DNA from: Candidatus Woesearchaeota archaeon
GTDB lineage: Archaea > Nanobdellota > Nanobdellia > SCGC-AAA011-G17 > GW2011-AR17
Length of the DNA stretch: 64,000 nt
Direction of reading: 5' to 3'
NCBI GenBank assembly: GCA_964411565.1
Contig: CAYPLB010000004.1
Location: 32,500 to 96,499 of the forward strand
Position numbers and translations under genes: made by a program. Positions 1-64,000 of the stretch are shown piece after piece (within the stretch, counting starts at the first letter, position 1; every line of letters starts with the position of its first letter). The notes beneath the pieces were generated by a model. That model was not told the origin of the DNA. It saw only the letters and a list, made by a program, of their open reading frames with translations, and ran no database searches.

Positions 1-659
1 TCTGATTTTGTTGCTTTATCAATAATATCATTAAATTGACCTACTAAGTTAGTACTTTCAAACTCAGAACCTTTCAAAGCATCTAATGCTTGAGAGATAT
101 ATTTCTTTTCGTTAACTTCACCATTTAATAATTTTCTAGTTAATTTTACAGATTTTCTTGATAACTTCAAATCTTTAGAATATTGTTTTTTTAGTAAAGT
201 AAATTCTTCATCTTCTCTTTCTATGTCTTTTGTTAATTTATCTAATATAGATCTAAGACCTTCTTTTAATGAAGTTATTTTTTCAGGATCAGCTTGAGTT
301 CCTTTAGCAAGTTCTTTTTCTTCATCACTAACCAAACTCTCAGCACTAGATAATTCTTCATCTATTTGTTTGTCTTCAACATCAGTAGCTTGCTCTCCAG
401 CTTTCTCTTTTTCTCCTCTATCTAAAGCTGATTTAAAATCACCTAAAAGAGAACCAGAAGATTTTAAATTGTAATTAGCAGAAGAAACAGCATCCTTAGA
501 TAAACCTAGAATTTTAAAGATTAATTGAAAAGGGAAAGCTATTATTTTTACCAATATCCCTAAGATACCAACCTTATAAGAAATAACAACTATAGCAATA
601 AATAGTCCAACCATTACAGGTAAAAATAGTTGTGTTGGAATTAAATCTAATAATGACAT
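1..659 (-). CDS. Hypothetical protein, N-terminal TM segment plus acidic helical/coiled-coil region (truncated by window edge)
   Basis: Manual translation from ATG at 659 (MSLLDLIPTQLFLPVMVGLFIAIVVISYKVGILG...) stays open to position 1; divergent from lig; not in the ORF track. Confidence 0.75.
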   Translation of the reverse strand, partial: MSLLDLIPTQLFLPVMVGLFIAIVVISYKVGILGILVKIIAFPFQLIFKILGLSKDAVSSANYNLKSSGSLLGDFKSALDRGEKEKAGEQATDVEDKQIDEELSSAESLVSDEEKELAKGTQADPEKITSLKEGLRSILDKLTKDIEREDEEFTLLKKQYSKDLKLSRKSVKLTRKLLNGEVNEKKYISQALDALKGSEFESTNLVGQFNDIIDKATKS

Positions 660-698
660 CACAAATCTTATATATTTATGAGTTTATAATTATTTCTA

Positions 699-2429
699 AT
701 GGAGTATCTAAAATTAGCAAAGTTGTATGAAGAGATTGAAAACACTTCTAAGAGAATAAAAAAAACAGAAATATTGTCAAATTTTTTAGAAAAAGTTAAG
801 AAAGAAGATTTGAAAGATGTTGTTTATTTGTTACAAGGAAGAGTTTTTCCGCAATGGGATGAGAAGAAAATAGGGATGAGTTCTAAGTTATTAGTAAAAG
901 TTATTGAGAAAGCTAGTGGAGAAAGTACAAAAAAAATTGATGCTATGTGGAATCAAGAAGGTGATCTTGGTTTAGTAGCTGAAAAATTAATGGTTAATAA
1001 AAAACAAAATACTTTGTTTAGTAAGAAATTAAATTTAAAGAAAGTAATTGACAATATTTCTAAATTAACCGAAATGGAAGGTGAAGGTACAGTAAATAGA
1101 AAAGTTGGTTTGGTAGCTGAATTATTAAGTTCTGCAAGTGCATTAGAAGCAAAATATATTGTGAGAACAGTTACTGAAACTTTAAGGAGTGGAATTGGAG
1201 ATAGTTTAGTAAGAGATACTTTAGTGTGGACTTATTATGAAGGAGCAAAAGAAATTATTATTGAGGATAAGGATAGAGAAGAGTTTAAAATTTATGTAAA
1301 AGAAGTGCAAGCAGCATTTGATGTTACAAGCGATTGGGGAGAAATTGCTATTACATTAAAAGAAAATGGAAGAAAAGGAATTGAAGAATTATCATTGAAA
1401 GTTGGAAAACCAATAAAAGTTATGCTTTATCCAAAGGCAAAAGATATCGAAGAAGCTTTTGAAACTGTTGGAAAGCCTGCAATGATTGAAGCAAAAATAG
1501 ATGGGTTTAGAGTACAAATTCATAGAGATAAAGATGAAGTTAAATTATTTACAAGAAGATTAGAAAATGTTAGTAAACAATTTCCAGATGTTATAAAAAT
1601 TGTAAAAGATTATGTTAGGTCAAAAAATGTTATATTAGATACAGAAGTTGTTGGTATTGATAAGGATACTAAAAGACCTGTACCATTTCAAAAAATTTCT
1701 CAAAGAATTAGAAGAAAATATGATATAGAAAAGTTAGCTAAGGAATTACCAGTTGTTGTAAATGTGTTTGATGTAATAGAATTAAATGGAGAAAGCATGT
1801 TGGAAAAACCTTTAGAAGAAAGGAAAAAGAAATTAAAAGCAGTTGTGAAAAATGAAGAAAATAAAATTGAAATTTTAGAACATATACTAACTTCAGATTT
1901 AAAGAAAGCTAAAAAATATTATTTAGAATGTTTGGATAAAGGATTTGAAGGAGTGATGATGAAAAGTGTTGAAGGAATGTATAAACCAGGAAAGAGAGTA
2001 GGACAAGGAGTAAAAGTTAAACCTGTAATGGAACCTTTAGATTTAGTAATTGTTGAAGCAGAATGGGGTGAAGGAAAAAGAGCAAAGTGGTTGAGTAGTT
2101 TTACAGTAGCTTGTAGAGATGGAGATAAATTTTTAGAAATAGGAAAAGTAGGAACAGGAATAAAAGAAAAAAGTGAAGAGGGAGTTAGCTTTGAAGAATT
2201 AACTAATGAGTTGAAAAAAATAATAATATCAGAAAAAAAACGAAGTGTTAAAGTAAAACCAAAGGTTATTTTGGAAATTATTTATGAAGAAATACAAAAA
2301 TCTCCAAGTTATTCTTCTGGATTTGCTCTAAGATTTCCAAGAGTTCATATGTTGAGAGAAGATAAGGATATCGACGAGATTTCTACTTTAGGTGAAGTTA
2401 AAAAATTCTATAAAGATCAAAAAAAATGA
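699..2429 (+). CDS. lig: ATP-dependent DNA ligase
   Basis: KxDG motif (EAKIDGFRVQIH), EGVMMK, K-VGTG and ALRFPR motifs; N-terminal DNA-binding domain. Confidence 0.97.
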   Translation: MEYLKLAKLYEEIENTSKRIKKTEILSNFLEKVKKEDLKDVVYLLQGRVFPQWDEKKIGMSSKLLVKVIEKASGESTKKIDAMWNQEGDLGLVAEKLMVNKKQNTLFSKKLNLKKVIDNISKLTEMEGEGTVNRKVGLVAELLSSASALEAKYIVRTVTETLRSGIGDSLVRDTLVWTYYEGAKEIIIEDKDREEFKIYVKEVQAAFDVTSDWGEIAITLKENGRKGIEELSLKVGKPIKVMLYPKAKDIEEAFETVGKPAMIEAKIDGFRVQIHRDKDEVKLFTRRLENVSKQFPDVIKIVKDYVRSKNVILDTEVVGIDKDTKRPVPFQKISQRIRRKYDIEKLAKELPVVVNVFDVIELNGESMLEKPLEERKKKLKAVVKNEENKIEILEHILTSDLKKAKKYYLECLDKGFEGVMMKSVEGMYKPGKRVGQGVKVKPVMEPLDLVIVEAEWGEGKRAKWLSSFTVACRDGDKFLEIGKVGTGIKEKSEEGVSFEELTNELKKIIISEKKRSVKVKPKVILEIIYEEIQKSPSYSSGFALRFPRVHMLREDKDIDEISTLGEVKKFYKDQKK

Positions 2430-2587
2430 AATTTTCATCCAAAGATTTAGTGAAAATATAAATTATTTACTACCATCCATAGATAAGTTTATATATCAGT
2501 GTTCATTATTGTTGTCTGTTACAGTAACAATACGTAACATCTATTGGGGAATTGTAAAAAGGGAGATACCCTTGGAGGGAAAAAAAT

Positions 2588-3415
2588 ATGATCGTAAAAG
2601 AAGATTTTTTAAATAAGTTGAGACAACTTTTCAGCCTTAATCTTTATGAAGTAAGAATCTGGACTGCACTATTATCTAGAGGTGTTTCAACAGCAGGAGA
2701 ACTTTCTGAAATTGCAGACGTACCAAGAAGTAGAACATATGATGTTCTTGAAAGCTTGGAAAAGAAAGGATTTATTGTTATGAAATTAGGTAAACCTTTG
2801 AACTATATTGCTGTTGAACCACAAGAAGTTGTAGACAGATCAAAAAAATTAGTTCAGAAGCATGCAAAACATCATGTAAAAAAATTAGATAATTTGAAAG
2901 GTGGGGAACTATTGAAAGAATTAGATACTTTGTTTAAACAAGGTGTAGAATTTATTGAACCTTCAGATCTTTCTGGTGCTCTAAGAGGTAGACATAATGT
3001 TTATACACATATGGATACAATGATGAAGAATGCAAAAAAAAGTGTTTACTTAATGACTTCTGCAGAAGGTTTAACAAGAAAAGCAGAAGTTCTAAAAAGT
3101 ACTATGCAAAGCCTGGCAAAGAAAGGTGTTGATGTAAGAGTTGCAGCACCAATGACAAAAGAATGTGCAGCTGTTGCTAAAGACCTTATGAGTTTTGCAA
3201 AAGTTAAATCTGTTGATAAAATAAGCGCTAGGTTCTGTGTTGTAGATGATAAGGAAGTGATGTTCATGGTTATGGACGATAAAGAAGTTCATCCAAGTTA
3301 TGATGTAGGTATTTGGGCAAATACACCATACTTTGCATCAGCATTAAGTGGAATGTATACAATGGCTTGGAAAAATATGAAAGAAGGTTCTGTAGCATTG
3401 AAAGCACTTAAATAA
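2588..3415 (+). CDS. TrmB-family transcriptional regulator (wHTH plus effector-binding domain)
   Basis: LNLYEVRIWTALL...AGELSEIADVPRSRTYDVLESLEKKG TrmB HTH signature. Confidence 0.9.
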   Translation: MIVKEDFLNKLRQLFSLNLYEVRIWTALLSRGVSTAGELSEIADVPRSRTYDVLESLEKKGFIVMKLGKPLNYIAVEPQEVVDRSKKLVQKHAKHHVKKLDNLKGGELLKELDTLFKQGVEFIEPSDLSGALRGRHNVYTHMDTMMKNAKKSVYLMTSAEGLTRKAEVLKSTMQSLAKKGVDVRVAAPMTKECAAVAKDLMSFAKVKSVDKISARFCVVDDKEVMFMVMDDKEVHPSYDVGIWANTPYFASALSGMYTMAWKNMKEGSVALKALK

Positions 3416-3418
3416 ATT

Positions 3419-4459
3419 TTATTTTTTTATTAATTTGTCTAGAATAATACTTCTTTGTTTTACAATTTCTGATTTTAAAGGTTTGAAATTTTTCTTGGAA
3501 AAAGTTCCAGGTCTTGCAGTGTACTTTGAAAGATTAACAACTTCAAATTCCATTTCTTCCAAAAGTTTCTTAGTTTCTAAAAAATCTTCTTCATTTTCAG
3601 TTGGATAACCAATGATAATGTCCGTAGCAATGTGAAGGTCTGGAATTTCTTTTCTTAATTTATTTACTAATTTTTTAAACTGTTCAATAGTATAGTTTCT
3701 GTTCATTTCTTTTAGAACTTTGTTTGATCCAGATTGTACAGGAATGTGTAAAAATCTCATAAACTTTTCATTTTTAAAAACTTCAATAAAATCATCTAAG
3801 AAAGTCAAAATGTGTTCAGGATTCATCATTCCAACTCTAATTATAAAATCTCCTTCAAGTTTTACTAATTCTTTAAGTAAACAAGCTAAGTTAGTTTCAA
3901 TATCAAAACCATAACAACCTGAATCTTGAGAAGTTAAGTTAACTCTTTGACCTTTGAAATTATTTATTGAATTTATAATATCATTAATAGGATAAGAAAC
4001 TAATTTACCTCTAGCAAATTTAGTTCCACAATAATGACAATCCCCTAAACAACCTTCAGAAATTGGAATAATCAATAAATCTTTATTATCCTGTTGAACA
4101 GGAAGTTTTAATTTGTTAATTTTGTCAGATGAAAAGTTTTCTTTGATCTCTTCATTAATTTGTTTTGGTAAATCCATAATTGTATTGGGATCAAAAACAC
4201 CTTTAACATTTTTAAGATTTTTTAGATCTAATATTTTAGGTAAGCAACCTCCAAGATAAACAGGTTTGTTTAATGATTCAATATAGAAAATTATTTTACT
4301 TTGAGTTTGATCTTTAACTCCACAAGAATTAACTATAATAATATCAGCTTTCTCCTCGGTATTTACAATTTCAAAGTCATTATTAGATAAAACTCCTTTT
4401 ATGTTTTCGGAGTCTCTTTTGTTGAATACACAACCAAAAGTTTTGACAAATATTTTCAT
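3419..4459 (-). CDS. mtaB: MiaB/MtaB-like tRNA methylthiotransferase (radical SAM), no TRAM domain
   Basis: UPF0004 N-terminus KTFGC..N, NSCGVK, GGC; CLGDCHYC; HIPVQSGS; likely ATG at 4459. Confidence 0.85.
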   Translation of the reverse strand: MKIFVKTFGCVFNKRDSENIKGVLSNNDFEIVNTEEKADIIIVNSCGVKDQTQSKIIFYIESLNKPVYLGGCLPKILDLKNLKNVKGVFDPNTIMDLPKQINEEIKENFSSDKINKLKLPVQQDNKDLLIIPISEGCLGDCHYCGTKFARGKLVSYPINDIINSINNFKGQRVNLTSQDSGCYGFDIETNLACLLKELVKLEGDFIIRVGMMNPEHILTFLDDFIEVFKNEKFMRFLHIPVQSGSNKVLKEMNRNYTIEQFKKLVNKLRKEIPDLHIATDIIIGYPTENEEDFLETKKLLEEMEFEVVNLSKYTARPGTFSKKNFKPLKSEIVKQRSIILDKLIKK

Positions 4460-4464
4460 AGAAA

Positions 4465-5037
4465 TCAAGGTTTTATAGATGGTTTAAAAAGGTTTTGTTC
4501 AAGCCTAAAAAATTCTTTTTCATACCCAGCTGGAAATGTAACATAAATCTTAGTTTTCAAATTAGTACCTTTCAAATATCTTAAAGCCCTTAACTTTTCA
4601 AGTTGCATAGCATCTTTACCAACTAATGCTGTGTAAATATGAATATCATTTAAAGTGTCTGACCTATGGGCTTTTTTTGAAGGATAAATATTTATCATGA
4701 AAGAATGACATTCCCCAAAATGAAGATTTTGACCTCTAATAGCATCAAGTAAATCAGAATATAAATATGGCAATTTTTCTAAATCTTCAAAAAATAAATT
4801 TACAGTTTCATAAGGAGTATAATCTTCTAAGTTTTCTTCTTTCTTAGAAAATAATCTTGAAAATAAACCTCTTTTCTCTGGTATTTTATGGATTATTGTT
4901 CCTGAAAAAATAAATCTTAAGGATTTTATTTTCTTTTCTTCTCTTAACTGTAATAAAAATAGATAAATTCTTTCTGCTATTGTATCAAAGTCTGTATTCT
5001 TGTAAACAATAGTATCTACTTCCTTAAGCTTAGCCAT
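4465..5037 (-). CDS. Hypothetical protein (paralog of 5075..5692)
   Basis: 190-aa ORF; shares motifs with its neighbour (see findings). Confidence 0.75.
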   Translation of the reverse strand: MAKLKEVDTIVYKNTDFDTIAERIYLFLLQLREEKKIKSLRFIFSGTIIHKIPEKRGLFSRLFSKKEENLEDYTPYETVNLFFEDLEKLPYLYSDLLDAIRGQNLHFGECHSFMINIYPSKKAHRSDTLNDIHIYTALVGKDAMQLEKLRALRYLKGTNLKTKIYVTFPAGYEKEFFRLEQNLFKPSIKP

Positions 5038-5074
5038 ATTTGTTTATAAGAAGATATAGTTTAAAAAGTTTCTG

Positions 5075-5692
5075 TTAAGCTACATCTTTATCAATTAAAG
5101 GATATAATAATAAGTTTTGAGTTGGTTCATCAATACTAATGTAAACAATTACATTACCATTAGATAATTTGTTACCTTCTAAATCTTTATAATGAGCTAA
5201 ATTAGATAAACCCTGAGCAGCTATTGAAGTAGTTATGTAAATTCTAATACTTTTTTTTCTTCTATATCTTTCATAATAAGATTTAAGGTCATTAGGAGTT
5301 TGATCTGTTAAATTAAAGGATACTGCAAAGTAAACTTCATGACAGTCACCAAAAGAAGGATTTGAAGATTTTGCAGCATTTAAGTGAGTAGTATAATCAA
5401 AATCTTTTAATTGTACTGAACCCATAGGAGAAATAACATAATCATATTTTTCATAACCTTTAGGAGCATTACCTTTAACTTTTGATTTTCCTAATAAGTT
5501 TGAAAAAAAACCTTTTTTTCGGTAATAGTTATATTTAGGATTTTTTGTAGTTCCATACAAAGTTATTTTTATGTCATTAATTGTCAATCTTTGTTCTGAA
5601 GTTAAGTAATTAATATATTCTTTTACTTCTTTGTATGCTTGAGAATCACAAATATTATCAAAATTTCCATTTGCAATAATTTTGTGTTCCAT
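5075..5692 (-). CDS. Hypothetical protein (paralog of 4465..5037)
   Basis: 205-aa ORF with TATA-like element upstream. Confidence 0.75.
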   Translation of the reverse strand: MEHKIIANGNFDNICDSQAYKEVKEYINYLTSEQRLTINDIKITLYGTTKNPKYNYYRKKGFFSNLLGKSKVKGNAPKGYEKYDYVISPMGSVQLKDFDYTTHLNAAKSSNPSFGDCHEVYFAVSFNLTDQTPNDLKSYYERYRRKKSIRIYITTSIAAQGLSNLAHYKDLEGNKLSNGNVIVYISIDEPTQNLLLYPLIDKDVA

Positions 5693-5728
5693 AAATGAAT
5701 ATGAAGCTAGAAGATTAATAAAGTTTTC

Positions 5729-6466
5729 TTATATTAATGGCCTTAAAACAAAATAAGGATAATCCTTTATTGAATCTATTTTATCTGAAACAATAACAGC
5801 TTCTGGATTCTCAGGCATTTTTTCAAGTTCTTTTATTCTAAAACCATATTCATACTCTTTTAATTTTGAATAGCCAATATCTTTTTCTTTGTAAACATCT
5901 AAAGAACAACCTCGCTTTAAAATTCTTAATCCTGCTTCAATAGAATCTTTATTTTGAAGTAAAAGAATTACATTTGAATCTGAGCCAACAGGTAAACCAC
6001 CAGCACCTTGATTAGTTTCTGTGTATAAATATGCAAAGTGATTAAATAATTCAACATTAATTTTGGTTTCTGGATTTTTTATATCAACAGGTGCATTTGT
6101 TTTTTCAATAATATAAGCACCAATCTCTGCAGCAAGTTCCATTGAATTTTTTAGAACTTTATCTGATCTTTTTACGAAAACTTTGAAAGTTCCTTTCTTG
6201 TAAAGTTTTAATGCTTCTTCCTTTATAGTTTGTAAATCTTGAGAATATCTTTTTGCATATGAAAAAGAAGCTATACCAAATACATTTTTTAATTGAGGAC
6301 ATTCTTTATCAGTATAAATCAATATTCTCCCTCTCATTCTTCTAACTTTTTCAAAAGGAATATTATTTCGCTTAATACAATCTTTAATATTTTCTCTTAA
6401 TTTTCTCTCAAAATCTACCCTATTCTTACCTTTGATTGCAATTTCAGCATATTTTACTATGATCAT
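5729..6466 (-). CDS. thiI: ThiI-like N-terminal half: NFLD/THUMP domain plus degenerate PP-loop remnant
   Basis: IVKYAEIAIKGKNRVDFERKLRENI, TFKVFVKR, GAGGLPVGS; SGGIDS replaced by QNKDS. Confidence 0.8.
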   Translation of the reverse strand: MIIVKYAEIAIKGKNRVDFERKLRENIKDCIKRNNIPFEKVRRMRGRILIYTDKECPQLKNVFGIASFSYAKRYSQDLQTIKEEALKLYKKGTFKVFVKRSDKVLKNSMELAAEIGAYIIEKTNAPVDIKNPETKINVELFNHFAYLYTETNQGAGGLPVGSDSNVILLLQNKDSIEAGLRILKRGCSLDVYKEKDIGYSKLKEYEYGFRIKELEKMPENPEAVIVSDKIDSIKDYPYFVLRPLI

Positions 6467-6526
6467 AAGATTGAAGAGAAATTTAGTGATATTTAAACTT
6501 GATGGTAAGATTTAAATAGAAGTTAT

Positions 6527-7222
6527 TTGAATTTTGAACTTATGGTTTTTGATAGATGTAAAGTCCAAGCAAGGGAATTATATTTAGAAAGTTATAGAAG
6601 AAATTCTAATGAAGAAAGAGATCTTGGAAGTAAAACTGAGAATGACCAATTAGTTTCTGAGGCATTAAGATATGGCATTTTGAATGGAAGACAAGGATTA
6701 TATCCATATGAAGTTGCTGTAATCTCATTAGAAGAATCTTTACACATGAGATTAGCAGAAGAACAAAGAGTTGAAGATGAAAGATATTTTTCAGACCTTG
6801 AAGTTATTAAGGAAGAAATAAATAAAAATTGGAAAAAACCATGCTGGGGAGGTACTACAATAGGAGTTTCAATTATTGATACAAATGAAAAAGTAATTTA
6901 TGATATTGTAGGAGATAATATCCATTACCAAAGTATGAGTACACTTTTAATGAGAATTAAAGAAAAAAGTAATGGTAATGGAATGATTAGTAATAAGAAA
7001 TATTTAGAATTAACAAAAAGAGAAGAAGATTTATGTTTTGGATTTTTTTATATAGATCAAGAAAAAGTTTTTCCAGGAGTAAAAACAAGGTGTATATTTC
7101 CAGATAAAATAGGATTTAATGATAGATATACAAATACTGAACTCGAAAAATTAAGAAATATGGCTTTAGAAGTAAGAAGAATTTTTGTTGTAGGTGAAAA
7201 GGTTATAGAACCTAAAAGATAA
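6527..7222 (+). CDS. Hypothetical protein
   Basis: 231-aa ORF (possible ATG start at 6542); no recognised motif. Confidence 0.65.
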   Translation: MNFELMVFDRCKVQARELYLESYRRNSNEERDLGSKTENDQLVSEALRYGILNGRQGLYPYEVAVISLEESLHMRLAEEQRVEDERYFSDLEVIKEEINKNWKKPCWGGTTIGVSIIDTNEKVIYDIVGDNIHYQSMSTLLMRIKEKSNGNGMISNKKYLELTKREEDLCFGFFYIDQEKVFPGVKTRCIFPDKIGFNDRYTNTELEKLRNMALEVRRIFVVGEKVIEPKR

Positions 7223-7335
7223 GATTTATAAACAGAACATTATTTTTCTAAACTATGAAATACTTAACTACAGACTCAGTAAGAAGGTCAGGTAGTTAGA
7301 ATTCTGTTAATAATTTATTTTTGGAGGTTTTTATT

Positions 7336-8277
7336 ATGAAAAAAGTTCAAGATTTTAAATGGAAAAAGAATATTACGGTTAAAGATTTAGTGAATGAGCT
7401 AGGTCATGTTGGGTTTCAGAGTATAGAATTGAATAAAGCTTCGGAAGTTTTTGTGAAGATGAAGAAAAATAATGCTAAGATTTTTTTAACATTTACTTCG
7501 AATATGGTTACTTCAGGATTGAGAGGATTCTTTGCACAATTGATAAAATTAGGAATAGCTGATGTTATTGTAACTACAGTTGGTGGTTTAGAAGAAGACT
7601 TTATGAAAGCTACTGGAGAAGAATTTAATATTGGAACTTTTAATAGTGATGATGTTGAATTACATGAACAAGGAATTAATAGAGTTGGTAATTTGACAAT
7701 CAATAATGAAAGTTATATGAATTTTGAAGATAAAATGTCTAGAATTTTACACAAGTTGTATGAAAAGAAGAAAAGATGGGCTGTTTCAGATTTATTGAAA
7801 GAAATAGGTTTAACATTAAATGATGAGAATTCTATTTTGTATCAAGCTGCAAAAAATGATATTCCAATATTTTGTCCTGCAATAACTGATGGAGCTTTTG
7901 GATTCCATTTGTATTTATTTCAACAGAACCATGAAGATTTTGTAGTGGATGTTGTGAAGGATTTTGGAAATATTTTATTGAGTACATCACATGATGAAAA
8001 GAAAGGTGTTATAGCTCTGGGTGGAAGCATTTCTAAGCATCATGCTATACTTTGTACTCTATTGAATGGAGGAGCTGAGTATGCAGTTTATATGACTACA
8101 GCGCAAAAGACTTCAGGTTCAATGTCAGGAGCTACAACTAATGAAGCAAAGTCTTGGGGTAAAGTGAAAGATGATTCAGATATTGCTACAGTTATAGGAG
8201 ATGTTACATTTACTTTCCCAATGGCAATGATTAGAGCTTTGGAAGTTTTAGATGAGGAGGGTTTAATTAATGCCTAA
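7336..8277 (+). CDS. dys: Deoxyhypusine synthase (or homospermidine synthase-like)
   Basis: FTSNMVTSGLR, TTVGGLEED, FCPAITDG, GSMSGA, EAKSWGK with catalytic Lys; SD GGAGG at 7323. Confidence 0.93.
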   Translation: MKKVQDFKWKKNITVKDLVNELGHVGFQSIELNKASEVFVKMKKNNAKIFLTFTSNMVTSGLRGFFAQLIKLGIADVIVTTVGGLEEDFMKATGEEFNIGTFNSDDVELHEQGINRVGNLTINNESYMNFEDKMSRILHKLYEKKKRWAVSDLLKEIGLTLNDENSILYQAAKNDIPIFCPAITDGAFGFHLYLFQQNHEDFVVDVVKDFGNILLSTSHDEKKGVIALGGSISKHHAILCTLLNGGAEYAVYMTTAQKTSGSMSGATTNEAKSWGKVKDDSDIATVIGDVTFTFPMAMIRALEVLDEEGLINA

Positions 8278-9298
8278 ATTTATTTTAGATAAAAATATTG
8301 TTTTAGAGAAATATAATGAAATTGAAGAAATTTGCGATTTAGTTTCATATAGTTCAAAAACAAATTCTTTAGTTACAAATATTTTAGAAGAAAAAAGTAA
8401 TTGTATGTTTAGTGTACATTTAGTAAATGAATTGAAGAATATAAAAGATAAATCAAGAGTTATATTTTTAGCACAAGGCTGGAATGAAGATGAAATAAAG
8501 GATTTAATTTCAAAAGGAATTGATTATTTTGCAGTTGATAATGAAAGAGATTTAGATATTTTATTAAAATTTTTAGAGAATTATGAAGAAAAAGTTAATT
8601 TGTTATTGAGATTAAAGTTAAAAGAACATAGCTTGAGAACTGAAAAATATTTTGTATTTGGAATGAGTTCAAAAGTGATTAATTCTAGAGTTAAAGAATT
8701 AAGAGAAAATTCTAAGATAGATAAATTAGGTGTGCATTTCCATAGAAAAACACAAAATATGAGTGAATGGAACCTTAAAGAAGAGATTTCTTTGGTACTT
8801 GATGAAGAGTGTTTGAAAAGTTTAGATTATATGAATATTGGAGGAGGTTTACCTTCAGTATATGCAAATACTAATGTGAAAGTTGTTGAAGGAATTAAGA
8901 AAAAATTGAAGGATTTTAGAGATTGGCTAAATTCTTATGAAATAAAAATGATTATTGAACCAGGGAGATATATTGCAGCTCCAGCAGTAAAATTAGTTAC
9001 AAAAGTTTTGAGAGTCTATGAAAATAATATTATTGTTGATGCTTCTGTGTACAATTCAGATATGGATGCTTTGATTGTTCCTGTGAAATTATTGGTAGAA
9101 GGAGAATTAAAGAAAGGAGAAGGAGAAGCATATGTAATTAAAGGTGTTACACCTTGTTCTATGGACCTATTTAGGTATAGAGTATATCTAAAAAATGTTA
9201 AAGAAGAGGATGAAATTGTTTTCTTGAATGCTGGAGCTTATAATTTTTCTACTGAATTTTGTGATCTGGAAAAGATTGAAGTTGAAGAATATCAATAA
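8270..9298 (+). CDS. PLP-dependent basic amino-acid decarboxylase (Orn/DAP/Arg, alanine-racemase fold)
   Basis: YSSKTN (PLP Lys), HFH, NIGGG, EPGRY, TPCSMD, NAGAYN; overlaps dys stop. Confidence 0.85.
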   Translation: MPKFILDKNIVLEKYNEIEEICDLVSYSSKTNSLVTNILEEKSNCMFSVHLVNELKNIKDKSRVIFLAQGWNEDEIKDLISKGIDYFAVDNERDLDILLKFLENYEEKVNLLLRLKLKEHSLRTEKYFVFGMSSKVINSRVKELRENSKIDKLGVHFHRKTQNMSEWNLKEEISLVLDEECLKSLDYMNIGGGLPSVYANTNVKVVEGIKKKLKDFRDWLNSYEIKMIIEPGRYIAAPAVKLVTKVLRVYENNIIVDASVYNSDMDALIVPVKLLVEGELKKGEGEAYVIKGVTPCSMDLFRYRVYLKNVKEEDEIVFLNAGAYNFSTEFCDLEKIEVEEYQ

Positions 9299-9683
9299 TA
9301 TCTTTTGTTGAATAAATAAGTATTTTATTTTGTTCTTTTAATTTTTTATCATTTGACCAAATTGGACAATTTAATTTCAAAGCTAATGCAAAATATAATA
9401 TATCATTTGGATCAGGTGAAATTTTTTCTGCTTTTTTTATAAAACAAGAATAATCTTCTTTAGGAATAATTATAATTATTTCTTTTAGAATATGAATAAT
9501 TTCAATAAATTCTTCTTTAGTTCTTTTTGTTTTCTTTAGAATATAATTTTCATATTTAAAAAATTCTTCAAGAATAAATTCAGGAGAATATAATTTTAGG
9601 TTATTCTTTAGCATTAATTCAGAAGTAAAACTATTTTTAATCAATGCAGAAAATAAAATATTTGCATCAATTACTAAGATCAT
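9249..9683 (-). CDS. PIN-domain ribonuclease toxin (VapC-like)
   Basis: LVIDANILFS, EEF, DPNDILYFALAL, IWSNDK acidic PIN tetrad. Confidence 0.9.
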   Translation of the reverse strand: MILVIDANILFSALIKNSFTSELMLKNNLKLYSPEFILEEFFKYENYILKKTKRTKEEFIEIIHILKEIIIIIPKEDYSCFIKKAEKISPDPNDILYFALALKLNCPIWSNDKKLKEQNKILIYSTKDIIDILQLQSFPDHKIQ

Positions 9684-9904
9684 TTTTTTCTATGTTTCTT
9701 AAGTGCTTTAGAGCTTACTTGTCTTCCTAAATTTAATGCATCTTCCTTAGTAAAAGTACTTTCTTTGGAAAATTCTTTAAATTTTTCTAACATTACTATT
9801 TTTCTCTTAATTGATTCTCTAGCAACAGCACTCCAATTAATTTCAGGGAAATGATCCATTTCTTGCTTTAATTCTTTTGAAACAGATAATGTTATGCTTA
9901 CCAT
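9680..9904 (-). CDS. Ribbon-helix-helix antitoxin (VapB-like)
   Basis: SITLSVSKELKQEMDHFPEINWSAVARESI; ATGA overlap with the PIN gene. Confidence 0.8.
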   Translation of the reverse strand: MVSITLSVSKELKQEMDHFPEINWSAVARESIKRKIVMLEKFKEFSKESTFTKEDALNLGRQVSSKALKKHRKK

Positions 9905-10102
9905 TTTTTATTCCACCTTTTTAAGTCTATTCTGTGTAATATGTTTAAATATTTAAATCTTTTGTTTTCTAAAAAACAAGATAAGATTCAGGTTTAAGAA
10001 AGTATGTGTAAATTTTATGAAATATTTTCAAATTTTGTAAAATAAAAATTTGATAGTAAGTTATATAAAATAATAAAATAGATATATTATAGAGGTGAAG
10101 AA

Positions 10103-11884
10103 GTGACTTCTAAGAAAATTGAGGAAGCGAAGATTAAAAGAATTAAAAATAATTCTAAAGACCTTAAGAATATTCTAAATTTAGAAAATAAATTAAGCCT
10201 AAATTTACATGCAATGACAGTTCTTAATGAAAGATATCTTAAAAGAAATAGTAAAGGAGAAGTTGTAGAAAATCCTGAACAAATGTTTAGAAGAGTAGCG
10301 AAGTATGTAGCAAAAGCTGAAAAGAAAGATAAGAAAAAATGGGAAAATGAATTCTTTGAAGTTATGAAGAATTTAGAATTTTTGCCAAATACACCATGTT
10401 TAACAAATGCAGGAACAACTAGAAAACAACTATGTGCTTGTTATGTTTTAGATCTACCTGACTCAATAGAAGATATATTTGAAACATTGAAAAAATCAGC
10501 TTTAATATTTCAGAGTGGAGGAGGAGTAGGATATTCTTTCTCAAAAATTAGACCTGAAGGAAGTTTGATAAAAAGTACAAATAGAGAAGCCTCAGGCCCA
10601 GTTTCATTTATGCATATTTTTGATAAAGCTGCAGAGACTATGAAAAAAGGTGGAATCAGAAGAGCAGCTATGATGGGAGTTTTAAATATTTCTCATTTAG
10701 ATATCTTAGAATTTATTTGTGCAAAAGAAAAAAATAAATTGAAAAATTTTAATATTTCAGTCGCTATTACCGATGATTTTATGAAAAAAGTAATTCATGG
10801 ACAAAATTATTGGTTAAAAGATGAAAAAGGAAATAGAGTGAAGAAATTTAGTTCAAGAGAAGTTTTTGATTTTATTTGTGCAAACTCTTGGGAAAATGGT
10901 GAACCAGGAGTTTTATTTATTGATGAGATTAATAGAAAACATTGTCTTAAGAAAATAAATAAGATTACAGCTATAAATCCTTGTGGAGAAGTCCCACTCC
11001 TTGAAAGAGAATCTTGTTGTTTAGGTTCAGTTAATCTTTCTAAGACTACAAAAAATGGAAAAGTGAATTGGGTAAAATTAGCAAAGTCTGTAAAAATAGG
11101 AGTTAGGTTCTTAGATAATGTTGTATCAGTAAATAAATATCCAACAAAAGAAATAGAATTAATGTGTCTAACAAATAGAAAAATTGGTTTAGGTGTAATG
11201 GGTTGGGCAGATATGTTAATTGAATTAGGAATATCATATGATTCTAAAGAAGCAGTAAAATTAGCTGATAGTGTAATGAAGTTTGTTAAAAAAACAGCAA
11301 TAGAAGAGTCTGAGAAATTAGCTAGAGAAAAAGGAGCATTTCCAAATTATAAAAGAAGTAGTATTAAGAAAAAAAGGAGGAATGCAAGTTTGTTAGCAAT
11401 TGCACCTACAGGTAGTATTAGTATTATTGCAGGTTGTTCATCAGGAATTGAACCTTTGTTTGCTGTAGCTTATATGAGAGAAATATTAAATGGAATGAAA
11501 CTATTGGAAATAAATAAAACATTTGAAGAAATAGCAAGATTTAATGGATTCTATAAAAAAGGTATGATGAAAAATATTGTAAAGAAAGGAACATTAAAAG
11601 GAATACTTAGTGTTCCAAAACCAGTAAAGAAATTATTTGCAACATCATTGGAGATTCCATTAGAGAGACATATAGAGATGCAGGCAGCTTTTCAAAAACA
11701 TGTTGACAATGCAGTATCAAAAACAATAAACTTACCAAATAAGGCAACTATAGGTGATGTAAAGAGAGCATATATGTTGGCTTGGAAGAATAAATGTAAA
11801 GGAATTACAGTTTATAGATATGGTAGTAGAGAAAAACAAGTTTTGTATTTTGGTCAAAAATATTGTAAGAATTGTAAAAATTAA
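10103..11884 (+). CDS. nrdJ: Class II (adenosylcobalamin-dependent) ribonucleotide reductase
   Basis: ERYL, PNTP..NAG, CACY, GGGVG, NPCGE, CLGSVNL, IAPTGSIS, SSGIEP, terminal CxxC; GTG start after SD GAGGTGA. Confidence 0.9.
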   Translation: MTSKKIEEAKIKRIKNNSKDLKNILNLENKLSLNLHAMTVLNERYLKRNSKGEVVENPEQMFRRVAKYVAKAEKKDKKKWENEFFEVMKNLEFLPNTPCLTNAGTTRKQLCACYVLDLPDSIEDIFETLKKSALIFQSGGGVGYSFSKIRPEGSLIKSTNREASGPVSFMHIFDKAAETMKKGGIRRAAMMGVLNISHLDILEFICAKEKNKLKNFNISVAITDDFMKKVIHGQNYWLKDEKGNRVKKFSSREVFDFICANSWENGEPGVLFIDEINRKHCLKKINKITAINPCGEVPLLERESCCLGSVNLSKTTKNGKVNWVKLAKSVKIGVRFLDNVVSVNKYPTKEIELMCLTNRKIGLGVMGWADMLIELGISYDSKEAVKLADSVMKFVKKTAIEESEKLAREKGAFPNYKRSSIKKKRRNASLLAIAPTGSISIIAGCSSGIEPLFAVAYMREILNGMKLLEINKTFEEIARFNGFYKKGMMKNIVKKGTLKGILSVPKPVKKLFATSLEIPLERHIEMQAAFQKHVDNAVSKTINLPNKATIGDVKRAYMLAWKNKCKGITVYRYGSREKQVLYFGQKYCKNCKN

Positions 11885-11904
11885 ATAAAAAATAAAAAAG
11901 AAAT

Positions 11905-12363
11905 TTATCTTCTCTTCTTCTTTTTAGCTTTTCTTTTAGGCTTTTTCTTTGCAGCTTTTCTCTTAACTTTTTTCTTAGCTTTCTTCTTCACTTTTTTCTT
12001 CTTCTTAACTTTCTTCTTTGCTGCTTTTCGCTTTACCTTTTTCTTTTTAGCCTTTTTCTTTTTAGCTTTTTTCTTGACCTTTCTTTTAACAGCTTTTTTC
12101 TTAGCTTTCTTTTTCTTAGCTTTTTTCTTTTTCTTTTTGCCGCCTCTAGCCATTTTTGTACAAGCTACATTACCTGCTTTATCGATATAGTATAACATTC
12201 CAGGCTCTCTTTTGACGCCACACTTAACAACAACTTGCTGTTTGAATGAACCCTTCATTCCAGGTCTTTTCATCTTTACTCTAGCAACATCACCCTTCTT
12301 ATTTAAGAAGTATAAGTATCCTGCTGCTCTTTTTATCCCACACTTTACAAGAATTTTTCCCAT
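11905..12363 (-). CDS. Tandem Cc1-like chromatin protein with Lys/Ala/Val-rich histone-H1-like tail
   Basis: Two repeats G[IV]KR..G.LY[FY][LI][ND]K.G[DN]VA..KM.R.G followed by ~80 aa of mostly K/A/V; SD GAGGTG before ATG 12363; Cc1 assignment from memory. Confidence 0.65.
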   Translation of the reverse strand: MGKILVKCGIKRAAGYLYFLNKKGDVARVKMKRPGMKGSFKQQVVVKCGVKREPGMLYYIDKAGNVACTKMARGGKKKKKKAKKKKAKKKAVKRKVKKKAKKKKAKKKKVKRKAAKKKVKKKKKVKKKAKKKVKRKAAKKKPKRKAKKKKRR

Positions 12364-12483
12364 TTTTTTCACCTCGTATATTCTAGTTATATAAACTAGT
12401 AAACATATATAGCCCTTGTTAGTATTTAAACTTTATGTTTTCTCGAGGGAAATCTTATATATTTCAAGAACTTGAGAGTTGTT

Positions 12484-13245
12484 ATGTGGGTACATGATTT
12501 GAATCCAGTCTTGTTAAATTTGGGAGGATTGGAGATAAGATACTATGGATTAGTATATGTAATTGGATTTATTTTGAGCATAGTTTGGTTAATGTTTTAT
12601 CGTCGAGAAATAGACTTAAAAAAAGATGAAGTTTATGACTTTGTTTTTTATTTGATGTTAGGTGTAATTGTAGGATCTAGATTGTTCCATGTTGTATTTT
12701 GGGAGCCTAATTATTATTTGTTGGAACCTTGGAAAATATTTTTTCTTTGGGAAGGAGGAATGGCTTACCATGGAGGTTTAGTTGGAGTTGTCGTTGCTGC
12801 TTATTGGTATTGTAAAAATAAAAAAATAAGTTTTTTGAAAGTTGCAGATATTCTAACAGTTCCTGGAATCTTAGCTTTAGGTTTAGGAAGATTAGCCAAT
12901 TTTGTTAATGGAGAGTTAGTAGGCAGAGTAACTGAAGTTGCTTGGTGTGTGGATTTTGGAGATGAGTCTTGTAGACATCCTTATGTTATTTATAGTGCTT
13001 TGAAAAGGTTTGCTATAGGAGGATTTTTGTGGAGTTTATCGTCAATAAAGTTTAAAGAAGGACTTATATTTTGGAGTGGAATTTTGTTGATGGGAATAGG
13101 TAGATTTGTCCTAGATTTCTATAGAGAAGATATATTATATTGGAGTTTTAGTGTTGGACAGTGGATGTCTTTAGCAATGATTATTGTTTCTTTGTTTGTT
13201 TTAGTAAAGAATTATAGCAAGAGTATGAGAAAAATATTTAAATGA
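12484..13245 (+). CDS. lgt: Prolipoprotein diacylglyceryl transferase
   Basis: IRYYG, GSRLFHV, WEGGMAYHGG, GRLANFVNGELVGR, RHP, GRFVLDFYR. Confidence 0.9.
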   Translation: MWVHDLNPVLLNLGGLEIRYYGLVYVIGFILSIVWLMFYRREIDLKKDEVYDFVFYLMLGVIVGSRLFHVVFWEPNYYLLEPWKIFFLWEGGMAYHGGLVGVVVAAYWYCKNKKISFLKVADILTVPGILALGLGRLANFVNGELVGRVTEVAWCVDFGDESCRHPYVIYSALKRFAIGGFLWSLSSIKFKEGLIFWSGILLMGIGRFVLDFYREDILYWSFSVGQWMSLAMIIVSLFVLVKNYSKSMRKIFK

Positions 13246-13251
13246 TAAAAT

Positions 13252-13671
13252 TTGAAAATGTCTCTTATGATAAATTGCGAACAATGTCCGGATGCAGCAT
13301 GTTGTAGAGATGTGACAGTAGAAATAGACGACCCAGATACAGTTGAAGATTGGGATGAAATTAGATGGATGGTTTCCCATAAAAATGTATCAGTTTACAA
13401 GGATGATGAGGATGATTGGTTAGTAGAATTTAAAACACCTTGTGCAAAATTAGATGAAAATGGTAAATGTACAGTTTATGATAAAAGACCTGATATTTGT
13501 AGAGGTCATGCATTAAGTTCTTGTGTGTATAATGGAGAAGGAGAAATTCATAAAATAAGATTCGAAAATGTTGAGGATGTTGAAAAATATATCAAAGAAA
13601 ATGTTCTTGAAAATATGAAAAAAGAAGCTCAAAAAGATCTTGATGAAGTTGAAAAGTGGAACTTAGGTTAA
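13252..13671 (+). CDS. YkgJ-like Cys-cluster (Zn/Fe-chelating) protein
   Basis: CEQCPDAACC ... PCAKLDENGKCTVYDKRPDICR. Confidence 0.85.
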   Translation: MKMSLMINCEQCPDAACCRDVTVEIDDPDTVEDWDEIRWMVSHKNVSVYKDDEDDWLVEFKTPCAKLDENGKCTVYDKRPDICRGHALSSCVYNGEGEIHKIRFENVEDVEKYIKENVLENMKKEAQKDLDEVEKWNLG

Positions 13672-13697
13672 GTTTATTTATTATTTCTTTTTTATGA

Positions 13698-14069
13698 TTA
13701 ATCAAGAATTTCAAAATTTATTTCATTAATATCAAATGTAGAATAATCAATTGTTAATTCTTCTCCAGGAGAAATGTCTCTTAAAGCAATATTTGATTCT
13801 AAAGGACTTATATTTTTTAAGTTAGGTTTCTTTGAATGATTAATAAAACGAGCATCATCTGTATTTAGAATTAAACTACCTGATTTTAATTCAACTCCAT
13901 ATTTTTCAAAAAAATTCTTAGCCTCCTTTGGAATTTTATTTTTATCTATATTTATATCTATAATTGGATTGTAAACCCAAACCTTTTGACCTTTTTTTAT
14001 ATGTTGATTAGAAACTAGACCAATCCCTTTACCTTTGAATTCCTTTAAATATGTATCAACAACTAACAT
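13698..14069 (-). CDS. Minimal SET-domain protein (lysine methyltransferase-like)
   Basis: GKGIGLV, ARFINHS..PN, ALRDI..GEELTIDY. Confidence 0.9.
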   Translation of the reverse strand: MLVVDTYLKEFKGKGIGLVSNQHIKKGQKVWVYNPIIDINIDKNKIPKEAKNFFEKYGVELKSGSLILNTDDARFINHSKKPNLKNISPLESNIALRDISPGEELTIDYSTFDINEINFEILD

Positions 14070-14070
14070 T

Positions 14071-15846
14071 TTAAGTATAATAATATTTTCCTTCTTTTTT
14101 TTGTTTAGCGTCTAATTGAGAATTTGGTTGGTTAATCCTAGGTCTGCCAAACTCAGGATCAATTCTAAAAGTAATGTCCAGCATCTTTAGAACTTCGTTC
14201 ATACCTTCTTCTTTTGTTAATGGACCTTTAACATGACCTTCTTTACTAGGCTCACCATTGAAAACTAACATAGAATCTCCAATATAATCTATAAATTGAA
14301 TATCGTGATCGACTACAATTGCACAAGTATCTTGTTTGTTCATAAAATCTCTAATAACCTCAGCTACATGAATTCTATCTTCAACATCAATGAAAGCTGA
14401 AGGCTCGTCAAAAGCATACACATCTGCATCTAAAGATAAAGTTATAGCAACAAATACTTTTTGTAGTTCTCCACCAGATAAATCTGCAATATTAGAGTTA
14501 ATTATTTTCTTTAAGTTTAATTTTTCTAAAATATTTTTCTCAAACCAACCACTCTCTTTGTCTTTAGCATATTTGTGTAACCATTCATTTACAGTTCCAG
14601 CTTCAGGTTTAATGTCTTGAGGTTTGTAAGCAATTTTAATAGTAGAATCAATTTTTCCTTTTGTAGGTTTAATAATACCAGCAAGCATTTTCAAGAAAGT
14701 AGTTTTTCCTAAACCATTTCCACCAGTAATAGTTAAAATCTCACCTTTTCTTAACTCACCAGCATTTACTTTTAATTTGAAAGTTTCAAATTCTTTTTCT
14801 AAATCTGGCCAGGAATATAGTACAGGTCTATTTACATATCTTTCAATACCCTTGTTAAATTTAATTTTATAATCTCTAAATCTAACATTGTCGTCAGGAA
14901 GATATCCATCTAAATATTCATTTATACCTCTTCTTACAGATTTAATTTGTGAAACAATACCATAAACAGCTGCGTCACCATATAAAATTTGTAATTGATC
15001 AGAAATGTAGTCTAAAGTTGCTAAGTCATGTTCAACAACCATAACAGAAGTCTCTTCATTTGCTAAAGCTCTAATTATTTTTGCAACCTTAATCCTGTAA
15101 GTAATATCTAAGAAAGAAGCAGGTTCATCAAAGAAGTAAAAGTTTGCATCTCTAAGTAAAGTTGCTGCAATAGCTAGCCTCTGTAATTCTCCTCCAGAAA
15201 GAGCTGAAACTTCTCTATCAAATAATTTTTTTAGATCTAATTTTTCTGAAATTTCTTCAAGTTTATTATTCTCATTAGATTTGTCTAAAAGTTCTTTAAC
15301 AGTCCCTTCAATTTGAGTTGGAATTAAATGTACAGCTTGAGGTTTGTAAGCAATCTTTACTTGTTTAGCTTTTAATTTTTTTAAGAAACTTTGAATCTCT
15401 GATCCCCTGTACATGTTGATAAGTTCGTCAATTTTTGGATCTTCTTTTTTTGAATCTCCAAGATTAGGAGTTAATGAATTTGATAATATTTTTAGAGCAG
15501 TACTTTTACCAATACCATTTCTACCTAAAATACCTAAAACTTTTCCTGAAGAAGGTAAAGGTAAATTGTATAATATAAAAGAATCTTGACCATATCTATG
15601 AATAGGTTTTTGAGTTAGTTTATCAGGAAGCTTAACCATGTGAATAGCTCCAAAAGGACATACATTTACACAAATGCTACAAACACCAGTACAAAGTTCT
15701 TCATTAATCTGAGCTTTGCCATCTGGACCTTTTGTAATAGCTTCCTGTCCTTGTCTATTTAGAGGACACATTCTCATACAAAGATAATCTCCACAAGACA
15801 AGGGATTACATTTATCCTTTTCTACTACAGCTATTCGTTTAACCAT
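14071..15846 (-). CDS. rli: ABCE1/Rli1 ribosome recycling ATPase
   Basis: N-terminal Fe-S cysteines (C..C...C..CP; CTGVC.IC..VCPF), two ABC cassettes (GRNGIGKS, LSGGELQ; GGNGLGKT); true start ATG 15846 (MVKRIAVV). Confidence 0.96.
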   Translation of the reverse strand: MVKRIAVVEKDKCNPLSCGDYLCMRMCPLNRQGQEAITKGPDGKAQINEELCTGVCSICVNVCPFGAIHMVKLPDKLTQKPIHRYGQDSFILYNLPLPSSGKVLGILGRNGIGKSTALKILSNSLTPNLGDSKKEDPKIDELINMYRGSEIQSFLKKLKAKQVKIAYKPQAVHLIPTQIEGTVKELLDKSNENNKLEEISEKLDLKKLFDREVSALSGGELQRLAIAATLLRDANFYFFDEPASFLDITYRIKVAKIIRALANEETSVMVVEHDLATLDYISDQLQILYGDAAVYGIVSQIKSVRRGINEYLDGYLPDDNVRFRDYKIKFNKGIERYVNRPVLYSWPDLEKEFETFKLKVNAGELRKGEILTITGGNGLGKTTFLKMLAGIIKPTKGKIDSTIKIAYKPQDIKPEAGTVNEWLHKYAKDKESGWFEKNILEKLNLKKIINSNIADLSGGELQKVFVAITLSLDADVYAFDEPSAFIDVEDRIHVAEVIRDFMNKQDTCAIVVDHDIQFIDYIGDSMLVFNGEPSKEGHVKGPLTKEEGMNEVLKMLDITFRIDPEFGRPRINQPNSQLDAKQKKEGKYYYT

Positions 15847-15896
15847 GCTTAGAAAGATAAATTGAAGATTTTTAAGTGTTGTGGGAGAGAAAATAC

Positions 15897-16949
15897 TCAT
15901 TTATGATAAACAGTTTGGGAAGGGAAAGCTAAATCTAATTTATTTTTATTAAATTGTTTTAAAATCCCCATATTAACTTCTGTTTGAGTTTCTAAAATAT
16001 TTGAAGATTTCTTAATAAAATAAGTTAAAGAAATGTTCATTGAAGAATCAGCAAACTCTGAAAATGCAACAGTTATTTTTTTCTCTAAATTTTTATTCTT
16101 TGAAGCTATTTCTTTTAAGATTTTCATAGCCTTTTCCATTTGTTTTTCAGTAGTATCATAAGTTAAACCTAAGATAATTTTTACCTTCCTAGAAGGTTCT
16201 AAAGAAATATTCTCAACAGGATTTTCTGAAAACTTAGAATTTGGAATTGTAACAACTCTTCCTTCTAAAGTTACTAACCTAGTACTCCTTAAACCAATTT
16301 CTTTTACTGTACCATCAATACCAGAAATAATAATTCTGTCTCCTATTTTGAAAGGTTTGTCTGCAAAAATAGTAAAACCACCAAATATATTTGAAAGAGT
16401 ATCCTTAGCAGCCATTGCAAAAGCTAAACCTCCAATACCTAAACCAGCTAACAAAGCTCCAACATTGTAACCAGCATTATTTAGTGCAATAATAATAGCA
16501 ATAGTCCATACAATAATCTTTACACCTTTTCTTAAAACAGGTAAAAGTTGATCATCTAAATCAGTTTCAGTTTTTTCAGATAAAGGAATTATGTATTCTT
16601 TAAAGAAAGCATCAAATAATCTTGTTAACAACCAAGCTATATTTGCAATGATCAAAGCTTGAAAAATACTTCCAATTACTGAATCTACAGCTGTTGAAAA
16701 AGATAAAAATCTTAAAGCAAACCAAATTCCTGCTAAAGTCAAAGCTAGAAGAATTGGTTCTTCAATCATATCTATAATAATATCATCAATTTTAGTTTTT
16801 GTTTTTTTAGTTAATTTTTTTAAAACATTAGAAGATATCCAATAAAGAATTTTTCCAGTTAATATAGCACAAAATATTAAAATAAATGCAAATAACCATA
16901 CCTCAATCTGATTACCATAAAAGGTTTTTGTTAAAATATCTTCAAACAT
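15897..16949 (-). CDS. mscS: Small-conductance mechanosensitive channel
   Basis: LLAGLGIGGLAFAMAAKDTLSN, KPFKIGD, GTVKEIGLRST, IPNS. Confidence 0.93.
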   Translation of the reverse strand: MFEDILTKTFYGNQIEVWLFAFILIFCAILTGKILYWISSNVLKKLTKKTKTKIDDIIIDMIEEPILLALTLAGIWFALRFLSFSTAVDSVIGSIFQALIIANIAWLLTRLFDAFFKEYIIPLSEKTETDLDDQLLPVLRKGVKIIVWTIAIIIALNNAGYNVGALLAGLGIGGLAFAMAAKDTLSNIFGGFTIFADKPFKIGDRIIISGIDGTVKEIGLRSTRLVTLEGRVVTIPNSKFSENPVENISLEPSRKVKIILGLTYDTTEKQMEKAMKILKEIASKNKNLEKKITVAFSEFADSSMNISLTYFIKKSSNILETQTEVNMGILKQFNKNKLDLAFPSQTVYHK

Positions 16950-17025
16950 ATAAGAAGAAAATTTATGGAGTGTTTATAAGGTTTTTGTAGGAAGATATTT
17001 AAAGTGAAATTAAGTAATTAGAAAC

Positions 17026-17163
17026 ATGAAATGTGTTTTATGTAAAGGAAAAATTGAAAAAAGTTTCTTAGGTAAGATTGTAGGAACTTTTGTTAAGAAA
17101 AAAGCAGTTTGTAGTGCCTGCCAAAAGAAACATGGAAAAGGTGTAGATGCACTTGTAGAATAA
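17026..17163 (+). CDS. 45-aa zinc-finger microprotein (CxxC...CxxC)
   Basis: MKCVLCKGKIEKSFLGKIVGTFVKKKAVCSACQKKHGKGVDALVE; TATA-like tttaaa upstream; below ORF-track cutoff. Confidence 0.75.
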   Translation: MKCVLCKGKIEKSFLGKIVGTFVKKKAVCSACQKKHGKGVDALVE

Positions 17164-17165
17164 AG

Positions 17166-17717
17166 TTATATCATAGAAACTTTATTCATTGTATCTCCAG
17201 CCCTTAACTCATCTACAACATCCATTCCTTCAATAACTTCTCCAAAGACAGCATAACCTTCATCTAAGAAAGTATTATCAGCTAAGTTTACAAAGAATTG
17301 AGAACTTGCACTATTTGGATCATTTGACCTTGCCATACCAACTGTTCCTCTGGAATGAGATTTGCCAATAACTTCTAATTCAATTGAATCTTCACTTCCA
17401 CCAGTCCCATCACCATTTGGATCTCCACCCTGAATTACAAATCCAGGTTCATATCTGTGGAAAGTTAAACTATCATAAAATCCTTCTTCTACAAGCTTAA
17501 GAAAGTTGTTCGTAGATATTGGTGTGTCTTCATATAAACCAATTGTAAAATCACCTTTATTGGTTTCAACCTTTACCTTGTAAGTATAATCCATTTCTTC
17601 TGTCTCCTCTTGAACTACTTCTTCAGTTTCTACTTCCTCAGTTTCTACTTCTTCAGTTTGTCCAGTAGAACAAGCTACTAAAAAAATTAGTAAGAATAAA
17701 ATTATTATCTTTTTCAT
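17166..17717 (-). CDS. Cyclophilin-type peptidyl-prolyl isomerase with lipoprotein signal peptide
   Basis: FYDSLTFHRYEPGFVIQGGDP, GTVGMAR, ASSQFFVN, YAVFGEV; N-terminal MKK-hydrophobic-LVAC lipobox. Confidence 0.92.
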   Translation of the reverse strand: MKKIIILFLLIFLVACSTGQTEEVETEEVETEEVVQEETEEMDYTYKVKVETNKGDFTIGLYEDTPISTNNFLKLVEEGFYDSLTFHRYEPGFVIQGGDPNGDGTGGSEDSIELEVIGKSHSRGTVGMARSNDPNSASSQFFVNLADNTFLDEGYAVFGEVIEGMDVVDELRAGDTMNKVSMI

Positions 17718-17887
17718 AATGTTTTGATTTCTTTTATCTTTAAAAAATTAATCTTTTCGATAAGTTTATAAAAATAAAATTTCCAGGTAATTGTCAATTA
17801 GGTGTGAAAAGGTAATGGCTTATACGTATAGGGTCAAAAAACTTAAAAAAAGTTTATTTCCTAAATCTATCTTATCAATAGCCTACC

Positions 17888-18262
17888 TCATAGACCTAAT
17901 TTTTTTTTGTAATAATACCAAATTTCAAAGAAAATACCAAATATAACTACAAAAACCCAAAGAATCTTTGGATAACCTTGGAAAATTGAAAGTAGTAAAC
18001 CTAAGATTGCAGTTCCTGACCAAATTAATTTTAAAGTTAGTAAAGTGTTGTAAGTTTCTTTAGACTTTTCTTTAGCTAATAATGAAATTCCACCAACTGC
18101 AAATAATGCTGCAGCTACTAATCTTGCTGTAACAGGATCTATTGTTTCTAAACCTAATAAAGTTAAAGAATAAACAGGGAAAAAGAATAAAGGAATTGCA
18201 ATAATATAATCAATAATGAAATGAACTAAAAACCAGGTTTTTAGAGATTTAGGAACTTTCAT
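17888..18262 (-). CDS. Hypothetical 4-TM membrane protein
   Basis: Hydrophobic 124-aa ORF. Confidence 0.7.
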   Translation of the reverse strand: MKVPKSLKTWFLVHFIIDYIIAIPLFFFPVYSLTLLGLETIDPVTARLVAAALFAVGGISLLAKEKSKETYNTLLTLKLIWSGTAILGLLLSIFQGYPKILWVFVVIFGIFFEIWYYYKKKLGL

Positions 18263-18301
18263 GTTAATGTCATAGACTTTCTTATTTAAGTATTTTTTTG
18301 A

Positions 18302-18574
18302 TTAGAAACCAAAAGAATCTGTGAATTCTTTTATTTGTTGGTAATCAGATAAGAATTTTAAACCTTTGTTAGTAATAGTATATTTCTTTCCTCTCTTTTC
18401 TTCAAGTTCTTCAACTAACTCCTTTTGAATTAAATCACCGACATATCGCTTCATAGAATCATGAGAAAGATTTGATTTGTAAAGTAAATGAGTTGGTTTA
18501 ATGGTTCCACCTTTATCACGAATGGATTCCAAGATGTCCTTTATAATATCAAGCTTTTCTCTTCGTGCTACCAT
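18302..18574 (-). CDS. Winged-helix DNA-binding protein (archaeal HTH_45-like)
   Basis: RREKLDIIKDIL...KPTHLLYKSNLS...YTITNKGLKFL. Confidence 0.85.
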   Translation of the reverse strand: MVARREKLDIIKDILESIRDKGGTIKPTHLLYKSNLSHDSMKRYVGDLIQKELVEELEEKRGKKYTITNKGLKFLSDYQQIKEFTDSFGF

Positions 18575-19220
18575 AATGTAAAACCCTCATAAACATATAA
18601 AATAAAACTAGGAAACCTAACAATTGAATTAATTGCCCAACAACATAAAGATACTCTGTAGTGAAAATGTTAATTATGTAAAATAACTCTGCACAAGCTA
18701 ATAAGTAAAAGGAAGTGAAAACTAAGTTTGAATTTTTATTCTGCTTTTCTTGATAGTTAATAAAAAATTGGAAAGATAAGAAAGATAACAATACTAAAGA
18801 AGTTAAATGATACTTCAAAGTATATTGGTGTGAAAATAAAATGAATAAAAGTAAAAGAGCTAATAATAAAGATACAACCTTAGGATCCTTTATTTTGAAA
18901 GTAATTATTATTAAAATCATGTAAGCTAACAAAGTTAGGAATACTTGAATGAAAAATGCAAAATCAAAAGCAGATAAAAGTAAATTTATTTTGTCCGAAA
19001 GATGGAAAATTAATATTGAATTAAAAATTGAAAATACTAAAAATGATAATGAAATTAAAATGAAGGATAAACTGAAAAATTTGTATTTAGGCTCTTTTGT
19101 TAACTTGTATGCCTTAAAACTCATTAAAGCAATTAGAATTGTTACTAGAGTAAATACAAGTGCAAAAATAACATCAATCCCCCAGAACCATGTTGGCCCG
19201 TTCAAAACTAAAATACCCAT
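18549..19220 (-). CDS. Hypothetical ~7-TM membrane protein
   Basis: 223 aa with seven hydrophobic segments; overlaps the start of the wHTH gene. Confidence 0.75.
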   Translation of the reverse strand: MGILVLNGPTWFWGIDVIFALVFTLVTILIALMSFKAYKLTKEPKYKFFSLSFILISLSFLVFSIFNSILIFHLSDKINLLLSAFDFAFFIQVFLTLLAYMILIIITFKIKDPKVVSLLLALLLLFILFSHQYTLKYHLTSLVLLSFLSFQFFINYQEKQNKNSNLVFTSFYLLACAELFYIINIFTTEYLYVVGQLIQLLGFLVLFYMFMRVLHYGSTKRKA

Positions 19221-19551
19221 TAGTACCTCGATTAAAAGTAATTACTTATAAGCTTTATGGAAAGACTGTATGTATATAGTATTCTATTTATTTATAAATG
19301 AAAATGAACTAATGTTCTCTAAGGTGGTAAAAAGAGGATGCAACACCTCACCTCCATTATACTGATGAAGGTTCAAGTCAATCTCCCCTTGGCTTGGACC
19401 TGATTATTTCTTTATGGAAAATTTTCAGAAAAATTGAAAAAATTTCAGAAACTCTTAGGAAGCTATTATTAAGTTTGAAATAAGTTATTAGATATGAAAT
19501 TCTGAACGAAACAAAAGTTTTTTAAATAAAACAAATAAATTGTAATGCAAT

Positions 19552-19751
19552 GCGGGGGTAGCAAAGTCTGGTCAAATGAAATCAAGGTTTTGGTTTCAGA
19601 CTATATGCGCAGGTAACTTGCACAAAGTACTTGTAGGTTTGCGAAACTTAAGACCAGAGTCTCATCTGAGATAGATTACATATGGATGTAATCAAATCGT
19701 AAGATATCCTGTCTCTTAGTGAGTTCGAGGGTTCAAATCCCTTCCCTCGCA
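19552..19751 (+). tRNA. tRNA-Leu(UAA) with three introns (21/22: 19576-19604; 30/31: 19614-19645; 37/38: 19653-19705)
   Basis: Removing the three introns gives GCGGGGG/CCCTCGC acceptor stem, GCA/TGC D stem, CAGGA-CTTAAGA-TCCTG anticodon arm, long variable arm and GAGGG-TTCAAAT-CCCTT T arm; each intron has a 4-bp central helix between 3-nt bulges. Confidence 0.9.
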
Positions 19752-19803
19752 TTTTTTATTTTTTCAAAACTCTTAAAAAGAGTTAATTTTCTTTTTATAC
19801 AAT

Positions 19804-20250
19804 ATGAAAACAATGAAAATAAAAGGAAACACAGTAATGGCAGTGATAGATGGAATTCTAAAAAGAAAAGGTTTAGAACCTATATATGTATTAGAAGAAT
19901 TTCTTAACGCTGAAACAAATGAACTAGAAAAGGGATTGATATTAAATGAAATAAAAGAGGTTGATAGTTCAAATTTCTCAGGTATACTTGTTTTTGTAAA
20001 TGGTGAAGAACCAGGTGAAGGTTCTAAAGCAATTGATGAAATAGAAATTAAAGTTGGTGATGAAGTTTCTATGGCTTTTGTAAAGCAAGGAGTTTACAAA
20101 GGAGACTTTAAACATTCAAAAGAAAATGCTATTGGTTTAGATGTTGTTCTTTTAGATTACAAAGTAAAAGAAGAAAATTTGAAAGAAGAAATTATTGTTC
20201 AGGTTCTTGAGGAATCAACCAAGAAAATTCTTTGTCCAAAGAAAGACTAA
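19804..20250 (+). CDS. Hypothetical protein
   Basis: 148-aa ORF downstream of the tRNA. Confidence 0.65.
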   Translation: MKTMKIKGNTVMAVIDGILKRKGLEPIYVLEEFLNAETNELEKGLILNEIKEVDSSNFSGILVFVNGEEPGEGSKAIDEIEIKVGDEVSMAFVKQGVYKGDFKHSKENAIGLDVVLLDYKVKEENLKEEIIVQVLEESTKKILCPKKD

Positions 20251-20389
20251 TTTTTCTTAAGTTTTGTTTTATTAATTGTAGTTTGTTTGTTGCTAATACT
20301 TGATTTGAAGAATTAATTGCTTGAATTAACTCATCACATGAACTTTGTAGCTGTGCTATGTCCTCTTTTATGTTATCTATTGGTTCCAT
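20192..20389 (-). CDS. Small coiled-coil hypothetical protein
   Basis: 65 aa, heptad-like, own TATA-like element; overlaps the convergent ORF by 59 nt. Confidence 0.5.
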   Translation of the reverse strand: MEPIDNIKEDIAQLQSSCDELIQAINSSNQVLATNKLQLIKQNLRKISLSLDKEFSWLIPQEPEQ

Positions 20390-20465
20390 ATTGATTTTTG
20401 AGTTTTTAAGGTATAAAAAGATTTAGGTAAATTTTATAAATGTAAGAAGAAAATAATGTTCTATT

Positions 20466-20556
20466 GCCCCAGTGGCTTAGCCTGGTATAGCACAGAAGAA
20501 ATTCGCTAAGTTGCTTGGTAAGCAAGAGATCCCGTGTTCAAATCACGGCTGGGGCT
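20466..20556 (+). tRNA. tRNA-Thr(GGU) with 17-nt intron at 27/28 (20494-20510)
   Basis: GCCCCAG/CTGGGGC acceptor stem; after splicing CTTGC-TTGGTAA-GCAAG; BHB central helix TAGC/GCTA, intron hairpin GAA-GAAA-TTC. Confidence 0.92.
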
Positions 20557-20653
20557 TTTTGTTGTTTCTTATCAGTAGTTACAAAAACGAAAGTTTTATA
20601 AATGATTAATTTGACCCTTATATTATTATAATAATAATAAATATAAGGAAAAA

Positions 20654-21307
20654 ATGAGAGAAACAATATTAACGTTAGGAATTGCAGTCGCAGGATGTTT
20701 AGAATCAGGTTGTTCAGATTATGCCCTGAATAGAGTTAATGAAAATGAGGTTTCTGAATATATAGAAGCTACTGAAGATACTGGAGAAGATTTAGAAAGT
20801 TATGATCCTTGTGATTCTTATGATGCTGGATGGAATGTATCTCCAAGTGGAGATGAAAGACCAAGTTGTTATGCAATTAAAAGTAATTTAGAAAGAATTA
20901 ATGAAGAAGATAATACAATTATTTGTACAACTATTGATTATAGAGCATGTTTTGATAATTATGGTACAATAGAAATGGTTATGAACAATAAAGAAATATT
21001 TGGTACAACTGGATATATAGCTTCACAAGCTACATGTAATGGAGAACCAGGATTTCTAAGTTTTTGTTTTATTGGAGATAATTATGAGAATGGAGAACAA
21101 ATGAGTACAGCAAATGCATATGCTGATTTTGATTTATGGCTAATTTCTCAAGAAGAAGAAGATAAAATGGAAGAAGAGGGAGTAGTATTTTTATCTGAGA
21201 AAGAAGAATATATTACAGAAAATCATGCAGGAGAACAATTATTTGGAGTTGTTGAATGTAGAAATGATGAACATTATGTTAGTGATTGTTCTGGTGCAAT
21301 TTATTAA
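20654..21307 (+). CDS. Acidic putative lipoprotein/exported protein
   Basis: N-terminal hydrophobic stretch with VAGC (and SGC); several Cys, strongly acidic. Confidence 0.65.
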   Translation: MRETILTLGIAVAGCLESGCSDYALNRVNENEVSEYIEATEDTGEDLESYDPCDSYDAGWNVSPSGDERPSCYAIKSNLERINEEDNTIICTTIDYRACFDNYGTIEMVMNNKEIFGTTGYIASQATCNGEPGFLSFCFIGDNYENGEQMSTANAYADFDLWLISQEEEDKMEEEGVVFLSEKEEYITENHAGEQLFGVVECRNDEHYVSDCSGAIY

Positions 21308-21388
21308 AACTTTTAATTTTTTTAGTTACTTCTTTTGAATTACATGCAAATTATATTCTAAAATATAAAAATCTTTATAAAGACAATA

Positions 21389-21436
21389 ATACGAGATATG
21401 GTAGAGTGAAGAGAGGAGATATACTATATCTTGTTG
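21389..21436 (+). promoter_or_regulatory. Tandem NrdR boxes upstream of nrdR-nrdD-nrdG
   Basis: ATACTATATCTTGTTG (21421-21436) and weaker ATACGAGATATGGTAG (21389-21404) resemble acaCwAtATaTwGtgt; 32 bp apart, just downstream of TATA-like TTTATAAA. Confidence 0.7.
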
Positions 21437-21446
21437 TTACTGAAAA

Positions 21447-21893
21447 ATGAAATGTCCATACTGCGCAAGCCCAGAAATCAAAGTTCTAGACAAAAGGAAT
21501 ACTGAAGAAGGGAAATCAATAAGAAGGCGAAGAGAGTGTTTGGGCTGTAACAAAAGATTTACAACATATGAAAGAGTTGAAGAATTTCCTGTTTATGTTA
21601 TAAAAAGAGATGGAAGAAAAGAACCCTTTTGTAGAGTTAAACTCAAAGAAGGTTTTGTAAGAGCCTTCGAAAAAAGACCAGTGACAATGGAAGTAATAGA
21701 TAATATTGTTGATGGATTACAGAGAAAAGTAAGAAACTATAAAGTAAATGAAATTGAAAGTAAAGTGTTGGGGAAATGGGTCTTAAGTTTGTTGAAAAAA
21801 ACTGATAAAATTGCTTATATCAGGTATGCTTCAATACACAAAGATATTGGAGATATACAAGAACTTGAAGCCGAAATACAAAAAATAATTTAG
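21447..21893 (+). CDS. nrdR: Transcriptional repressor NrdR
   Basis: MKCPYC...IRRRRECLGCNKRFTTYE Zn ribbon, ATP cone (VIKRDGRKEPF), AYIRYAS. Confidence 0.95.
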   Translation: MKCPYCASPEIKVLDKRNTEEGKSIRRRRECLGCNKRFTTYERVEEFPVYVIKRDGRKEPFCRVKLKEGFVRAFEKRPVTMEVIDNIVDGLQRKVRNYKVNEIESKVLGKWVLSLLKKTDKIAYIRYASIHKDIGDIQELEAEIQKII

Positions 21894-21903
21894 GGGAGTA
21901 AAA

Positions 21904-24900
21904 ATGGTATCACATGTAAAAAAAAGAGATGGAAGTATTATTCTTTTTAACAAAGAAAGAATAGCAGAAGCAATATTCAGTGCTATGAAAGCAACTGGAG
22001 TAGGCAATAAAGAAATGGCAAAAGAACTTGCACAGAAAGTTGCAAGAATAGTAGAAGAAAGAAATCCTTATCAAATTCCTTCAGTCGAAGATATTCAAGA
22101 TTGTATTGAAGATGTGTTAATAAAAGAAGGTGAACAAGGAATAGCAAAAGCCTTTATTATTTATAGAGAAAATAGAAGAAGAGAAAGAGAAAGTAAGAAA
22201 GTTCTTCTAGATGTTGAAGGTACTATGAAAGAATATCTTGATCAAATTGATTGGAGAGTAAATGAAAATAGTAATGTTGGTTTTTCTCTTGGTGGTTTGA
22301 TTTTATATATATCTGGAAAAATTACAGCTAATTATTGGTTGAATAATATTTATCCTGCTGAAATAAAAAATGCACATGTTAATGGAGATTTTCACTTACA
22401 TGATTTGAGTATGTTTAGCGGATATTCATTTTATAGAAATGAAGTTATTGTAGTTAGAGATAAGAAAACAAAAAGTCCATTAGTATTAAGTTTTGAACAA
22501 TTATATAAGTTAACTCAATCTAAAGTTGATCATGAAAATGGGTTTGAGATTAAGTATACAAATGAATATGAGATATTTGATGAAAAAGGTTGGACAGATC
22601 TTAAAAGAGTTCTTAGACATAAAACAACAAAACCATTAATTTCATTGAACACTTTTAATGGGAAAAACTTAGTTGTGACAAATGATCATCCTTTTATTAC
22701 ATTAGAAGATGAAAAACAAATTATTTCCTGTCCTGGATGTGAAGGAAATAATGTTATAAAGAATAGAACAAATAAAATTGGAAAAGATTATTTTAAGTGT
22801 AAATCTTGTGAACAAAGGTTTGGTTTAGATAAAGAAACTTTGCCAAATTTGAGTAAAAGAAAAGAGATAAAAGCAGAGGAAGTAAAATTAACTAACTATG
22901 CATTAACTCCTGCATTTGAAATTGAACAAAATTTTAAAGATAATTTAAGTGTAGAAGATGGATGGTTTGTAGGACTTTTTATTGCTGAAGGATATTTTAA
23001 AGATAAAAATTTAGTTTTTGAAATGTCAGATAGTAGAGAATTTAGAAAGTTAGTGAATTATTTAGTTTATTCTGAAGTAGATTTTAACTTGAATAGTAAT
23101 AAAAGTAATTCAGGAATGCAAATGATTCAAGAAGGGAATAATATCTTGTACATAAAAACTATTTCTTTATCTGAAGAGTTACAAGAGATAATATCACAAA
23201 TAAGACCTTATGCATATAATAAAAATTTGCCAATGAATATGTTAAGTATTAAGTCAGAAGTTATCGGAGCAATGATCTCAGGAGTAATTGACGGAGATGG
23301 AGTAATTAGAAATGATGACCCATGGGTTTCAAGAGCTAATTTAAGGATGACTTCAAAAACTCTTTTAAGTCAAATTCAATTTTGGTTAGAATTAGAAGGA
23401 ATAAATTCTTCTTTGTTAACTATTGATGGATATGGAGAAAGAGAATATAAAGGACTAATAATAAAACCAAGTAAACAACTATATTCATTAACATTCTATA
23501 TTCCTGAAAGAAAAAAGAAATTATTTACAGAATGTTTGAAGATAGATAGTAGTTTTAAATATTCTAAAAGAGATTCATATAAACTTAAATCTCATTCACA
23601 TTTTAGAAAGATTGAAGCTATCGAAAATGATGATGAATATGTCTATGATATTACAACTGAAACAAGAACTTTTAATTGTAATGGAATGTTAGCTCATAAT
23701 TGTGCGGGCTGGTCATTAAGACAACTCTTAGAAGAAGGTTTTGGAGGAGTTTATGGAAAATTACAAACAAAACAACCAAAACATTTTGATACAGTAATTG
23801 GACAAATGGTTAACTTCTTAGGTACTATGCAGAATGAATGGGCAGGAGCACAAGCTTTGTCATCTGTTGATACTTATCTTGCTCCTTATGTAAGAGTAGA
23901 TAATATGACTTACAAACAAGTTAAACAACAAATGCAAAGACTGCTTTTTAACATAGCTACACCTAGTAGATGGGGAACACAAACACCATTTATTAATTTT
24001 ACATTTGATTGGACAGTTCCTGAAGATATGAGAGAAGAAAAAGTAATAATTGCTGGACAAAGACAAGAATCAAAATATAAAGATTATCAAAAAGAAATGG
24101 ATATGATCAATAGAGCTTTTATGGAATGTATGATGGAAGGAGATGCTGATGGAAGAATATTTACATTCCCAATTCCTACATATAACATTACAAAAGATTT
24201 TGATTGGGATAGTGAAAATTCAAACATGTTATTTGAAATGACATCAAAATATGGTATCCCTTATTTCCAAAATTTTGTTAATAGTGAATTGAAACCGACA
24301 GATGTAAGAAGTATGTGTTGTAGATTGCAATTAGATGTTAGAGAACTGAGAAATAAAACTGGAGGATTGTTTGGTTCAGGAGAAAATACAGGATCTATTG
24401 GAGTTGTTACAATTAATCTTCCAAGATTAGGAGAAGTAAGCAAAAGTAGAGAAGAATTCTTTAGAAGATTAGGAATACTTATGGATATGGGGAAAAATTC
24501 TTTAGAAATTAAAAGAAAAGTTGTTACAAGATATATGGAATATGGATTGTTGCCATTCACAAAAAGATATCTAGAAAACTTAGACCACCATTTTTCAACA
24601 ATAGGATTAATTGGAATGAATGAATGTTGTTTGAATTTCTTGAAAAAAGATATGATTGAAAAAGAAGGAAGAGATTTTGCAATTGAAGTCTTAGATTTTA
24701 TGAGATCAAAATTACAACAATACCAAGAAGAAACTGGACATATTTACAATTTAGAAGCTACCCCAGGAGAAGGTACTAGTTATAGATTAGCTAGAATCGA
24801 TAAGATGAAATATCCAAATATTATTACAGCTGGAGATGAAGAACCATATTATACAAATAGTTCACAACTTCCAGTAAATGCAACAGATGATATTTTTGAA

Positions 24901-25164
24901 GCATTGGATAGCCAAGAAGAATTACAATGTAAGTATACTGGTGGAACAGTATTTCATTGTTTTATTGGAGAAAAAATAGATGATGTAGAAGCGTGTAAAA
25001 AATTAGTTAAGAGGATTGCACATACATATAGAATCCCTTACTATACAATAACTCCAACATTTAGTATTTGTCCAGAACATGGATACATTGCAGGAGAACA
25101 TCATGAATGTCCTTATGAAGCAGTTGTTAAAGTAAAAGGAGGTGAAAAAAATGAGCAAATGTGA
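21904..25164 (+). CDS. nrdD: Class III anaerobic ribonucleotide reductase large chain (ATP cone, intein-containing, lacks glycyl-radical C-terminus)
   Basis: VKKRDG ATP cone, HLHDL..GY|CAGWSL, QNEWAGAQA, RSMCCRL, GSIGVVTINL, EATPGE, YTGGT, TPTFSICPEHG. Confidence 0.93.
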   Translation: MVSHVKKRDGSIILFNKERIAEAIFSAMKATGVGNKEMAKELAQKVARIVEERNPYQIPSVEDIQDCIEDVLIKEGEQGIAKAFIIYRENRRRERESKKVLLDVEGTMKEYLDQIDWRVNENSNVGFSLGGLILYISGKITANYWLNNIYPAEIKNAHVNGDFHLHDLSMFSGYSFYRNEVIVVRDKKTKSPLVLSFEQLYKLTQSKVDHENGFEIKYTNEYEIFDEKGWTDLKRVLRHKTTKPLISLNTFNGKNLVVTNDHPFITLEDEKQIISCPGCEGNNVIKNRTNKIGKDYFKCKSCEQRFGLDKETLPNLSKRKEIKAEEVKLTNYALTPAFEIEQNFKDNLSVEDGWFVGLFIAEGYFKDKNLVFEMSDSREFRKLVNYLVYSEVDFNLNSNKSNSGMQMIQEGNNILYIKTISLSEELQEIISQIRPYAYNKNLPMNMLSIKSEVIGAMISGVIDGDGVIRNDDPWVSRANLRMTSKTLLSQIQFWLELEGINSSLLTIDGYGEREYKGLIIKPSKQLYSLTFYIPERKKKLFTECLKIDSSFKYSKRDSYKLKSHSHFRKIEAIENDDEYVYDITTETRTFNCNGMLAHNCAGWSLRQLLEEGFGGVYGKLQTKQPKHFDTVIGQMVNFLGTMQNEWAGAQALSSVDTYLAPYVRVDNMTYKQVKQQMQRLLFNIATPSRWGTQTPFINFTFDWTVPEDMREEKVIIAGQRQESKYKDYQKEMDMINRAFMECMMEGDADGRIFTFPIPTYNITKDFDWDSENSNMLFEMTSKYGIPYFQNFVNSELKPTDVRSMCCRLQLDVRELRNKTGGLFGSGENTGSIGVVTINLPRLGEVSKSREEFFRRLGILMDMGKNSLEIKRKVVTRYMEYGLLPFTKRYLENLDHHFSTIGLIGMNECCLNFLKKDMIEKEGRDFAIEVLDFMRSKLQQYQEETGHIYNLEATPGEGTSYRLARIDKMKYPNIITAGDEEPYYTNSSQLPVNATDDIFEALDSQEELQCKYTGGTVFHCFIGEKIDDVEACKKLVKRIAHTYRIPYYTITPTFSICPEHGYIAGEHHECPYEAVVKVKGGEKNEQM
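22426..23700 (+). mobile_element. Intein (425 aa) with LAGLIDADG endonuclease in NrdD
   Basis: Begins S (SFYRNEV), block B VTNDHPF, LAGLIDADG-like WFVGLFIAEG and MISGVIDGDG, ends VYDITT...GMLAHN, then extein Cys. Confidence 0.92.
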
Positions 25165-25375
25165 AAAAAAGTGTGAAGTATATAGTAGAGTAGTTGGATA
25201 CCATAGACCTGTTGAACATTGGAACAAAGGGAAAAAGGCAGAGTTTTTCGATAGAAAGACCTTTTGTATGAAAGCAAGTCTAGAAAGTAAATATGGAAGA
25301 ACTCTGGAGGCTTTCAATAGTAAAAAGGAAGTCTCTGAAACAGAGATTTTGGAAGTGAAAAATGTTGAAGTTTAA
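25151..25375 (+). CDS. Stand-alone NrdD glycyl-radical C-terminal domain
   Basis: CEVYSRVVGYHRPVEHWNKGKKAEF..R; own SD GGAGGTGA; overlaps nrdD stop. Confidence 0.85.
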   Translation: MSKCEKKCEVYSRVVGYHRPVEHWNKGKKAEFFDRKTFCMKASLESKYGRTLEAFNSKKEVSETEILEVKNVEV

Positions 25376-26057
25376 TGGGATAATTAGAAGTTCTTTGATA
25401 GATTATCCTGGACAGATTACTTCTGTTCTTTTTCTTTCTAAATGTAATTTTAGATGTCCTTTTTGCCATAATCCAGAATTAGCTTTGAATTCTAATGAAG
25501 GAGAAAATCTTGATGAAGAATTAATTCTAAAATTTTTAGATGATAGAAAAGGAAAATTAGATGCTGTTACAATAACAGGAGGAGAACCAACATTAAGTGA
25601 AGGACTTTTAGAGTTTATTATGAAAGTCAAAGAAAAAGGTTTTTTAGTAAAAATAGATAGTAATGGAACAAGACCGAAAATACTTAAAAAAATGATTCCT
25701 TATGTTGATTTTATTGCAATGGATATAAAAAGTTCATTAGATAAATATGAAGAAGCTTGTGGAGTTGTTTGTAATAAAGAAAAAATTAAAGAAAGTGTAG
25801 AATTGATTAAAAATTCTGGAAAAGATTATGAGTTTAGAACAACTTTAGTTAGAAGTTTAACTAATGATGAAGATTTAAAAGAAATATGTGAATGGTTGAA
25901 AGGAAGTAAAAAATATGTATTACAACAATTTGAAAAAAGAAATCCAATATTAAAAGAAGAATTAAAAAATGAAGCAATATATACTCCTGAGGAATTAAAT
26001 ATATTTAAAGAAATTTGTTCGGAATATTTTGAAGTAGTTGAAATTAGAGGATATTAG
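25362..26057 (+). CDS. nrdG: Anaerobic RNR activating enzyme (radical SAM)
   Basis: SLIDYPG, CNFRCPFCHN, ITGGEPT, DSNG, YEFRTT. Confidence 0.92.
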   Translation: MLKFNGIIRSSLIDYPGQITSVLFLSKCNFRCPFCHNPELALNSNEGENLDEELILKFLDDRKGKLDAVTITGGEPTLSEGLLEFIMKVKEKGFLVKIDSNGTRPKILKKMIPYVDFIAMDIKSSLDKYEEACGVVCNKEKIKESVELIKNSGKDYEFRTTLVRSLTNDEDLKEICEWLKGSKKYVLQQFEKRNPILKEELKNEAIYTPEELNIFKEICSEYFEVVEIRGY

Positions 26058-26652
26058 CTTCTGCAATTTTTTCTTGAATTAATTTATTTAAGTCTAATTT
26101 TTGAAGTTCTAATTCTATTCTATAAACTGAAGATTTTGTTGAAGGATTACTTGGACCTAATAATGAACATATCTCAGGACCTTTTGAAATCTCATAAGTT
26201 TCAATTTCTCTTGCAAAGTTAATAATTTCTTGTTTGTCAAAAGTAAGTAAAGGCCTTAATATTTTTAATTTGAGTTGAGATTCAATAGATTTTAAATTAG
26301 TTAATGTCTGTGAAGAAACTTGTGCAAGATTTTCTCCTGTGATTAGGAATTCTGCTTTTTCTTTTTCTGCAATAAACTCTGCTGCTTTAAACATTGCAAT
26401 TTTTGAAAGAATAAAATAGTCCCTAGGATTACATTTTTCTACTAAAGCTTTGAAAACATCAGCAAAAGAAATTAAATAAATCTTTTTAACATTAAGTTTT
26501 TTTGATAATTTTTTTACTTTTTCAATTTCATGTTCCCCAGTTAAAGGTAGTTGGTGGAAGTGAACAGCGACTATGTCAAAGTGTTCTTTCATTCTATGAA
26601 TTGCTACAGGTGAATCTATTCCACCAGATAAAAGAGCTATTGCTTTTTGCAT
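26044..26652 (-). CDS. ThiI-like catalytic PP-loop domain without THUMP
   Basis: LLSGGIDSPVA, ITGENLAQVSSQTLTNL, ILRPLLTFDKQEII..A..I.TYEIS...EIC. Confidence 0.85.
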   Translation of the reverse strand: MQKAIALLSGGIDSPVAIHRMKEHFDIVAVHFHQLPLTGEHEIEKVKKLSKKLNVKKIYLISFADVFKALVEKCNPRDYFILSKIAMFKAAEFIAEKEKAEFLITGENLAQVSSQTLTNLKSIESQLKLKILRPLLTFDKQEIINFAREIETYEISKGPEICSLLGPSNPSTKSSVYRIELELQKLDLNKLIQEKIAEANIL

Positions 26653-26699
26653 GAGATTTAGGATAAAATAAGTTTTTATAAACTTAACTAATAAAAAAA

Positions 26700-27293
26700 T
26701 TAAATAATCTTTGTCTGCACATCCATATCAATAATTTTGTTCGCCATAAACCTTGCTTGCCTAGTAGCATATTCAAGAATTTCATCAAATCTTTCAGCCT
26801 CAGACTTAGGTAACTCAATATATTTAATTTCTTTTTCTTTCAAATATTCTTTAATCTTGCGATCAATATCAAGTTGCCATTCTCTGTCAGTAGATCTAAC
26901 TTGATCTTCAATTAATCCTTGTTCAGAAATTGGAGTTTTAAATAAAAAGTTGTAAGTTTTTGCATGATGCATTACAAAAGGTTCAATCCATTGAGGTAAT
27001 TCTTGTTCTTCATTTTCATAAGCTTCTCTAGCATAAATAAAATTGTCAATAAGACTCCTATCACAAATTACAAAATCAAATTTATCTTGATACTCTCTTT
27101 CTAATTGAGATTGAGTTAATAAAATCCAATTCTGTGCTAAAATGTTTCCATGACCTCGCCTAAAATAAGGACATGATCTTACAACCTCTCTAATAATTCC
27201 AACACTTTTTCCTTTTGCTTTTAGTACCCCAGCTAAAAAATAAATTAAAGTTGTTTTGAATGTTCCATGTGCTCCAATTAATGCTACTTTCAT
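26700..27293 (-). CDS. P-loop NTPase/nucleotide kinase-like protein (AAA_28/NadR-type)
   Basis: GAHGTFKTT variant Walker A; CDRSLIDNFIY. Confidence 0.7.
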   Translation of the reverse strand: MKVALIGAHGTFKTTLIYFLAGVLKAKGKSVGIIREVVRSCPYFRRGHGNILAQNWILLTQSQLEREYQDKFDFVICDRSLIDNFIYAREAYENEEQELPQWIEPFVMHHAKTYNFLFKTPISEQGLIEDQVRSTDREWQLDIDRKIKEYLKEKEIKYIELPKSEAERFDEILEYATRQARFMANKIIDMDVQTKII

Positions 27294-28171
27294 TTTGATC
27301 TCCTTCTAAAGTATGTTTTCACCCTTTGTTCTGCTCTTTGTCTTAATTCTGTTATTAAATGTGAACTAGGATAATCAGCTAAAAAAGGACTATTATTTTG
27401 AAAATTATTATTAACCCTTTTTTCTAATTTTTCCCTAACTAAGCTTTGTCTTTGAACTAACCAGAAAGGCAATTCTTCTCTAGGAAGCCTTATTGGATCA
27501 GGAATAAAAATTCCTCCAGAATAAGATTTAGCTCTTGGTATATCAAACTCAAAGTGACCTCTACACCTTGGCTGATAATCTACTTTACCTTGTAGTTTTT
27601 CTTCTTTAGAACCATCAACATCTCCAGTTGCAATTATAGGACCTGCGTCTTCTATAACATTACCCTCACCATCAATTAATTGAGAATAAACAGCTTTTGA
27701 CCTACAAAGATCTGAATGTTGACAAACTCCAAAATGTTTTCTAATAGTTGCACCTCTAGACAAACAATAAGCAGCAATTGGAAATATTCTTGCACCAGTA
27801 TCATTTGTTAATGCTAAAATATTCATACTTACTCTAGCATCAATTAATTCTTCAAGAACACCTAGGAAATTAGCTGTATCTTCAACCATATGAGCTTCTT
27901 CAAAAATGTAATATTCAATATGAGGTTCTAATAAAGGATAAATAGAAGTTGCATCTTTTGTATCAAAAACTTCAGCATCAAAAAATAATTTTGAAGCTCT
28001 TGAACTTAAAGCAGGTTTTTCATTTTCTCTTATTGAATTGTTTGGCCTTAAAACTTTAAATGGAACTTTTGCATATTTTAGTTTAGAAACAACATATATA
28101 CCAATTAAACCTTTACCACCAGCCATACCTCCTAAATTTGCATTGAAAGAAAATCTGTTTAATATTCCCAT
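27290..28171 (-). CDS. Divergent thymidine kinase-like protein
   Basis: GGMAGGKG P-loop, IFEEAH Walker B, Zn-lasso-like GVCQ...C..KA...YQPRCRGHF. Confidence 0.6.
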   Translation of the reverse strand: MGILNRFSFNANLGGMAGGKGLIGIYVVSKLKYAKVPFKVLRPNNSIRENEKPALSSRASKLFFDAEVFDTKDATSIYPLLEPHIEYYIFEEAHMVEDTANFLGVLEELIDARVSMNILALTNDTGARIFPIAAYCLSRGATIRKHFGVCQHSDLCRSKAVYSQLIDGEGNVIEDAGPIIATGDVDGSKEEKLQGKVDYQPRCRGHFEFDIPRAKSYSGGIFIPDPIRLPREELPFWLVQRQSLVREKLEKRVNNNFQNNSPFLADYPSSHLITELRQRAEQRVKTYFRRRSK

Positions 28172-28267
28172 ACTTACACCTTTAACAATATTAGAAAGTC
28201 AGTTTATAAAATCTTATGTACGACAATATAGAAACTTATTTATATACATGAAGACGATTTGAAGAAT

Positions 28268-28888
28268 ATGAAAATCGTACTATTAGGAAAACCAATGTCA
28301 GGGAAAGGGACGCAAGCTAAATTATTGTCAAAAAGATTAAATTTGAAACATATTTCTACAGGAGATCTGTTAAGAGAAGAAGTAAAAAATGAAAGTGATT
28401 TAGGAAAAGAAGCAAAGGAGTTTATGGAAAAAGGAATGTTGGTCCCAGATGAACTTATTATTAGATTGTTGGCAAAAGGATTATCAGATGATGATTTTAT
28501 TCTTGATGGATTTCCAAGAACAATTGTACAAGCTAAAAAATTGAATGAAATAAGAACTATGAATATTGTAGTAGATGTTTTTTGTTCTGATGAGATTATA
28601 GAAAAGAGAACAGTGAAAAGAAAAATGTGTAAAAACTGTGGAGCGATTTATGGATTAGATGTGCCACCAAAAGAAGATAATGTCTGTGATAGTTGTGCAA
28701 GTGAATTGTATCAAAGACCAGATGATAATTTAGAAACAATTAGAAATAGGTTAAAAGTTTATGAAGAACAAACTTCTCCTTTAGTAGACTATTACAAAGA
28801 AATGGGAATCTATACACAAGTGAATGGAGAAAAACCTATACAAGAAATTGTTGAGAATATTGTAAAAGAAATAGAAAAGGTTAAATAA
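28268..28888 (+). CDS. adk: Adenylate kinase (bacterial-type, Zn LID)
   Basis: GKPMSGKGTQA, HISTGDLLR, LDGFPRT, CKNC...CDSC, YQRPDD. Confidence 0.95.
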   Translation: MKIVLLGKPMSGKGTQAKLLSKRLNLKHISTGDLLREEVKNESDLGKEAKEFMEKGMLVPDELIIRLLAKGLSDDDFILDGFPRTIVQAKKLNEIRTMNIVVDVFCSDEIIEKRTVKRKMCKNCGAIYGLDVPPKEDNVCDSCASELYQRPDDNLETIRNRLKVYEEQTSPLVDYYKEMGIYTQVNGEKPIQEIVENIVKEIEKVK

Positions 28889-28910
28889 TCCTTTTCCCTC
28901 TATTTTTTTA

Positions 28911-29258
28911 ATGAAAGTATTAACTCCAAAAAGAGGCCCATTATTTGGTAAAAGAAGAATAGTTTCTAAACCTATGGCTCCAAGAGTTCAAGTGCCACAA
29001 GGAATGCAACATAAAGTTCCAATTCAAAATAAAGGAATACCTACACAGAAAATTGAAGATAAAAAATATGTTGAACATGAAGAGCCAAAAGGATTTCAAA
29101 AGTTATTGGAAAATAAAAAAATACTGTTAAGTGCAGGAATATTATTTATCTCATTAATTGCAATCGTTGTTGTTGTTGCAGTCAGTTTATCTTATACAAG
29201 TGAAGTTGTAGAAAAAAGTTCTTTGTTAATACCATTTATGTTTAGAAAAAAAGATTGA
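28911..29258 (+). CDS. Hypothetical protein with C-terminal TM helix
   Basis: 115 aa; hydrophobic ILLSAGILFISLIAIVVVVAVSL. Confidence 0.6.
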   Translation: MKVLTPKRGPLFGKRRIVSKPMAPRVQVPQGMQHKVPIQNKGIPTQKIEDKKYVEHEEPKGFQKLLENKKILLSAGILFISLIAIVVVVAVSLSYTSEVVEKSSLLIPFMFRKKD

Positions 29259-29265
29259 AATCTAT

Positions 29266-29352
29266 TTATTTCTTTCTCTTAGCATATGTTAATGCCCAAA
29301 GTTTCTTCTCGTTTACAGCATTGATTGTTTCTGAAAAAAATTTATTCCCCAT
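29266..29352 (-). CDS. Possible 28-aa microprotein
   Basis: MGNKFFSETINAVNEKKLWALTYAKRKK; TATA-like tttataaa ~25 nt upstream. Confidence 0.35.
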   Translation of the reverse strand: MGNKFFSETINAVNEKKLWALTYAKRKK

Positions 29353-29420
29353 TATAATAATAAATCAGGAATTTCCATTTATAAAGGTTTTGTAGGACAA
29401 ATATTAAACTAAAAGTTGAA

Positions 29421-30002
29421 CTATTCAGCCTCATTTTCAAGGCCAAAAATGAAAGTAGCAATCCTTAAAATAAATTCAATCAAAATTGTGAAAAGTAAGT
29501 AGTATATGATGATATTAAAGTAATCTGGAATAGATAATAAAGTATTAGGAATTGTGTCAAAAGTAAAGAATGATATGTCAATTAGAAAAACACCCAAAAG
29601 AGCAAAAGGTAGCATTTTTGCTAAATCTTTGGATAAATCCTCATTATAATAAGAAGTTATCCTAATTGAACTAACTATAGCAATTGCCACTAGTAGAACT
29701 AAAGAAACATCTTGCTTTGAAAGGAATATTAATAATAATGAAAATACTCCAAACCATAAAGCTACTAATAGTGGAAAAATAACTAAATATTCTAGAATGT
29801 ATAAGATTATAGAAAGAAATTTTTCTAACCATGCCCAAGAAGATCTTGAGGAATATTGTTGTAAGTCTAACTCAAAGATATCTCTAGTAGCAATAAACCT
29901 ATAAAATTTGAAAATGAAAATTGCGTAAACAACCATAGTAACTACAAATATTGAAAGAGGTTTTATTGTTGAAATTGCTGTATCTAAAGATAATTCAATC
30001 AT
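29421..30002 (-). CDS. Hypothetical multi-TM membrane protein
   Basis: 193 aa, five to six hydrophobic segments. Confidence 0.7.
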   Translation of the reverse strand: MIELSLDTAISTIKPLSIFVVTMVVYAIFIFKFYRFIATRDIFELDLQQYSSRSSWAWLEKFLSIILYILEYLVIFPLLVALWFGVFSLLLIFLSKQDVSLVLLVAIAIVSSIRITSYYNEDLSKDLAKMLPFALLGVFLIDISFFTFDTIPNTLLSIPDYFNIIIYYLLFTILIEFILRIATFIFGLENEAE

Positions 30003-30008
30003 AAGATA

Positions 30009-30275
30009 TTAAGAGTTAGTGAGTTTTATATAATTTGCTAAAATTTTTTCAGAAATAATCATATCTTCTAAGGCTAAACTTATTGAATTAGATTTATTTC
30101 CTAACTTTTCAGATTCAAGTTGTAAGAGATATAATTCCATAGCTTCAAAAGCAGAATCTAAATGTCCTATATGACCTAATTTAGTGATTTGACCATAAAC
30201 AATTTGATAATTACTAACTAATTCTTCATGTAGTTCCCTTAAAGCATGAATATCACTTTGAGTTTCATAAATCAT
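30009..30275 (-). CDS. Hypothetical protein
   Basis: 88-aa helical ORF with upstream TATA-like element. Confidence 0.55.
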   Translation of the reverse strand: MIYETQSDIHALRELHEELVSNYQIVYGQITKLGHIGHLDSAFEAMELYLLQLESEKLGNKSNSISLALEDMIISEKILANYIKLTNS

Positions 30276-30368
30276 AATTTTGAATTTTATGAAAGACTAT
30301 TTAAACTTTTGCTTGTATCAAACAAGAATATTGACTTTATCCTTAAGGAAATTTAATATGATTATAAA

Positions 30369-30452
30369 TGCACGAGACAGGTTTCGAACCTGCGTAGGCA
30401 CTAAGCCACTGGATTTTGAGTCCAGCCCGTTTGACCACTCCGGCACTCGCGC
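30369..30452 (-). tRNA. tRNA-Leu(CAA), intronless
   Basis: Reverse complement GCGCGAG...CTGGA-CTCAAAA-TCCAG, long variable arm, GGTTCGAAACC, CTCGTGCA. Confidence 0.95.
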
Positions 30453-30493
30453 ATAATATAGCAAGAGAAATAATTACTATTTATAAGAATTTC

Positions 30494-31132
30494 TTATTTC
30501 TTTTTTGATCTTTTCTTAGAAGTTTTCTTTTTTACCTTTTTCTTTGAAACTTTCTTTTTGAATTTTTTCTTTTTTAATTTTAGTTTAGGAAGTTTCTTTT
30601 TTCTCTTTTTTTGCTTCTTTACTTTTTTCTTTGAAGAAGATTTCATTAAACCTACAATAGAAGTTATTATTTTTGATTTCTTCTTTGTTTTTTTTGGTTT
30701 TTTAATTTTCTTAATTTTTTTCTTTTCAATTTTTTTTAATACTTCTTTAATAACAGGAATTTGAGATCTTATCTCATTTAATCTTCTTGAGTAATAATCC
30801 ATCCTAATATTATAAATTGATGCTGATAATTTGAATTTCTCAAATCTATCTCTCTGAGTATCCTTCATTAATTGTTTTATGGAAATTCTTTCAGATTGTA
30901 ATTTTTTCAACTTTCTTTCCAAACGAATTCTTCTTAACAAATTATATGAATAAAATGAAATAATTACTAAAATAATAAAAATTATTGAAAATTCTATCAA
31001 AATATTCTGAGAATAAAAATGAATAGTTATATCATCAATTATAGCCATTGATGTTAATGAAATAAAAGTCAAAGCAAATATTACATATAATAAGATTAAT
31101 AAAAAAGTAAGTTTTTTAAAATTGATTTTCAT
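30494..31132 (-). CDS. Membrane protein with coiled coil and Lys-rich C-terminal tail
   Basis: Two N-terminal TM helices; C-terminal ~80 aa dominated by Lys. Confidence 0.65.
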   Translation of the reverse strand: MKINFKKLTFLLILLYVIFALTFISLTSMAIIDDITIHFYSQNILIEFSIIFIILVIISFYSYNLLRRIRLERKLKKLQSERISIKQLMKDTQRDRFEKFKLSASIYNIRMDYYSRRLNEIRSQIPVIKEVLKKIEKKKIKKIKKPKKTKKKSKIITSIVGLMKSSSKKKVKKQKKRKKKLPKLKLKKKKFKKKVSKKKVKKKTSKKRSKKK

Positions 31133-31225
31133 AGATTATTTAATAAGATAGGTATTTTTAAAGGTAACTATTAAAGTTGAAATAATACCACAAAGTTTAT
31201 TACTAAAGTTTAATTCTAATTAGTT

Positions 31226-31906
31226 ATGTCAAAGAAGAGTGCGATTAGAGTTCAGGATGCTTGGAAAATATATAAGTTAGGAGAAGTTGAAGTTCCAGCA
31301 ATTAGAGGAATTAATATTGAAATAAAAGAAAGAGAGTTTGTTTCTATTATAGGTAAGAGTGGTAGTGGTAAAAGCACATGTTTAAACTTAGTTGGTTGTT
31401 TAGATGTGCCAACAAGAGGAAGTATATACTTAGATGGAAAAAATATTGCAAAGTTAGATGAAGGTGAACTTGCAAGAATTAGAGGAAAGAAAATTGGTTT
31501 TATTTTTCAAACATTTAATTTGATTCCAAGTTTAACAACTGTTGAAAATGTTATGGTACCTATGATCTTTCAAAATTATGATGCAAAACAAAGACAAAGA
31601 AGAGCTGAAGTACTATTAAGGAAAGTTGGTTTAGGTCATAGATTAGATCACAAACCTTCAGAGTTAAGTGGAGGAGAAAGACAAAGAGTAGCTATTGCAA
31701 GATCTTTAGCAAATGATCCAGAAGTTATATTAGCTGATGAACCTACAGGTAATTTAGATACAAAAACAGGGGAACAAATTTTAGCTTTGTTAAGTGAGTT
31801 GCATATGAAAGAAGGGAAAACTTTAATAATTGTAACACATGATAATTATATTGCTAAGAAAGCAGAAAGAATTATTGAATTAAAAGATGGGTTGGTGGTG
31901 AAATGA
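31226..31906 (+). CDS. ABC transporter ATP-binding protein (LolD/MacB type)
   Basis: GKSGSGKST, LSGGERQRVAIAR, ILADEPTGNLD, VTHD. Confidence 0.95.
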   Translation: MSKKSAIRVQDAWKIYKLGEVEVPAIRGINIEIKEREFVSIIGKSGSGKSTCLNLVGCLDVPTRGSIYLDGKNIAKLDEGELARIRGKKIGFIFQTFNLIPSLTTVENVMVPMIFQNYDAKQRQRRAEVLLRKVGLGHRLDHKPSELSGGERQRVAIARSLANDPEVILADEPTGNLDTKTGEQILALLSELHMKEGKTLIIVTHDNYIAKKAERIIELKDGLVVK

Positions 31907-33300
31907 AAAAAGGAATGATATTAGGATTTTTTATGGTTTTATTGTTAGTTAGTTTAGTTAGTGCAAGTACTAGTTCAGTTACTATAAGTACAAGTAAACA
32001 AAATGTTATAGATGTTCAGCTAATTACATTAAAATATACACCAGCACCAGTTGCACCTGGAGAATATTTTGATTTATGGATGGCAGTTGAAACTGAAGAG
32101 TCTAGTTCTACTTCTATAGTAAGTCAAAGTGATGTTGACAATATTAAATTAGAGTTTCTTGAAGATTATCCTTTTGAATTAAAAGAAGGAGAAGATACTG
32201 TTTGGGATATTGGTGATTTAGGTCCAGGAGAACAAGTTATAAAAAAGTTTGTTGTTAGAGTTTCTGATGATGCTCCAGCAGGAGATAATGAATTAAGATT
32301 TATTTATACAAGTGAAGATGATCCTAATGGTGTTTATACACCTTACTTAGATATTAATGTACAAGAAATTGAAGCTACTCTAAATGTAGAAAGTATTGTT
32401 AGTGAACCTGAAATATTAGTTCCAGGTAATACTGCAGAATTAGATATCACAATTAATAATGGAGCTACAAGTGTATTCAAAAATATAGATGTAGTTCTAG
32501 CAATTGACTCATCTGATGTTCCAATTGTACCATATAAGTCAAGTAAAGAAAAAAGTTTAGGTTTATTAGAAGCAGGAAAAGATTATACATTTAATTTTGA
32601 TATTATTATTGAAGAAGATGCTGAAGCTGGAGTTTATAAAATTCCAATGAATATAAGTTACCAAAATTCTAATGGGTCAGAATTTATTAAACAAGATACA
32701 TTTGGAATTATGATTGGTGCTGAAGCAGATTTATCGTTTAATTTAGAAGATTTTGATACTTTTCAAGAAGGAGGAAAAGGAGAAATTGTTGTTTCTGTTA
32801 GTAACATTGGACCAACAGAATTAAAGTTTATGAATATTGAATTATTAGAAAATGATAATTATGTAGTTATTGGTGCAAATAAAGAATACTTAGGGAATTT
32901 AGATAGTGATGATTTTGAAACATCAACTTATGATATTTTTGTTAATGCGGAAGATGATACAGAGTTAAATTTTAAAGTAACTTACAAAGATGCGTATAAT
33001 GAAGAGTATGAAGAAGAGTTTAGTGTGAATTTACCTGTATATAGTAGTGGAGAAGTTTCAAAATATGGTCTTGATTCAAATGGTACAAAAAGCTCAATAA
33101 AATATTTAGTTTATCTGCTTATTGTGTTATTCATATACTTTGGTTTTAAATCTTGGAGAAAAGAAAAGAAGTTAGATCTTGCAGCTAAAACAGGATTAGT
33201 TGAAATAATAAAACTACCTTTTAGAATAATACTAATTTTTAGACCAAGTAAAGTAAAATTATGGCCAATGAAGATTAGAAATTTCTTCAAGAGTTTATAA
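31903..33300 (+). CDS. COG1361-like S-layer/Ig-domain exported protein
   Basis: Signal peptide, repeated Ig-like units (P.PVAPGE, IGDLGPGE, GNLDSDDFET), C-terminal TM. Confidence 0.8.
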   Translation: MKKGMILGFFMVLLLVSLVSASTSSVTISTSKQNVIDVQLITLKYTPAPVAPGEYFDLWMAVETEESSSTSIVSQSDVDNIKLEFLEDYPFELKEGEDTVWDIGDLGPGEQVIKKFVVRVSDDAPAGDNELRFIYTSEDDPNGVYTPYLDINVQEIEATLNVESIVSEPEILVPGNTAELDITINNGATSVFKNIDVVLAIDSSDVPIVPYKSSKEKSLGLLEAGKDYTFNFDIIIEEDAEAGVYKIPMNISYQNSNGSEFIKQDTFGIMIGAEADLSFNLEDFDTFQEGGKGEIVVSVSNIGPTELKFMNIELLENDNYVVIGANKEYLGNLDSDDFETSTYDIFVNAEDDTELNFKVTYKDAYNEEYEEEFSVNLPVYSSGEVSKYGLDSNGTKSSIKYLVYLLIVLFIYFGFKSWRKEKKLDLAAKTGLVEIIKLPFRIILIFRPSKVKLWPMKIRNFFKSL

Positions 33301-34493
33301 TGAAAGATTACATTACTTTTGCAATACAAAGTATAACTCATAGAAAAGTTAGAAGTTGGTTAACTATTTTAGGAATTATTATTGGTATTGCTGCTATTGT
33401 AGCTTTAGTTTCTACTTCGCAAGGTTTAGAAAATGCAATTACAACACAGTTTGAAGAACTAGGTACAAATAGAATATATGTTATGCCTGCAGGAGGATTT
33501 ACACAAGTAAGAGGAACAGGTGAACTTACAACAAATGATGTTGATGTTATTGATGATATTGTAGGAGTTGATTATGTAACATCTTATCTTTATGATAAAA
33601 AAACTATAACTTTCAATAATGAAGATGTATTTGCAGGAGTAATGGGTTATGAAACTGAAGTTGATGCAAAAACTATGTTTGAAGGTTTAGGAGTGAATTT
33701 AGAAAGTGGAAGATGGTTTAGTAAAAATGAAAAAGGTTCTATAATTTTAGGATATAAGTTAGCTAGAGATCCAGATAATTATTTTGATAAAGAAATTGTT
33801 GTTAATAATAAAGTTGAAATTGCAGGAGAGAAATTTGAAGTTATTGGAATTGCTGACCCATTAGGTAATGAAGAAGATGATACTAATACCTACATTGCAA
33901 TGGAAGATGCAAGAAGAATTTATGATGATGAAGATGGACTTACTTTTATTGAAGTTATTACAGTTGAAGGAGTTAATATAAATAGTATTGCAGAAGATGT
34001 AGAAAGACAATTAGAAAAAGCAAGAGGAGATGAAGATTTTACAGTACTAAAATTAGAACAAGTTTTAGAACAGTTTGGAGTTATTCTAGATGTTTTACAA
34101 GTTGTTTTAGGAGGTATTGCAGCAATTGCTTTAGTTGTTGGAGGAGTTGGAATTATGAATTCTATGTATACAAATGTTTTGGAAAGAAAAAAAGAAATTG
34201 GAATCTTTAAAGCAGTTGGTGCATCACCAGAAGATATTAGAAATATGTTTGTTGTTGAAGCAGGAATGATTGGTTTATTTGGTGGAATAATAGGAGCAAT
34301 AATTGGGATATTAATTTCATTTGGAATTGGTGAAGCTGCAAAAGCTGCAGGTTTTTTATATTTAGATATACAAATTGAATACTTTGTTGTTATCGGAGGA
34401 ATATTGTTTGCATTTATTGTTGGAATGATAGCTGGTTATCTACCAGCAAGAGAAGCATCAAAATTATATCCTGTGGAGGCATTGAGAGAATGA
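33300..34493 (+). CDS. MacB/FtsX-type ABC permease
   Basis: RSWLTILGIIIGIAAIVAL, GGVGIMNSMYTNVLERKKEIG, ASKLYPVEALR. Confidence 0.93.
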   Translation: MKDYITFAIQSITHRKVRSWLTILGIIIGIAAIVALVSTSQGLENAITTQFEELGTNRIYVMPAGGFTQVRGTGELTTNDVDVIDDIVGVDYVTSYLYDKKTITFNNEDVFAGVMGYETEVDAKTMFEGLGVNLESGRWFSKNEKGSIILGYKLARDPDNYFDKEIVVNNKVEIAGEKFEVIGIADPLGNEEDDTNTYIAMEDARRIYDDEDGLTFIEVITVEGVNINSIAEDVERQLEKARGDEDFTVLKLEQVLEQFGVILDVLQVVLGGIAAIALVVGGVGIMNSMYTNVLERKKEIGIFKAVGASPEDIRNMFVVEAGMIGLFGGIIGAIIGILISFGIGEAAKAAGFLYLDIQIEYFVVIGGILFAFIVGMIAGYLPAREASKLYPVEALRE

Positions 34494-35677
34494 TTGATGA
34501 ATTTATTATGTTTAGCTGGAATAATATGAAGCATAGACAACTAAGAAGTTGGTTAACAATTATTGGAGTTATTATTGGGATTGCAGCAATTGTTTCTTTG
34601 ATTAGTTTAGGAGAAGGTTTTGAAAATGCAATTGTAGAACAATTTAATGTTTTAGGTGCAGATAAGATTAGAATTACTCCAGCAGGTTTAACAGGCCCGC
34701 CAACAGGAGTTGAAGGTTTAACTACTGATGATCTTGAAGTTGTTGAAGATGTTAGAGGAGTTGATTATGCAGGAGGAGCTATTTTTGAGACGGCGTCAGT
34801 AAATTTTGATAATACAGATGGCATGGCTTTCCTAAAAGGTGTTGATAATGATCTAGTAGAAGATGGAAAAATTGATGTTAATTTAGATTTAGAAGAAGGG
34901 GATTGGTTTAGTTCTGGAGAAAGAAAAGTTGTTATTATAGGTAATGCTTTTGCAAAAGAATATTTTGATAAAGAAATTTTAGTAAAAAATAGTATTGAAA
35001 TTGAAGATGAAAAATTTAAAGTTGTAGGAATTTTAGAAACATCAGGAGATCAAGCTACAGATGGAGTTTTATATGTACCTTTAGAAGATGCTAAAGAATT
35101 ATATGATAAAGATGATGGAATTAATTTTATTTATGCAGCAGTTGAAGAAGGTGAGGAATTAAATGAAGTTGCAGAAAGAATAGCAGATAAATTAGAAAAT
35201 GCAAGAGATGATGACGATTTCCTAATAGTTACACCAGATAGTTTGTTAACTCAATTAGGTAGTATACTTTCAGTTGTGCAATTTATTCTTGGTGGTATTG
35301 CTGCAATCTCATTAGTTGTTGGAGGTATTGGAATTATGAATTCTATGTTTACATCAGTTTTAGAAAGAACAAAACAAATTGGATTGATGAAAGCTGTTGG
35401 TGCATCTAAAGAAAAAATATTGTTAATTTTTATCATGGAAGCAGCCTTAATTGGACTTGCTGGAGGAGTAATGGGAGTTTTATTAGGATATTTCTTTGCA
35501 TTTAGTGTGCAAGGAGTTGCTGCTTTGTTAGGATTTTCATATTTGAAAATTGTTGTGTTATGGAATGTTGTTGCTTTAAGTTTAATATTTGCTTTAGGAG
35601 TAGGAGTTATTTCTGGTTTGTATCCAGCTTACAAAGCATCAGGTTTGAATCCTGTTGAAGCTTTAAGGTATGAATAG
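34490..35677 (+). CDS. MacB/FtsX-type ABC permease (second paralog)
   Basis: RSWLTIIGVIIGIAAIVSL, GGIGIMNSMFTSVLERTKQIG, ASGLNPVEALRYE. Confidence 0.93.
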   Translation: MIDEFIMFSWNNMKHRQLRSWLTIIGVIIGIAAIVSLISLGEGFENAIVEQFNVLGADKIRITPAGLTGPPTGVEGLTTDDLEVVEDVRGVDYAGGAIFETASVNFDNTDGMAFLKGVDNDLVEDGKIDVNLDLEEGDWFSSGERKVVIIGNAFAKEYFDKEILVKNSIEIEDEKFKVVGILETSGDQATDGVLYVPLEDAKELYDKDDGINFIYAAVEEGEELNEVAERIADKLENARDDDDFLIVTPDSLLTQLGSILSVVQFILGGIAAISLVVGGIGIMNSMFTSVLERTKQIGLMKAVGASKEKILLIFIMEAALIGLAGGVMGVLLGYFFAFSVQGVAALLGFSYLKIVVLWNVVALSLIFALGVGVISGLYPAYKASGLNPVEALRYE

Positions 35678-35713
35678 AAACATTTATATTATTATTTTGT
35701 TAAGTACTATGTA

Positions 35714-36826
35714 ATGAAATATGAAAAGAGGTATATTCTATTTTTTGTTATAACATTTATAGGAATTATATTTCTTTCAGTAAATCCAAGTTTTACAGGA
35801 TCTAGTATAAAAGAAGGAAGTTCTGTTAATGAAGTTATTATCGAAGATGTTCTTGCAGGAACTAGTGTTATGGATAGTTTTAATTTGCAATTTAGTGATG
35901 AAGGATTAGTAAAGGGAGAAATGTATGTTAGTGGAGAAATAGAAGATTGGATTGAAATTGAAAAGAATTTTAAAGCCTTGCCTGATGAAGAATATAATTT
36001 TCCTCTGAAAATAAATGTACCTAAAAATACAGTAAATGGAAATTATAATGCTAAATTAATGATAATGGTGGTTGAAAAAGGAGGAGTTTCTTTGTTAGAT
36101 GATCAAATTATATATTATGTTGATGTAAAGCTGAAAGTTAATAATGAAGAAAAAGAAGGAACAAATATTGGAGATTTTGAAGTGTTTGATATTGAGAAAG
36201 GAGAAAATGTTTATTATAAGTTTGAAGTTAGTAATGAAGGAAATAGAGAGATAAATGAAGTTGCAAAAATAAAAGTTTATGACAATCTAGAAGTAATTTT
36301 TGAAGAAGAAATAAATCTGAATTTATTAGCTTATGAAAATAAAGAAGTAACAGGAAGTTTAGAATTAGAATTAGAAAAAGGAAAATATAATGTTGATTTA
36401 GAATTTGGTGATGAAACAAAAGGAGAAGAATTTAATGTTCAAAAAAGTATTAAGAAAGAAGGAGAAATTGTAGAAGTTAATTTAAATGAAAATCATGCTG
36501 AAGTTTATTTTAAAAATACAGGAAATAGTGTTATTGAAGTTTATTTACATACCAAACTAGAGAATAAAGGATCAATTAGTGGAAAATATGAAGTACTTCC
36601 TGGAGAAATAAATGTACTGGAAAAAAATTATGAATTAGGAAATGAGAAGAATGAGTTTAATATTGAATTAGAAATAATGTCAGAAAATTATGTTATTGAT
36701 GAAGTTAGTGATAAAGTTTACAAACAAAATGCAGTAAGCTTAGAAGTTAACTTCTACATAGTATTTGGTTTGATATTAGTGTTACTATTTACTTCACATT
36801 ATATTTTGAAAAGGAGAAAAAAATGA
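35714..36826 (+). CDS. Exported Ig-like domain protein with C-terminal TM and basic tail
   Basis: N-terminal hydrophobic segment, beta-rich acidic body, ends FYIVFGLILVLLFTSHYILKRRKK. Confidence 0.7.
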   Translation: MKYEKRYILFFVITFIGIIFLSVNPSFTGSSIKEGSSVNEVIIEDVLAGTSVMDSFNLQFSDEGLVKGEMYVSGEIEDWIEIEKNFKALPDEEYNFPLKINVPKNTVNGNYNAKLMIMVVEKGGVSLLDDQIIYYVDVKLKVNNEEKEGTNIGDFEVFDIEKGENVYYKFEVSNEGNREINEVAKIKVYDNLEVIFEEEINLNLLAYENKEVTGSLELELEKGKYNVDLEFGDETKGEEFNVQKSIKKEGEIVEVNLNENHAEVYFKNTGNSVIEVYLHTKLENKGSISGKYEVLPGEINVLEKNYELGNEKNEFNIELEIMSENYVIDEVSDKVYKQNAVSLEVNFYIVFGLILVLLFTSHYILKRRKK

Positions 36827-36888
36827 ATGCATTAATTGGAGCTATTGTAGGCTTAATTGTTTTGATTTATATTAGGAAGAAAAAATGA
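36823..36888 (+). CDS. 21-aa single-TM microprotein
   Basis: MNALIGAIVGLIVLIYIRKKK; SD AAGGAG upstream and ATGA overlaps with both neighbours. Confidence 0.6.
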   Translation: MNALIGAIVGLIVLIYIRKKK

Positions 36889-37430
36889 AAAAAATAATTA
36901 TATTTTTTACTGGAATATTTGTCGCTTTAGTAGGAATTTATGTTGCAATACCTAATGCAATTGATATTTTAGGATTTTCAGGATCAGCATTCTTTGCAGG
37001 AGAAATTTGGAGGATAATAACTTTCCCATTTGTTCATGTTTCAAATGCACATTTAGTTGAAAATTTGTTAGCATTGTTTATTTTAATTTTATTAGCGCAT
37101 GAATTTAAGTTTGGAGTAAAATCTTTTATCTCATTATTTTTTGCTTCTGGGATTTTATTAGCTTTCTTTGGAGGATTAGTATACCCTTATTTAGTAATTG
37201 TTGGTGCATCATTAGGAGTGTATAGTATTTTTGGAGCCTTAACATTAAAAGGACAAGACTATATTCCAAGATATTTGTTGCCTAGTTTATTTGTAATTTT
37301 TATTATTATTAATGTAGTCTATAATTATTTTGCTGGAGATAGCTTTGTACAACCAATATATCATGCCATAGCTTTTGTAGTCGGAGCAGGACTATATAGC
37401 CTTGGAAAAAAGGCAAATCTCTTCAAATAA
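36885..37430 (+). CDS. Rhomboid-family intramembrane serine protease
   Basis: WR motif, HLVEN (HxxxN), GASLG (GxS), YHAIAF (catalytic His). Confidence 0.85.
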   Translation: MKKIIIFFTGIFVALVGIYVAIPNAIDILGFSGSAFFAGEIWRIITFPFVHVSNAHLVENLLALFILILLAHEFKFGVKSFISLFFASGILLAFFGGLVYPYLVIVGASLGVYSIFGALTLKGQDYIPRYLLPSLFVIFIIINVVYNYFAGDSFVQPIYHAIAFVVGAGLYSLGKKANLFK

Positions 37431-37482
37431 GAGCATCTAGAGGGGTCGAAAGCTTTAAATATGGTTATTTTATAATATCTAT

Positions 37483-37743
37483 ATGTCAAAATACACAATT
37501 AAGTATGAAAAAAAACTTTGTAATGGATGTGGATTATGTGCTAATATTTGTCCTGAAAATTGGACAATGATTGGTGATGATGAAAGAAAAGCAAAGCCAA
37601 AGAAATTGTTTATTTCAGAAGATGATTACTACAGTAATATGGAAGCTGCAGATAGCTGTCCAGTAGAAGCTATTAGTATTAGTAAAAGTAAAGAAAGAAC
37701 AGTGGATTTAATTGAAGATTCTGGTGATTTTATAGATTTCTAG
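37483..37743 (+). CDS. Ferredoxin (single cluster)
   Basis: CNGCGLCANICP ... AADSCPVEAI. Confidence 0.9.
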   Translation: MSKYTIKYEKKLCNGCGLCANICPENWTMIGDDERKAKPKKLFISEDDYYSNMEAADSCPVEAISISKSKERTVDLIEDSGDFIDF

Positions 37744-37807
37744 TATAGCTCAGAAAAATATATAAAGAGAGTTATTTGATATTTGAAGGATTAGGGAGGA
37801 TTTTAAA

Positions 37808-38098
37808 ATGGAAGAAGAAAATAATCAAAACCTTGAAGTTCACGAGGAAGAAGAAGAAATTAATACAGAAGATGTAGCAGTTGATGCTTACAATAGAATT
37901 GATGCTTTAGTCGAATTATTGATCAAAAAAGGCATTATTTCTGAGCAAGAAATTGATGATATGGAAGATAAACTTCTTGAAGAATTTGAAAATGAAGATG
38001 TAGAAAAAAGTTCAGAAGAAAGTCAAGAAGAGAAGTCTGAACCAGTACAACAATCTTTTGGACATGAACATTCAAGTAGTTGTGGATGTGGCCAATAG
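37808..38098 (+). CDS. Acidic hypothetical protein with His/Cys tail
   Basis: SD GGAGG; IDALVELLIKKGIISEQE; ends GHEHSSSCGCGQ. Confidence 0.7.
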   Translation: MEEENNQNLEVHEEEEEINTEDVAVDAYNRIDALVELLIKKGIISEQEIDDMEDKLLEEFENEDVEKSSEESQEEKSEPVQQSFGHEHSSSCGCGQ

Positions 38099-38111
38099 AA
38101 AGCTTTTTATA

Positions 38112-38133
38112 GGGGTTTATACCCCCTTTTTTT
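38112..38133 (+). terminator. Possible hairpin plus T-tract terminator
   Basis: GGGGT-TTAT-ACCCC followed by C and a run of T, downstream of the 37808 ORF. Confidence 0.3.
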
Positions 38134-38814
38134 ATGAAAAGAGTAAAAATTAGAGATTATTTAATGGATAATTTAGATCTAAGTAGATTTGATAATGTTG
38201 ATGTAAAATATGTAGGAGGAGCAAAAATAAACCACCTTGTTCTTGAAAGAGATAATGATTCTTATTTAATAGTAATTAATGCACCAAATACTTACCCTGG
38301 AGGATTGGAAAGATTTAAACAATTTGCAGGAGAAGCTCATAGAGAAGGATATAAGATGTTACAAGTCTTTGGTATGGATGATTTTCCGGAGTTGTCTGAG
38401 ACAAAAAATGCTGATTATTATAGACAAGGAAGTTTTGATAGGGCTTGTGAAGTTAGAAGATTAAAAGGAGTGGCTAAAATTTGTGCACAAAATGGAATCC
38501 CGCTAAACTTTGTTGATCCAAATGCAGGAAATATTGAAGTTTATAATTTTGGAAAACTTTTTTCTTATGCTACTCATAGATCCGTTAGAGGAGAATTAAT
38601 AGAAATTCCTGAAGGAAGAAGAAAAACTAATCTTAAGGATAAAATGGAACCTCATTTAACTGAAACTTTAAGTGAGATGATAGATTTAGAAACTGATACA
38701 ATAAAAAAGGATGCAGTTATAGGGAAATTTAAACTGTGGGAAGCGCCAAAAGTAGAAATTCCAGCACCAAGAATTATTAGAGGAACTGGTGGAAAACAAT
38801 TGAGGATGTTTTAA
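38134..38814 (+). CDS. Hypothetical protein
   Basis: 226-aa ORF, no recognised motif. Confidence 0.7.
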   Translation: MKRVKIRDYLMDNLDLSRFDNVDVKYVGGAKINHLVLERDNDSYLIVINAPNTYPGGLERFKQFAGEAHREGYKMLQVFGMDDFPELSETKNADYYRQGSFDRACEVRRLKGVAKICAQNGIPLNFVDPNAGNIEVYNFGKLFSYATHRSVRGELIEIPEGRRKTNLKDKMEPHLTETLSEMIDLETDTIKKDAVIGKFKLWEAPKVEIPAPRIIRGTGGKQLRMF

Positions 38815-38850
38815 TAAAAGTTATAAATAGTTCTTATTTTATAGATTTAT

Positions 38851-39168
38851 ATGAAGGAATACTTGATGTTAACAAGTTTAGTCTTAAGTTCATGTTCATT
38901 AAGTCATAATATAATTGGTAGTTTTGATGATGCAAGAGATGTTATTATAATTGAAAATGTAGGAAAAGATAAAAATTTAAATCCTTGTGATGCTTTATAT
39001 TTTCCACATAGTCAAGATTGTATTGTAGAATGTTATGATAGATTTATGAATGAAAAATTGATAGGATTTCCTTTATATCCAGATTATGATAATTTGTATG
39101 AAAGATATTGTCCTGAAGATTTATATTTAAGAGATTCTATTTATTTAGCACATCAATTAAAACAATAA
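38851..39168 (+). CDS. Small putative lipoprotein
   Basis: MKEYLMLTSLVLSSC lipobox-like N-terminus. Confidence 0.55.
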   Translation: MKEYLMLTSLVLSSCSLSHNIIGSFDDARDVIIIENVGKDKNLNPCDALYFPHSQDCIVECYDRFMNEKLIGFPLYPDYDNLYERYCPEDLYLRDSIYLAHQLKQ

Positions 39169-39200
39169 AGATTATAAAGAAATTATTCTTATTACTTAAT

Positions 39201-40127
39201 ATGAAGTTTGTTTATGCTAACTCACCACAACAAGAAGCAGATTTTATTATAATAGGAGTTGCTGATGAAAGTGGTAGTCATTCTCCAAGGTCAGGTACGA
39301 AAAAAGGTGCAGATGCTATAAGAAAAGTTGCACATGAAAGATGTGTATTTAAAAGAAAAGGAAGATTTAGTCTTGCACAAGTTAGTTCTGGAAGAATTGA
39401 TAAAAAAATATATGATTATGGTAATGTTGATAAGAAAAAGATTTCAAAAGTTGTTGAAGTGTTTAAAGATAAAACTCCAATCGTTTTAGGAGGAGATCAT
39501 TCTATTACCGCAGAAGTTCTAAAAGGTATGAAAGATGTGACAGTTATTTATTTTGATGCACACCCAGATATAGTTTCCTCTATGCATGGATATTATGGAT
39601 CTGTTTTATCAGATGTAGAAGTAGATCTTGGACATAGTATTGAAATTGGAATTAGAGAACCTGAAATTGAAGAATTGAAAAATATAAAAAAGAAAAGATT
39701 AGAAATTGTTACAGCTGAAGAGATTTATGAAATAGGGTTAGAGAAAGTTTGGGAGAAAATAAAAAATAGAGTTAAAGGAAAAGTTTATGTTTCTGTAGAT
39801 TTAGATGTTTTTGACCCTTCTATAGCTCCAGGAGTTTCTGCTCCAGTCCCAGGAGGATTAAATTATAATCAAGTACTATATTTAATGAAAAGAATTATGA
39901 AAAAATTAGATGTTGTAGGTTTTGATATTATGGAATTGAATCCAAGATATGATTTAGATGAGAGAACGGCACATTTAGCTGTGAAATTATTATTAGAAAT
40001 GATTGTAAACTGTGAAAAGTGTTCAAAGAAAAAGTTAATAGTGAAAGAAGAAAAGAAAGAAGAGAAAAAAGAGACAAAAAAGAAAGATAAGAAGAAAAAA
40101 GATAAAGATCAGAAGACATTAATCTAA
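39201..40127 (+). CDS. Agmatinase/arginase-family ureohydrolase with Lys-rich tail
   Basis: GGDHS, FDAHPD, GIRE, DLDVFDP..APGV..PVPGG, ELNP. Confidence 0.9.
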   Translation: MKFVYANSPQQEADFIIIGVADESGSHSPRSGTKKGADAIRKVAHERCVFKRKGRFSLAQVSSGRIDKKIYDYGNVDKKKISKVVEVFKDKTPIVLGGDHSITAEVLKGMKDVTVIYFDAHPDIVSSMHGYYGSVLSDVEVDLGHSIEIGIREPEIEELKNIKKKRLEIVTAEEIYEIGLEKVWEKIKNRVKGKVYVSVDLDVFDPSIAPGVSAPVPGGLNYNQVLYLMKRIMKKLDVVGFDIMELNPRYDLDERTAHLAVKLLLEMIVNCEKCSKKKLIVKEEKKEEKKETKKKDKKKKDKDQKTLI

Positions 40128-40160
40128 AAGTTTTTAAATTTAAATTATTTCTATGAAGAC

Positions 40161-40847
40161 ATGAAGGTTTTGACATTAAATACTTGGCTTATTCCTTGGG
40201 CAAAGGATAAAAGAAAAAGAAGGAAGAAAATAGTTGAACATATTAAAAAAAATAAATATGATATTGTTTTTCTACAAGAAGTTTGGTTGAATAAAGATTT
40301 GAAATATTTAATAAAAAATTTAAAAAAATACAATTATATTTCTGGAGGAGGACTTATTGTGAATAAAACAGGATTATTGACATTGTTTAAAGGAGAAAAA
40401 ATTGGGAGAACAAGAATTTACCATTTTCCTTTTACAAAAAATTATTTATTTAAACAAAAAATAGCAAAAAAAGGATTTATTCATACAAAAATTAAAAATA
40501 ATGGAATTATTATTGATGCTACTAATACTCATTTAGTTGATTATTCAAAAAAATGGGCTAAAAAAGTTAATCAAAGAAATATTAAAGCATTAAAATATTT
40601 TTTACAAAGCCATAGAAATGCATTATTGTGTGGAGATTTTAATTATAAGTTTCCAGATATGAAAAAAATGAAATTTTTAAGAACAGTATCAAAAGAAAAA
40701 ACTTACAGAAAAGAGAATAAATATGTGAAAAATAATATTGATGAGAAATTAGATTATGTTTTTTATAGAAATTTAAAGGTTAAAAGTAATAAAATTGTCA
40801 AAAATGAGCTTTCAGACCATTATGGGATAGAAGTTAATTTTGAATAG
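40161..40847 (+). CDS. Endonuclease/exonuclease/phosphatase (EEP) family protein
   Basis: TLNTW, FLQEV, NTHL, CGDFN, LDYVF, SDHYG. Confidence 0.9.
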   Translation: MKVLTLNTWLIPWAKDKRKRRKKIVEHIKKNKYDIVFLQEVWLNKDLKYLIKNLKKYNYISGGGLIVNKTGLLTLFKGEKIGRTRIYHFPFTKNYLFKQKIAKKGFIHTKIKNNGIIIDATNTHLVDYSKKWAKKVNQRNIKALKYFLQSHRNALLCGDFNYKFPDMKKMKFLRTVSKEKTYRKENKYVKNNIDEKLDYVFYRNLKVKSNKIVKNELSDHYGIEVNFE

Positions 40848-40878
40848 TTTTAAAAAGAGACATATTTTCATTAAAGTT

Positions 40879-41970
40879 ATGATTATCAAAGAAACTCCTG
40901 AAGATTTTAGAGTTGAAGAAGTTCTAAATCTGGAGATCAAAAATAAAGGAAATTATGCCTATTTTATTTTAGAAAAAAAGGCCTGGACAACATTGAAAGC
41001 TATTAATTCTATTGCTAGAATATTAAGAGTTAGTGAGAAAAGATTTACATTTGCAGGGCAAAAAGATCGACAAGGAATTACAAGGCAATATGTTTCAGCA
41101 TATCAAATATCAGTTAGAAGTTTGTATAATATTAAGTTAAAAGATATAAAAATTGAATTTTTAGGATATGGAGATAAGCCAATTAGTTTAGGAGATTTAG
41201 AAGGAAATAAATTTGAAATTGTTGTTAGAGAAGTAAAAAGACCTTTGACAATTGTTCATTGTATTCCAAATTATTATGATGAACAAAGGTTTGGAGGATT
41301 TAGACCAAATATGCATCTAGCTGGAAAACAAGTTTTACTCGGAAACTATGAAGAAGCAGTGAAAATAAAATTGTTGAACCCGTTCCCAGATGAAACACCT
41401 GATTATGTTGAAGCAAGAGAAAGTATGAAAGAAAATTGGGGTAATTGGAGAAAAATTAAATTACCTAATTCTATGACAATTGAAAAAAGAATTGTTGGAC
41501 ATTTAGTAAATAATCCCAAAGATTTCAAAGGAGCATTGAGAGCTTTACCAAGACAACTATTTACTATGTTGACCCACTCATATCAATCTTATATTTTTAA
41601 CAAATCTTTATCAGAATATTTGAAGAGACATAATAAAGGATTTAGAGAAGTAAATTATGCTTTAGGAAAATTAATTTTTGTAAATAAATATTTTAAGAAA
41701 AATTGGCCAATTGTTGGATACGAAAGCAAGTTAGAAGGAGAAGAAAAAGAGATTATTGAGAAAATTATGAAAGAAGAAGGTATTTGGTACGATACTTTTA
41801 GATGTCAGATTCCAGCACTATCTTCTAAAGGATTAACAAGAAGAGCTATGGTCAAAGTAAAGGATTTTAAAGCAAGTCATTTGGATAAAAGAAAAGGAGT
41901 TCAAGATGTTTCATTCTTTTTGCCAAAAGGTAGTTATGCTACCATTGTGATTAAGGCAATGTCGTTGTAA
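40879..41970 (+). CDS. truD: tRNA pseudouridine(13) synthase TruD/Pus7
   Basis: IKETPEDFRVEE, FAGQKDRQGITRQ, GNKFEI, PNYYDEQRFG, LPKGSYAT. Confidence 0.93.
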   Translation: MIIKETPEDFRVEEVLNLEIKNKGNYAYFILEKKAWTTLKAINSIARILRVSEKRFTFAGQKDRQGITRQYVSAYQISVRSLYNIKLKDIKIEFLGYGDKPISLGDLEGNKFEIVVREVKRPLTIVHCIPNYYDEQRFGGFRPNMHLAGKQVLLGNYEEAVKIKLLNPFPDETPDYVEARESMKENWGNWRKIKLPNSMTIEKRIVGHLVNNPKDFKGALRALPRQLFTMLTHSYQSYIFNKSLSEYLKRHNKGFREVNYALGKLIFVNKYFKKNWPIVGYESKLEGEEKEIIEKIMKEEGIWYDTFRCQIPALSSKGLTRRAMVKVKDFKASHLDKRKGVQDVSFFLPKGSYATIVIKAMSL

Positions 41971-42035
41971 TTAACTAAAGAAAGAGTTAATTCTAGAAGA
42001 AAAGCTTTATAAATAATGACTTTACGATAAATTTT

Positions 42036-43100
42036 ATGGCTAGAGGAGAATCATTGTTGGATTTACCAGTAGAAGGAGTATTAACTTATGGTAGAGTTCT
42101 TGATAGATATTTTACTGGATTAACTACTCAAAGAGATTTAGAACCTATGATGCATGGATTACAAGTAATTAAAGAAGAAGGATTAGGAAGAGAATTCCAT
42201 AAAGAGTATCAACAAGTAGTTCTGAGAACACATAGAGCTAGAAAGATTATTGAATGGTATGAAAAAAAATATGGTATGGATGAAGAAGGAATGATTCTTG
42301 ATCCAATAAACCTTCATAGACAAATATTTAGAAAAAATCTTACAAGTGTTAGAGCAAGAAGTTATAATCTTTCAATTGGATTTAAAAAACAATGGAGATA
42401 TAAAAGATTTTTAGGTTATGTTAATCATGCAATATATGATGATTTAGATAAAGATTGGAGTTGGATAGAAAAAAATTTAGAAAGAGGAAAAAATATGAGT
42501 TCACATGGACTTGTATTCTTCGTAAAAAATAAATTAGTTCATAGAAATTTTCTTAAGACATTTATTGAAAGAGAAAGATTAGGAAAGGTTCCTCAAAAAG
42601 GTAATATTGAAGATATGGTATTTGAATTGAATTCACCAGAAGAATTTCAAAGTGCATCAACTGTAGACCATGAATTAAGACATGTTATTGATAATATTAT
42701 TGGAACAAAAGGAAAAGATGAACTTTTAAAAATAGTAGAAATACAAGCAGAATTAAATTGTAGAAAAGGGATTAGAGGAGTAGGAAGAGATTTAAGAGAT
42801 TTAAATGATAGTATTGATAGGAGTATTAAAAGAAAAGAAGAAATTATTGAAAATGCAAAAAAAATTAATCATGGTTATTTTAATGAGAATTTTAAAAAAC
42901 AAGAGAAAGTAATAGAAAGAGAGATTGAAAGATTAAAAAGAAGAAGAGAAGAAATAGGACAAGTATATAGTGAATTCAATGAATCTATTCAAAATATACC
43001 AAGAGATCATTGGAGAACATTATCATATGTATTTTCTTATACACCTGATATAGTAGTATTAGCACAATTAAAAAGAATTGAAAAGCATTTTAAACAATAA
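42036..43100 (+). CDS. Hypothetical protein with HExxH motif and coiled coil
   Basis: DHELRHVID; C-terminal heptad region. Confidence 0.65.
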   Translation: MARGESLLDLPVEGVLTYGRVLDRYFTGLTTQRDLEPMMHGLQVIKEEGLGREFHKEYQQVVLRTHRARKIIEWYEKKYGMDEEGMILDPINLHRQIFRKNLTSVRARSYNLSIGFKKQWRYKRFLGYVNHAIYDDLDKDWSWIEKNLERGKNMSSHGLVFFVKNKLVHRNFLKTFIERERLGKVPQKGNIEDMVFELNSPEEFQSASTVDHELRHVIDNIIGTKGKDELLKIVEIQAELNCRKGIRGVGRDLRDLNDSIDRSIKRKEEIIENAKKINHGYFNENFKKQEKVIEREIERLKRRREEIGQVYSEFNESIQNIPRDHWRTLSYVFSYTPDIVVLAQLKRIEKHFKQ

Positions 43101-43164
43101 AATTTTAGTCCGGACAGGACATAGGGCCGTGAGCCTTTTAAAAGAAAAATAATAAGAAATAAAG

Positions 43165-45780
43165 ATGATTAGAAATAAGAAAAAACCAGAGACAAGTAAG
43201 GCAGTTAAGGAGTTACTACATCCTATTGTAAAAAAATGGTTTTTTTCAAAATTTAAAGATTTTTCTTTACCACAACTTTATGGAGTAATGGAAGTCCATT
43301 CAAGAAATAATGTTTTAGTGTCTGCAGCTACTGGATCTGGAAAAACTATTACTTCATTTTTAGCTATTCTTAATGAATTAGTAGATTCTTCTGAGAAAGG
43401 AATTTTAGAAGATAAAATTTATTGTGTTTATATTTCTCCACTAAAAGCATTGAATAATGATATTCATAAAAATTTAATAGAACCATTAAAAGAAATGGAA
43501 GAAATAGCAGGGAAAAGTTTAGGAATTAGAGTGGGAGTGAGAACTGGTGATACTACAGCTTATGAAAAACAAAAGATGTTGAAAAACCCACCACATATAC
43601 TGGTAACAACACCAGAAAGTTTGGCAATTATGCTCTCTTCGTTTAAATTTTCAAAACATTTAGAAAATGTTGAATGGACAATTATAGATGAAATACATTC
43701 TATTGCAGAAAATAAAAGAGGAGTACATTTATCTTTGTCATTAGAAAGATTACAATATTTATCACCAGGAATGTGTAGAGTAGGATTATCAGCAACAGTT
43801 GCTCCATTAAAAAAAGTAGCTAATTTTTTAGTAGGAGATAAAAGAAAATGTAAAATTGTTGATGTTCAATACTTGAAAAAAATGGATCTGGAAGTTATTT
43901 CTCCAGTTGAAGATTTAGTAAATAACACTTATGAAAATATACAAATTGAAAGTTATAATTTGATGGATAAGTTGATTCAAGAACACAAAACTACTTTGAT
44001 ATTTACAAATACAAGAGCTGCAACAGAAAGTGTAGTTCATCATTTGAAAACAAAATTTCCAAAGAAATATTATGAGATAAAAGAAAATGGTGAAGAAAAT
44101 AGTTCTCTGATAGGTGCACATCATGGATCTCTTTCAAAAGAACATAGAATACAATTAGAAGATGACCTTAGAGCAGGGAAAATGAGAGCTGTTGTTTGTA
44201 GCACTTCATTAGAATTAGGTTTAGATATTGGGTACATTGATTTAGTTATTTGTTTAGGTTCTCCAAAGTCTGCAGCGAGAGCACTCCAGAGAATAGGGAG
44301 AGCTGGACACAAGTTGTATGAAACAGTTAAAGGTAAGATTATGATTACTGATAGAAATGATTTAGTTGAATGTTCTGTCCTGTTAAAACATGGAGTTGAG
44401 AAAATTATTGATAAGATACATATTCCAAGAAATTCTTTAGATGTTCTTGCACAACAAGTCTTTGGAATGGCTTTAGACCAAGTTTGGAAATATGAAGAAA
44501 TGTATGAAGTTATTAAAAAATCATATTGTTATTCAGAGTTAACAAAAAAAGATTTTAATGAAATTTTAGATTATTTAGCTGGGAATTTTATTTCTTTAGA
44601 AGATAGATATATTTATGCTAGAATTTGGTGGGATAAAGAAACTAATGAAATTGGAAAAAAAGGAAGATTGAGTAGAGTTATTTATATGACTAATATAGGT
44701 ACTATTCCCGACCAACAAGGAATTATTGTAAAAGATAAAAGTGGAAGAAAAATTGGAATGTTGGATGAAGGATTTTTAGAGAAATTAGATCGAGGAGATA
44801 TTTTTGTTCTCGGAGGAAATACTTACATGTTTTTGTATGCAAGAGGAATGGTTGCAAGAGTTAGTCCTGTTCCTGGGAAAAGACCAACAGTTCCTTCATG
44901 GTATTCACAAAGATTACCTTTATCTTATGATTTAGCAAATGGAATTCAAAGGTTTAGAAAACTCTTAGAAGAAAAGTTTAGAAAGAAAAAAAGTAAGAAA
45001 GAAATTTTAAAATTTATTAATACTTATTTGTATGTTGATGAAGTTGCAGGAGAAGCCCTGTATAATTATTTCCAAGAACAGTTTGATTATATTGGAATAC
45101 CCCATGAAAATAAGTTAATTGTTGAACATTATAGAGATGAGTATGAAAAGACATATGTTGTGTTCCATAGCTTATATGGGAGAAGAGTTAATGATGCTTT
45201 GTCTAGAGCAGTTGGATATGCTATAGCAAGATCACAGCATAAAGATGTAGAGATAGGAATTGATGATAACGGATTTTATATCTCATTTGATAAACATGTT
45301 AATGTGATGAAAGCTCTTTCTTTGATTAAATCAAAAGAATTTAGAAAAGTTTTAGAATTGTCAATTGATAAATCCGAGATTTTAAGAAGAAGATTTAGAC
45401 ATTGTGCAGGAAGAGCTATGATGATTTTAAGAAATTATGGTGGGAAAAGAAAAAGAGTAGGAAGGCAACAAGTTAGTTCTATGATATTATTGAGCGCAGT
45501 TAGAAGAATCTCAGAGAATTTTTTTATTATTAGGGAAACCAAAAGAGAGATTTTAGAAGATTTAATGGATGTTCAAGGTGCAAATGAAGTTTTTGAAAAT
45601 ATTGAGAAGAAAAAGATTAAAATCGAAGAAGTTAATACTTTGATTCCGTCACCTTTTGCAATGAATCTTGTAATGCAAGGATATTCAGACATTTTGAAGA
45701 TGGAAGATAAGCAGAAATTCTTGCAGAGAATGCATTATATGGTTAAGGCGAAGGTTGCTTTGAAGAAAGGTAAAAAATAG
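43165..45780 (+). CDS. lhr: Lhr-core SF2 helicase
   Basis: ATGSGKT, SPLKALNND, TTPESL, IDEIH, GLSAT, HHGSLS, QRIGRAGH, P.W. Confidence 0.95.
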   Translation: MIRNKKKPETSKAVKELLHPIVKKWFFSKFKDFSLPQLYGVMEVHSRNNVLVSAATGSGKTITSFLAILNELVDSSEKGILEDKIYCVYISPLKALNNDIHKNLIEPLKEMEEIAGKSLGIRVGVRTGDTTAYEKQKMLKNPPHILVTTPESLAIMLSSFKFSKHLENVEWTIIDEIHSIAENKRGVHLSLSLERLQYLSPGMCRVGLSATVAPLKKVANFLVGDKRKCKIVDVQYLKKMDLEVISPVEDLVNNTYENIQIESYNLMDKLIQEHKTTLIFTNTRAATESVVHHLKTKFPKKYYEIKENGEENSSLIGAHHGSLSKEHRIQLEDDLRAGKMRAVVCSTSLELGLDIGYIDLVICLGSPKSAARALQRIGRAGHKLYETVKGKIMITDRNDLVECSVLLKHGVEKIIDKIHIPRNSLDVLAQQVFGMALDQVWKYEEMYEVIKKSYCYSELTKKDFNEILDYLAGNFISLEDRYIYARIWWDKETNEIGKKGRLSRVIYMTNIGTIPDQQGIIVKDKSGRKIGMLDEGFLEKLDRGDIFVLGGNTYMFLYARGMVARVSPVPGKRPTVPSWYSQRLPLSYDLANGIQRFRKLLEEKFRKKKSKKEILKFINTYLYVDEVAGEALYNYFQEQFDYIGIPHENKLIVEHYRDEYEKTYVVFHSLYGRRVNDALSRAVGYAIARSQHKDVEIGIDDNGFYISFDKHVNVMKALSLIKSKEFRKVLELSIDKSEILRRRFRHCAGRAMMILRNYGGKRKRVGRQQVSSMILLSAVRRISENFFIIRETKREILEDLMDVQGANEVFENIEKKKIKIEEVNTLIPSPFAMNLVMQGYSDILKMEDKQKFLQRMHYMVKAKVALKKGKK

Positions 45781-45815
45781 TAAAATATATAAATAAAAAT
45801 TTTATTTGAAAAAGT

Positions 45816-46097
45816 ATGATAATTGAATCAATTGTAGAATCATTTAAGGTCAGGAATTTAGTTAGTATTATAGGCTCAATAAGAGAAGGTTGGGGATGTA
45901 ATGAAGGATTACAATATTTTAGACCAGAATGGAGCAAAAATAATTATTGTGCAACAAATAGAGAAGAATGTAAATATGCTGAAAGAGTTCCTAGGGGTAA
46001 AGAAGCAAATTTTTCTTTTGTAGGCCCAGAAAATGGTGGAAGACATGAAGAACATAAAGAAATAACAAATCAGTCCTGTTATTTTTGTAATAAATAA
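45816..46097 (+). CDS. Small Cys-containing hypothetical protein
   Basis: 93 aa between lhr and the MPE gene; five Cys including terminal CYFC. Confidence 0.5.
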   Translation: MIIESIVESFKVRNLVSIIGSIREGWGCNEGLQYFRPEWSKNNYCATNREECKYAERVPRGKEANFSFVGPENGGRHEEHKEITNQSCYFCNK

Positions 46098-46128
46098 TTT
46101 TATATTCTTTTAATTATTTTCTTATTAC

Positions 46129-46806
46129 ATGTTAATCCATAAAAATATTGAAATTAGAGATTTAGGATTGTATTTGATTAAAGAGAAAGTTCTTGTTATT
46201 GGAGATATACATATTGGATATGAAGAAGAATTGAATATCAAAGGTTTGATGATTCCAAGATTTAATTTTAATGATTTGAAGGAAAGAATTTCTAAAATTT
46301 TAGATGATGTTGAAACTGTTGTGATTAATGGAGATATTAAACATAAATTTGGTGGAATTATGAACACAGAATGGAAAAATGTTAGAGAATTTTTAAAAAT
46401 ATTTGAAGATAAAAAAATTATTTTAGTGCAAGGGAATCATGATAGGATTTTGAAGCCAATAATAAAAGAAATGGAATTAGTTGATTATTATAAAGTTGGT
46501 GATGTTTTGATTTGTCATGGAGATGAAATTAAAGATGTAGATTCTAAAGTTGTAATTATTGGGCATGAGCACTGTGCAATTGGTTTGAAAGAAAATGTTA
46601 GATTTGAAAAATATAAATGTTTTATTAAAGGAAAATATAAAAGAAAAGTTTTGATTGCTATGCCTTCATATAATCTGCTAGCTATCGGAACTGATGTCCT
46701 TAGAGATGATAAACTATCTCCATACTTACAAGGAAACTTAGATAAGTTTGAAGTTTTTGTAGTTTCTGATAAAGTTTATGACTTTGGAAAATTGAAAGAT
46801 TTATAA
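46129..46806 (+). CDS. Lhr-associated metallophosphoesterase (calcineurin-like)
   Basis: GDIHIGYE, NGDIKH, GNHD, CHGD, GHEH, MPSYN. Confidence 0.88.
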   Translation: MLIHKNIEIRDLGLYLIKEKVLVIGDIHIGYEEELNIKGLMIPRFNFNDLKERISKILDDVETVVINGDIKHKFGGIMNTEWKNVREFLKIFEDKKIILVQGNHDRILKPIIKEMELVDYYKVGDVLICHGDEIKDVDSKVVIIGHEHCAIGLKENVRFEKYKCFIKGKYKRKVLIAMPSYNLLAIGTDVLRDDKLSPYLQGNLDKFEVFVVSDKVYDFGKLKDL

Positions 46807-46829
46807 AAAGGTAATTTTTCTTTATATGA

Positions 46830-47891
46830 ATGTTTTACCATTTGATTATGCACACAGGATGTAATTTGAAATGTAAGTATTGTGATAAAGATGAGTTTAT
46901 TCCTTTTGATGATGAGACTTATGAATTGTGTATGCCAGAGAAACCAGAATATTCTATTGAAGATTTAAAAAAAATGGTTACAGATGAAGATTATCTAACT
47001 TTTTATGGAGGAGGAGAACCCTTACTGAATATTCCTAAGATAAAAGAAATAATAGATAATGTGAAATGTAAAGGTTTTATGATACAAACAAATGGAATGT
47101 TAATAGAGAAGTTAGGAGATTATGTGAAAAAGTTTCATACTATTTTAATTTCTATTGATGGAGATGAAGAAATAACAGATAAGAATAGAGGTCAAGGTGT
47201 TCATAAGAAAGTTATGGAGAATGTTGCTTGGGTGAAAGAAAAATTTGATAAGGAACTAATTGCAAGGATGTGTATTAGCGAAGGATCTAATGTTTATGAA
47301 CAAGTAAAGTGGTTGATGGATAATGGTTTTGAAAGTGTACATTGGCAGTTAGATGTTATGTTCTATGAAGAAGAAAAAACTGAATGGTTGGAAAATTATA
47401 ATCTAGAAATTACAAAGTTAATGGATTATTGGATGTCGAAATTGAAGGAAGGGAAAGTTTTGAGATTGTATCCTTTCTTAGTTATTATGGATTCTTTATT
47501 AAGAGAAGAAAAGTCTACATTAAGATGTGGATGTGGTATTGAAAATTTTACAATTACAACTCAAGGGAAAATTGCACCATGCCCAATTATGAGCGAAATG
47601 AAAAAGTATTATGTTGGAAATATTAAAGAAAAAGAAGTTAAGAAAATGTATGTAGGAGAACCATGTAACTCATGTGATGTTTTAGATTTATGTGGAGGTA
47701 GATGCTTGTATGCAAATCTTACTAAACTATGGGGAGAAAAAGGATGGGAAAAAGTTTGTGGAACTGTAAAACATTTGATTAAAAGTTTAGAAGAAAATAA
47801 AAAAGAAGTTCAAGAGTTAATTGAAAATAAAGTGATTTCTTTAGAAGATTTTGAACATGTGAAGTATAATGGTGTAGAAGTTGTTCCTTAA
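46830..47891 (+). CDS. Radical SAM/SPASM-domain protein
   Basis: CNLKCKYC, YGGGEPLL, ISIDG, SPASM CGCG...CP...CNSC..LDLCGGRC. Confidence 0.88.
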   Translation: MFYHLIMHTGCNLKCKYCDKDEFIPFDDETYELCMPEKPEYSIEDLKKMVTDEDYLTFYGGGEPLLNIPKIKEIIDNVKCKGFMIQTNGMLIEKLGDYVKKFHTILISIDGDEEITDKNRGQGVHKKVMENVAWVKEKFDKELIARMCISEGSNVYEQVKWLMDNGFESVHWQLDVMFYEEEKTEWLENYNLEITKLMDYWMSKLKEGKVLRLYPFLVIMDSLLREEKSTLRCGCGIENFTITTQGKIAPCPIMSEMKKYYVGNIKEKEVKKMYVGEPCNSCDVLDLCGGRCLYANLTKLWGEKGWEKVCGTVKHLIKSLEENKKEVQELIENKVISLEDFEHVKYNGVEVVP

Positions 47892-47906
47892 AAAAAAATA
47901 AAAAAA

Positions 47907-50900
47907 TTAATTGAATTCTTTTTCGAATTCAAATTCTTCTTCTCTATTTCTATCATCTCTTTCTTCGTCTTCTCTACCTTCACCATCATCAAAAACAAGA
48001 CCCATTAATTCCATTGCTCTACCCATATCACCAAATGAACTAACTCTTATGTCTCCAGTAGCTATTGCTGCAGCAAACATTGCACCTTGTTTTCCTCTAT
48101 TAATTGTCTCTTGTATAACTTCACCAAAACCCCTTTCAATCCAATCAGGATGCTCTAACCTAAGTTCTTTCTCTGTAGTAGAAATCATATTGTAAATGAA
48201 ATCAAATTCTATTGTAACTGAAACATCTTCCTGACCAGCAAAGTCTTCTCCAGGTGTAATTTGTAATAAATCTGCTTCTGAAACACTTACACCTACAACA
48301 TAAATATCTTCTCCTTCATCAACAAATCTAACAACACCATCTGTTGGACCATAGTCTTCTAAATAAAATTGGATATCTTCTATTTTTATTGGATCATATT
48401 TATAATCCTCAGGATTTTTTCTCTCAGGACCAGGAATCTCACCAGCAGCCATTGCATCTGCAAATTCTTGTTTTAAGAATTCTTCAGGAGGGAAAATCCA
48501 AACTTCCATATAAGGAGTATATATATCTAAATCAAATCGGTCAACATAGCCCCACTCTTCATAGATTTTAATTTCACCTGTTGAAGATTCATCTTTATAA
48601 GAAAGAGAGATAGGATTTACTTCTGGGAATTCCTGTCCTAAACATTGTGAAGACATAGCTAATTGTCTAGTGTTGTCAACTAAAGCAACCCAATAAATTT
48701 CATAAACACCAGAAATATATTTTTCCCATTCCTCAGAATTTGGATTTACATAGTTTGTAAAATACCAAGCAAATAATTCTTCATTTAAGGAAGCTTCTAA
48801 TTCTTCTCTTTGAAGTAAAGCATTTTCTAATTCCCATTCACACCAAGAGTTATGCCCATGACCATCCCTATATTGATTAATTTCATCAAAAGGTTCTCCC
48901 CAAGAATCAAAGTTTAAGTAACTATCAACTTGGCCATCAGTATGTTTAACACATCCTCCTGAGAATGAAACTGAACCTTTATTTTCTGTCCAGGAACCAC
49001 CTTGGAAACAACCATAATTTAATACAACTGAAGGATTGTTTTGATCACAAATAGGTGCTGAACAATCATCATTGGAAGTACAAGCTTGACACTGTTCTGT
49101 TGATTCACAAGTCCACCAAACACCATCACAATTATAGTAACCTTCTTCACATTGACAACTTCCACCTATCTCATCACAGTATTGGTTTTCTCCACAACCT
49201 CCTCCACAAATTTCTCTTTCACCACCACAAGTAGGATCTGCAGATTCACAACCATCTTCATCATAACCTCTACCATTGTTACTGTTACAATCAGTATAAC
49301 CATAGTCACAATAACACTCACCTTCAAATTTGTCACATTTTTGGTTTGCGTTACAATCATTATCTGATTCACATAAATCTCCTTCTTGGTAAAAATTTCC
49401 AGTTATTTTGAAAAAGTAACCAGTAATTGCTGAGAACATTCCTGTAACTTCATTTTCTACTGGAGTTTCTTCCTCAACTACTTCTTCAACTTGTTCTTCA
49501 ACAATCTCTTCCTCAACTACTTCCTCAACTACTTCCTCAACTTCTTCTTCAACTACTTCTTCAACTTGTTCATCTTCAGTAGGTAAATGTTCGGGTTCAA
49601 CTTCAGGAGCTTTAGGTCCTTCACCACAATCTTCTATACAATAAGATTCTTCACCTGAATCACAAATACCATCACCACAAATTATATCATAAAAACAATC
49701 ATCAAGACAAACTCCAGGTTCACCTTCTTCACAAATATTGTTTCCACAAACAGAAGAAGGTTCGCAATCATCATAACAAGTATCTTCTTCACCAAAGTCA
49801 CAAATACCATCACCACAATAAGATTCAATTTCTAAATCAACACAAACCCCATTAACACAAACATCACTAGGATTTGTACAGTCAGATGCTAAAGTACATG
49901 TTTCTCCTGTTGAATCATCATCAATACAATAACTATCTACACATATTTTTCCATATTCACAATCATCATCTATTTCACATTCATTTTGTAAAGTACAAAG
50001 ACCATATTGGCAGAAAGAACCTTCAGAACAATCTTCATCAAATTCACAAATATCTACACATTCGCCTTCGATAAGTTTTTGATTTTCTTCACAAATATTT
50101 ACAATACCTTCATCTTGACATTCACCTTCATAACAAATTAATGAAACACCACAAGATTGTAATCTACAATCAACTAAATCACTACAATCAACTAAATAAT
50201 CTTCATCGTTATCAACCCCATCATCACAAATTTCATCTGCTCCTCCACAAGAATCTGTAGATTCACAAGTTGCATCACCATCACAGTCATAGTAACCAGC
50301 TTTACAGACACAAATATCATCCTGTAACATTTGGTTTTCTCCACAGATAGAAGATTCGTCACAAGGAACTGTTTGTTTTACTTCTTCACCATTGAATTGA
50401 CAAGTATATATTGTACAAGGATAAGGTTGGGATACTCCATCACAAAAATAAGTTGTGTCTTCACAAGGATAATCTTGTTTTCCACCACCACAATAAAAAT
50501 TTACATTTTGATCACATAAACTTTTACATACTTCTTGTTGAGACCCAGTTTCAGAAATTTGTTCACAAACAGAATAACATTGTGCATTGTAAGGAGTCAT
50601 ACAATCAGAACAAGTTTGACATTCATCAATACAAGCTTCGGGATCTTCTGTGTACATTAATGTACATTCTTCACAAGAAGAACATTCTTCAGAACAATCA
50701 TCTTTGGAATGTTGAGAATTTTCACATTCAACACAAGCAGAACAAAAGTCTTGAGATTTACAATTGTTTACACATTCATTACAACCTGAACTTTCACAAA
50801 TGGAATCACAATCTTGAGTATCCCAATCACAATCCCAACATTCATCACAAGTGGATTTACAATTATCACCATAACAAGACCAACAACTTTCCTCACACAC

Positions 50901-52259
50901 AGGTTCACAAACTCTTCCACAATCATTAGCACAATCAGGATCATCACAATCTGTTACAGTATCTCCATCATTGTCTACACCATCATCACAAATTTCATCA
51001 CCACCTAAAGCATTTGTACATGAACCTTCAATACAAGCATCTTGTGTTATGTCACATTTTTCATAAGAAATTTCTCTACACCAAGCATTTTGATTAGTAA
51101 TAGTATTTTCAACTAATCTATTTTCCCATCTCATTTCAGTAACAGTTTCTTTATCATAACCATATTCTGAAAGAACATTTAAAATTCTTGATAACACATC
51201 ATTATAATTATCAATATTTCCATCTTCATGCCAAACGTTTTTTTCTAACATATGTCCAATAACAAAATTTAACTCTTCTACAACAGCATAAACTGAAGAC
51301 ATAGAACCTCTATCTTCATCAACTTGATTAGCATTTTTATAAATATCTTGTAACAAGTGTCTAAGTCTAGTTTCTAGTTCGTCAAGAGTGTAATCTTTAA
51401 ATTCATATTCTTCATAATTTAATTCATAACCATAATAATCACCTTCTTCTGGAAACATTCCTCCGAAGTATTCGTCTCTTCCCCAAGCATTTATCCAAGG
51501 ATGTTCGCAACCATTGTCACAATTTGGAGTTTGTAGTTCAATTATAAAATTTAAATTATCTCCCTCATAGATGTAGGAATTATAACGATCTCTTTCTTCT
51601 TCATATACAGCTCCAGAAAATAAGTTTGAAATTGAATCTTCACAATTATCTCTATTTTCTTCCATGTAAGAATCTAAAACACTTTGGTACTCTTGCATTC
51701 TATTTGCAACTTCTTCAGCTGAGACTTGACCATTATAATAAGCTGTTGCAATACTTTTTACATCTGAAACCATTTCAGAAGGATCTAAATCAAAATTATT
51801 TTTGAAGATTACTCTAAAATCAGTCCAATAAAAAACAGTTTGAGTTTCTTCACCAGTTAATACATGGGGCCAAGCATTAAAGGTGATTTTTATTTTGTGT
51901 CCATCATAAAGGACTTTTTCAAAAGAAGGTAAGGCTTCATCAAGAAATACATCTCTTTCTTCGTTCATACTCCAAGCATGTTTAGTATAATGTTGAGGCC
52001 GACCAAAGAAAGATTCAGCAGCTTCGGCAGTTATTCCTCCAGGACCATGTTCTTCAAATTTAAACTCACCAAGGTTTTGATTAATGTCATTTTTTATTAT
52101 TGTTGACAACATCATAAGTTGTGCATAGTTTAAATTTCCTCTTTCATACTCTAATGCAGTATCAGTGAGAACTTCGATTTGTTCATTTACTGTTTCTTGT
52201 GAAGAAACAAATGGTACGACCAACAATATTAGTATAATAAATAATAGCCCCTTTTTCAT
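47907..52259 (-). CDS. Large secreted Cys-rich acidic surface protein
   Basis: Signal peptide; CDDGVDND repeats, EGF-like and CGDGICD repeats, Glu-rich linker. Confidence 0.85.
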   Translation of the reverse strand: MKKGLLFIILILLVVPFVSSQETVNEQIEVLTDTALEYERGNLNYAQLMMLSTIIKNDINQNLGEFKFEEHGPGGITAEAAESFFGRPQHYTKHAWSMNEERDVFLDEALPSFEKVLYDGHKIKITFNAWPHVLTGEETQTVFYWTDFRVIFKNNFDLDPSEMVSDVKSIATAYYNGQVSAEEVANRMQEYQSVLDSYMEENRDNCEDSISNLFSGAVYEEERDRYNSYIYEGDNLNFIIELQTPNCDNGCEHPWINAWGRDEYFGGMFPEEGDYYGYELNYEEYEFKDYTLDELETRLRHLLQDIYKNANQVDEDRGSMSSVYAVVEELNFVIGHMLEKNVWHEDGNIDNYNDVLSRILNVLSEYGYDKETVTEMRWENRLVENTITNQNAWCREISYEKCDITQDACIEGSCTNALGGDEICDDGVDNDGDTVTDCDDPDCANDCGRVCEPVCEESCWSCYGDNCKSTCDECWDCDWDTQDCDSICESSGCNECVNNCKSQDFCSACVECENSQHSKDDCSEECSSCEECTLMYTEDPEACIDECQTCSDCMTPYNAQCYSVCEQISETGSQQEVCKSLCDQNVNFYCGGGKQDYPCEDTTYFCDGVSQPYPCTIYTCQFNGEEVKQTVPCDESSICGENQMLQDDICVCKAGYYDCDGDATCESTDSCGGADEICDDGVDNDEDYLVDCSDLVDCRLQSCGVSLICYEGECQDEGIVNICEENQKLIEGECVDICEFDEDCSEGSFCQYGLCTLQNECEIDDDCEYGKICVDSYCIDDDSTGETCTLASDCTNPSDVCVNGVCVDLEIESYCGDGICDFGEEDTCYDDCEPSSVCGNNICEEGEPGVCLDDCFYDIICGDGICDSGEESYCIEDCGEGPKAPEVEPEHLPTEDEQVEEVVEEEVEEVVEEVVEEEIVEEQVEEVVEEETPVENEVTGMFSAITGYFFKITGNFYQEGDLCESDNDCNANQKCDKFEGECYCDYGYTDCNSNNGRGYDEDGCESADPTCGGEREICGGGCGENQYCDEIGGSCQCEEGYYNCDGVWWTCESTEQCQACTSNDDCSAPICDQNNPSVVLNYGCFQGGSWTENKGSVSFSGGCVKHTDGQVDSYLNFDSWGEPFDEINQYRDGHGHNSWCEWELENALLQREELEASLNEELFAWYFTNYVNPNSEEWEKYISGVYEIYWVALVDNTRQLAMSSQCLGQEFPEVNPISLSYKDESSTGEIKIYEEWGYVDRFDLDIYTPYMEVWIFPPEEFLKQEFADAMAAGEIPGPERKNPEDYKYDPIKIEDIQFYLEDYGPTDGVVRFVDEGEDIYVVGVSVSEADLLQITPGEDFAGQEDVSVTIEFDFIYNMISTTEKELRLEHPDWIERGFGEVIQETINRGKQGAMFAAAIATGDIRVSSFGDMGRAMELMGLVFDDGEGREDEERDDRNREEEFEFEKEFN

Positions 52260-52291
52260 GTTGCTTATAAGGGTATATAATATTTATAAGT

Positions 52292-53401
52292 TTATAGATT
52301 TTTTAAGAATTTTTGAACTTCTTTTTTTGCCTTGATTCTTTTCTTTTGATGTTCTTCTAAAAATTTAGAAATCTTTTTAGCAGTATACTTTTTTAGTTCA
52401 CCAGAAAGTAGTTTTCCAGATTTGTAATCATTAAAAATTTTATTTAATTTTTTATCATCTTCTTCTAAACCATAAAGTAACATTTGAAAAGCAACGTCAA
52501 CATCAGGATTACCACCTTTTTTTCTATGTTCTTCTAAAGTTGCTCTGCCACCTGAGAAAGCATACTTCATTATTTTTCTTGTTGCTTCTTTTGGAGAATC
52601 TGTTAATGCAATAAAACTTGTTGGATCTGAAGAAGACATTTTATCTCCTTTTAATCCAGGTAAAAACTTATGATAAGTTGAACTCAATTGCATGAACTTG
52701 AAGAGTTTTATTCTATGTGAAAGATCTCTTGCTAATCTTATGTGAGGATCCTGATCTGATCCAACAGGAATTACTACAGGAATTACACCTTCAAATTCTT
52801 TTAATTGAGGATGAAGCATATCAGCAGCTTGTAAAAGTGCAGAAGCCATTTTTCCAGGAGAAATGTCTCCATAAATTGCCTTGAATTCATTGTAAGTTGC
52901 ATGTCTTGATAACATATTAGCTAAACTGTAATAAGCATTTGATTTTTTTCCATCTTTAGATCTTGAGGATTGAAAATAAAAGTCACATTTTTTTAAATCT
53001 AAACCTAAAGCAACATAATTTGTTAAGTATTGTTCTATAGCAGTTTTTCTTAATTCATCAAAATTTGAGTTTCTAGAATTGTAAGCTTCAATATCAGCTA
53101 CAGTTAAATAAATTTTTGCTCCAAGCTTTTGATAAAAAATAATTTGATCTGCAACCATTTTATGACCAAAGTGGAATCTACCTGAAGGCATAAGACCAGT
53201 CATCATAACAAATGGTTTTTTTTCTTTAATTGATTTTAATATTCTATCAAAGTCTCTATGTGCAAAAATAAGTTTTCTTCTAAATAAAACATTGTCATCA
53301 AATTCTTTTGGAAGTTTTTTTAAATGTTTTAATCCAAACTTTTTTATCAATTTATCATAATCAATATTTCCCTTAACTTCCCATGGTGTTACTGTTGACA
53401 T
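52292..53401 (-). CDS. trpS: Tryptophanyl-tRNA synthetase (archaeal type)
   Basis: VTPWEV, GLMPSGRFHFGH, DQDPH, KMSSS, AFSGG. Confidence 0.96.
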   Translation of the reverse strand: MSTVTPWEVKGNIDYDKLIKKFGLKHLKKLPKEFDDNVLFRRKLIFAHRDFDRILKSIKEKKPFVMMTGLMPSGRFHFGHKMVADQIIFYQKLGAKIYLTVADIEAYNSRNSNFDELRKTAIEQYLTNYVALGLDLKKCDFYFQSSRSKDGKKSNAYYSLANMLSRHATYNEFKAIYGDISPGKMASALLQAADMLHPQLKEFEGVIPVVIPVGSDQDPHIRLARDLSHRIKLFKFMQLSSTYHKFLPGLKGDKMSSSDPTSFIALTDSPKEATRKIMKYAFSGGRATLEEHRKKGGNPDVDVAFQMLLYGLEEDDKKLNKIFNDYKSGKLLSGELKKYTAKKISKFLEEHQKKRIKAKKEVQKFLKNL

Positions 53402-53440
53402 GTAAAGTTAAGTAAAGAAAGAAGTTATTAAAGATTTTGG

Positions 53441-54253
53441 TTAGTCATAAGAAAATTTACGATAAACAGTGTTTGTAGGTAATTTTTCATCTGTAGCAAT
53501 TAAAGCATTTCTTCCAGCATTCTTTGCAACATAAAGATTATTATCTGCTTTAGCTAATAAATTATCAATTTGCTCTTTAGATTTGTCAAGATTAAGATCT
53601 GATGGAATGAACCAATATAAACCAGCACTAAAACTAATATTCTTTACATCAGGAACAGAATATTTCCAAGATAAAGAATCTTCATTAATGTCTTGACCAA
53701 ATTGATGAATTCTTTCAATAGAACCAATGAAAGTTGGATCATATAAACCTAAAACAAATTCTTCACCACCAAATCTAGCTACCAAGTCTGAATCTCTAAG
53801 TCTTTTTCTAAAAAAATCTCCAAACTGAATTAAAGCTTCGTCACCAACTTTGTGACCATAAGTATCATTGAAAAATTTAAAATGATCAATATCAAGAAAA
53901 GTTAAAGCCATAGGAGATTTTTTTCTTAAAGCAATTGATAATAAAGATTCCATTTGTTGATAAAAACCTCTTCTGTTAGGAAGTCCAGTTAATTCATCAA
54001 TAGTTGAAGTTATTCTTAGTCTATCAATTTGTTCTTGCATCTTTTTATGTTCTAAATTTCTTTTTTCATTTAAAGCAAGTAATAAATCAAAATTTGAAGG
54101 ATCTCTTTGCTCTAGAATAGTAGAACAAGTTAAATCTAAAAATAGAGGTAAAGAATCAGGATCAATACCCTCTGAAATAGCATCAAAAGTTTCTATACTA
54201 GGGTCTTCTAAAAATACATTTAAATAAGCTCCTAGTTCAATTCTTGGTGTCAT
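53441..54253 (-). CDS. GGDEF-domain diguanylate cyclase
   Basis: DELTGLPNRR, DIDHFKFFNDTYGHKVGD, RDSD I-site, RFGGEEF, ADNNLYVAKNAGRN. Confidence 0.93.
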   Translation of the reverse strand: MTPRIELGAYLNVFLEDPSIETFDAISEGIDPDSLPLFLDLTCSTILEQRDPSNFDLLLALNEKRNLEHKKMQEQIDRLRITSTIDELTGLPNRRGFYQQMESLLSIALRKKSPMALTFLDIDHFKFFNDTYGHKVGDEALIQFGDFFRKRLRDSDLVARFGGEEFVLGLYDPTFIGSIERIHQFGQDINEDSLSWKYSVPDVKNISFSAGLYWFIPSDLNLDKSKEQIDNLLAKADNNLYVAKNAGRNALIATDEKLPTNTVYRKFSYD

Positions 54254-54387
54254 CTTAATCTTGGAAACTAAAGGATTTATTTATAAAAGTTTCTATTAGA
54301 AAATATATGAAATTTATCAGGAAATTCAGTGTGGACAGGACAAGGGTGCGCGTGAAGTTTAAATAGGTAAAAATTAATTTATAATTA

Positions 54388-55800
54388 ATGAGAAAAAAAT
54401 CAATAATATCAATAAAAGAAGAAGATTATATAATCAAAGTTAATCAAAATTTTCTCAATAATTTAATTGAATCTGCAATAGCAAAAACAGGTAAAGTTTC
54501 AAAATTAAGTGAAATATTGATAAAAATATATAAACTTAAGAGATATGATCAAAAAAGTTTGTCAGATAATTTAAGAAAATGGCAAAAAAATAGAGATATA
54601 GGCTTAAATTATTATTTGGTAATTGGAGATTTTCTTCAGGAAGAGAAAAATAAGTTATATTCAAAGATTAATTATGTTAAATTAAGACAAACTAGAAATG
54701 GCTTAAAATTAAAATTTCCTTTTGAAATTACTCCTGATTGGTGTTATTTATCTGAAGCTATAAAAGTTGAAGGCACATTAAATCGAAAAAGAGTAATATT
54801 TGAGAATACTGATACAGCATTAACTAAGAAAGTAAAAGAAAAATTGATTAATATAGGGATTGAAAAAGAAAAAATAAGAGAAAGTTTACATATCCGAATT
54901 CAAGTTCCAAAAAAATTTGAAGATAAAAATTTAAAAATTTTTAATGAGATTAATAAAAAAAAGGTAAATAATTTTTATTCTCGAATATTAAAGTTAAAAA
55001 GAGGAAATAAAAAATCAATTATTTTTTCTTTAAGTCATTTTGAGTATAATAAAAAATTAACTTTTAAGGTTTATCATAAAAATAAGTTTTTACTTCAAAA
55101 TGATATATTTATTCCAAAACAAGGGAAAATATTGTTTTTCAACTCTCTAAAAGATGAGAGATATAAGAAAGGATGTGTATCATTAAGGATAGAAGTTGGA
55201 AATAAAACATTATCTTATATTTTGAATGATTTTTTTAAAATTCCTTATGGAAAGAAAACGAGATCAATATATATTCCAACAAAAATTAAAGAACTTAACA
55301 AAGATTGTCTTAGAAATTTAATTTCAATAGTTATTGATTCAGAAGCAGGATTTTCAAATAATATGGCTATTTGTTCTCTTAGTAAAAAATATCTTTTAGA
55401 TTTTCAAGAAATATTATTGAGATTCAATATTACTTCTAAAATTTCTGGAAACTTATTAAAGATTTATGGAAAGAGAAATTTAATCAAAATAAAAGAGAAT
55501 TTTGAGATTTTTTCAAAAAATAAGGCTGATAAATTAGAACAATTAATAGTAAAAGGAGATAAATCTCCTAAAGGAATGTCTTTGTCTTTATATTTGCAGA
55601 GTTTGAATAAACTAAAAGTTGCAACTTGGATAGAAATTAGAAATAATGCTAATAGATCAGGTAATAGTTCAAGAAAATATAGAGATAAACTCCTAGAAAA
55701 AAAGCTAATAAGAGAGGTAAAATTAAAAAGACCTAGGACTTATGAGATAACTAAGCAAGGACAAAACTTTTTAAATGAGAACGAAATTTACTGGTTATAA
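54388..55800 (+). CDS. Free-standing LAGLIDADG endonuclease-like protein with C-terminal wHTH
   Basis: YLSEAIKVEG and LISIVIDSEAG LAGLIDADG-like helices, IPYGKK, C-terminal YEITKQG wing; very Lys/Asn-rich. Confidence 0.7.
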   Translation: MRKKSIISIKEEDYIIKVNQNFLNNLIESAIAKTGKVSKLSEILIKIYKLKRYDQKSLSDNLRKWQKNRDIGLNYYLVIGDFLQEEKNKLYSKINYVKLRQTRNGLKLKFPFEITPDWCYLSEAIKVEGTLNRKRVIFENTDTALTKKVKEKLINIGIEKEKIRESLHIRIQVPKKFEDKNLKIFNEINKKKVNNFYSRILKLKRGNKKSIIFSLSHFEYNKKLTFKVYHKNKFLLQNDIFIPKQGKILFFNSLKDERYKKGCVSLRIEVGNKTLSYILNDFFKIPYGKKTRSIYIPTKIKELNKDCLRNLISIVIDSEAGFSNNMAICSLSKKYLLDFQEILLRFNITSKISGNLLKIYGKRNLIKIKENFEIFSKNKADKLEQLIVKGDKSPKGMSLSLYLQSLNKLKVATWIEIRNNANRSGNSSRKYRDKLLEKKLIREVKLKRPRTYEITKQGQNFLNENEIYWL

Positions 55801-55802
55801 GA

Positions 55803-58193
55803 ATGGAAATGTCTAAGAAATATAATGCGGATTTAACAGAAAAAAAATGGAATGAATATTGGGAAAAGGAGAAGATCTATAAATTTAATCCAAAAAGTAA
55901 AAAACCAGTATTTTCAATAGATGTTCCACCACCATATGCTTCAGCAGGACATTTACATATTGGACATGCTTTACATTATACTCAATTTGAAATTATTGCA
56001 AGACAAAGAAGAATGGCTGGATTTAATGTTCATTTTGCACCTTGTTTTGATGATAATGGTTTACCAACAGAAAAATATGTTGAAAATAAGTTAGGAATAT
56101 CAAAAAAAGATGTTACTAAAGAAGAATTTAGAAAAATTTGTATGAGAGAAATTGCAAAAGTAGAGAAAGAATATTCTGAAAGAGTTTTTAAAAAATTAGG
56201 ACATAGTTATGATTGGGATTTGTTATATACAACTATTAGTAATGAAGCACAAAAAGTTGCACAAACTTCATTTGTAAAATTAGTGAAGCAAAATGATGCA
56301 TATAGGGCTGAAGAACCAACTATTTGGTGTACATATCATCAAACAGCATTAGCTCAAGCTGAAGTTGAAGACTTGAAGAGAAAAACAAAGTTAAATTATA
56401 TTAATTTTGAGTTAGAAAATGGAAAAAATATTGAAATTGCAACAACTAGACCAGAATTATTAGGAGCATGTGTAGCAGTTTTTGTTCATCCTGAAGATAA
56501 AAGGTATAAAGGTATTATTGGAAAAGATGTAATTGTTCCTTTGTTTAATAAAAAAGTAAAAATTTTAACTGATGAAACAGTTGATATGGACTTTGGTTCA
56601 GCAATATTAATGGTATGTAGTTGGGGAGATACAGCAGATATTGAAAAATGGAAAAAACATAAGTTAGATTTAGTCTTAGTTGTTAATGATGATGGAACTT
56701 TAAATGAAAATGCAGGTAAGTATAAAGGTATGACTTTGAAGGAAGGAAGAAAAGCAATTATTGAAGATTTAGATAAAGAAGGAAAATTAATAAAACAAGA
56801 AGAAATAGAACAAACTGTTGGAGCTTGTTGGAGATGTGATACTCCTGTTGAATATATTCACTCTAAACAATGGTTTATTAAAACATTAGCACATAAAAAA
56901 AGTCTTATTGAAAGAGGAAGAGAAGTAAATTGGTACCCTGAATTTCTTAGAACTAGATATGAAGATTGGGTGAATAATCTTGCATGGGATTGGTGTATCT
57001 CTAGACAAAGATATTTTGGAGTCCCTATACCTGTTTGGTATTGTAAAAAATGTGATGAGACTATTTTGCCTAATGAAAAAGATTTACCTCTAGATCCTGA
57101 ACAAGTAAAATGTAAGAAAAAATGTAAATGTGGTTCTGAGGAATTTGAAGCAGATCATGATGTTTTTGATACTTGGATGACATCTTCTATGACACCTGAA
57201 ATTGCAGTAAGATGGTTAGACAAACCAAAAGAATTTGATAAAATGTTTCCAACAACATTACGAGCACAATCTTCAGATATAATTAGAACTTGGTCTTTTT
57301 ATACAATCTTAAAATCAGATTTACATTTTAAAAAAATCCCATGGAAAGATATTGCAATAGGAACTTTTGTTTTAGGACCAGATAAAAAAGGAATGAGTAA
57401 GTCAAAGGGAAATGTAGTTTGGACAGATGAAATATTAGATAAATATAGCATAGATGCTTTTAGGTATTGGGTAGGATCAGCAAGATGGGGGACAGATATT
57501 CCTTTTAAGGAACAAGATCTAGTTGCTGGACAAAAATTTATAACTAAATTATGGAATGCTTCAAAGTTTAGTATAGGTATGCTTAAAGGATACGAAGATA
57601 AAAATTTAGAGTTGGAAGCTTTTGATAAATGGCTACTTTCAAAATTAAATAATTTAGTAAAAGAGAATAATTCATACTTTGAAAAATATAATACAGGAGA
57701 TGCAAAAAGAAAAACAGAATATTTTTTTTGGCATACTTTCTGCGATAATTATCTTGAAATAATTAAAGATAGAATGTATAATCCTGATAAAAGAGGAGAA
57801 AATGCAAAGACTAGTGCTCAGAAAACATTGAGTAATTCAATTTTAGTTATGTTAAAGTTATTTGCACCAATTACTCCTTACATTACTGAAGAGATATATC
57901 AATTGTATTTTGCAAAGAAAGAAAAAATGAAATCTGTGCACATTAGTTCATGGCCAGAATATAATTCTAAGTTTATAGATGAAAAAGCTGAAGAAATTGG
58001 AGATAAGTTAGTTGAAGTTATTGCATTAGTAAGAAAGAAAAAATCAGAAAATAATTTATCACTAAAAGAATCAGTAAAAGAAATTGTTTTAGATTTAAGT
58101 GAAGAGGAAGTAAAACCTTTCCTTGAAGATTTAAAATCTGTTACAAAAGCTAAAAAAATTAGTTTTGGTAAAAAAGTTAGTGTAAAACTGTAA
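55803..58193 (+). CDS. valS: Valyl-tRNA synthetase
   Basis: PPPYASAGHLHIGH, DDNGLPTE, ATTRPE, DWCISRQR, DTWMTS, GMSKSKGN. Confidence 0.96.
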   Translation: MEMSKKYNADLTEKKWNEYWEKEKIYKFNPKSKKPVFSIDVPPPYASAGHLHIGHALHYTQFEIIARQRRMAGFNVHFAPCFDDNGLPTEKYVENKLGISKKDVTKEEFRKICMREIAKVEKEYSERVFKKLGHSYDWDLLYTTISNEAQKVAQTSFVKLVKQNDAYRAEEPTIWCTYHQTALAQAEVEDLKRKTKLNYINFELENGKNIEIATTRPELLGACVAVFVHPEDKRYKGIIGKDVIVPLFNKKVKILTDETVDMDFGSAILMVCSWGDTADIEKWKKHKLDLVLVVNDDGTLNENAGKYKGMTLKEGRKAIIEDLDKEGKLIKQEEIEQTVGACWRCDTPVEYIHSKQWFIKTLAHKKSLIERGREVNWYPEFLRTRYEDWVNNLAWDWCISRQRYFGVPIPVWYCKKCDETILPNEKDLPLDPEQVKCKKKCKCGSEEFEADHDVFDTWMTSSMTPEIAVRWLDKPKEFDKMFPTTLRAQSSDIIRTWSFYTILKSDLHFKKIPWKDIAIGTFVLGPDKKGMSKSKGNVVWTDEILDKYSIDAFRYWVGSARWGTDIPFKEQDLVAGQKFITKLWNASKFSIGMLKGYEDKNLELEAFDKWLLSKLNNLVKENNSYFEKYNTGDAKRKTEYFFWHTFCDNYLEIIKDRMYNPDKRGENAKTSAQKTLSNSILVMLKLFAPITPYITEEIYQLYFAKKEKMKSVHISSWPEYNSKFIDEKAEEIGDKLVEVIALVRKKKSENNLSLKESVKEIVLDLSEEEVKPFLEDLKSVTKAKKISFGKKVSVKL

Positions 58194-58237
58194 CAACAAT
58201 ATTTTTAAAAGATAAAGAGAGAAGAATATTATATAAT

Positions 58238-59728
58238 ATGGCTGAAAAAACCAAAGAAAAACAGAAATTGAAAAGATTTGTTAGGAATCTTGAAAAGATT
58301 AGAGGTAGACATACTGAATTAGTTTCTGTTTATGTGCCAGCAGGTTATGATCTAAATAAAATTATTCAACATTTACAACAAGAACAAGGAACAGCTTCTA
58401 ATATTAAAGATAAAACAACTCAAACCCATGTTGTTGATTCGTTAGAAAAAATGATTAGACATTTGAGAACTTTTAAGAAAACTCCAAAAAATGGTTTAGC
58501 TCTTTTTTCAGGAAATGTTTCTGATAGAGAAGGAAAGACAGATATCCAAGTTTTTAGTATTGAGCCACCACAACCAATGAAAATGAGATTGTATAGGTGT
58601 GATCAAAGATTTGTTCTTGATGAATTAAAAGGAATGTTTGAAATTAAAGAATGTTATGGAATTATTGTACTTGATAAAAGAGATGCTGATGTAGGATTAC
58701 TAAAAGGAACAACTATTATTGAATTGAAAAGTATGCATTCAGCTGTACCTGGAAAAACTAAAGCTGGAGGACAATGTTTGCATCCAGAAAGTTCTGTACA
58801 TTTGGCTGATGGACAATATATTCCTATTGAAGAGATTCAAGAAGGAGATGAAGTTATAAGTTATGATTTTAATACACAAGAACTGAGTAGTTCAAAAGTT
58901 TTGAAGAAATGGGAAGAGAAAAAAAATAAGTTGTATAAAATTACAGCTGGAGAAAGTGTTATTGTTAGTTCAGGAGATCATATCTTTTTCTTAAGTGATA
59001 AAAAAGAAATTGCTGCTGAAGAATTAAAAGAAGGAATGGAATTGTTTAATGAAAAAGGTTTGGGTGTTGTTATTCAAAGTATTATTGTAGAAGAAAAAGA
59101 GATACCTTTAATTGATATTGAAGTTGAAAAAAAGAATTTTGTTGTTGAAGGAATTGTTGTTCATAATTCAGCTCAAAGGTTTGCAAGAATAAGAGAAGAA
59201 GCAGCAAAAGATTTTTTTGGAAGAGTTAGTGATGCAGCAAATAAAGCATTTTTAGGTCTGAAAGATATGAAAGGAATATTAGTTGGTGGACCAGGAATGA
59301 CAAAGAATACATTTGTTGATAAAGGACATCTTAATGAGCAATTAAAAAGAAAAGTAATTTCGGTACAAGATTTAAGTTATACTGGAAGTTTTGGAATGCA
59401 AGAATTAGTTGAGAAAAGTAGTGATATTTTAGCAGATGAAGCAATTGTTACAGAAAGAAAAATAATGTCAGAATTTTTTAGATTATTATCTCAAGAAGGA
59501 AATAAAGTTGCTTATGGTGAATCTGAAGTTGATAAGGCTCTAGAAATGGGAGCAGTTGATAAATTGTTGTTATCTGAATCTCTAGATGATGAAATGATTG
59601 AAAGATACGAAGATAAAGCAGAAGAGACTGGAGCTGAAGTTGTAATTGTTAGTACTGATACTTCAGAAGGTGCACAATTAAAAGATATTGGCAGAATTGC
59701 TGCTATTTTGAGATTTGCAATTAGTTAA
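58238..59728 (+). CDS. prf1: Archaeal peptide chain release factor 1, intein-containing
   Basis: RGRHTELVS, TASNIKD (NIKS-like), YRCD, GKTKAGGQ|SAQRF. Confidence 0.95.
   Translation: MAEKTKEKQKLKRFVRNLEKIRGRHTELVSVYVPAGYDLNKIIQHLQQEQGTASNIKDKTTQTHVVDSLEKMIRHLRTFKKTPKNGLALFSGNVSDREGKTDIQVFSIEPPQPMKMRLYRCDQRFVLDELKGMFEIKECYGIIVLDKRDADVGLLKGTTIIELKSMHSAVPGKTKAGGQCLHPESSVHLADGQYIPIEEIQEGDEVISYDFNTQELSSSKVLKKWEEKKNKLYKITAGESVIVSSGDHIFFLSDKKEIAAEELKEGMELFNEKGLGVVIQSIIVEEKEIPLIDIEVEKKNFVVEGIVVHNSAQRFARIREEAAKDFFGRVSDAANKAFLGLKDMKGILVGGPGMTKNTFVDKGHLNEQLKRKVISVQDLSYTGSFGMQELVEKSSDILADEAIVTERKIMSEFFRLLSQEGNKVAYGESEVDKALEMGAVDKLLLSESLDDEMIERYEDKAEETGAEVVIVSTDTSEGAQLKDIGRIAAILRFAIS
58775..59167 (+). 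mobile_element. Mini-intein (131 aa, no endonuclease) in aRF1
   Basis: CLHPESSVHLADG (block A), SGDHIF (block B), LIDIEV (block F), GIVVHN followed by Ser. Confidence 0.93.
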
Positions 59729-59855
59729 TGATTACTTCTAATGTATAAAAATAATTAAGCTGAAATAAATATGATGTAAGAGTTTATTAAATATAATTTA
59801 TTATATTTAAAAATAAGCATAATCTTTTTAAAGCTAGATTTCTTTTATCGAGAAT

Positions 59856-60554
59856 ATGCAGGAAATTAAGAATAAAATAGAAGCTGTATTGTTTATGACA
59901 GGACGACTTATGAAGATTGATGAAATTGCAGAACATTGTGGAATCAAAAGTGTTGGTGTTGTAAAACAAGCTATGAAAGCTCTACATCTAGATTATCAAA
60001 AAAAAGAAAGTGGACTTGAAGTCTATAAAGAACAAGATAGATATAAATTAAATATTAAAAAACAATATAATCATCTGTCAACAAAATTAGTTTCAAATAC
60101 AGAATTAGATGGACCATCACAAGCAACATTAGCTTTAATTGCATATAAACAACCAGCTGTTCAATCAGAAATTATTAAAATGAGAGGAAATACAGCTTAT
60201 GATCATATAAAAGCATTGAAAGAACAAGAGTTTTTAGTTTCTGAGAAATTTGGAAGAACTAGAATCTTAAAGTTAACACAGAAATTCTTCGACTATTTTG
60301 ATATTGTTGAAAAAGAAAAATTAAAAGAGAAATTTAAAGGAATTGCAGATAAACAAGAAGAAAAATTAGCTAATGAAATAAAAGAAGAAGCTAAAGAAGA
60401 AATGATAGAGAAAATTTCAAAAGATGAAAAAATAGAATTAGAGAATAAAGAAAAGAAAGTTGAAGCAATTGTTGAAGTGAAAACAGAAGAAGTAGAAATT
60501 GAAAAAAGTAATACTAAATTAGAAAGCCTAGATCCGGATGATTTTGGATCCTAA
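59856..60554 (+). CDS. scpB: SMC-Scp complex subunit ScpB
   Basis: IEAVLF, TLALIAYKQP..QSEII..RG, GRTRILKLT..FFDYF. Confidence 0.9.
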   Translation: MQEIKNKIEAVLFMTGRLMKIDEIAEHCGIKSVGVVKQAMKALHLDYQKKESGLEVYKEQDRYKLNIKKQYNHLSTKLVSNTELDGPSQATLALIAYKQPAVQSEIIKMRGNTAYDHIKALKEQEFLVSEKFGRTRILKLTQKFFDYFDIVEKEKLKEKFKGIADKQEEKLANEIKEEAKEEMIEKISKDEKIELENKEKKVEAIVEVKTEEVEIEKSNTKLESLDPDDFGS

Positions 60555-60561
60555 TAATCAT

Positions 60562-62028
60562 ATGAAATTCAAATTTGAAAAATTTATACTACCTTTTGTA
60601 TTTTTACTTAGTTTAGGATTTAGGCTTTATTATGAATTTAAAGTTCCTTTTTTTAGTAGTGATGATGCTTACTTTAATTTAAGACACTCAGAGTATATTT
60701 CAAATCATTTTGTACCTTTAGTTTATGACCCATTAAGTTATGGTGGAAATGTTATTTTGAATACTCATGTTTTTAGTTATTTTCTAGGAATATGGGATCT
60801 TTTTTTTAGTCAAGGAATAGTCTATAAAATAATTCCTGCAATATTTGCAAGTAGTTTAATCTTTATTGTTTATATATTAGCAAAGGATATCACAAACAAT
60901 AAAAGAACAGCTTTTTATGCTGCTTTGTTATCAGCATTTATCCCAGTATTTTTAAAAAATACATTAAATCAAATTTCTATTTTAAGTCTGTCAGTACCTA
61001 TGTTTTTCCTTTTGATTTATACCTTTTTAGATATCAAAAAAAGAAAAGGATTGTTTATGTTCCTATCATTTTTGTATATTATGTTAGAACCTTTGAATTT
61101 GTTAATGCTGTTTACATTAATTATATTTGCAATAATTATGATGGCAGAATCTATGAATCTCAAAATGGAAGTAAAAGAAGCTATAGGTATGCATATGGTT
61201 CTTTTTGTTTTAGTAAATTTAATTTTCTTTAAGAATATTTATCTAGATATAGGTCTTGCAACAGTATGGGGAAATTTCCCTAGCGAGTTATATGGATCAT
61301 TATTTCAAAACTTTAATATTTTTGAAACTGTATCTGTAATTGGGTTCATTCCTTTGATTTTAGGAGTTATTGGATTGATTTTGGCACCAAGAAAAAATAG
61401 AGTAATAAATTTGATTAGTGCAATAATTTTAGCATCATTTACATTGTTATTGTTAAAGTTAATTGTATTTGAATACGGTTTGATTATATTGGCAACAGTA
61501 TTTTGTATAACTTCTGCAATATGTTTTAATTCAATTATTGAATATTTAAGATTAACAAAAATTTCAAAATTTACAAGTTATATTATTTGGGGATTAGTTT
61601 TGATTAGTGTAATAAGTTTAGTTATACCATCTATAAGTAATGCACAAGAAGTTATTTATGAAGGAGTTAGTCAAGGAGAAGTTGATGTATTAACATGGAT
61701 TAGTATTTATTCAGAAGAAGATAGTGTTGTATTAGGAAATGTTTATGAAGGAAATTTAATTGCATATATTGCAAATAGAGCAAATGTAATTGATACACAA
61801 TTTTTTTATGCAGAAGATAGATTATTTGATGTAGAAAAAGTTTATACTACAGAATCATTAATTAATGCTGGAACAATAATGAATAAATATGGAGTTGATT
61901 ATTTATATTTCTCAAGTAAAAGTAAAGAAATGTATGATGTTGAGGAATTAGTCTATGCAAGTGATGAAACTTGTTTTGAAATAATGTACGAAAATGAAGA
62001 AGCAATTGTTTACAAAGTCTTATGTTGA
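60562..62028 (+). CDS. Multi-TM GT-C/AglB(STT3)-like membrane protein
   Basis: DDAYFNLR, YDPLSYGG, ~11 TM, soluble C-domain VVLGNVYEG.LIAY.ANR, YGVDY. Confidence 0.65.
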   Translation: MKFKFEKFILPFVFLLSLGFRLYYEFKVPFFSSDDAYFNLRHSEYISNHFVPLVYDPLSYGGNVILNTHVFSYFLGIWDLFFSQGIVYKIIPAIFASSLIFIVYILAKDITNNKRTAFYAALLSAFIPVFLKNTLNQISILSLSVPMFFLLIYTFLDIKKRKGLFMFLSFLYIMLEPLNLLMLFTLIIFAIIMMAESMNLKMEVKEAIGMHMVLFVLVNLIFFKNIYLDIGLATVWGNFPSELYGSLFQNFNIFETVSVIGFIPLILGVIGLILAPRKNRVINLISAIILASFTLLLLKLIVFEYGLIILATVFCITSAICFNSIIEYLRLTKISKFTSYIIWGLVLISVISLVIPSISNAQEVIYEGVSQGEVDVLTWISIYSEEDSVVLGNVYEGNLIAYIANRANVIDTQFFYAEDRLFDVEKVYTTESLINAGTIMNKYGVDYLYFSSKSKEMYDVEELVYASDETCFEIMYENEEAIVYKVLC

Positions 62029-63391
62029 AAATGGAATCTATGCAATAGGGTTCTTAATTTTAGTAGTGGTACAACTCTTAAGAGAATTTCCTTATGGTAC
62101 TGATCACTATCTAAATGTAAGATTAGCAGAATTGTTAAGTTTGTTTGACCCATTAAGTTTTAGTGGAAGATTTGCAGCATATTCTTGGGGGACACCTTTA
62201 GTACTTAGCCCGGCTCCAGAATTTTTAGCTTTATATTTACCAGTAATTATTGGAGTAATAAGCATTTTAATTTTTAGAAAAATAATTGAAAATTTTACAG
62301 AAGATGTAGCTTTAATTAATATAACTTCATTATTTTATATAGTTTCACCAGCTTTTATTTATCTTTTTAGTTCAGCAAATACATTATTTATGCCATTTTT
62401 TATTTCGTTGAGTATATTTTATTTATTTATTAAAAATAAATGGAAATATTTGAATTGGTTCTTAATATTAATTATGCCAATATTTAGTATTAGCTTGACA
62501 ATTTTGTTATTAGCCATATTATTTATATATGCTTTTACTTTTGAAAAGAAATTAAAGAATAATTTCTATTGGTTGTTTTTTATTGGTATTATTAGTAGCT
62601 GTTTATTTTTTGCTTTCATTGTATTTTATTCAGGATGGCCAAGTTTTATTGAAATTACAGAAAAAACAAGTTTTAGTTTATTCCAGAATTTATTCTATGA
62701 TTTTGGAAGCCTTTTAGGAATAGCAATATTTACATTTATTTTAGCTATTATAGGATTTATTAGTTTATGGAGTAAGAAATATGAAAATATGTTTGCATTT
62801 TTTTCAATTTTAATTTTATTTGTTATATCATATTTTTTTCAAAATGCATTAATATTTTTAAGTTTGTTTTTAACTTTTTTTGCAGCAACAGGATTTTTGA
62901 CTTTAATTACAAGAAGATGGAGTTCACAATATTTTAGAAATGTTACATTATTGTTGATTTTGATTGGAGTTATATTTTCTGGAGTTTCTCAAGAAATACA
63001 AATTATTGAAGCTTTACCAAATGCAGAAATTATGCAAACTGTAGAATTATTAAAAGAACATAATGAAGTTGTTATATTGTCAGATTATAGTAGAGGCGTA
63101 TGGATCAATTATGCAGGACATAAAAATGTTATAGATGAAAATTATTTGTTTGTGGAAGATGCGGAAGAAAGATTCCAAGATATTAACAATATATTTTATT
63201 TAAGAAGTTTAGATGAATCTGAAGAAATTATAAATAAGTACAATGTAAGCTACATTTGGGTAGATGAATGGTATAAGGAAGAAATATGGGAATATGATAC
63301 AGAAGGATTGTTATTTGTAGCCCAGTATACCAAAAACTTTAATAAAATCTATGATAAAGAGGGAGTTGTGATCTGGAGGATTGAAGAATAA
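61994..63391 (+). CDS. Multi-TM GT-C/AglB-like membrane protein (paralog)
   Basis: TDHYLNVR, FDPLSFSGR, VILSDYSRG.WI.Y, YNVSYI. Confidence 0.65.
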   Translation: MKKQLFTKSYVENGIYAIGFLILVVVQLLREFPYGTDHYLNVRLAELLSLFDPLSFSGRFAAYSWGTPLVLSPAPEFLALYLPVIIGVISILIFRKIIENFTEDVALINITSLFYIVSPAFIYLFSSANTLFMPFFISLSIFYLFIKNKWKYLNWFLILIMPIFSISLTILLLAILFIYAFTFEKKLKNNFYWLFFIGIISSCLFFAFIVFYSGWPSFIEITEKTSFSLFQNLFYDFGSLLGIAIFTFILAIIGFISLWSKKYENMFAFFSILILFVISYFFQNALIFLSLFLTFFAATGFLTLITRRWSSQYFRNVTLLLILIGVIFSGVSQEIQIIEALPNAEIMQTVELLKEHNEVVILSDYSRGVWINYAGHKNVIDENYLFVEDAEERFQDINNIFYLRSLDESEEIINKYNVSYIWVDEWYKEEIWEYDTEGLLFVAQYTKNFNKIYDKEGVVIWRIEE

Positions 63392-64000
63392 TGATTAAAT
63401 GGGTTATATGGGCCGTATCTTTTGTTAGTTTATATGTAGGAGTTTTTTGGCTGCATGTTGTTTTTTTCAAAGAAGAACCTAGAAAAGTTCTTTCTCAAAA
63501 GTTTCCTAAAGTTTCTGTAGTTGTTCCAGCAAGGAATGAAGAAAAAGGTTTGTGGAAAACGGTACATTCAATAGCAATGTCAGATTATCCTAAAGATAAA
63601 ACAGAAATAGTTATTGTAAATCATGGGTCAACAGATAATACAGAAAAAGTTGCTAACAAATTAATTCGATGTTTTTCTGAACATAATATTAAGTTAGTAA
63701 ATATGAAACATGAGAAAGGACATATGAAATCTCATGCTTTTAATGAAGGTTTGAAAGTTTCAACAGGAAAATATGTAGCATGTGTGGATGCAGATTCAAT
63801 AGTAATGGAAGATGCAATTAGAGGAATTATTCCTTTTTTTGATGATAAAGATGTAGGAGCAGTAATTAGTACAATTAAAGTTACAAATCCTACAAATATT
63901 TATGAAAAAATTCAACACTTAGAATATATGTTTGCTACATTTACTAGAACCTTAATGTCAAAAATTGATACATTACATATTAGTCAAGGAGCTTTGAGTA
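63391..64000 (+). CDS. GT2 processive-type glycosyltransferase (partial; cellulose/hyaluronan/PgaC-like)
   Basis: Manual translation: N-terminal TM, PKVSVVVPARNEE, NHGSTD, KSHAFN, CVDADS, QHLEY; TAATG coupling to the upstream gene. Confidence 0.88.
   Translation, partial: MIKWVIWAVSFVSLYVGVFWLHVVFFKEEPRKVLSQKFPKVSVVVPARNEEKGLWKTVHSIAMSDYPKDKTEIVIVNHGSTDNTEKVANKLIRCFSEHNIKLVNMKHEKGHMKSHAFNEGLKVSTGKYVACVDADSIVMEDAIRGIIPFFDDKDVGAVISTIKVTNPTNIYEKIQHLEYMFATFTRTLMSKIDTLHISQGALS

Follow-up and report, generated by a model that had tools for sequence, protein, structure and literature searches.

A lysine-tailed member of an unnamed family of small, basic, all-beta repeat proteins in a Woesearchaeota archaeon: a putative nucleoid protein

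A short gene in the genome of a Candidatus Woesearchaeota archaeon encodes two similar basic repeats followed by a long lysine-rich tail. What kind of protein is this, and what might such a tail contribute to it? A preliminary description, made from the DNA of the window (the whole stretch that was analysed, 64,000 nt), took the repeats for a duplicated Cc1-like DNA-binding module and likened the whole protein to linker histone H1. Here, we examine the gene, the origin of its repeats, the evolution of its tail, and the function that these features make most plausible.

A single-gene unit encoding a duplicated basic core

The gene occupies 11905..12363 of the window on the minus strand and reads as 152 codons plus a TAA stop (start ATG 12361-12363, stop 11905-11907). 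The listed ORF opens upstream of this, at GTG 12372. We take the ATG to be the true start because that GTG falls within the Shine-Dalgarno sequence GAGGTGA (12369-12375, minus strand) and because homologs start with MGK or MAK. The Shine-Dalgarno sequence is a 7-nt match, ends 5 nt ahead of the ATG, and is kept in the ortholog from a genome of the same genus. Matches of at least 7 nt are found for ~1.6% of the 756 long ORFs in the genome, and the earlier characterization of this one as perfect is a fair description.

Upstream of the gene, a putative promoter region (12383..12412, minus strand) was read from the sequence. It contains two TATA-like boxes, CTATATATG at 12404-12412 and TTTATATAA at 12387-12395, the proximal one enclosed by an inverted repeat, ACTAGT..AACTAG (12383-12400). 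The boxes and the inverted repeat are both kept in the same-genus ortholog, and we infer that they have a promoter role; the inverted repeat could be an operator. Downstream, a 20-nt spacer (11885..11904) leads from the stop codon to that of a class II ribonucleotide reductase gene. On the strand of our gene it reads ATTTCTTTTTTATTTTTTAT, which resembles an archaeal-type oligo-T terminator signal, and its T-runs are kept in the same ortholog. A scan for bacterial-type terminator hairpins downstream of the gene found none.

The ribonucleotide reductase gene is convergent and the neighbor on the other side, an Lgt gene, is divergent; the gene therefore forms a single-gene unit. The Lgt gene (12472-13245, plus strand) encodes a bacterial-type prolipoprotein diacylglyceryl transferase (Pfam, E 3.9e-61). 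The order of these three genes is kept in about 10 related genomes, all within the same archaeal family, and there is no universal synteny.

The host genome (1.0 Mb in 19 contigs, ~28% G+C, estimated complete) carries a single copy of the gene, along with one histone-fold gene and one Alba gene. The gene sequence is present in marine and seawater metagenomes, and the nearest homologs of its product come from Woesearchaeota and Nanoarchaeota metagenome-assembled genomes. Of the 75 codons of the core, 52 are identical to those of the same-genus ortholog, 18 differ synonymously, and 5 non-synonymously, which indicates that the core is under purifying selection. Together with the conservation of the gene in 29 of 41 related genomes, this shows that the gene is real. 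The family is missing from the other 12, several of them more than 95% complete, and the gene is thus dispensable.

High expression had been proposed from the Shine-Dalgarno sequence. The strength of that sequence stands, and expression itself is hinted at by the metatranscriptome of the same study, in which a 157-nt contig covers 12190-12346, within the core, with one mismatch. Within 20 kb, metatranscriptome contigs match two genes, this one and the ribonucleotide reductase gene. As an indication of a high transcript level this is a weak hint, given one short contig and possible DNA carry-over.

The product has 152 residues (17.4 kDa, pI 11.45, net charge +74). Its first 75 residues form a core that is basic by itself (net +15, pI 10.3) and holds the two repeats, ILVKCGIKRAAGYLYFLNKKGDVARVKMKRPG at aa 4-35 (12259..12354, minus strand) and VVVKCGVKREPGMLYYIDKAGNVACTKMARGG at aa 44-75 (12139..12234, minus strand). 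They are present as first quoted and are identical at 17 of 32 positions, a level reached in 0 of 200,000 shuffles. The structure prediction that had been proposed as a check gave an all-beta AlphaFold core model with six strands and a pLDDT of 89.9. Three strands are predicted in each repeat, at residues 3-6, 16-20, and 26-30 of the first (pLDDT about 90) and 43-46, 56-60, and 66-70 of the second. Neither a signal peptide nor a membrane segment is present. The overall architecture first described, a duplicated, folded, basic core with a very long lysine tail, is supported.

The core model had no match in the PDB or BFVD. Searching the PDB by single sequence and by profile returned one marginal match, to 3hia, a choline-binding repeat protein (E 0.012). 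A marginal profile resemblance was also seen to the propeller-like DUF5050 (E 0.02-0.15). Both reflect a generic likeness among beta-hairpin repeats, which is no evidence of homology. On the model, the fold of the core is predicted to be a previously undescribed one.

Relation to Cc1 and to an unnamed protein family

CC1 is a 56-aa protein with a pI of 10 (PMC7613761, Table 1; PMC4200833), for which no HMM exists (Hocher et al., PMC7613761). We gathered a Cc1 set with a Cc1 query sequence, which was validated by the names of its database matches, “DNA-binding protein CC1,” from Pyrobaculum, Thermoproteus, and Thermoproteaceae. The resulting alignment describes a single unit of 54-57 aa, KLKFYDIKAKQAFETDxYEVVEKxTARGPMxFAVATSPYTGIKVYRLLGKKK, which has neither an internal repeat nor the GYLYF-DKxG motif that characterizes the repeats of our protein.

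Profile comparisons between the two groups show no relationship in either direction. The comparison of the family profile with the Cc1 profile by hhalign gave a probability of 0.07%, and BLASTP between the two sets gave no alignment at E<=100. In the HMM comparison with Cc1 that the preliminary description called for, reciprocal hmmsearch --max runs returned only scores below 6 bits (best E 3.4 and 0.32, in databases of 89 and 279 sequences), and the positive controls recovered 279/279 and 89/89. Homology to Cc1 is therefore rejected at the sequence and profile level. The idea of a duplicated chromatin protein of the Cc1 type, sharing ancestry with the 6-kDa CC1 of Thermoproteus and Pyrobaculum, retains a general likeness in its favor, since both proteins are small, basic, and beta-rich. 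Against it stand these comparisons, the non-repetitive nature of real CC1 sequences, and a family distribution across DPANN archaea and many bacterial phyla that is unlike that of CC1, and we regard it as extremely unlikely.

The protein is instead one member of a large family of small, basic, all-beta proteins, as yet unnamed. It matches the family profile at E 2.6e-40 over profile positions 1-85, covering both repeats. The core has 27 close homologs (44-89% identity), and a profile search of 1.84 billion representative proteins found 1,329 representatives at E<=1e-3. More than 5,744 family clusters at 90% identity are present in a larger collection, and at least 575 GTDB species encode a member. 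Archaeal hosts include Woesearchaeota, Nanoarchaeota, Aenigmarchaeota, Micrarchaeota, and Altiarchaeales. Bacterial hosts include Myxococcota, Bdellovibrionota, Planctomycetes, Omnitrophota, Marinimicrobia, Elusimicrobia, Nitrospirae, and Spirochaetes. The sampled members are without exception “hypothetical proteins” from metagenomes, with no cultured hosts, and our literature searches turned up no account of the family. Neither Pfam nor NCBIfam gave a match above noise for the full protein, its core, or other members; one family cluster carries a precomputed PF27482 label, a model that is not in the Pfam copy scanned.

The family is built from a unit of ~37 aa with the consensus xEVLxKxGIKRExGYLYFIDKxGNVARxKMARGG (492 units) and three predicted strands. 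Each unit carries the invariant pattern K-R..G.LYF..K.G...R..M.R.G, which the window protein also has; the invariant alignment columns are K11, R12, G15, L17, Y18, F19, M31, R33, G35, G55, Y58, D61, and G74. The common form has two units and 75-90 aa (227 of 273 sampled members). A few members have three to six units or carry units on other domains, and the fusion partners found elsewhere in the family are a DoxX membrane domain, PNP_UDP_1, and zinc ribbons with GAF.

Elsewhere in the same archaeal order, other families carry only a single-unit form of 37-49 aa, such as MGSILIRNAIKRKPGYLYYVDGKGNVCEAKMARGGKKKKKKR. These genes (six loci in six genomes) are conserved across families and are too short for most gene callers. 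Single units presumably dimerise, and their presence in the same order points to the two-unit form being a fused dimer.

We also considered a viral origin for the family. Relatives occur in just 6 of 2.9 million viral contigs, so this origin is unsupported and was rejected. One of these contigs (59.9 kb) encodes an 89-aa family member at 4968-5237 on the plus strand, directly after an 883-aa ORF with weak matches to AAA-ATPase and DUF6371. The product of this ORF, a putative AAA-ATPase, looks replicative, a context that points to DNA.

Make-up and maintenance of the lysine tail

The tail (aa 76-152; 11908..12138, minus strand) was first described as a lysine tail of ~80 aa, and it is real. Its 77 residues comprise 53 K, 6 R, 11 A, 6 V, and 1 P (69% Lys, net +59), and this composition leaves it uninterrupted by acidic or hydrophobic residues over its whole length. 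AF2 draws the tail as one long helix at residues 76-140 with high pLDDT. At 69% Lys, we read this as a possible helical propensity upon charge neutralisation, which is no proof of a stable helix; the disorder first proposed for the tail is an equally tentative reading.

A tail of this size is exceptional in the family. In most members the core is followed by a basic tail of 5-15 aa (median 7 aa), and 12 of the 273 sampled members have basic tails of at least 40 aa. Within this sample the window tail ranks second in length and is by far the richest in K and R (77% K+R). It is a lineage-specific variant that falls outside the short tail typical of the family. Tails of ~40-70 aa occur in six further genera of the same archaeal family, and tails of 8-15 aa in others. 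Long tails of other compositions, with AKKPV or RRTTA repeats, are found in bacterial members of high G+C content. Long basic tails have arisen repeatedly and independently, and their presence in high-G+C members means that AT bias is not their general cause.

Could the tail simply be low-complexity sequence of no function, produced by replication slippage in a genome where AAA is a cheap codon at 28% G+C, with only the 75-aa core mattering? Several features are consistent with this explanation. The tail DNA is an imperfect tandem array (TRF periods of 27, 42, and 69 nt), and tail length ranges from 8 to 77 aa across the genera of one family. Similar tails are also found on unrelated genes, where they break the assembly at contig ends.

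The comparison with the same-genus ortholog speaks against it. That protein has 151 aa, with a 76-aa tail in the same frame and the same KKKKRR end, so that length and frame have been kept between two species at a locus whose DNA is 85% identical. Their tail codons include 41 identical, 18 synonymous, and 17 non-synonymous, with one codon indel. Codon usage also departs widely from what neutrality predicts. Of the lysine codons in the tail, 49% are AAG, versus 18% across the long ORFs of the genome (binomial P = 2.5e-7), and ribosomal-protein genes show no comparable AAG bias. The longest A-run in the tail DNA is 6 nt, whereas simulations with genomic codon usage gave a mean of ~15 nt. A longest run of 6 nt or less was obtained in 0 of 10,000 such simulations and in 0.03% of shuffles of the observed lysine codons. 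Such avoidance of A-runs would follow from selection against poly(A) slippage or stalling, i.e. from a need to make the tail accurately.

The unbroken 77-residue composition and the independent gain of basic tails in high-G+C bacterial members also weigh against slippage without function, which we consider very unlikely. Instead, the tail appears to be maintained by selection, because the ortholog keeps it in frame, A-runs are avoided, and long tails recur in the family.

The same KKKVKRKA-type tracts occur on several unrelated proteins of the genome. A 303-aa protein on contig C6 (23236-24147, plus strand) that we assigned by eye as TFE-like, from an apparent winged helix and zinc ribbon, has a Lys-rich C-terminal tail of ~85 aa with this motif, and an unrelated 155-aa protein on contig C8 ends in a tail of the same type. 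Three membrane proteins of the genome have such tails; the one in the window (30494-31132, minus strand) is a predicted membrane protein of 212 aa with a Lys-rich C-terminal tail of ~80 aa. The ribosomal proteins S3 and L14e carry weaker K-rich tails. With the same kind of tail on membrane, ribosomal, and other proteins, the tail alone does not mark a protein as a nucleoid condenser or DNA binder.

Other ORFs consist almost wholly of KKKVKRKA-type sequence. One of 116 aa stands alone on contig C13 (10993-11343, minus strand), and fragments lie in the last ~210 nt of contig C12 (minus strand) and at 1-191 of contig C17 (plus strand). The repeats apparently broke the assembly where C12 ends and C17 starts. 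These stand-alone ORFs may encode protamine-like proteins.

Putative function and comparison with known systems

We consider it somewhat probable (about 0.55) that the protein binds nucleic acids non-specifically, as architectural or nucleoid proteins do, and a role as a nucleoid protein or condenser is the most plausible reading. This assessment is drawn from charge and context. In favor of binding are the charge of both parts (core +15, tail +59), the repeated gain of basic tails, the single-gene unit, the strong Shine-Dalgarno sequence, and the adjacency of bacterial family genes to uvrA in three phyla. Known DNA-binding proteins such as HU/HupB bear basic tails of this kind. No homology or fold match to a nucleic-acid-binding domain was detected. 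The heterogeneous fusions (DoxX, PNP_UDP_1, GAF with zinc ribbons), the absence of the gene from 12 of 41 relatives, and the lack of complementarity with histone or Alba count against binding, and the choline-binding and propeller-type resemblance (E 0.012 to 0.15) leaves room for another ligand.

The association with uvrA was found in a survey of the best 80 loci, in which the family gene adjoins uvrA on the same strand in 10 of ~31 bacterial loci. It lies 40-190 nt upstream of uvrA at seven loci of Planctomycetes and Omnitrophota and ~325 nt downstream at three loci of Marinimicrobia. The identity of uvrA was confirmed by NCBIfam (E=0). In the window itself, a 609-aa ABC ATPase (14071-15900, minus strand) had co-clustered with these genes through shared ABC domains; it is the ribosome-recycling factor RLI/ABCE1 (NCBIfam E 2e-242), not UvrA.

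DNA is favored over RNA on this context. A rival account holds that the protein binds RNA, either in association with the ribosome or as an RNA chaperone, and that its tail works like the basic extensions of ribosomal proteins. Small size, a strong Shine-Dalgarno sequence, and high charge would suit a protein of the ribosomal type, S3 and L14e of the same genome are K-rich tailed as well, and our data do not separate DNA from RNA binding. However, absence from many complete relatives indicates that the protein is no core ribosomal component, the family gene never lies inside a ribosomal-protein cluster among 103 loci, and the recurrent bacterial neighbor, uvrA, is a DNA repair gene. We judge RNA binding to be unlikely, if still worth weighing.

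An alternative in which the core binds something other than nucleic acid, such as polyphosphate, anionic lipid head groups, or a choline-type or glycan ligand, and the tail anchors it to a polyanion, appears improbable. It could draw on the 3hia and DUF5050 matches, on fusions to membrane proteins such as DoxX, and on the association of the H1-like protein AlgP with polyphosphate granules (PMC9239181). Those matches are below significance, though, and the window protein has neither a signal peptide nor a membrane segment. Where the repeats are fused to membrane proteins, they come after a positive-inside segment and therefore face the cytoplasm. The net positive charge throughout the family and the uvrA linkage suit nucleic acid better.

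Under the nucleic-acid-binding reading, a mechanism can be proposed. The conserved Lys/Arg and aromatic positions of the core would contact nucleic acid irrespective of its sequence. The family's usual basic tail of 5-15 aa has, in this Woesearchaeota-type genus, grown by tandem repeat expansion into a polycation of 77 aa (+59), which would add a strong electrostatic contact that neutralises the charge of DNA or bridges it. By analogy, the tail may act as an electrostatic clamp or bridge like the C-terminal tail of linker histone H1 or mycobacterial HupB. The protein would work beside the histone and Alba of the genome; across the 41 relatives, we found no pattern of complementarity with histone or Alba genes.

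A SET-domain gene of the lysine methyltransferase type lies 1.3 kb away (13698-14069 of the window, minus strand), and its product is a candidate modifier of the tail. We rejected it as a conserved partner: the same-genus genome lacks a SET gene, and other relatives carry theirs on a contig other than that of the tail gene.

A more far-reaching interpretation is possible, and we offer it tentatively. The GYLYF-DKxG unit may define a hitherto unrecognized class of chromatin or nucleoid protein that has an undescribed all-beta fold and is shared between DPANN archaea and six or more bacterial phyla. Here it would be joined to a poly-lysine module that also occurs stand-alone, in protamine-like form, and on TFE. 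The combination would provide a second, polycation-based layer of condensation in a histone-bearing archaeon, a functional linker-histone analog whose origin was independent of eukaryotes.

Should the family bind DNA, it would rank among the most widespread nucleoid proteins yet unnamed, and it would supply part of what is missing from our picture of chromatin in DPANN archaea and several uncultivated bacterial phyla. The contribution of polycationic tails is usually studied only with H1 and HU/HupB. This family offers a natural series, with tails of 8 to 77 aa attached to the same conserved core and with single-unit versions besides, on which that contribution can be tested. The strict avoidance of A-runs in a tract of 53 lysines is a clean natural example, in an archaeon, of selection against poly(A) slippage or stalling.

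Several known systems share parts of this design. Small size and a single-gene unit, both found for the window gene, are among the features used to recognize nucleoid-associated proteins (NAPs; Hocher et al. 2022), and the single-gene criterion served to choose candidate NAPs in that work (PMC7613761). Of the other features, predicted DNA binding is here proposed from charge and context, and high abundance is hinted at by the strong Shine-Dalgarno sequence and one RNA contig. One candidate, WP_019177984.1/AGI86273.1 of Methanomassiliicoccales, is a basic, Lys-rich protein of 70-74 aa from a single-gene operon; it was reported to have a novel predicted fold, to occur also in bacteria, and to make up 1.34% of the M. 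luminyensis proteome (PMC7613761). Compared by description only, it resembles our protein and its family in size, basic and Lys-rich composition, single-gene organization, novel predicted fold, and bacterial presence. Its reported bacterial range differs, comprising Sphingomonadales and Rhodobacterales rather than the phyla of the family described here.

CC1 binds single- and double-stranded DNA without specificity, according to Luo et al. (2007) as cited in PMC4200833, and this is the activity proposed here. It is likewise a small, basic, beta-rich protein encoded by a lone gene. Similar affinity for the two forms of DNA and abundance in the cell also characterize CC1; for the window protein, the one hint of expression is the metatranscriptome contig. 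In contrast to our protein, with its two 37-aa repeats and a tail, CC1 is a single unit of 54-57 aa with no internal repeat. It is confined to Thermoproteales-type archaea, whereas the present family spans DPANN and many bacterial phyla.

Sso7d/Sac7d and Cren7 are chromatin proteins of Crenarchaeota, Lys-rich, all-beta monomers of ~7 kDa in which a three-stranded sheet contacts DNA with aromatic and hydrophobic residues. By analogy, this contact between sheet and DNA may serve as a working model for our core.

For the tail, the closest parallels are linker histone H1, Chlamydia Hc1, mycobacterial HupB/Hlp, and Pseudomonas AlgP, in which a folded domain is followed by a long Lys-rich tail, as here. 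The window tail is more Lys-dense than these and, with its one Pro, has no S/TPKK or PAKKA motifs. In this genome, unlike in the H1-like systems, the same tail motif is also found on TFE, membrane proteins, and stand-alone ORFs. The analogy to H1 first drawn for this protein thus holds for the tail (77 aa, 53 K, net +59) and fails for the core, which is all-beta with six modeled strands, has neither a winged helix nor the HU fold, and gives no match to the winged-helix domain of Pfam Linker_histone. A member of none of these families, the protein is closest in working principle to Sso7d/Cren7 equipped with a tail of the H1/HupB type.

Follow-up and report, generated by a model that had tools for sequence, protein, structure and literature searches.

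The closest described counterpart of the gene reported here is the prolipoprotein diacylglyceryl transferase Lgt of E. coli (5AZB/5AZC), a protein of seven transmembrane (TM) helices in which Mao et al. found Y26, the H103-G-G triplet, D129, G142, R143, N146, N149, E151, G154, R239 and R246 to be essential or central to catalysis (PMC4728403). In the lyso-form pathway of the Firmicutes (Enterococcus faecalis, Bacillus cereus; 7B0O, PMC8275575), Lgt and Lsp occur together with the lipoprotein intramolecular transacylase Lit, whose reaction shifts the ester-bound acyl chain at sn-2 onto the amino group of the Cys via an eight-membered intermediate (PMC8275575), in cells with a single membrane and no Lnt. 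The same task in archaea, lipid anchoring of lipobox Cys proteins at the cell surface, has been assigned to AliA and AliB (arCOG02177/02178, DUF63; Haloferax volcanii; PMC12462473, PMC13631571); AliA is linked to thioether-bound archaeol, and the AliA (arCOG02177) proteins are given as 'DUF63' in Supplementary Data 4 of the preprint. According to two reviews (2018, 2022) and to primary papers from 2025 and August 2026, archaea have no known homologue of Lgt, of signal peptidase II or of any other bacterial lipoprotein enzyme (PMC6098224, PMC7613921, PMC12462473, PMC13631571).

The discoverers of AliA and AliB observed that some archaea are rich in predicted lipoproteins yet have neither protein, and argued that these organisms must therefore use a lipidation pathway still to be discovered. 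In the table of Hong et al., Woesearchaeota genomes carry 12-60 predicted lipoproteins, every Woese-/Pacearchaeota genome has 0 AliA and 0 AliB, and AliA is 1 in N. equitans and Nanobsidianus. Our literature search returned no paper tying Lgt or LspA to Woesearchaeota, Nanoarchaeota or DPANN archaea except as absent, and lipoproteins are not mentioned in the genome paper on DPANN archaea of oxygen-deficient marine zones (ODZ; PMC10936187), while homologues of the gene are labelled 'prolipoprotein diacylglyceryl transferase [Candidatus Woesearchaeota archaeon]' or '[Nanoarchaeota archaeon]' at NCBI. The Lgt family and its database annotation are thus already known; what is new is the pattern described below and its implication, a phylum-wide three-enzyme bacterial pathway instead of AliA, operating on lipids that the cells do not make themselves. 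The reading favoured here, to which we assign a probability of roughly 0.8, is that a marine DPANN archaeon of the Woesearchaeota type possesses a complete lipoprotein maturation pathway of bacterial derivation, acquired once and supplied with a scavenged donor lipid, and that the gene codes for its functional first enzyme, Lgt.

The window, the whole 64,000-nucleotide stretch of DNA that was analysed, contains an open reading frame at 12472/12484-13245 (+), which the preliminary description had called as a bacterial-type Lgt. The start was set at ATG 12484, favoured by the gene callers in other assemblies and by the N-termini of homologues (consensus MW.HNLNPV), giving an lgt gene at 12484-13245 (+) and a protein of 253 aa with seven predicted TM helices. 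The protein matched PF01790 (LGT) with 206.9 bits (cut-off 24.9) over model positions 1-239 of 240, and the NCBIfam equivalog TIGR00544 with 177 bits (cut-off 118.9). E. coli Lgt was its sole solved relative by sequence (5azb, E 6e-30), at about 30% identity, and an AlphaFold2 model built with 56 homologues (pLDDT 91.5, pTM 0.85) had 5azb as its only significant PDB match (TM 0.84 by query and 0.76 by target, E 6.9e-14) and shows the seven-TM Lgt fold with arms and head. As judged from these profile and model matches, the call is borne out and the gene encodes a canonical member of the Lgt family. A TATA-like box (cttatatatt, 12455-12464 (+)) lies about 20-29 nt upstream of the ATG and may be an archaeal promoter for a transcript with a short leader or none; at a genomic GC of 28% the motif carries little weight. 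Metatranscriptome contigs of two studies contained nothing from the locus, none of the words of lgt was present in RNA runs of the same two studies, and mapping four of these runs to 12 kb returned low-complexity hits only, all within the adjacent lysine-rich gene.

For residue-level comparison, the E. coli protein from MG1655 was aligned with 119 close archaeal homologues. The window Lgt has Y26, H103-G-G, D129, G142, R143, N146, N149, E151, G154, R239 and R246 (E. coli numbering), each of them invariant or nearly so among the 119 homologues. Across the signature G142-R-L-G-N-F-I-N-G-E-L-W-G154 the window protein reads GRLANFVNGELVG, keeping R143, N146, E151 and G154, in agreement with the pattern G-R-x-x-N-F-x-N-x-E-x-x-G. 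The preliminary description had held the essential motifs to be intact, which stands for the catalytic, signature and HGG residues and for R239 and R246, and does not stand for four positions, where G145 is replaced by A, E202 by S, Y235 by M and E243 by D. G145 is A in 117 of the 119 archaeal homologues and is A also in 20 of 75 sampled bacterial Lgts. The hydrogen-bond network of E202, Y235 and E243 at the second phosphatidylglycerol (PG) site is missing from the window protein, which has S, M and D there. These changes belong to a well-delimited subclade (support 100/97) with fixed Y80W, G138A, G145A, E202S/A, Y235M/E/L and E243D, a loop L6-7 shorter than in bacteria and, in the window Lgt, no equivalent of E. 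coli W256/Y259. Y80, Y235 and E243 are retained in 15 of 26 sampled archaeal and in 75 of 75 sampled bacterial Lgts, and 73 of the 75 bacterial ones have E or Q at position 202.

In E. coli Lgt, G145A or changes to the E202/Y235 network give an inactive enzyme (PMC4728403), so the pocket has been remodelled or, less likely, the activity is altered. The changed positions line the pocket in which the E. coli structure accommodates the glycerol backbone of its second PG (PMC4728403), and the protein is therefore regarded as a genuine Lgt whose donor pocket is specific to its lineage; the changes leave family membership intact and may bear on donor specificity. The difference of key pocket residues from E. 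coli would also suit a conserved Lgt homologue in another role, such as remodelling scavenged phospholipids or serving a non-protein acceptor, and a second Lgt paralogue of mycobacteria is thought to be inactive or divergent (PMC12462473). We regard such a role as improbable, since the HGGL motif, proposed as the peptide-binding site (PMC4728403), is invariant, and since three further observations, on partner enzymes, operons and substrates, speak against it below.

Lgt is a hallmark bacterial gene, and one NCBI record gives a 61%-identical protein the label '[bacterium]'; on these grounds we considered whether the gene might stem from contaminating bacterial DNA, from chimeric assembly of the contig or from a single recent transfer into the source genome. 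The source genome, which is abundant in oxygen-deficient marine waters, totals 1.0 Mb over 19 contigs, with completeness of 100% and contamination of 0.63%, and GC is uniform at 26-30% throughout the window. Archaeal-eukaryotic markers lie on both sides of lgt on the same contig: ABCE1/RLI (14071-15900 (-); Fer4_RLI and two ABC_tran domains) at 0.8 kb and deoxyhypusine synthase (7321-8277 (+); PF01916, 330.9 bits) at 4 kb, with an ATP-dependent DNA ligase (699-2429) and an intein-bearing aRF1 (58238-59728) further out. The gene order RNR, basic protein, LGT, CxxCxxCC, SET, ABCE1, MscS, cyclophilin recurs in separate JGI and ENA assemblies, an identical Lgt protein was called on 22 metagenome contigs, and a 1.4-kb stretch was 92-100% covered in seven marine/seawater DNA runs and 39% covered in an eighth. 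Since the contig is archaeal and its gene order is the same in independent metagenome assemblies, it is not chimeric; a chimeric contig would, according to the preliminary description, have undone the finding. Contamination and chimerism were rejected on the flanking markers, uniform GC, independent synteny and presence of Lgt across the phylum, single-contig genomes included, and a recent single transfer on the occurrence of Lgt in 264 of 301 phylum genomes and its monophyletic archaeal clade (both below), leaving an artefact of any of these kinds very improbable indeed.

The gene for a CxxCxxCC metal-binding protein (13252-13671 (+); PF03692, 35.9 bits) starts 6 nt past the lgt stop, at the same position in all independent assemblies of the species, and is probably co-transcribed with lgt, as read from this spacing. 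It is not adjacent to lgt in the other genera compared. The CxxCxxCC, SET and basic protein genes were examined as functional partners and set aside, since the lgt neighbourhood is not conserved across genera and the neighbours are thus probably not functionally linked.

Partner enzymes were sought in the whole source genome, the preliminary description having named lspA as the gene to look for. LspA was found at G000:C6:12175-12603 (-) (PF01252, 103.8 bits), with both catalytic Asp motifs, GNFIDR and FNLAD, aligned to S. aureus LspA 6ryo (E 3e-15). A third enzyme that had not been foreseen, Lit, is encoded at G000:C2:69369-69923 (+) (PF07314, 66.1 bits, cut-off 24); alignment with B. cereus Lit 7b0o (E 7e-11) shows the aromatic cage conserved and pairs its H64 and H128 with the catalytic H85 and H153 of B. 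cereus, two histidines shared without exception by 11 archaeal Lits (this one and 10 others). Lnt gave no match in the source genome (phmmer, E. coli seed). The set resembles the Firmicutes lyso-form pathway in having the same three families together, the Lit His-His dyad and aromatic cage, no Lnt and a single membrane, and differs from it in the archaeal host, the external lipid source and the frequent clustering of lit, lgt and a glutaredoxin gene; Lit is also of scattered occurrence in bacteria, with 1 of 10 control genomes positive, as against 74% of the archaeal phylum.

In the source genome lgt, lspA and lit lie on three separate contigs, so this genome itself offers no operon evidence. 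Among relatives, lit lies at most about 150 bp from lgt in 11 of 61 genomes (G004, G007, G012, G014, G017, G022, G023, G026, G028, G030 and G042), lspA and lit are adjacent in G040, and the order lit-lgt-glutaredoxin is seen at many loci. This cluster is split in the source genome, with lit and the glutaredoxin gene on contig C2 and lgt alone beside the CxxCxxCC gene; nor is lgt linked to thyA here, a further difference from E. coli. The lit-lgt operons of relatives count against an Lgt engaged in some other role.

For the phyletic survey, 301 genomes of the GTDB phylum Nanoarchaeota/Nanobdellota, each at least 90% complete, were scored for the three enzymes and for DUF63, and the co-occurrence tallies were compiled by hand from the genome lists. 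Lgt was found in 264 genomes, LspA in 265, Lit in 222 (74%) and DUF63/AliA in 9. Lgt and LspA occur together in 254, Lgt only in 10, LspA only in 11 and neither in 26 (odds ratio 60, p 6e-21, by a Fisher test that ignores shared ancestry among genomes), and 221 of the 222 Lit genomes also have Lgt and/or LspA. The preliminary description had started from the view that Lgt is normally absent from archaea, which fails in this lineage: with 264 of 301 genomes positive, Lgt is the rule in the phylum and not a local acquisition. LspA and Lit both act only on lipidated lipobox proteins, and the tight co-occurrence of Lgt with them is a further argument that Lgt serves protein lipidation and no other acceptor.

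All 9 DUF63 genomes fall among the 26 with neither Lgt nor LspA (p 6e-11, with the same disregard of shared ancestry), and none of the 9 has Lit, a distribution in keeping with the AliA entries in the table of Hong et al. Conversely, a Pfam search for DUF63 (PF01889) gave no match in any of the 275 genomes bearing Lgt or LspA, while all three controls (H. volcanii, M. jannaschii, M. acetivorans) matched; AliA, searched in the source genome as this Pfam family, was likewise not found and was dismissed as the route used there. AliA and AliB recognize a substrate signal of the same type and have no detectable homology to the window Lgt. By gene content, the pattern is mutually exclusive and Lgt-LspA-Lit stands in place of the AliA (DUF63) route. 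The earlier suggestion of a bacterial-style lipidation pathway in an archaeon is supported, with LspA present, Lit added and the AliA route excluded.

A maximum-likelihood tree, the phylogeny that the preliminary description had proposed, separated 26 archaeal Lgts, as a single clade, from 75 bacterial sequences (UFBoot 98, SH-aLRT 91, 99% of bootstrap trees), and a quick tree also gave one archaeal clade. The best bacterial matches to the window Lgt come from Geobacteraceae and Nitrospiraceae at 37-43% identity, about equal to distant archaeal Lgts, and a Lgt of the candidate phyla radiation (CPR; Peribacteria) is a weak, long-branched sister of the archaeal clade. A single ancient acquisition is well supported by these trees as measured against the sampled bacteria, which were obtained by a pattern-based fetch and are mainly Proteobacteria, Nitrospirota and Desulfobacterota, with Firmicutes and Actinobacteria left out.

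Candidate substrates were scored with a rule of the PROSITE PS51257 type. The three lipobox reading frames named in the preliminary description all lie at the coordinates given there and all pass the rule: a cyclophilin-type peptidyl-prolyl isomerase with LVAC at Cys16 (17166-17717 (-); PF00160, 152 bits; lipobox region MKKIIILFLLIFLVAC|S), a Cys-rich acidic protein with VAGC at Cys15 (20654-21307 (+); no Pfam family; MRETILTLGIAVAGC|L) and a protein of 105 aa with LSSC at Cys15 (38851-39168 (+); no Pfam family; MKEYLMLTSLVLSSC|S), each a predicted lipoprotein. Genome-wide, 23 of 1148 reading frames pass, about 20 of them convincing, and, after correction for amino-acid frequency, position +1 shows a 3- to 6-fold enrichment of Cys relative to polar residues. 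The lipobox proteins of the source genome include typical exported enzymes (serpin, redoxin, cyclophilin, DJ-1/PfpI, DUF3179), and an isochorismatase-like protein is also among them.

Three closed genomes of the phylum were then compared with the source genome using the same ORF caller and rule. Lipobox reading frames number 23 of 1148 in the source genome and 18 of 892 in G037, which has Lgt and LspA, against 1 of 600 in G113 and 1 of 682 in G289, both of which are without Lgt, LspA and Lit. This amounts to about 20 per 1000 in the two Lgt-positive and about 1.5 per 1000 in the two Lgt-negative genomes, a 10-fold difference (p 3e-7), and the excess holds against the same N-terminal pattern with a polar residue in place of Cys (p 2e-4). 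An Lgt acting on lipids alone or on a non-protein acceptor would leave this 10-fold difference unaccounted for.

Lipid synthesis genes were searched in the source genome and in 30 relatives, a search that the preliminary description had proposed; the absences in the source genome rest on HMM and seed searches of the 19-contig assembly. Pfam searches detected no GGGPS in the source genome or the 30 relatives, and no CarS, CdsA or PlsC-type acyltransferase in the source genome; over the 31 genomes together, CarS is present in 3 and a PlsC-type acyltransferase in 7. With E. coli seeds (phmmer), PlsX, PlsY, PlsC, CdsA, FabH/D/G/F/Z, AcpP, IspU, Cfa and Lnt had no match in the source genome, whereas the controls lgt, bacA and thyA were recovered, and the single weak pgsA-like match proved to be a CDP-alcohol transferase fusion. 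Fab genes and cyclopropane-fatty-acyl-phospholipid synthase have been reported in some ODZ Woesearchaeota (PMC10936187), and neither was found in the source genome (phmmer). De novo lipid synthesis was rejected on these Pfam and E. coli-seed searches. With no recognisable phospholipid synthesis genes, the lipid donor must therefore be scavenged from outside the cell, and in this the organism differs from E. coli, its Lgt residing in an archaeon unable to make phospholipids.

As to the nature of the donor, ester-linked bacterial-type phosphatidylglycerol appears somewhat likelier than archaetidylglycerol. The lean towards an ester phospholipid arises because Lit chemistry needs an ester-bound acyl chain, absent from an ether lipid, and archaetidylglycerol stays in consideration because of the pocket of the derived Lgt subclade and the archaeal identity of the cell. 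The same pathway could run on archaetidylglycerol, an archaeal ether lipid that would be acquired from an archaeal host. Lgts of the archaeal clade would then have become adapted to ether bonds and to glycerol of the opposite stereochemistry, and the Lit transacylase would have a different role or none. The organism is an archaeon, DPANN archaea whose hosts are known obtain their lipids from these archaeal hosts (discussed in PMC10936187), CarS is present in 3 of the 31 genomes, and E202, Y235, G145 and the L6-7 loop are replaced in the pocket for the glycerol and sn-chain, as would be expected if the donor had changed; Natronomonas halocyanin bears a thioether-linked archaeol, as cited in PMC12462473, which makes an archaeol-Cys lipoprotein chemically feasible.

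Several observations weigh against an ether donor. Of the 301 genomes, 222 retain a Lit that has both catalytic His residues and is often encoded in an operon with lgt, and the only known Lit reaction uses the ester-bound sn-2 acyl chain (PMC8275575) that ether lipids lack. Roughly half of the archaeal Lgts still have the bacterial pocket residues, the two residues that form bonds with ester oxygens in the E. coli enzyme (Y26 and R143; PMC4728403) are invariant, and those lineages of the phylum that have AliA, linked to archaeol attachment, are without Lgt. A pathway fed by archaeal ether lipids is accordingly rated unlikely, albeit far less so than a non-protein role or an artefact.

A wider proposal can be made on the side of the ester donor. 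Most Woese-/Pacearchaeota-type DPANN archaea would build their cell surface on ester-linked bacterial-type phospholipids that they do not make; Lgt-LspA-Lit would then mark scavenged bacterial lipids, hence probably bacterial hosts, and the E202/Y235/G145 changes of the subclade to which the window Lgt belongs would represent a secondary donor shift. This is offered tentatively, as a speculation that we think more apt to fail than to hold, if a little less doubtful than the ether donor.

Under the favoured reading of a scavenged-lipid Lgt pathway, maturation would proceed as in bacteria, with the activity of Lgt and the order of the steps taken by analogy. Preproteins exported by Sec would bear the lipobox [LVI][ASTVI][GAS]C, and Lgt would move the glyceryl-lipid part of an anionic glycerophospholipid of the membrane onto the thiol of the Cys, using R143/R239, the HGGL motif and the GR..NF.N.E..G signature. 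LspA would cleave the signal peptide ahead of the lipidated Cys, and Lit would pass the sn-2 chain to the freed alpha-amino group, yielding a lyso-form lipoprotein. The cell would make no phospholipid of its own and would draw the donor from scavenged lipid. The pathway would have been gained once from bacteria early in the phylum and inherited vertically since, serving instead of the AliA (DUF63) route.

The Lgt-LspA-Lit module is the probable answer to the question of the AliA-less lipidation pathway in the largest DPANN radiation. It makes testable three matters: the 'missing' archaeal signal peptidase II, the working of a bacterial membrane enzyme inside an archaeal cell, and the actual lipids of uncultured DPANN archaea. 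A trio of lipid-dependent enzymes may also serve as a genomic handle on membrane composition and host type. If the use of scavenged bacterial ester lipids by DPANN archaea proves true, the lipid divide would have been breached by theft.

In the window's own genome (G000), lit, the lipoprotein intramolecular transacylase gene, lies outside the window on another contig than lgt, the prolipoprotein diacylglyceryl transferase gene (window 12484-13245, forward strand), and is followed by a small glutaredoxin gene (the pair at G000:C2:69369-70162), whose 80-aa product carries a CHWC motif and matches PF00462 at 69.5 bits. A lit-lgt-glutaredoxin cluster, with the glutaredoxin last, recurs in relatives (loci L003, L009, L010, L013, L014, L035 and L112-L114). 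Glutaredoxin is a cytoplasmic thiol oxidoreductase, yet it is linked here to enzymes whose target, a Cys thiol, lies outside the membrane.

Elsewhere in the phylum, the Lgt frame at locus L034 (DUFZ01000069.1, Woesearchaeota UBA10194) is apparently in two pieces, 1465-2085 and 2807-2998, on a common strand and separated by ~700 bp, as could result from a frameshift, inserted DNA or faulty assembly. Multiple Lgt paralogues were present in some genomes, with 6 matches in G239, 4 in G054 (weak ones of 73-77 bits included), and 3 each in G112 and G228, which points to expansion of the family, with functional divergence possible. Lipid genes were patchy among close relatives (G001:C22:5982-6377; G006, G010 and G016, loci L121-L125); within the same genus, one genome that is 65% complete has a PlsC-type acyltransferase (53 bits) but the two complete genomes do not, and CarS was found in 3 of 31 relatives.

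Immediately upstream of lgt and divergent from it, a gene kept in every assembly of the species (window 11905-12372, reverse strand) encodes a 155-aa protein with no Pfam match, in which a duplicated N-terminal motif of ~40 aa, KCG.KR..G.LY...K.G.V, is accompanied by a tail of ~75 residues made of K/A/R/V repeats. Also just upstream of lgt is a second ribonucleotide reductase (RNR; window 10103-11884); the anaerobic RNR, NrdD, follows a bacterial-type NrdR repressor with Zn ribbon and ATP-cone (both within window 21447-25164, forward strand), and is split by an intein that contains a LAGLIDADG domain. aRF1 (window 58238-59728, forward strand; eRF1 domains 1-3) likewise carries an intein, within domain 2. 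A 1450-aa ORF (window 47907-52259, reverse strand), for which Pfam gives no match, lies where GC rises to 0.32-0.345 and GC skew is reversed, as in no other part of the window.

Among the predicted Lgt substrates of the genome, a full-length serpin (G000:C1:61351-62580, reverse strand; PF00079, 402 bits) bears a textbook lipobox, LFGC, and would be a lipid-anchored protease inhibitor of the DPANN cell surface.

Follow-up and report, generated by a model that had tools for sequence, protein, structure and literature searches.

A tRNA-Leu(UAA) gene with three predicted BHB introns in a marine DPANN archaeon, missed by ARAGORN and Rfam

Positions 19552–19751 (+) of the window, by which we mean the whole 64-kb stretch of DNA analysed here, hold a 200-nt tRNA-Leu(UAA) gene. 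We conclude, with a probability of about 0.92, that this gene is functional and carries three protein-spliced BHB introns, with intron 2 predicted to leave before intron 3. This reading draws on the anatomy of the sequence, the product spliced in silico, comparison with related loci and folding energetics; what it says about transcription, cleavage, ligation, the order of splicing in vivo and the type of EndA is predicted from these. A tRNA gene with three BHB introns is a type of gene that is already known, and the gene described here is a well-supported further case, in a DPANN lineage.

The exons measure 24, 9, 7 and 46 nt and the introns 29, 32 and 53 nt, with the introns at sites 21/22 (D-loop), 30/31 (anticodon stem) and 37/38 (the canonical site). 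Read in order along the plus strand, the gene comprises GCGGGGGTAGCAAAGTCTGGTCAA, 29 nt of intron, ATGCGCAGG, a further 32 nt, ACTTAAG, a further 53 nt, and ATCCTG...CCCTCGCA. Exon 1 (19552–19575, 24 nt, +) provides the 5′ strands of the acceptor stem and the D-stem and the D-loop up to position 21, and is identical to nt 1–24 of an intronless orthologue, L160. It is separated by intron 1 (19576–19604, 29 nt, +; site 21/22, of the HBh′ form) from exon 2 (19605–19613, 9 nt, +), which covers positions 22–30, that is, the 3′ strand of the D-stem, nt 26 and nt 27–30 of the anticodon stem. Intron 2 (19614–19645, 32 nt, +; site 30/31, again HBh′) leads to exon 3 (19646–19652, 7 nt, +), which covers positions 31–37 and has the anticodon TAA at 19649–19651. 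Intron 3 (19653–19705, 53 nt, +; canonical site 37/38, hBH) is followed by exon 4 (19706–19751, 46 nt, +), which holds nt 38, the 3′ strand of the anticodon stem, the long variable arm and the T-arm with its TTCAAAT loop, and which ends at 19751 with the 3′ strand of the acceptor stem and the discriminator A73; CCA is not encoded. Our re-derivation agrees with the first-pass annotation on the gene, the anticodon, the number, positions and lengths of the introns, and the sizes of the exons, including the internal exons of 9 and 7 nt. Given that all four exons are colinear within 200 nt, a split or permuted tRNA gene was ruled out.

A TATA-box-like element (TTTTAAATAA; 19520–19529, +) lies ~23–32 nt upstream of the gene start and is a candidate promoter. 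The orthologue in L254 has a similar A/T box at a similar upstream distance; the L069 orthologue has an A/T-rich box too, but farther upstream. At the other end, a T-rich tract (TTTTTTATTTTTT; 19752–19764, +) abuts A73 and likely acts as an archaeal transcription terminator. T-runs also close the tRNA-Leu orthologues in L069 and L067.

In all three introns the central helix is paired at 4/4 positions and flanked by 3-nt bulges, and both cuts would fall after the second bulge nucleotide (marked by an arrow below). The central helix of intron 1 is GGTC (19570–19573) with GACT (19599–19602), its bulges are AA↓A (19574–19576) and AT↓A (19603–19605), and its intron-side helix h′ has 9 bp, formed by TGAAATCAA (19577–19585) and TTGGTTTCA (19590–19598). 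For intron 2, the central helix is CGCA (19608–19611, tRNA nt 25–28) with TGCG (19640–19643), the bulges are GG↓T (19612–19614) and AA↓A (19644–19646), and the h′ helix has 8 bp, with AACTTGCA (19615–19622) paired to TGTAGGTT (19632–19639). The central helix of intron 3 is CTTA (19647–19650, nt 32–35) with TAAG (19700–19703), and the bulges are AG↓A (19651–19653) and AT↓A (19704–19706). The exon-side helix h of intron 3 is the anticodon stem itself, which is whole only when intron 2 is gone; its intron-side helix is weak, and its interior contains two hairpins, one of which is GATTACAT/ATGTAATC (19674–19693). These are the same three central helices and 3-nt bulges that had been proposed from a first look at the sequence. 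The accompanying description of the outer helices as relaxed fits the exon side of introns 1 and 2, where helix h is absent or weak, and the intron side of intron 3, but does not fit the intron side of introns 1 and 2, where the helices are strong at 9 and 8 bp.

The three BHBs sit exactly at the sites whose removal restores the cloverleaf. Among random site pairs in the window, 2.9% have an in-register 4-bp helix, and only 0.02% combine this with an adjacent h′ of at least 6 bp. The G+C content is 52% in the exons and 34% in the introns, as compared with 28% in the window. The pre-tRNA fold has a z-score of −4.3, and none of 200 shuffled sequences folds equally well. We also checked intron 3 by eye for a C/D-box sRNA, a candidate that we rejected since no convincing C and D boxes were seen.

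When the four exons are joined in silico, the resulting 86-nt sequence is identified by ARAGORN as tRNA-Leu(taa). The acceptor stem of the spliced 86-mer has 7 bp, one of which is G-U; the molecule further has G18G19, an anticodon stem CAGGA/TCCTG closing the loop CTTAAGA, T33, G37, a 15-nt variable region with a stem, the T-loop TTCAAAT and A73. On all the features read, it fits a class II tRNA-Leu. The unspliced gene was recognised neither by ARAGORN nor by Rfam, at the gathering threshold or at a permissive one; the expectation that standard tRNA finders would miss it thus holds for the two that we tried. The other tRNA-Leu of the window, which had been described as intronless, is found by ARAGORN without an intron: it is a tRNA-Leu(CAA) (30368–30453, −) that reads UUG. 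The L069 orthologue of this Leu(CAA) gene (5393–5532) aligns in two blocks with ~49 nt extra between them, which suggests an intron that is absent from the window gene.

For comparison with relatives, a scan of metagenome contigs with an exon-1 pattern yielded 120 loci, in which introns were placed by splice-aware alignment to the mature sequence, and every spliced product was validated by ARAGORN. A scan with a 3′-exon pattern was unspecific, returning mostly intronless tRNA-Leu genes of haloarchaea and methanogens, and gave L069, L067 and L054. L160 (397–482), which Rfam scores as a tRNA at 58.5 bits, is identical to the predicted product over nt 1–52, a stretch that spans all three junctions. 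L217, which is syntenic with the window at ~85% DNA identity, has no intron 1 at the predicted exon 1–exon 2 junction and keeps introns 2 and 3, and a Logan contig of run X8 (X8 contig 18) has the same form. Two more distant syntenic relatives are L254 (ABCE1 75% identical), with introns at 30/31 and 37/38 only, and L069 (ABCE1 62% identical), in which 21/22, 30/31 and 37/38 are all occupied.

The introns of these relatives keep the central helix H and vary in h′. The 21/22 intron also occurs in L069 and L166, with the same H and with other h′ sequences that still pair. The 30/31 intron also occurs in L069, L189, L217, L234, L254 and L219, with h′ helices of 6–15 bp whose sequences are either unrelated or altered in a compensatory way; most have CGCA/TGCG as H, and L254 and L219 have CGCA/TGTG. 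In place of AACTTGCA/TGTAGGTT of the window, intron 2 has AGCTTGCA/TGTAGGCT in L254, a compensatory change, GATTTGTT/GACAAATC in L069 and GAGCTT/AAGCTC in L189. Taking the 21/22 and 30/31 introns together, the h′ sequence varies while pairing over 6–15 bp is found in 10/10 instances. The GATTACA hairpin of intron 3 is kept in L217 and L186 and is replaced in L254 by the compensatory GACTGCA/TGTAGTC. The 37/38 intron is present in 7/7 relatives that have a 30/31 intron. As judged by these alignments, conserved central helices and bulges combined with compensating changes in h′ are the pattern expected of a structure recognised by EndA, and not of decaying insertions.

We propose that a precursor of ~200 nt would be transcribed from the TATA-like promoter and ended at the T-run, that EndA would cut within both 3-nt bulges of each BHB, and that an RtcB-type ligase would join the exons. 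The product would be the 86-nt class II tRNA, in which UAA is the anticodon, position 37 is G, the variable arm is long and the discriminator is A73. Introns 1 and 2 are HBh′ substrates, strongly paired on the intron side but with no proper helix on the exon side, and this type would need an EndA of broad specificity; such an enzyme is to be expected from established knowledge of non-canonical introns.

The order of splicing was addressed by constrained folding with nearest-neighbour energies. In the full precursor, forming the BHB costs +1.3 kcal/mol above the MFE for intron 1, +1.2 kcal/mol for intron 2 and +12.6 kcal/mol for intron 3. When intron 2 is removed, the cost is +1.2 kcal/mol for intron 1 and falls to +3.9 kcal/mol for intron 3, the BHB of which is now flanked by the anticodon stem; the base just past its 3′ bulge then pairs with the base that precedes its central helix. 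With introns 1 and 2 both removed, the intron 3 BHB still lies 8.2 kcal/mol above a competing fold. The central helix of intron 2 consists of tRNA nt 25–28 and its bulge of nt 29–30, and the 5′ strand of the anticodon stem needs the region of nt 27–30. Since nt 25–30 are taken up by this helix and bulge, the intron 2 BHB and the anticodon stem are mutually exclusive, and hence intron 2 likely precedes intron 3. The folding calculations suggest that intron 2 would have to leave before the intron 3 BHB can be recognised, and thus support the ordered splicing path that the first-pass annotation had anticipated; intron 1 would be removable at any time.

A gene for EndA or RtcB was found neither by a Pfam search of 50 window ORFs nor among Pfam matches in the 10 kb beyond each end. 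Neither gene came up in 1.8 Mb of the relatives' loci, where EndA was sought by tblastn with the M. jannaschii EndA, a query that agrees with PDB 1A79 along all 171 residues, and by a profile of five EndA sequences run on all ORFs. The sole tblastn match to EndA, in L145, proved to be a lysine-rich membrane protein.

Other readings of the locus have to be weighed against this one. The window corresponds to part of a marine metagenome contig from JGI, 147,824 bp in length, and with a metagenome assembly as the source, the locus might be an assembly artefact or a chimera. However, a 400-nt stretch with the tRNA-Leu locus recurs at 100% identity in at least eight contigs, which come from different samples and assemblers, and it is also present in Logan contigs from several runs, where depth is even across the gene, such that we regard the chance of an artefact as negligible. 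It could also be argued that the gene is a real interrupted tRNA-Leu with a different intron architecture, in which boundaries are shifted or some segments are removed by a mechanism that does not involve a BHB. Sliding the boundaries of intron 1 by 0 to +3 nt, or those of intron 3 by 0 to +1 nt, does indeed leave the product unchanged, and the unconstrained MFE fold lacks the exact BHB of intron 2. Intron 2 itself cannot slide, however, and the combination of a 4/4 central helix with 3-nt bulges occurs only in the registers given above; the boundaries quoted for introns 1 and 3 are those that the BHB rule picks among the sliding registers. In L217 and X8 contig 18, intron 1 is missing at exactly this junction of the product, and self-splicing as group I or group II introns was rejected because the window introns, at 29–53 nt, are far too small and matched no Rfam family even at E ≤ 1. 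We give a different architecture very little credence.

A decaying pseudogene that has gathered three insertions, with decoding taken over by another, intact tRNA-Leu(UAA) copy elsewhere, would account for the failure of ARAGORN and Rfam to recognise the locus and for its zero coverage in metatranscriptomes. The latter is uninformative on expression: no sequence words of the locus occur in six metatranscriptome runs from the same studies, and the four that we mapped gave zero coverage. The genome has been seen in part, a second tRNA-Leu(UAA) having been sought in ~84 kb (the window and ~10 kb beyond each end), which leaves room for a copy elsewhere. In DNA samples where the population is abundant, on the other hand, we found no second copy or intron-free allele of tRNA-Leu(UAA). 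The other Leu(UAA) genes in those samples have different acceptor stems and depth ratios to the window population that range from 0.34 to 0.72, and on account of these stems and inconsistent ratios we assign them to co-occurring relatives. In 26 window ORFs, UUA accounts for 57% of the codons for Leu and for 5.4% of codons overall, and a pseudogene is unlikely given that this is the dominant Leu codon. Decay is also at odds with undamaged exons that match intronless orthologues exactly across the junctions, with a perfect BHB exactly in register in each insertion, with the same sites being filled, with compensatory helix changes, in syntenic relatives whose ABCE1 is 62–75% identical, and with the presence of a promoter-like box and a T-run. 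We consider a pseudogene very unlikely, and retain the reading of a functional gene with three BHB introns.

The genes around the locus are archaeal and include ABCE1/RLI, RNase P Rpp14, proteasome alpha, exosome, RpoK, aRF1 and deoxyhypusine synthase. The nearest named homologues of ABCE1 belong to Nanoarchaeota, Woesearchaeota and Nanoarchaeia archaea (70–73% identity), and we therefore take the host, which is marine and AT-rich (28% G+C), to be a DPANN archaeon of the Woesearchaeota/Nanoarchaeia group and not a member of the Thermoproteales or ARMAN groups. Whereas the Thermoproteales are hyperthermophilic crenarchaea, the three-intron gene described here is in an AT-rich, mesophilic marine host. 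The Thermoproteales enzyme is an (alpha-beta)2 EndA with the crenarchaeal loop. Similar intron sequences reportedly recur in different tRNAs of the Thermoproteales, as Fujishima is said to have described in 2010 and to have put down to transposition. Unlike these, the window introns show no recurring similarity within the 64-kb window: the three Leu introns and the intron of the tRNA-Thr gene described below resemble neither each other nor the rest of the window, and so give no sign of intron transposition.

In other respects the gene is of the kind described from Thermoproteales (Pyrobaculum, Thermofilum and Caldivirga), whose multi-intron tRNAs were reported by Sugahara et al. 2007/2008 and are reviewed in PMC4033280 and PMC8450103. 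As in those genes, there are up to three BHB introns per gene, the sites lie in the D-arm and anticodon stem, the motifs are relaxed (HBh′ and hBH), and introns are so close that one must go before the next BHB forms (PMC8450103). Multi-intron tRNA genes are known mainly from Thermoproteales, with cases in N. equitans, M. kandleri, Korarchaeum and ARMAN-1/2 (PMC4033280, PMC8450103). The first-pass annotation had given a similar distribution for three-intron tRNAs, namely mainly Thermoproteales and some ARMAN; the host here, going by its ABCE1 homologues, is outside both named groups, and three-intron tRNAs are thereby extended to a mesophilic marine DPANN lineage.

According to the main text of Kaneta et al. 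2018 (PMC5829648), non-canonical introns are tied only to EndAs of the (alpha-beta)2, epsilon2 and DPANN alpha4 types, the last with an L3 loop; ARMAN-1/2 have the epsilon2 enzyme, and DPANN archaea the alpha4 enzyme with the L3 loop. The same text links extra-loop DPANN EndAs to more tRNA gene disruption, takes incomplete predicted DPANN tRNA sets to point to undetected disrupted genes, and gives proportions for one Woesearchaeota and one Pacearchaeota genome (PMC5829648). The window gene is from the same superphylum and, as set against that main text, is exactly such an undetected disrupted gene. An individual three-intron gene of this lineage is described neither in the main text of PMC5829648 nor in the literature that we searched. 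The gene decodes the most-used Leu codon of its organism and yet goes unseen by ARAGORN and Rfam; interrupted genes that finders do not see may explain part of the "missing tRNAs" of DPANN archaea, which bears on MAG quality scores. Its internal exons of 9 and 7 nt also make it a compact natural substrate for the study of EndA on adjacent, mutually exclusive BHBs.

Intron number varies widely in this lineage. Of 71 unique Leu(UAA) genes, 13, 41, 11, 4 and 2 have zero, one, two, three and four introns, respectively, with some of the two-intron calls doubtful (L191, L193 and L200). The two four-intron genes are at 1297–1515 (+) of L069, with BHB introns at 21/22, 30/31, 37/38 and 51/52, and at 885–1103 (+) of L220, with BHB introns at 37/38, in the variable arm, at 51/52 and at 58/59. 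Both have 4/4 central helices at every junction, and removal of the four introns leaves in each case a tRNA-Leu(taa) of 86 nt. Reviews and the tRNAscan-SE 2.0 paper put the ceiling for archaeal tRNA genes at three introns (PMC4033280, PMC8450103), which these two genes, as predicted from their sequences, exceed. Non-canonical tRNA-Leu introns in nine further loci (L166, L186, L234, L185, L229, L184, L246, L188 and L159) fall at a few recurring sites, namely the variable arm, the T-stem at 51/52 (or 52/53) and the T-loop at 58/59–59/60, most of them with 4/4 helices; the genes are mostly Leu(UAA), and that of L229 is Leu(CAA). In L184, L159 and L246, the next tRNA downstream also seems to be interrupted by insertions.

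The 30/31 site is occupied in L219 by a much larger intron. The tRNA-Leu(UAA) gene of this locus (5099–6013, −) is 915 nt long and has an 816-nt BHB intron at the position of window intron 2, with CGCA/TGTG as H and an h′ of 15 bp. The intron codes for a LAGLIDADG_3 protein of 270 aa (Pfam E 1.4e-6), whose ORF has the TAA anticodon of the tRNA as its stop codon. A group I reading of the 816-nt intron was rejected, as it has no Rfam match. Window intron 2, at 32 nt and with no ORF, shows no sequence similarity to the L219 intron. Archaeal rRNA BHB introns carry LAGLIDADG genes, for example those in Thermoproteales 16S/23S rRNA (PMC4496867, PMC6125680). The L219 intron is like these in having a LAGLIDADG ORF in the loop of a BHB intron, and unlike them in that the host gene is a tRNA. 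In the literature that we searched, we found no description of a BHB intron bearing a homing endonuclease in a tRNA gene.

Taken together, the four-intron genes and the L219 intron hint that homing plays a part in the gain of tRNA introns in this lineage, but they are no proof of it. A bolder idea, which we offer tentatively and think likelier to be wrong than right, is that Woesearchaeota/Nanoarchaeia-type DPANN archaea have undergone an undescribed burst of tRNA-intron proliferation, in which Leu(UAA) genes came to hold zero to four introns at recurring sites (21/22, 30/31, 37/38, variable arm, 51/52 and 58–60), with two relatives above the three-intron ceiling; the 30/31 intron might then derive from a mobile BHB intron that was spread by a LAGLIDADG protein and later lost its ORF. 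One review calls the mechanism of archaeal tRNA-intron gain still unknown (PMC4090602). If true, a LAGLIDADG homing origin of the 30/31 intron would supply such a mechanism, and the four-intron and homing-endonuclease relatives could make the question of tRNA-intron gain directly testable.

The window contains a second interrupted tRNA gene that both ARAGORN and Rfam missed, a tRNA-Thr(GGU) of 91 nt (20466–20556, +). Its 17-nt intron (AGAAGAAATTCGCTAAG; 20494–20510) lies near 27/28 at the top of the anticodon stem, in a BHB with TAGC/GCTA as H, the bulges AC↓A and AG↓T, and an h′ of 3 bp. With the intron removed, the remaining 74 nt are called tRNA-Thr(ggt) by ARAGORN. The syntenic tRNA-Thr orthologue in L254 (4603–4676) is intronless. 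ARAGORN also miscalled interrupted genes in relatives: the two-intron tRNA-Leu(UAA) of L254 (5320–5482, −) was reported as a tRNA-Tyr(gta) with a 69-nt intron, and a tRNA-Thr(GGU) of L256 interrupted in its D-loop (4781–4876, −) as a tRNA-Pro(cgg). Such miscalls are a risk for estimates of the tRNA complement in DPANN MAGs.

Elsewhere in the window, the NrdD (anaerobic ribonucleotide reductase) gene at 21904–25164 (+) includes an intein with a LAGLIDADG domain, and the gene for the peptide chain release factor aRF1 at 58238–59728 (+) has a HINT/intein insert. Several genes look bacterial, namely those for a GGDEF diguanylate cyclase (53441–54253, −), Lgt (prolipoprotein diacylglyceryl transferase; 12472–13245, +) and NrdR (21447–21893, +). 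Two G+C-rich intergenic islands, at ~43110–43137 and ~54333–54360, have a motif in common (GGACAGGACA.(A)GGG.GCG..TGA). The first is upstream of a gene for an Lhr-type helicase and the second upstream of a 470-aa ORF at 54388; they may mark a regulatory site or a small RNA.

Follow-up and report, generated by a model that had tools for sequence, protein, structure and literature searches.

Is the nrdD locus of this marine DPANN archaeon (source genome of about 1.0 Mb in 19 contigs) a damaged gene, or does it encode a class III ribonucleotide reductase (RNR) whose glycyl radical is carried by a second polypeptide? In the 64,000-nucleotide stretch of DNA that was analyzed, referred to as the window in subsequent discussion, the RNR gene and the motif expected to hold its radical glycine are in different reading frames. 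The original prediction was that the radical carrier is a separate subunit, with programmed frameshifting or a sequencing error at a run of seven A's as alternatives. To our knowledge, all characterized class III RNRs have the radical glycine on the catalytic chain. The comparisons described here indicate that the locus very probably encodes a genuine two-chain class III RNR in which the radical glycine is on a separately translated chain of 74 residues.

The large nrdD ORF was expected to end without the radical glycine, and it does: its C-terminus is ...TPTFSICPEHGYIAGEHHECPYEAVVKVKGGEKNEQM followed by the stop, and no RVxGY motif is present anywhere in its 1,086 residues. It matches positions 52 to 525 of the 562 in the Pfam NRDD profile PF13597 (E 4e-172; 574 bits, cut-off 26.2) and NCBIfam NF006126 (1043 bits, cut-off 548). 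These matches place the ATP-cone and the catalytic barrel on the large chain, and a motif-based assignment places the finger-loop cysteine, the thiyl radical site, there as well (SMCCRLQL, aa 803 to 810 of the large ORF; MCCRL at aa 805). The body aligns with Thermotoga maritima NrdD (4COI) as far as residue 607.

The remainder of the enzyme is on the small ORF, which lies between nrdD and nrdG at the position, and in the +1 frame, that the original prediction had given for the motif YSRVVGY. The small ORF matches positions 526 to 562 of Pfam NRDD, with no other Pfam match at E up to 0.01, and NCBIfam NF006126 and TIGR02487 are divided between the large and small ORFs in the same way. Together the two ORFs make up exactly one NrdD. 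The translation of the small ORF starts with MSKCEKKCEVYSRVVGYHRPV... (over a longer stretch, MSKCEKKCEVYSRVVGYHRPVEHWNKGKKAEFFDRKTF...) and finishes with a 35-residue tail. The glycyl-radical loop is SRVVGY, with Gly16 encoded by the codon at 25196 to 25198. Other features of the small chain are Cys4, Cys8, WNKGKxxEF, and the clade-specific tail SLES...LEAFN. The small chain alone gave no match when phmmer was run against PDB sequences; a profile built from 11 small chains matches T. maritima NrdD, with residues 611 to 645 aligned. Similar proteins of 40 to 87 aa formed 20 clusters. Directly downstream is nrdG, whose product matches TIGR02495 NrdG2 (E 4e-60; 202 bits, cut-off 131).

Features of the nrdD-nrdG locus, in window coordinates
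Feature	Coordinates	Strand	Basis
nrdD large chain, 1086-aa precursor	21904..25164	+	profile matches, motif, alignment to 4COI
425-aa Ser-initiated LAGLIDADG intein in nrdD, aa 175-599, inserted between GY and CAGWSL	22426..23700	+	Pfam Intein_splicing + LAGLIDADG_3
Large-chain zinc-ribbon segment, C1056-x2-H1059-x9-C1069-P-Y-E	25069..25110	+	sequence motif
Shine-Dalgarno GGAGGTGA, within last nrdD codons, 5 nt 5' of small-gene ATG	25138..25145	+	
Small chain gene, 74 aa, frame +1 to nrdD, start ATG	25151..25375	+	profile matches, alignment, dN/dS, similar-protein clusters
nrdD stop TGA, from small-chain Cys4-Glu5 codons (TGT GAA) in the other frame	25162..25164	+	
nrdG activase, 231 aa, radical SAM, CNFRCPFC cluster motif	25362..26057	+	TIGR02495

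The small gene has its own Shine-Dalgarno (SD) sequence, an 8-mer with just two copies over both strands of the window. An alternative upstream GTG at 25142 falls within the SD and is unlikely to be the start codon of the small gene. The small ORF overlaps nrdD by 14 nt at one end and nrdG by 14 nt at the other. Because the SD and ATG are inside the last nrdD codons, translation of the two chains, and then of nrdG, would be coupled within one operon.

The intein in nrdD, which carries an extra zinc ribbon, is a separate matter from the two-gene split, but it needs to be spliced out. Both congeneric genomes have an intein-less nrdD of 660 to 664 aa, and a gain or loss of the intein must therefore have occurred within the genus. 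The possibility of a split intein at the nrdD junction was rejected: the body tail past CPYE is just 14 residues long and no intein blocks match there.

Conservation of the split was one of the checks proposed for the two-chain prediction, and the split is conserved. In both sister species of the genus the split occupies the same position, with the junction GGAGGTGAGCGGAATGAGTAA, which contains no homopolymer. When 240 genomes of the order were searched with the small-chain profile, the radical motif was found in 50, in exactly one copy each. In 27 of these 50 genomes the open frame with the motif is no longer than 101 aa, and in the other 23 it is at least 270 aa long. The split genomes represent 10 families of the order and, within the window's family, at least seven genera. 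At all 26 split junctions that were inspected, a 4- to 8-nt piece of GGAGGTGA is located 3 to 8 nt before the start codon (a piece of at least 6 nt in 22 of the 26). The start codon of the small gene is ATG at 20 of these junctions, TTG at 5, and GTG at 1, and nrdG is directly downstream in 24 of the 26 loci.

In a tree of NrdD bodies, the clade that includes the window contains seven split genes, which represent three genera, and its sister is a fused gene. Elsewhere split and fused genes interleave, and well-supported branches force at least six changes of label. Inteins in some rows may distort placement (for example, L011 groups with L043 on a long branch). Therefore, we claim several changes between the split and fused states but not a number of origins.

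Purifying selection acts on the small ORF. Over its first 56 codons, dN/dS between the window and its congeners is 0.03 to 0.04 (dS 1.2 to 1.6), and over the whole frame it is 0.11 to 0.12 (dS 0.7 to 0.8), no higher than the 0.10 to 0.26 found for nrdG within the genus (dS 0.57 to 0.76). For the nrdD body, dN/dS is 0.03 between the two congeners (dS 0.34); comparisons with the window's own copy gave 0.22 to 0.26, values inflated by the intein. The invariant residues of the small chain (C8, E9, R13, V15, G16, Y17, R19, P20, W24, N25, G27, K28, E31, and R35) are those conserved in fused NrdDs.

The position of the cut suggests how the two chains might be held together. In T. maritima NrdD the zinc motif, CxxxHx6CxxC, follows the final strand of the barrel and precedes the loop that bears Gly621 (PMC4493059). 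The same order is found in canonical NrdD, whereas in the window's split NrdD the chain break is inside the zinc ribbon. The nrdD body of the window has three zinc ligands and is missing the second Cys of knuckle 2, the fourth ligand. The small chain has the N-terminus MSK-C-EKK-C-EVY, and the fused sister gene reads C..H...C-TYEN-C-KNK-C-EVY over the same region. With the second zinc knuckle divided by the cut in the window, the fourth ligand is probably Cys4 of the small chain. Thus, to judge from these alignments, the zinc site of the window's enzyme is probably completed in trans, which would tether the two chains.

The zinc ligands covary across the 26 split loci, which are not phylogenetically independent. 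Positions were counted from the [CT]E[VR][YF] of the small chain. All 13 loci with a complete CxxC in the body are without a Cys at -4 in the small chain. Of the 12 loci whose body is missing the fourth Cys, 9 have a small-chain Cys at -4; the remaining 3 have CPxxH in the body and no small-chain Cys at -4. One further locus has CxC in the body and the Cys at -4. An 87-aa relative of the small chain, P0020, itself has a complete CxxC...CxxC ribbon (MSKCEKCGGEKIAVCPICGKPVEVY). The position of the break can thus vary among lineages, from upstream of the zinc ribbon to within it or beyond it.

The prediction of a separate radical-carrying subunit thus gains support from a split that is kept in the sister species and in more than half of the motif-bearing genomes of the order, from the SD and start codon at every junction inspected, and from the selection on the small gene. 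We infer that the two chains assemble into an active enzyme with a shared zinc site. Once its intein was removed, the large chain would supply the ATP-cone, the ten-stranded barrel, the finger-loop cysteine, and most of the zinc ribbon. The small chain, translated from what would be its own strong SD and ATG, would supply the loop with the radical Gly16, which would have to insert into the barrel. NrdG would place the radical on the small chain, and Cys4 would complete the zinc site and tie the two chains together. A search of the source genome found a single nrdD locus and no fused copy. Because the genome has no NrdD with a glycyl-radical domain of its own, the small chain would be a regular, obligate subunit rather than a spare. 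When the small chain was modeled in isolation by AlphaFold2 from an alignment of 20 sequences, no confident fold resulted (pLDDT 62, pTM 0.23); in this weak model, strands 9 to 12 and 17 to 20 form a hairpin around Gly16. A hairpin without a confident fold is what might be expected of a loop that folds only in the barrel.

One possible elaboration of the two-chain model, which we consider unlikely, is that the 74-residue chain is a replaceable radical cartridge, swapped after O2 cleavage at Gly16 while the barrel is reused. NrdG would charge the small chain on or off the barrel. Following cleavage by O2, only the small chain would be degraded and then remade from its strong SD, and the large barrel, already processed to remove its intein, would be kept. 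The interchain zinc site would be the latch in the window's lineage, and the many phage copies of the mini-protein that have no body would represent this cartridge, directed against enzymes of the host.

Programmed +1 ribosomal frameshifting, or transcriptional slippage with the loss of one A from A7, could also yield a single-chain NrdD from this locus. The two frames would be joined as ...KGGEK-MSKCEKKCEVYSRVVGY by a +1 slip of tRNA-Lys on AAA-A at 25145 to 25151 or by an A6 transcript. The SD would then be a frameshift stimulator, as in prfB, in which an SD-like element is upstream of the shift site, and the +1 offset is common to most relatives. However, the frame of the small gene relative to the body is +1 at 16 of the 26 junctions, +2 at 4, and 0 at 6, stops intervene, and the ORFs overlap by as much as 74 nt or are separated by as much as 33 nt. 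No single shift mechanism can serve all of these junctions. The varying offsets, overlaps, and gaps therefore argue against programmed frameshifting. Across the split junctions, no conserved slippery site of the prfB or dnaX type was found at a fixed distance from a stimulator. What is constant over the 26 loci is the 3- to 8-nt spacing between the SD and the start codon; the distance from the SD to the stop is not fixed.

The congener junctions have neither a homopolymer nor any other shift-prone site, and the body tail past the SD lacks conservation, with EKNEQM in the window and ERNE in a congener. A second A7 run is found at 25164 to 25170, close to the one at 25145 to 25151. Because there are 68 A-runs of at least 7 on the + strand of the window (28% GC), the A7 at the junction is unremarkable. 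In addition, an RNA contig shows the A7 unchanged. The shared +1 offset has a simpler cause: the invariant Cys-Glu codons of the small chain, TGT GAR, read xTG TGA in the body frame and thereby set the stop. In the other relatives with a +1 offset, the body stop arises likewise from the invariant Cys-Glu codons before VY or RY. Frameshifting, one of the two alternatives offered in the original prediction, is therefore disfavored, and we regard it as quite improbable.

It is still less probable that nrdD is decaying or dispensable and that the frameshift is a tolerated lesion, with dNTPs coming from another RNR. DPANN genomes are reduced, the NrdD motif is present in just 50 of the 240 genomes of the order, and a second RNR is encoded in the window (PF02867, class I/II-type, in a 600-aa open frame at about 10436 to 11815). 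Because of this second RNR, NrdD is not provably essential, and an argument from essentiality failed. However, the reading frames of the body, the small ORF, and nrdG are uninterrupted, and all three show purifying selection although synonymous divergence is saturating. The catalytic loop MCCRL is intact, as are the glycyl motif and the cluster motif of NrdG, and the split has been kept, always with an SD and a start codon, over the many genera and families listed above.

To check the accuracy of the junction sequence, positions 24900 to 25500 were compared with Logan contigs that derive from two marine studies, with eight DNA runs in all. Logan provides assembler contigs, from which rare length variants are dropped, and some of the runs may be the source of the metagenome-assembled genome itself. 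Six contigs from separate runs cross the junction with 0 differences and 0 gaps, and contigs of two runs break at or beside the A-runs (X6 at 25136 to 25156 and X7 at 25163 to 25166). No indel variant at the junction, and thus no indel restoring one ORF, was found among the assembler contigs of the eight DNA runs. One metatranscriptome contig of 164 nt (depth 3.6) covers 25123 to 25285 unchanged, with A7 kept. It is the sole metatranscriptome contig found over the 4.4-kb nrdD-nrdG stretch and covers only the start region of the small gene, which is too weak a basis for claims of higher expression, a separate transcript, or a separate promoter. Homopolymer runs are classic places for indel errors, and the contig breaks at the A-runs would fit such an error, but an indel that conceals a single ORF is scarcely conceivable given the clean junction-spanning contigs, the recurrence of the split in 26 other loci of quite different DNA, and the SD and ATG conserved at the junction. 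The comparative evidence outweighs the contig evidence in setting aside this second alternative.

By profile, the two-gene NrdD belongs to the same family as canonical single-chain NrdD with NrdG (T. maritima NrdD, 4COI and 4U3E; phage T4 NrdD, 1H78; NF006126 and TIGR02487). The canonical and split enzymes have in common the ATP-cone, the barrel, the finger-loop Cys, the RVxGY motif, and an adjacent NrdG2-type activase (PMC4493059). They differ in that the glycyl-radical loop of the split enzyme is on a separate polypeptide with its own ribosome-binding site. The two-gene NrdD of this DPANN archaeon is a variant of a known enzyme family. The variant is apparently undescribed in print; full-text searching of the literature found no description of a split NrdD.

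The original prediction likened the small chain to GrcA/YfiD of Escherichia coli, the free-standing partner of pyruvate formate-lyase (PFL). The likeness holds in that both are small, free-standing glycyl-radical-loop proteins, with GrcA activated by a radical SAM enzyme and docking into a large barrel (PMC13450708, PMC8683613). It does not extend to family or role. GrcA is in the PFL-type Gly_radical family, PF01228, whereas the small chain matches only NRDD, PF13597. GrcA serves as a backup for a full-length PFL with a radical domain of its own, whereas the NrdD large chain here has none and the small chain would be a regular part. A 2026 GRE review names formate lyases as the only GRE class with identified spare-part proteins. 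Another comparison is the split class II RNR NrdJa/NrdJb of Pseudomonas aeruginosa, in which the catalytic polypeptide is also encoded by two genes, with the C-terminal zinc-finger part on the second (PMC9669993). However, NrdJa/NrdJb is of the AdoCbl class and has no glycyl radical, its cut is at another position, and its second chain is much larger.

To these precedents the present case adds an order-wide tally of split and fused genes, a cut in the zinc ribbon with covarying ligands, and a cause for the common +1 frame. A conserved two-chain NrdD would mean that an RNR barrel can receive its glycyl loop from another polypeptide. Because the loop would be outside the barrel before assembly, the split NrdD may be a natural system in which to study how an activase gains access to a buried glycine. 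It would also allow one to ask whether an enzyme damaged by O2 can be restored through exchange of its 74-residue part. Annotation pipelines will probably call such nrdD genes frameshifted pseudogenes, and anaerobic dNTP synthesis may thus be undercounted in DPANN and other lineages with small genomes.

Several minor observations concern the surroundings and relatives of the locus. Directly upstream of nrdD, on the same strand at about 21389 to 21893 of the window, is an NrdR-like ORF (MKCPYC...CLGCNKRFTTYE, then an ATP-cone-like part), recognized by its sequence alone. A conserved tail, S[LVM]ES...LEAFN or similar, follows the canonical NrdD end (EFxxRxxF) in small chains and in fused relatives of the order. 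It is found at 25268 to 25372 of the window and in the relatives L004, L006, L009, L010, and L013, and it is absent from T. maritima NrdD.

The small-chain profile also matches viral DNA. Among the best 80 matching loci on IMG/VR viral contigs (L115 to L194), 21 encode a fused NrdD and 2 a split NrdD with an adjacent body. In another 48 of these 80 loci the motif is in a frame with fewer than 150 codons before it (for example, MAKCGRKTEVYSRVVGYFRPVANWNKGKKEEFKDRKTF), and the 2.5 kb flanking it on each side contain no detectable NrdD body. A Cys at -4, as in the window's type, is present in many of these 48 loci without a body.
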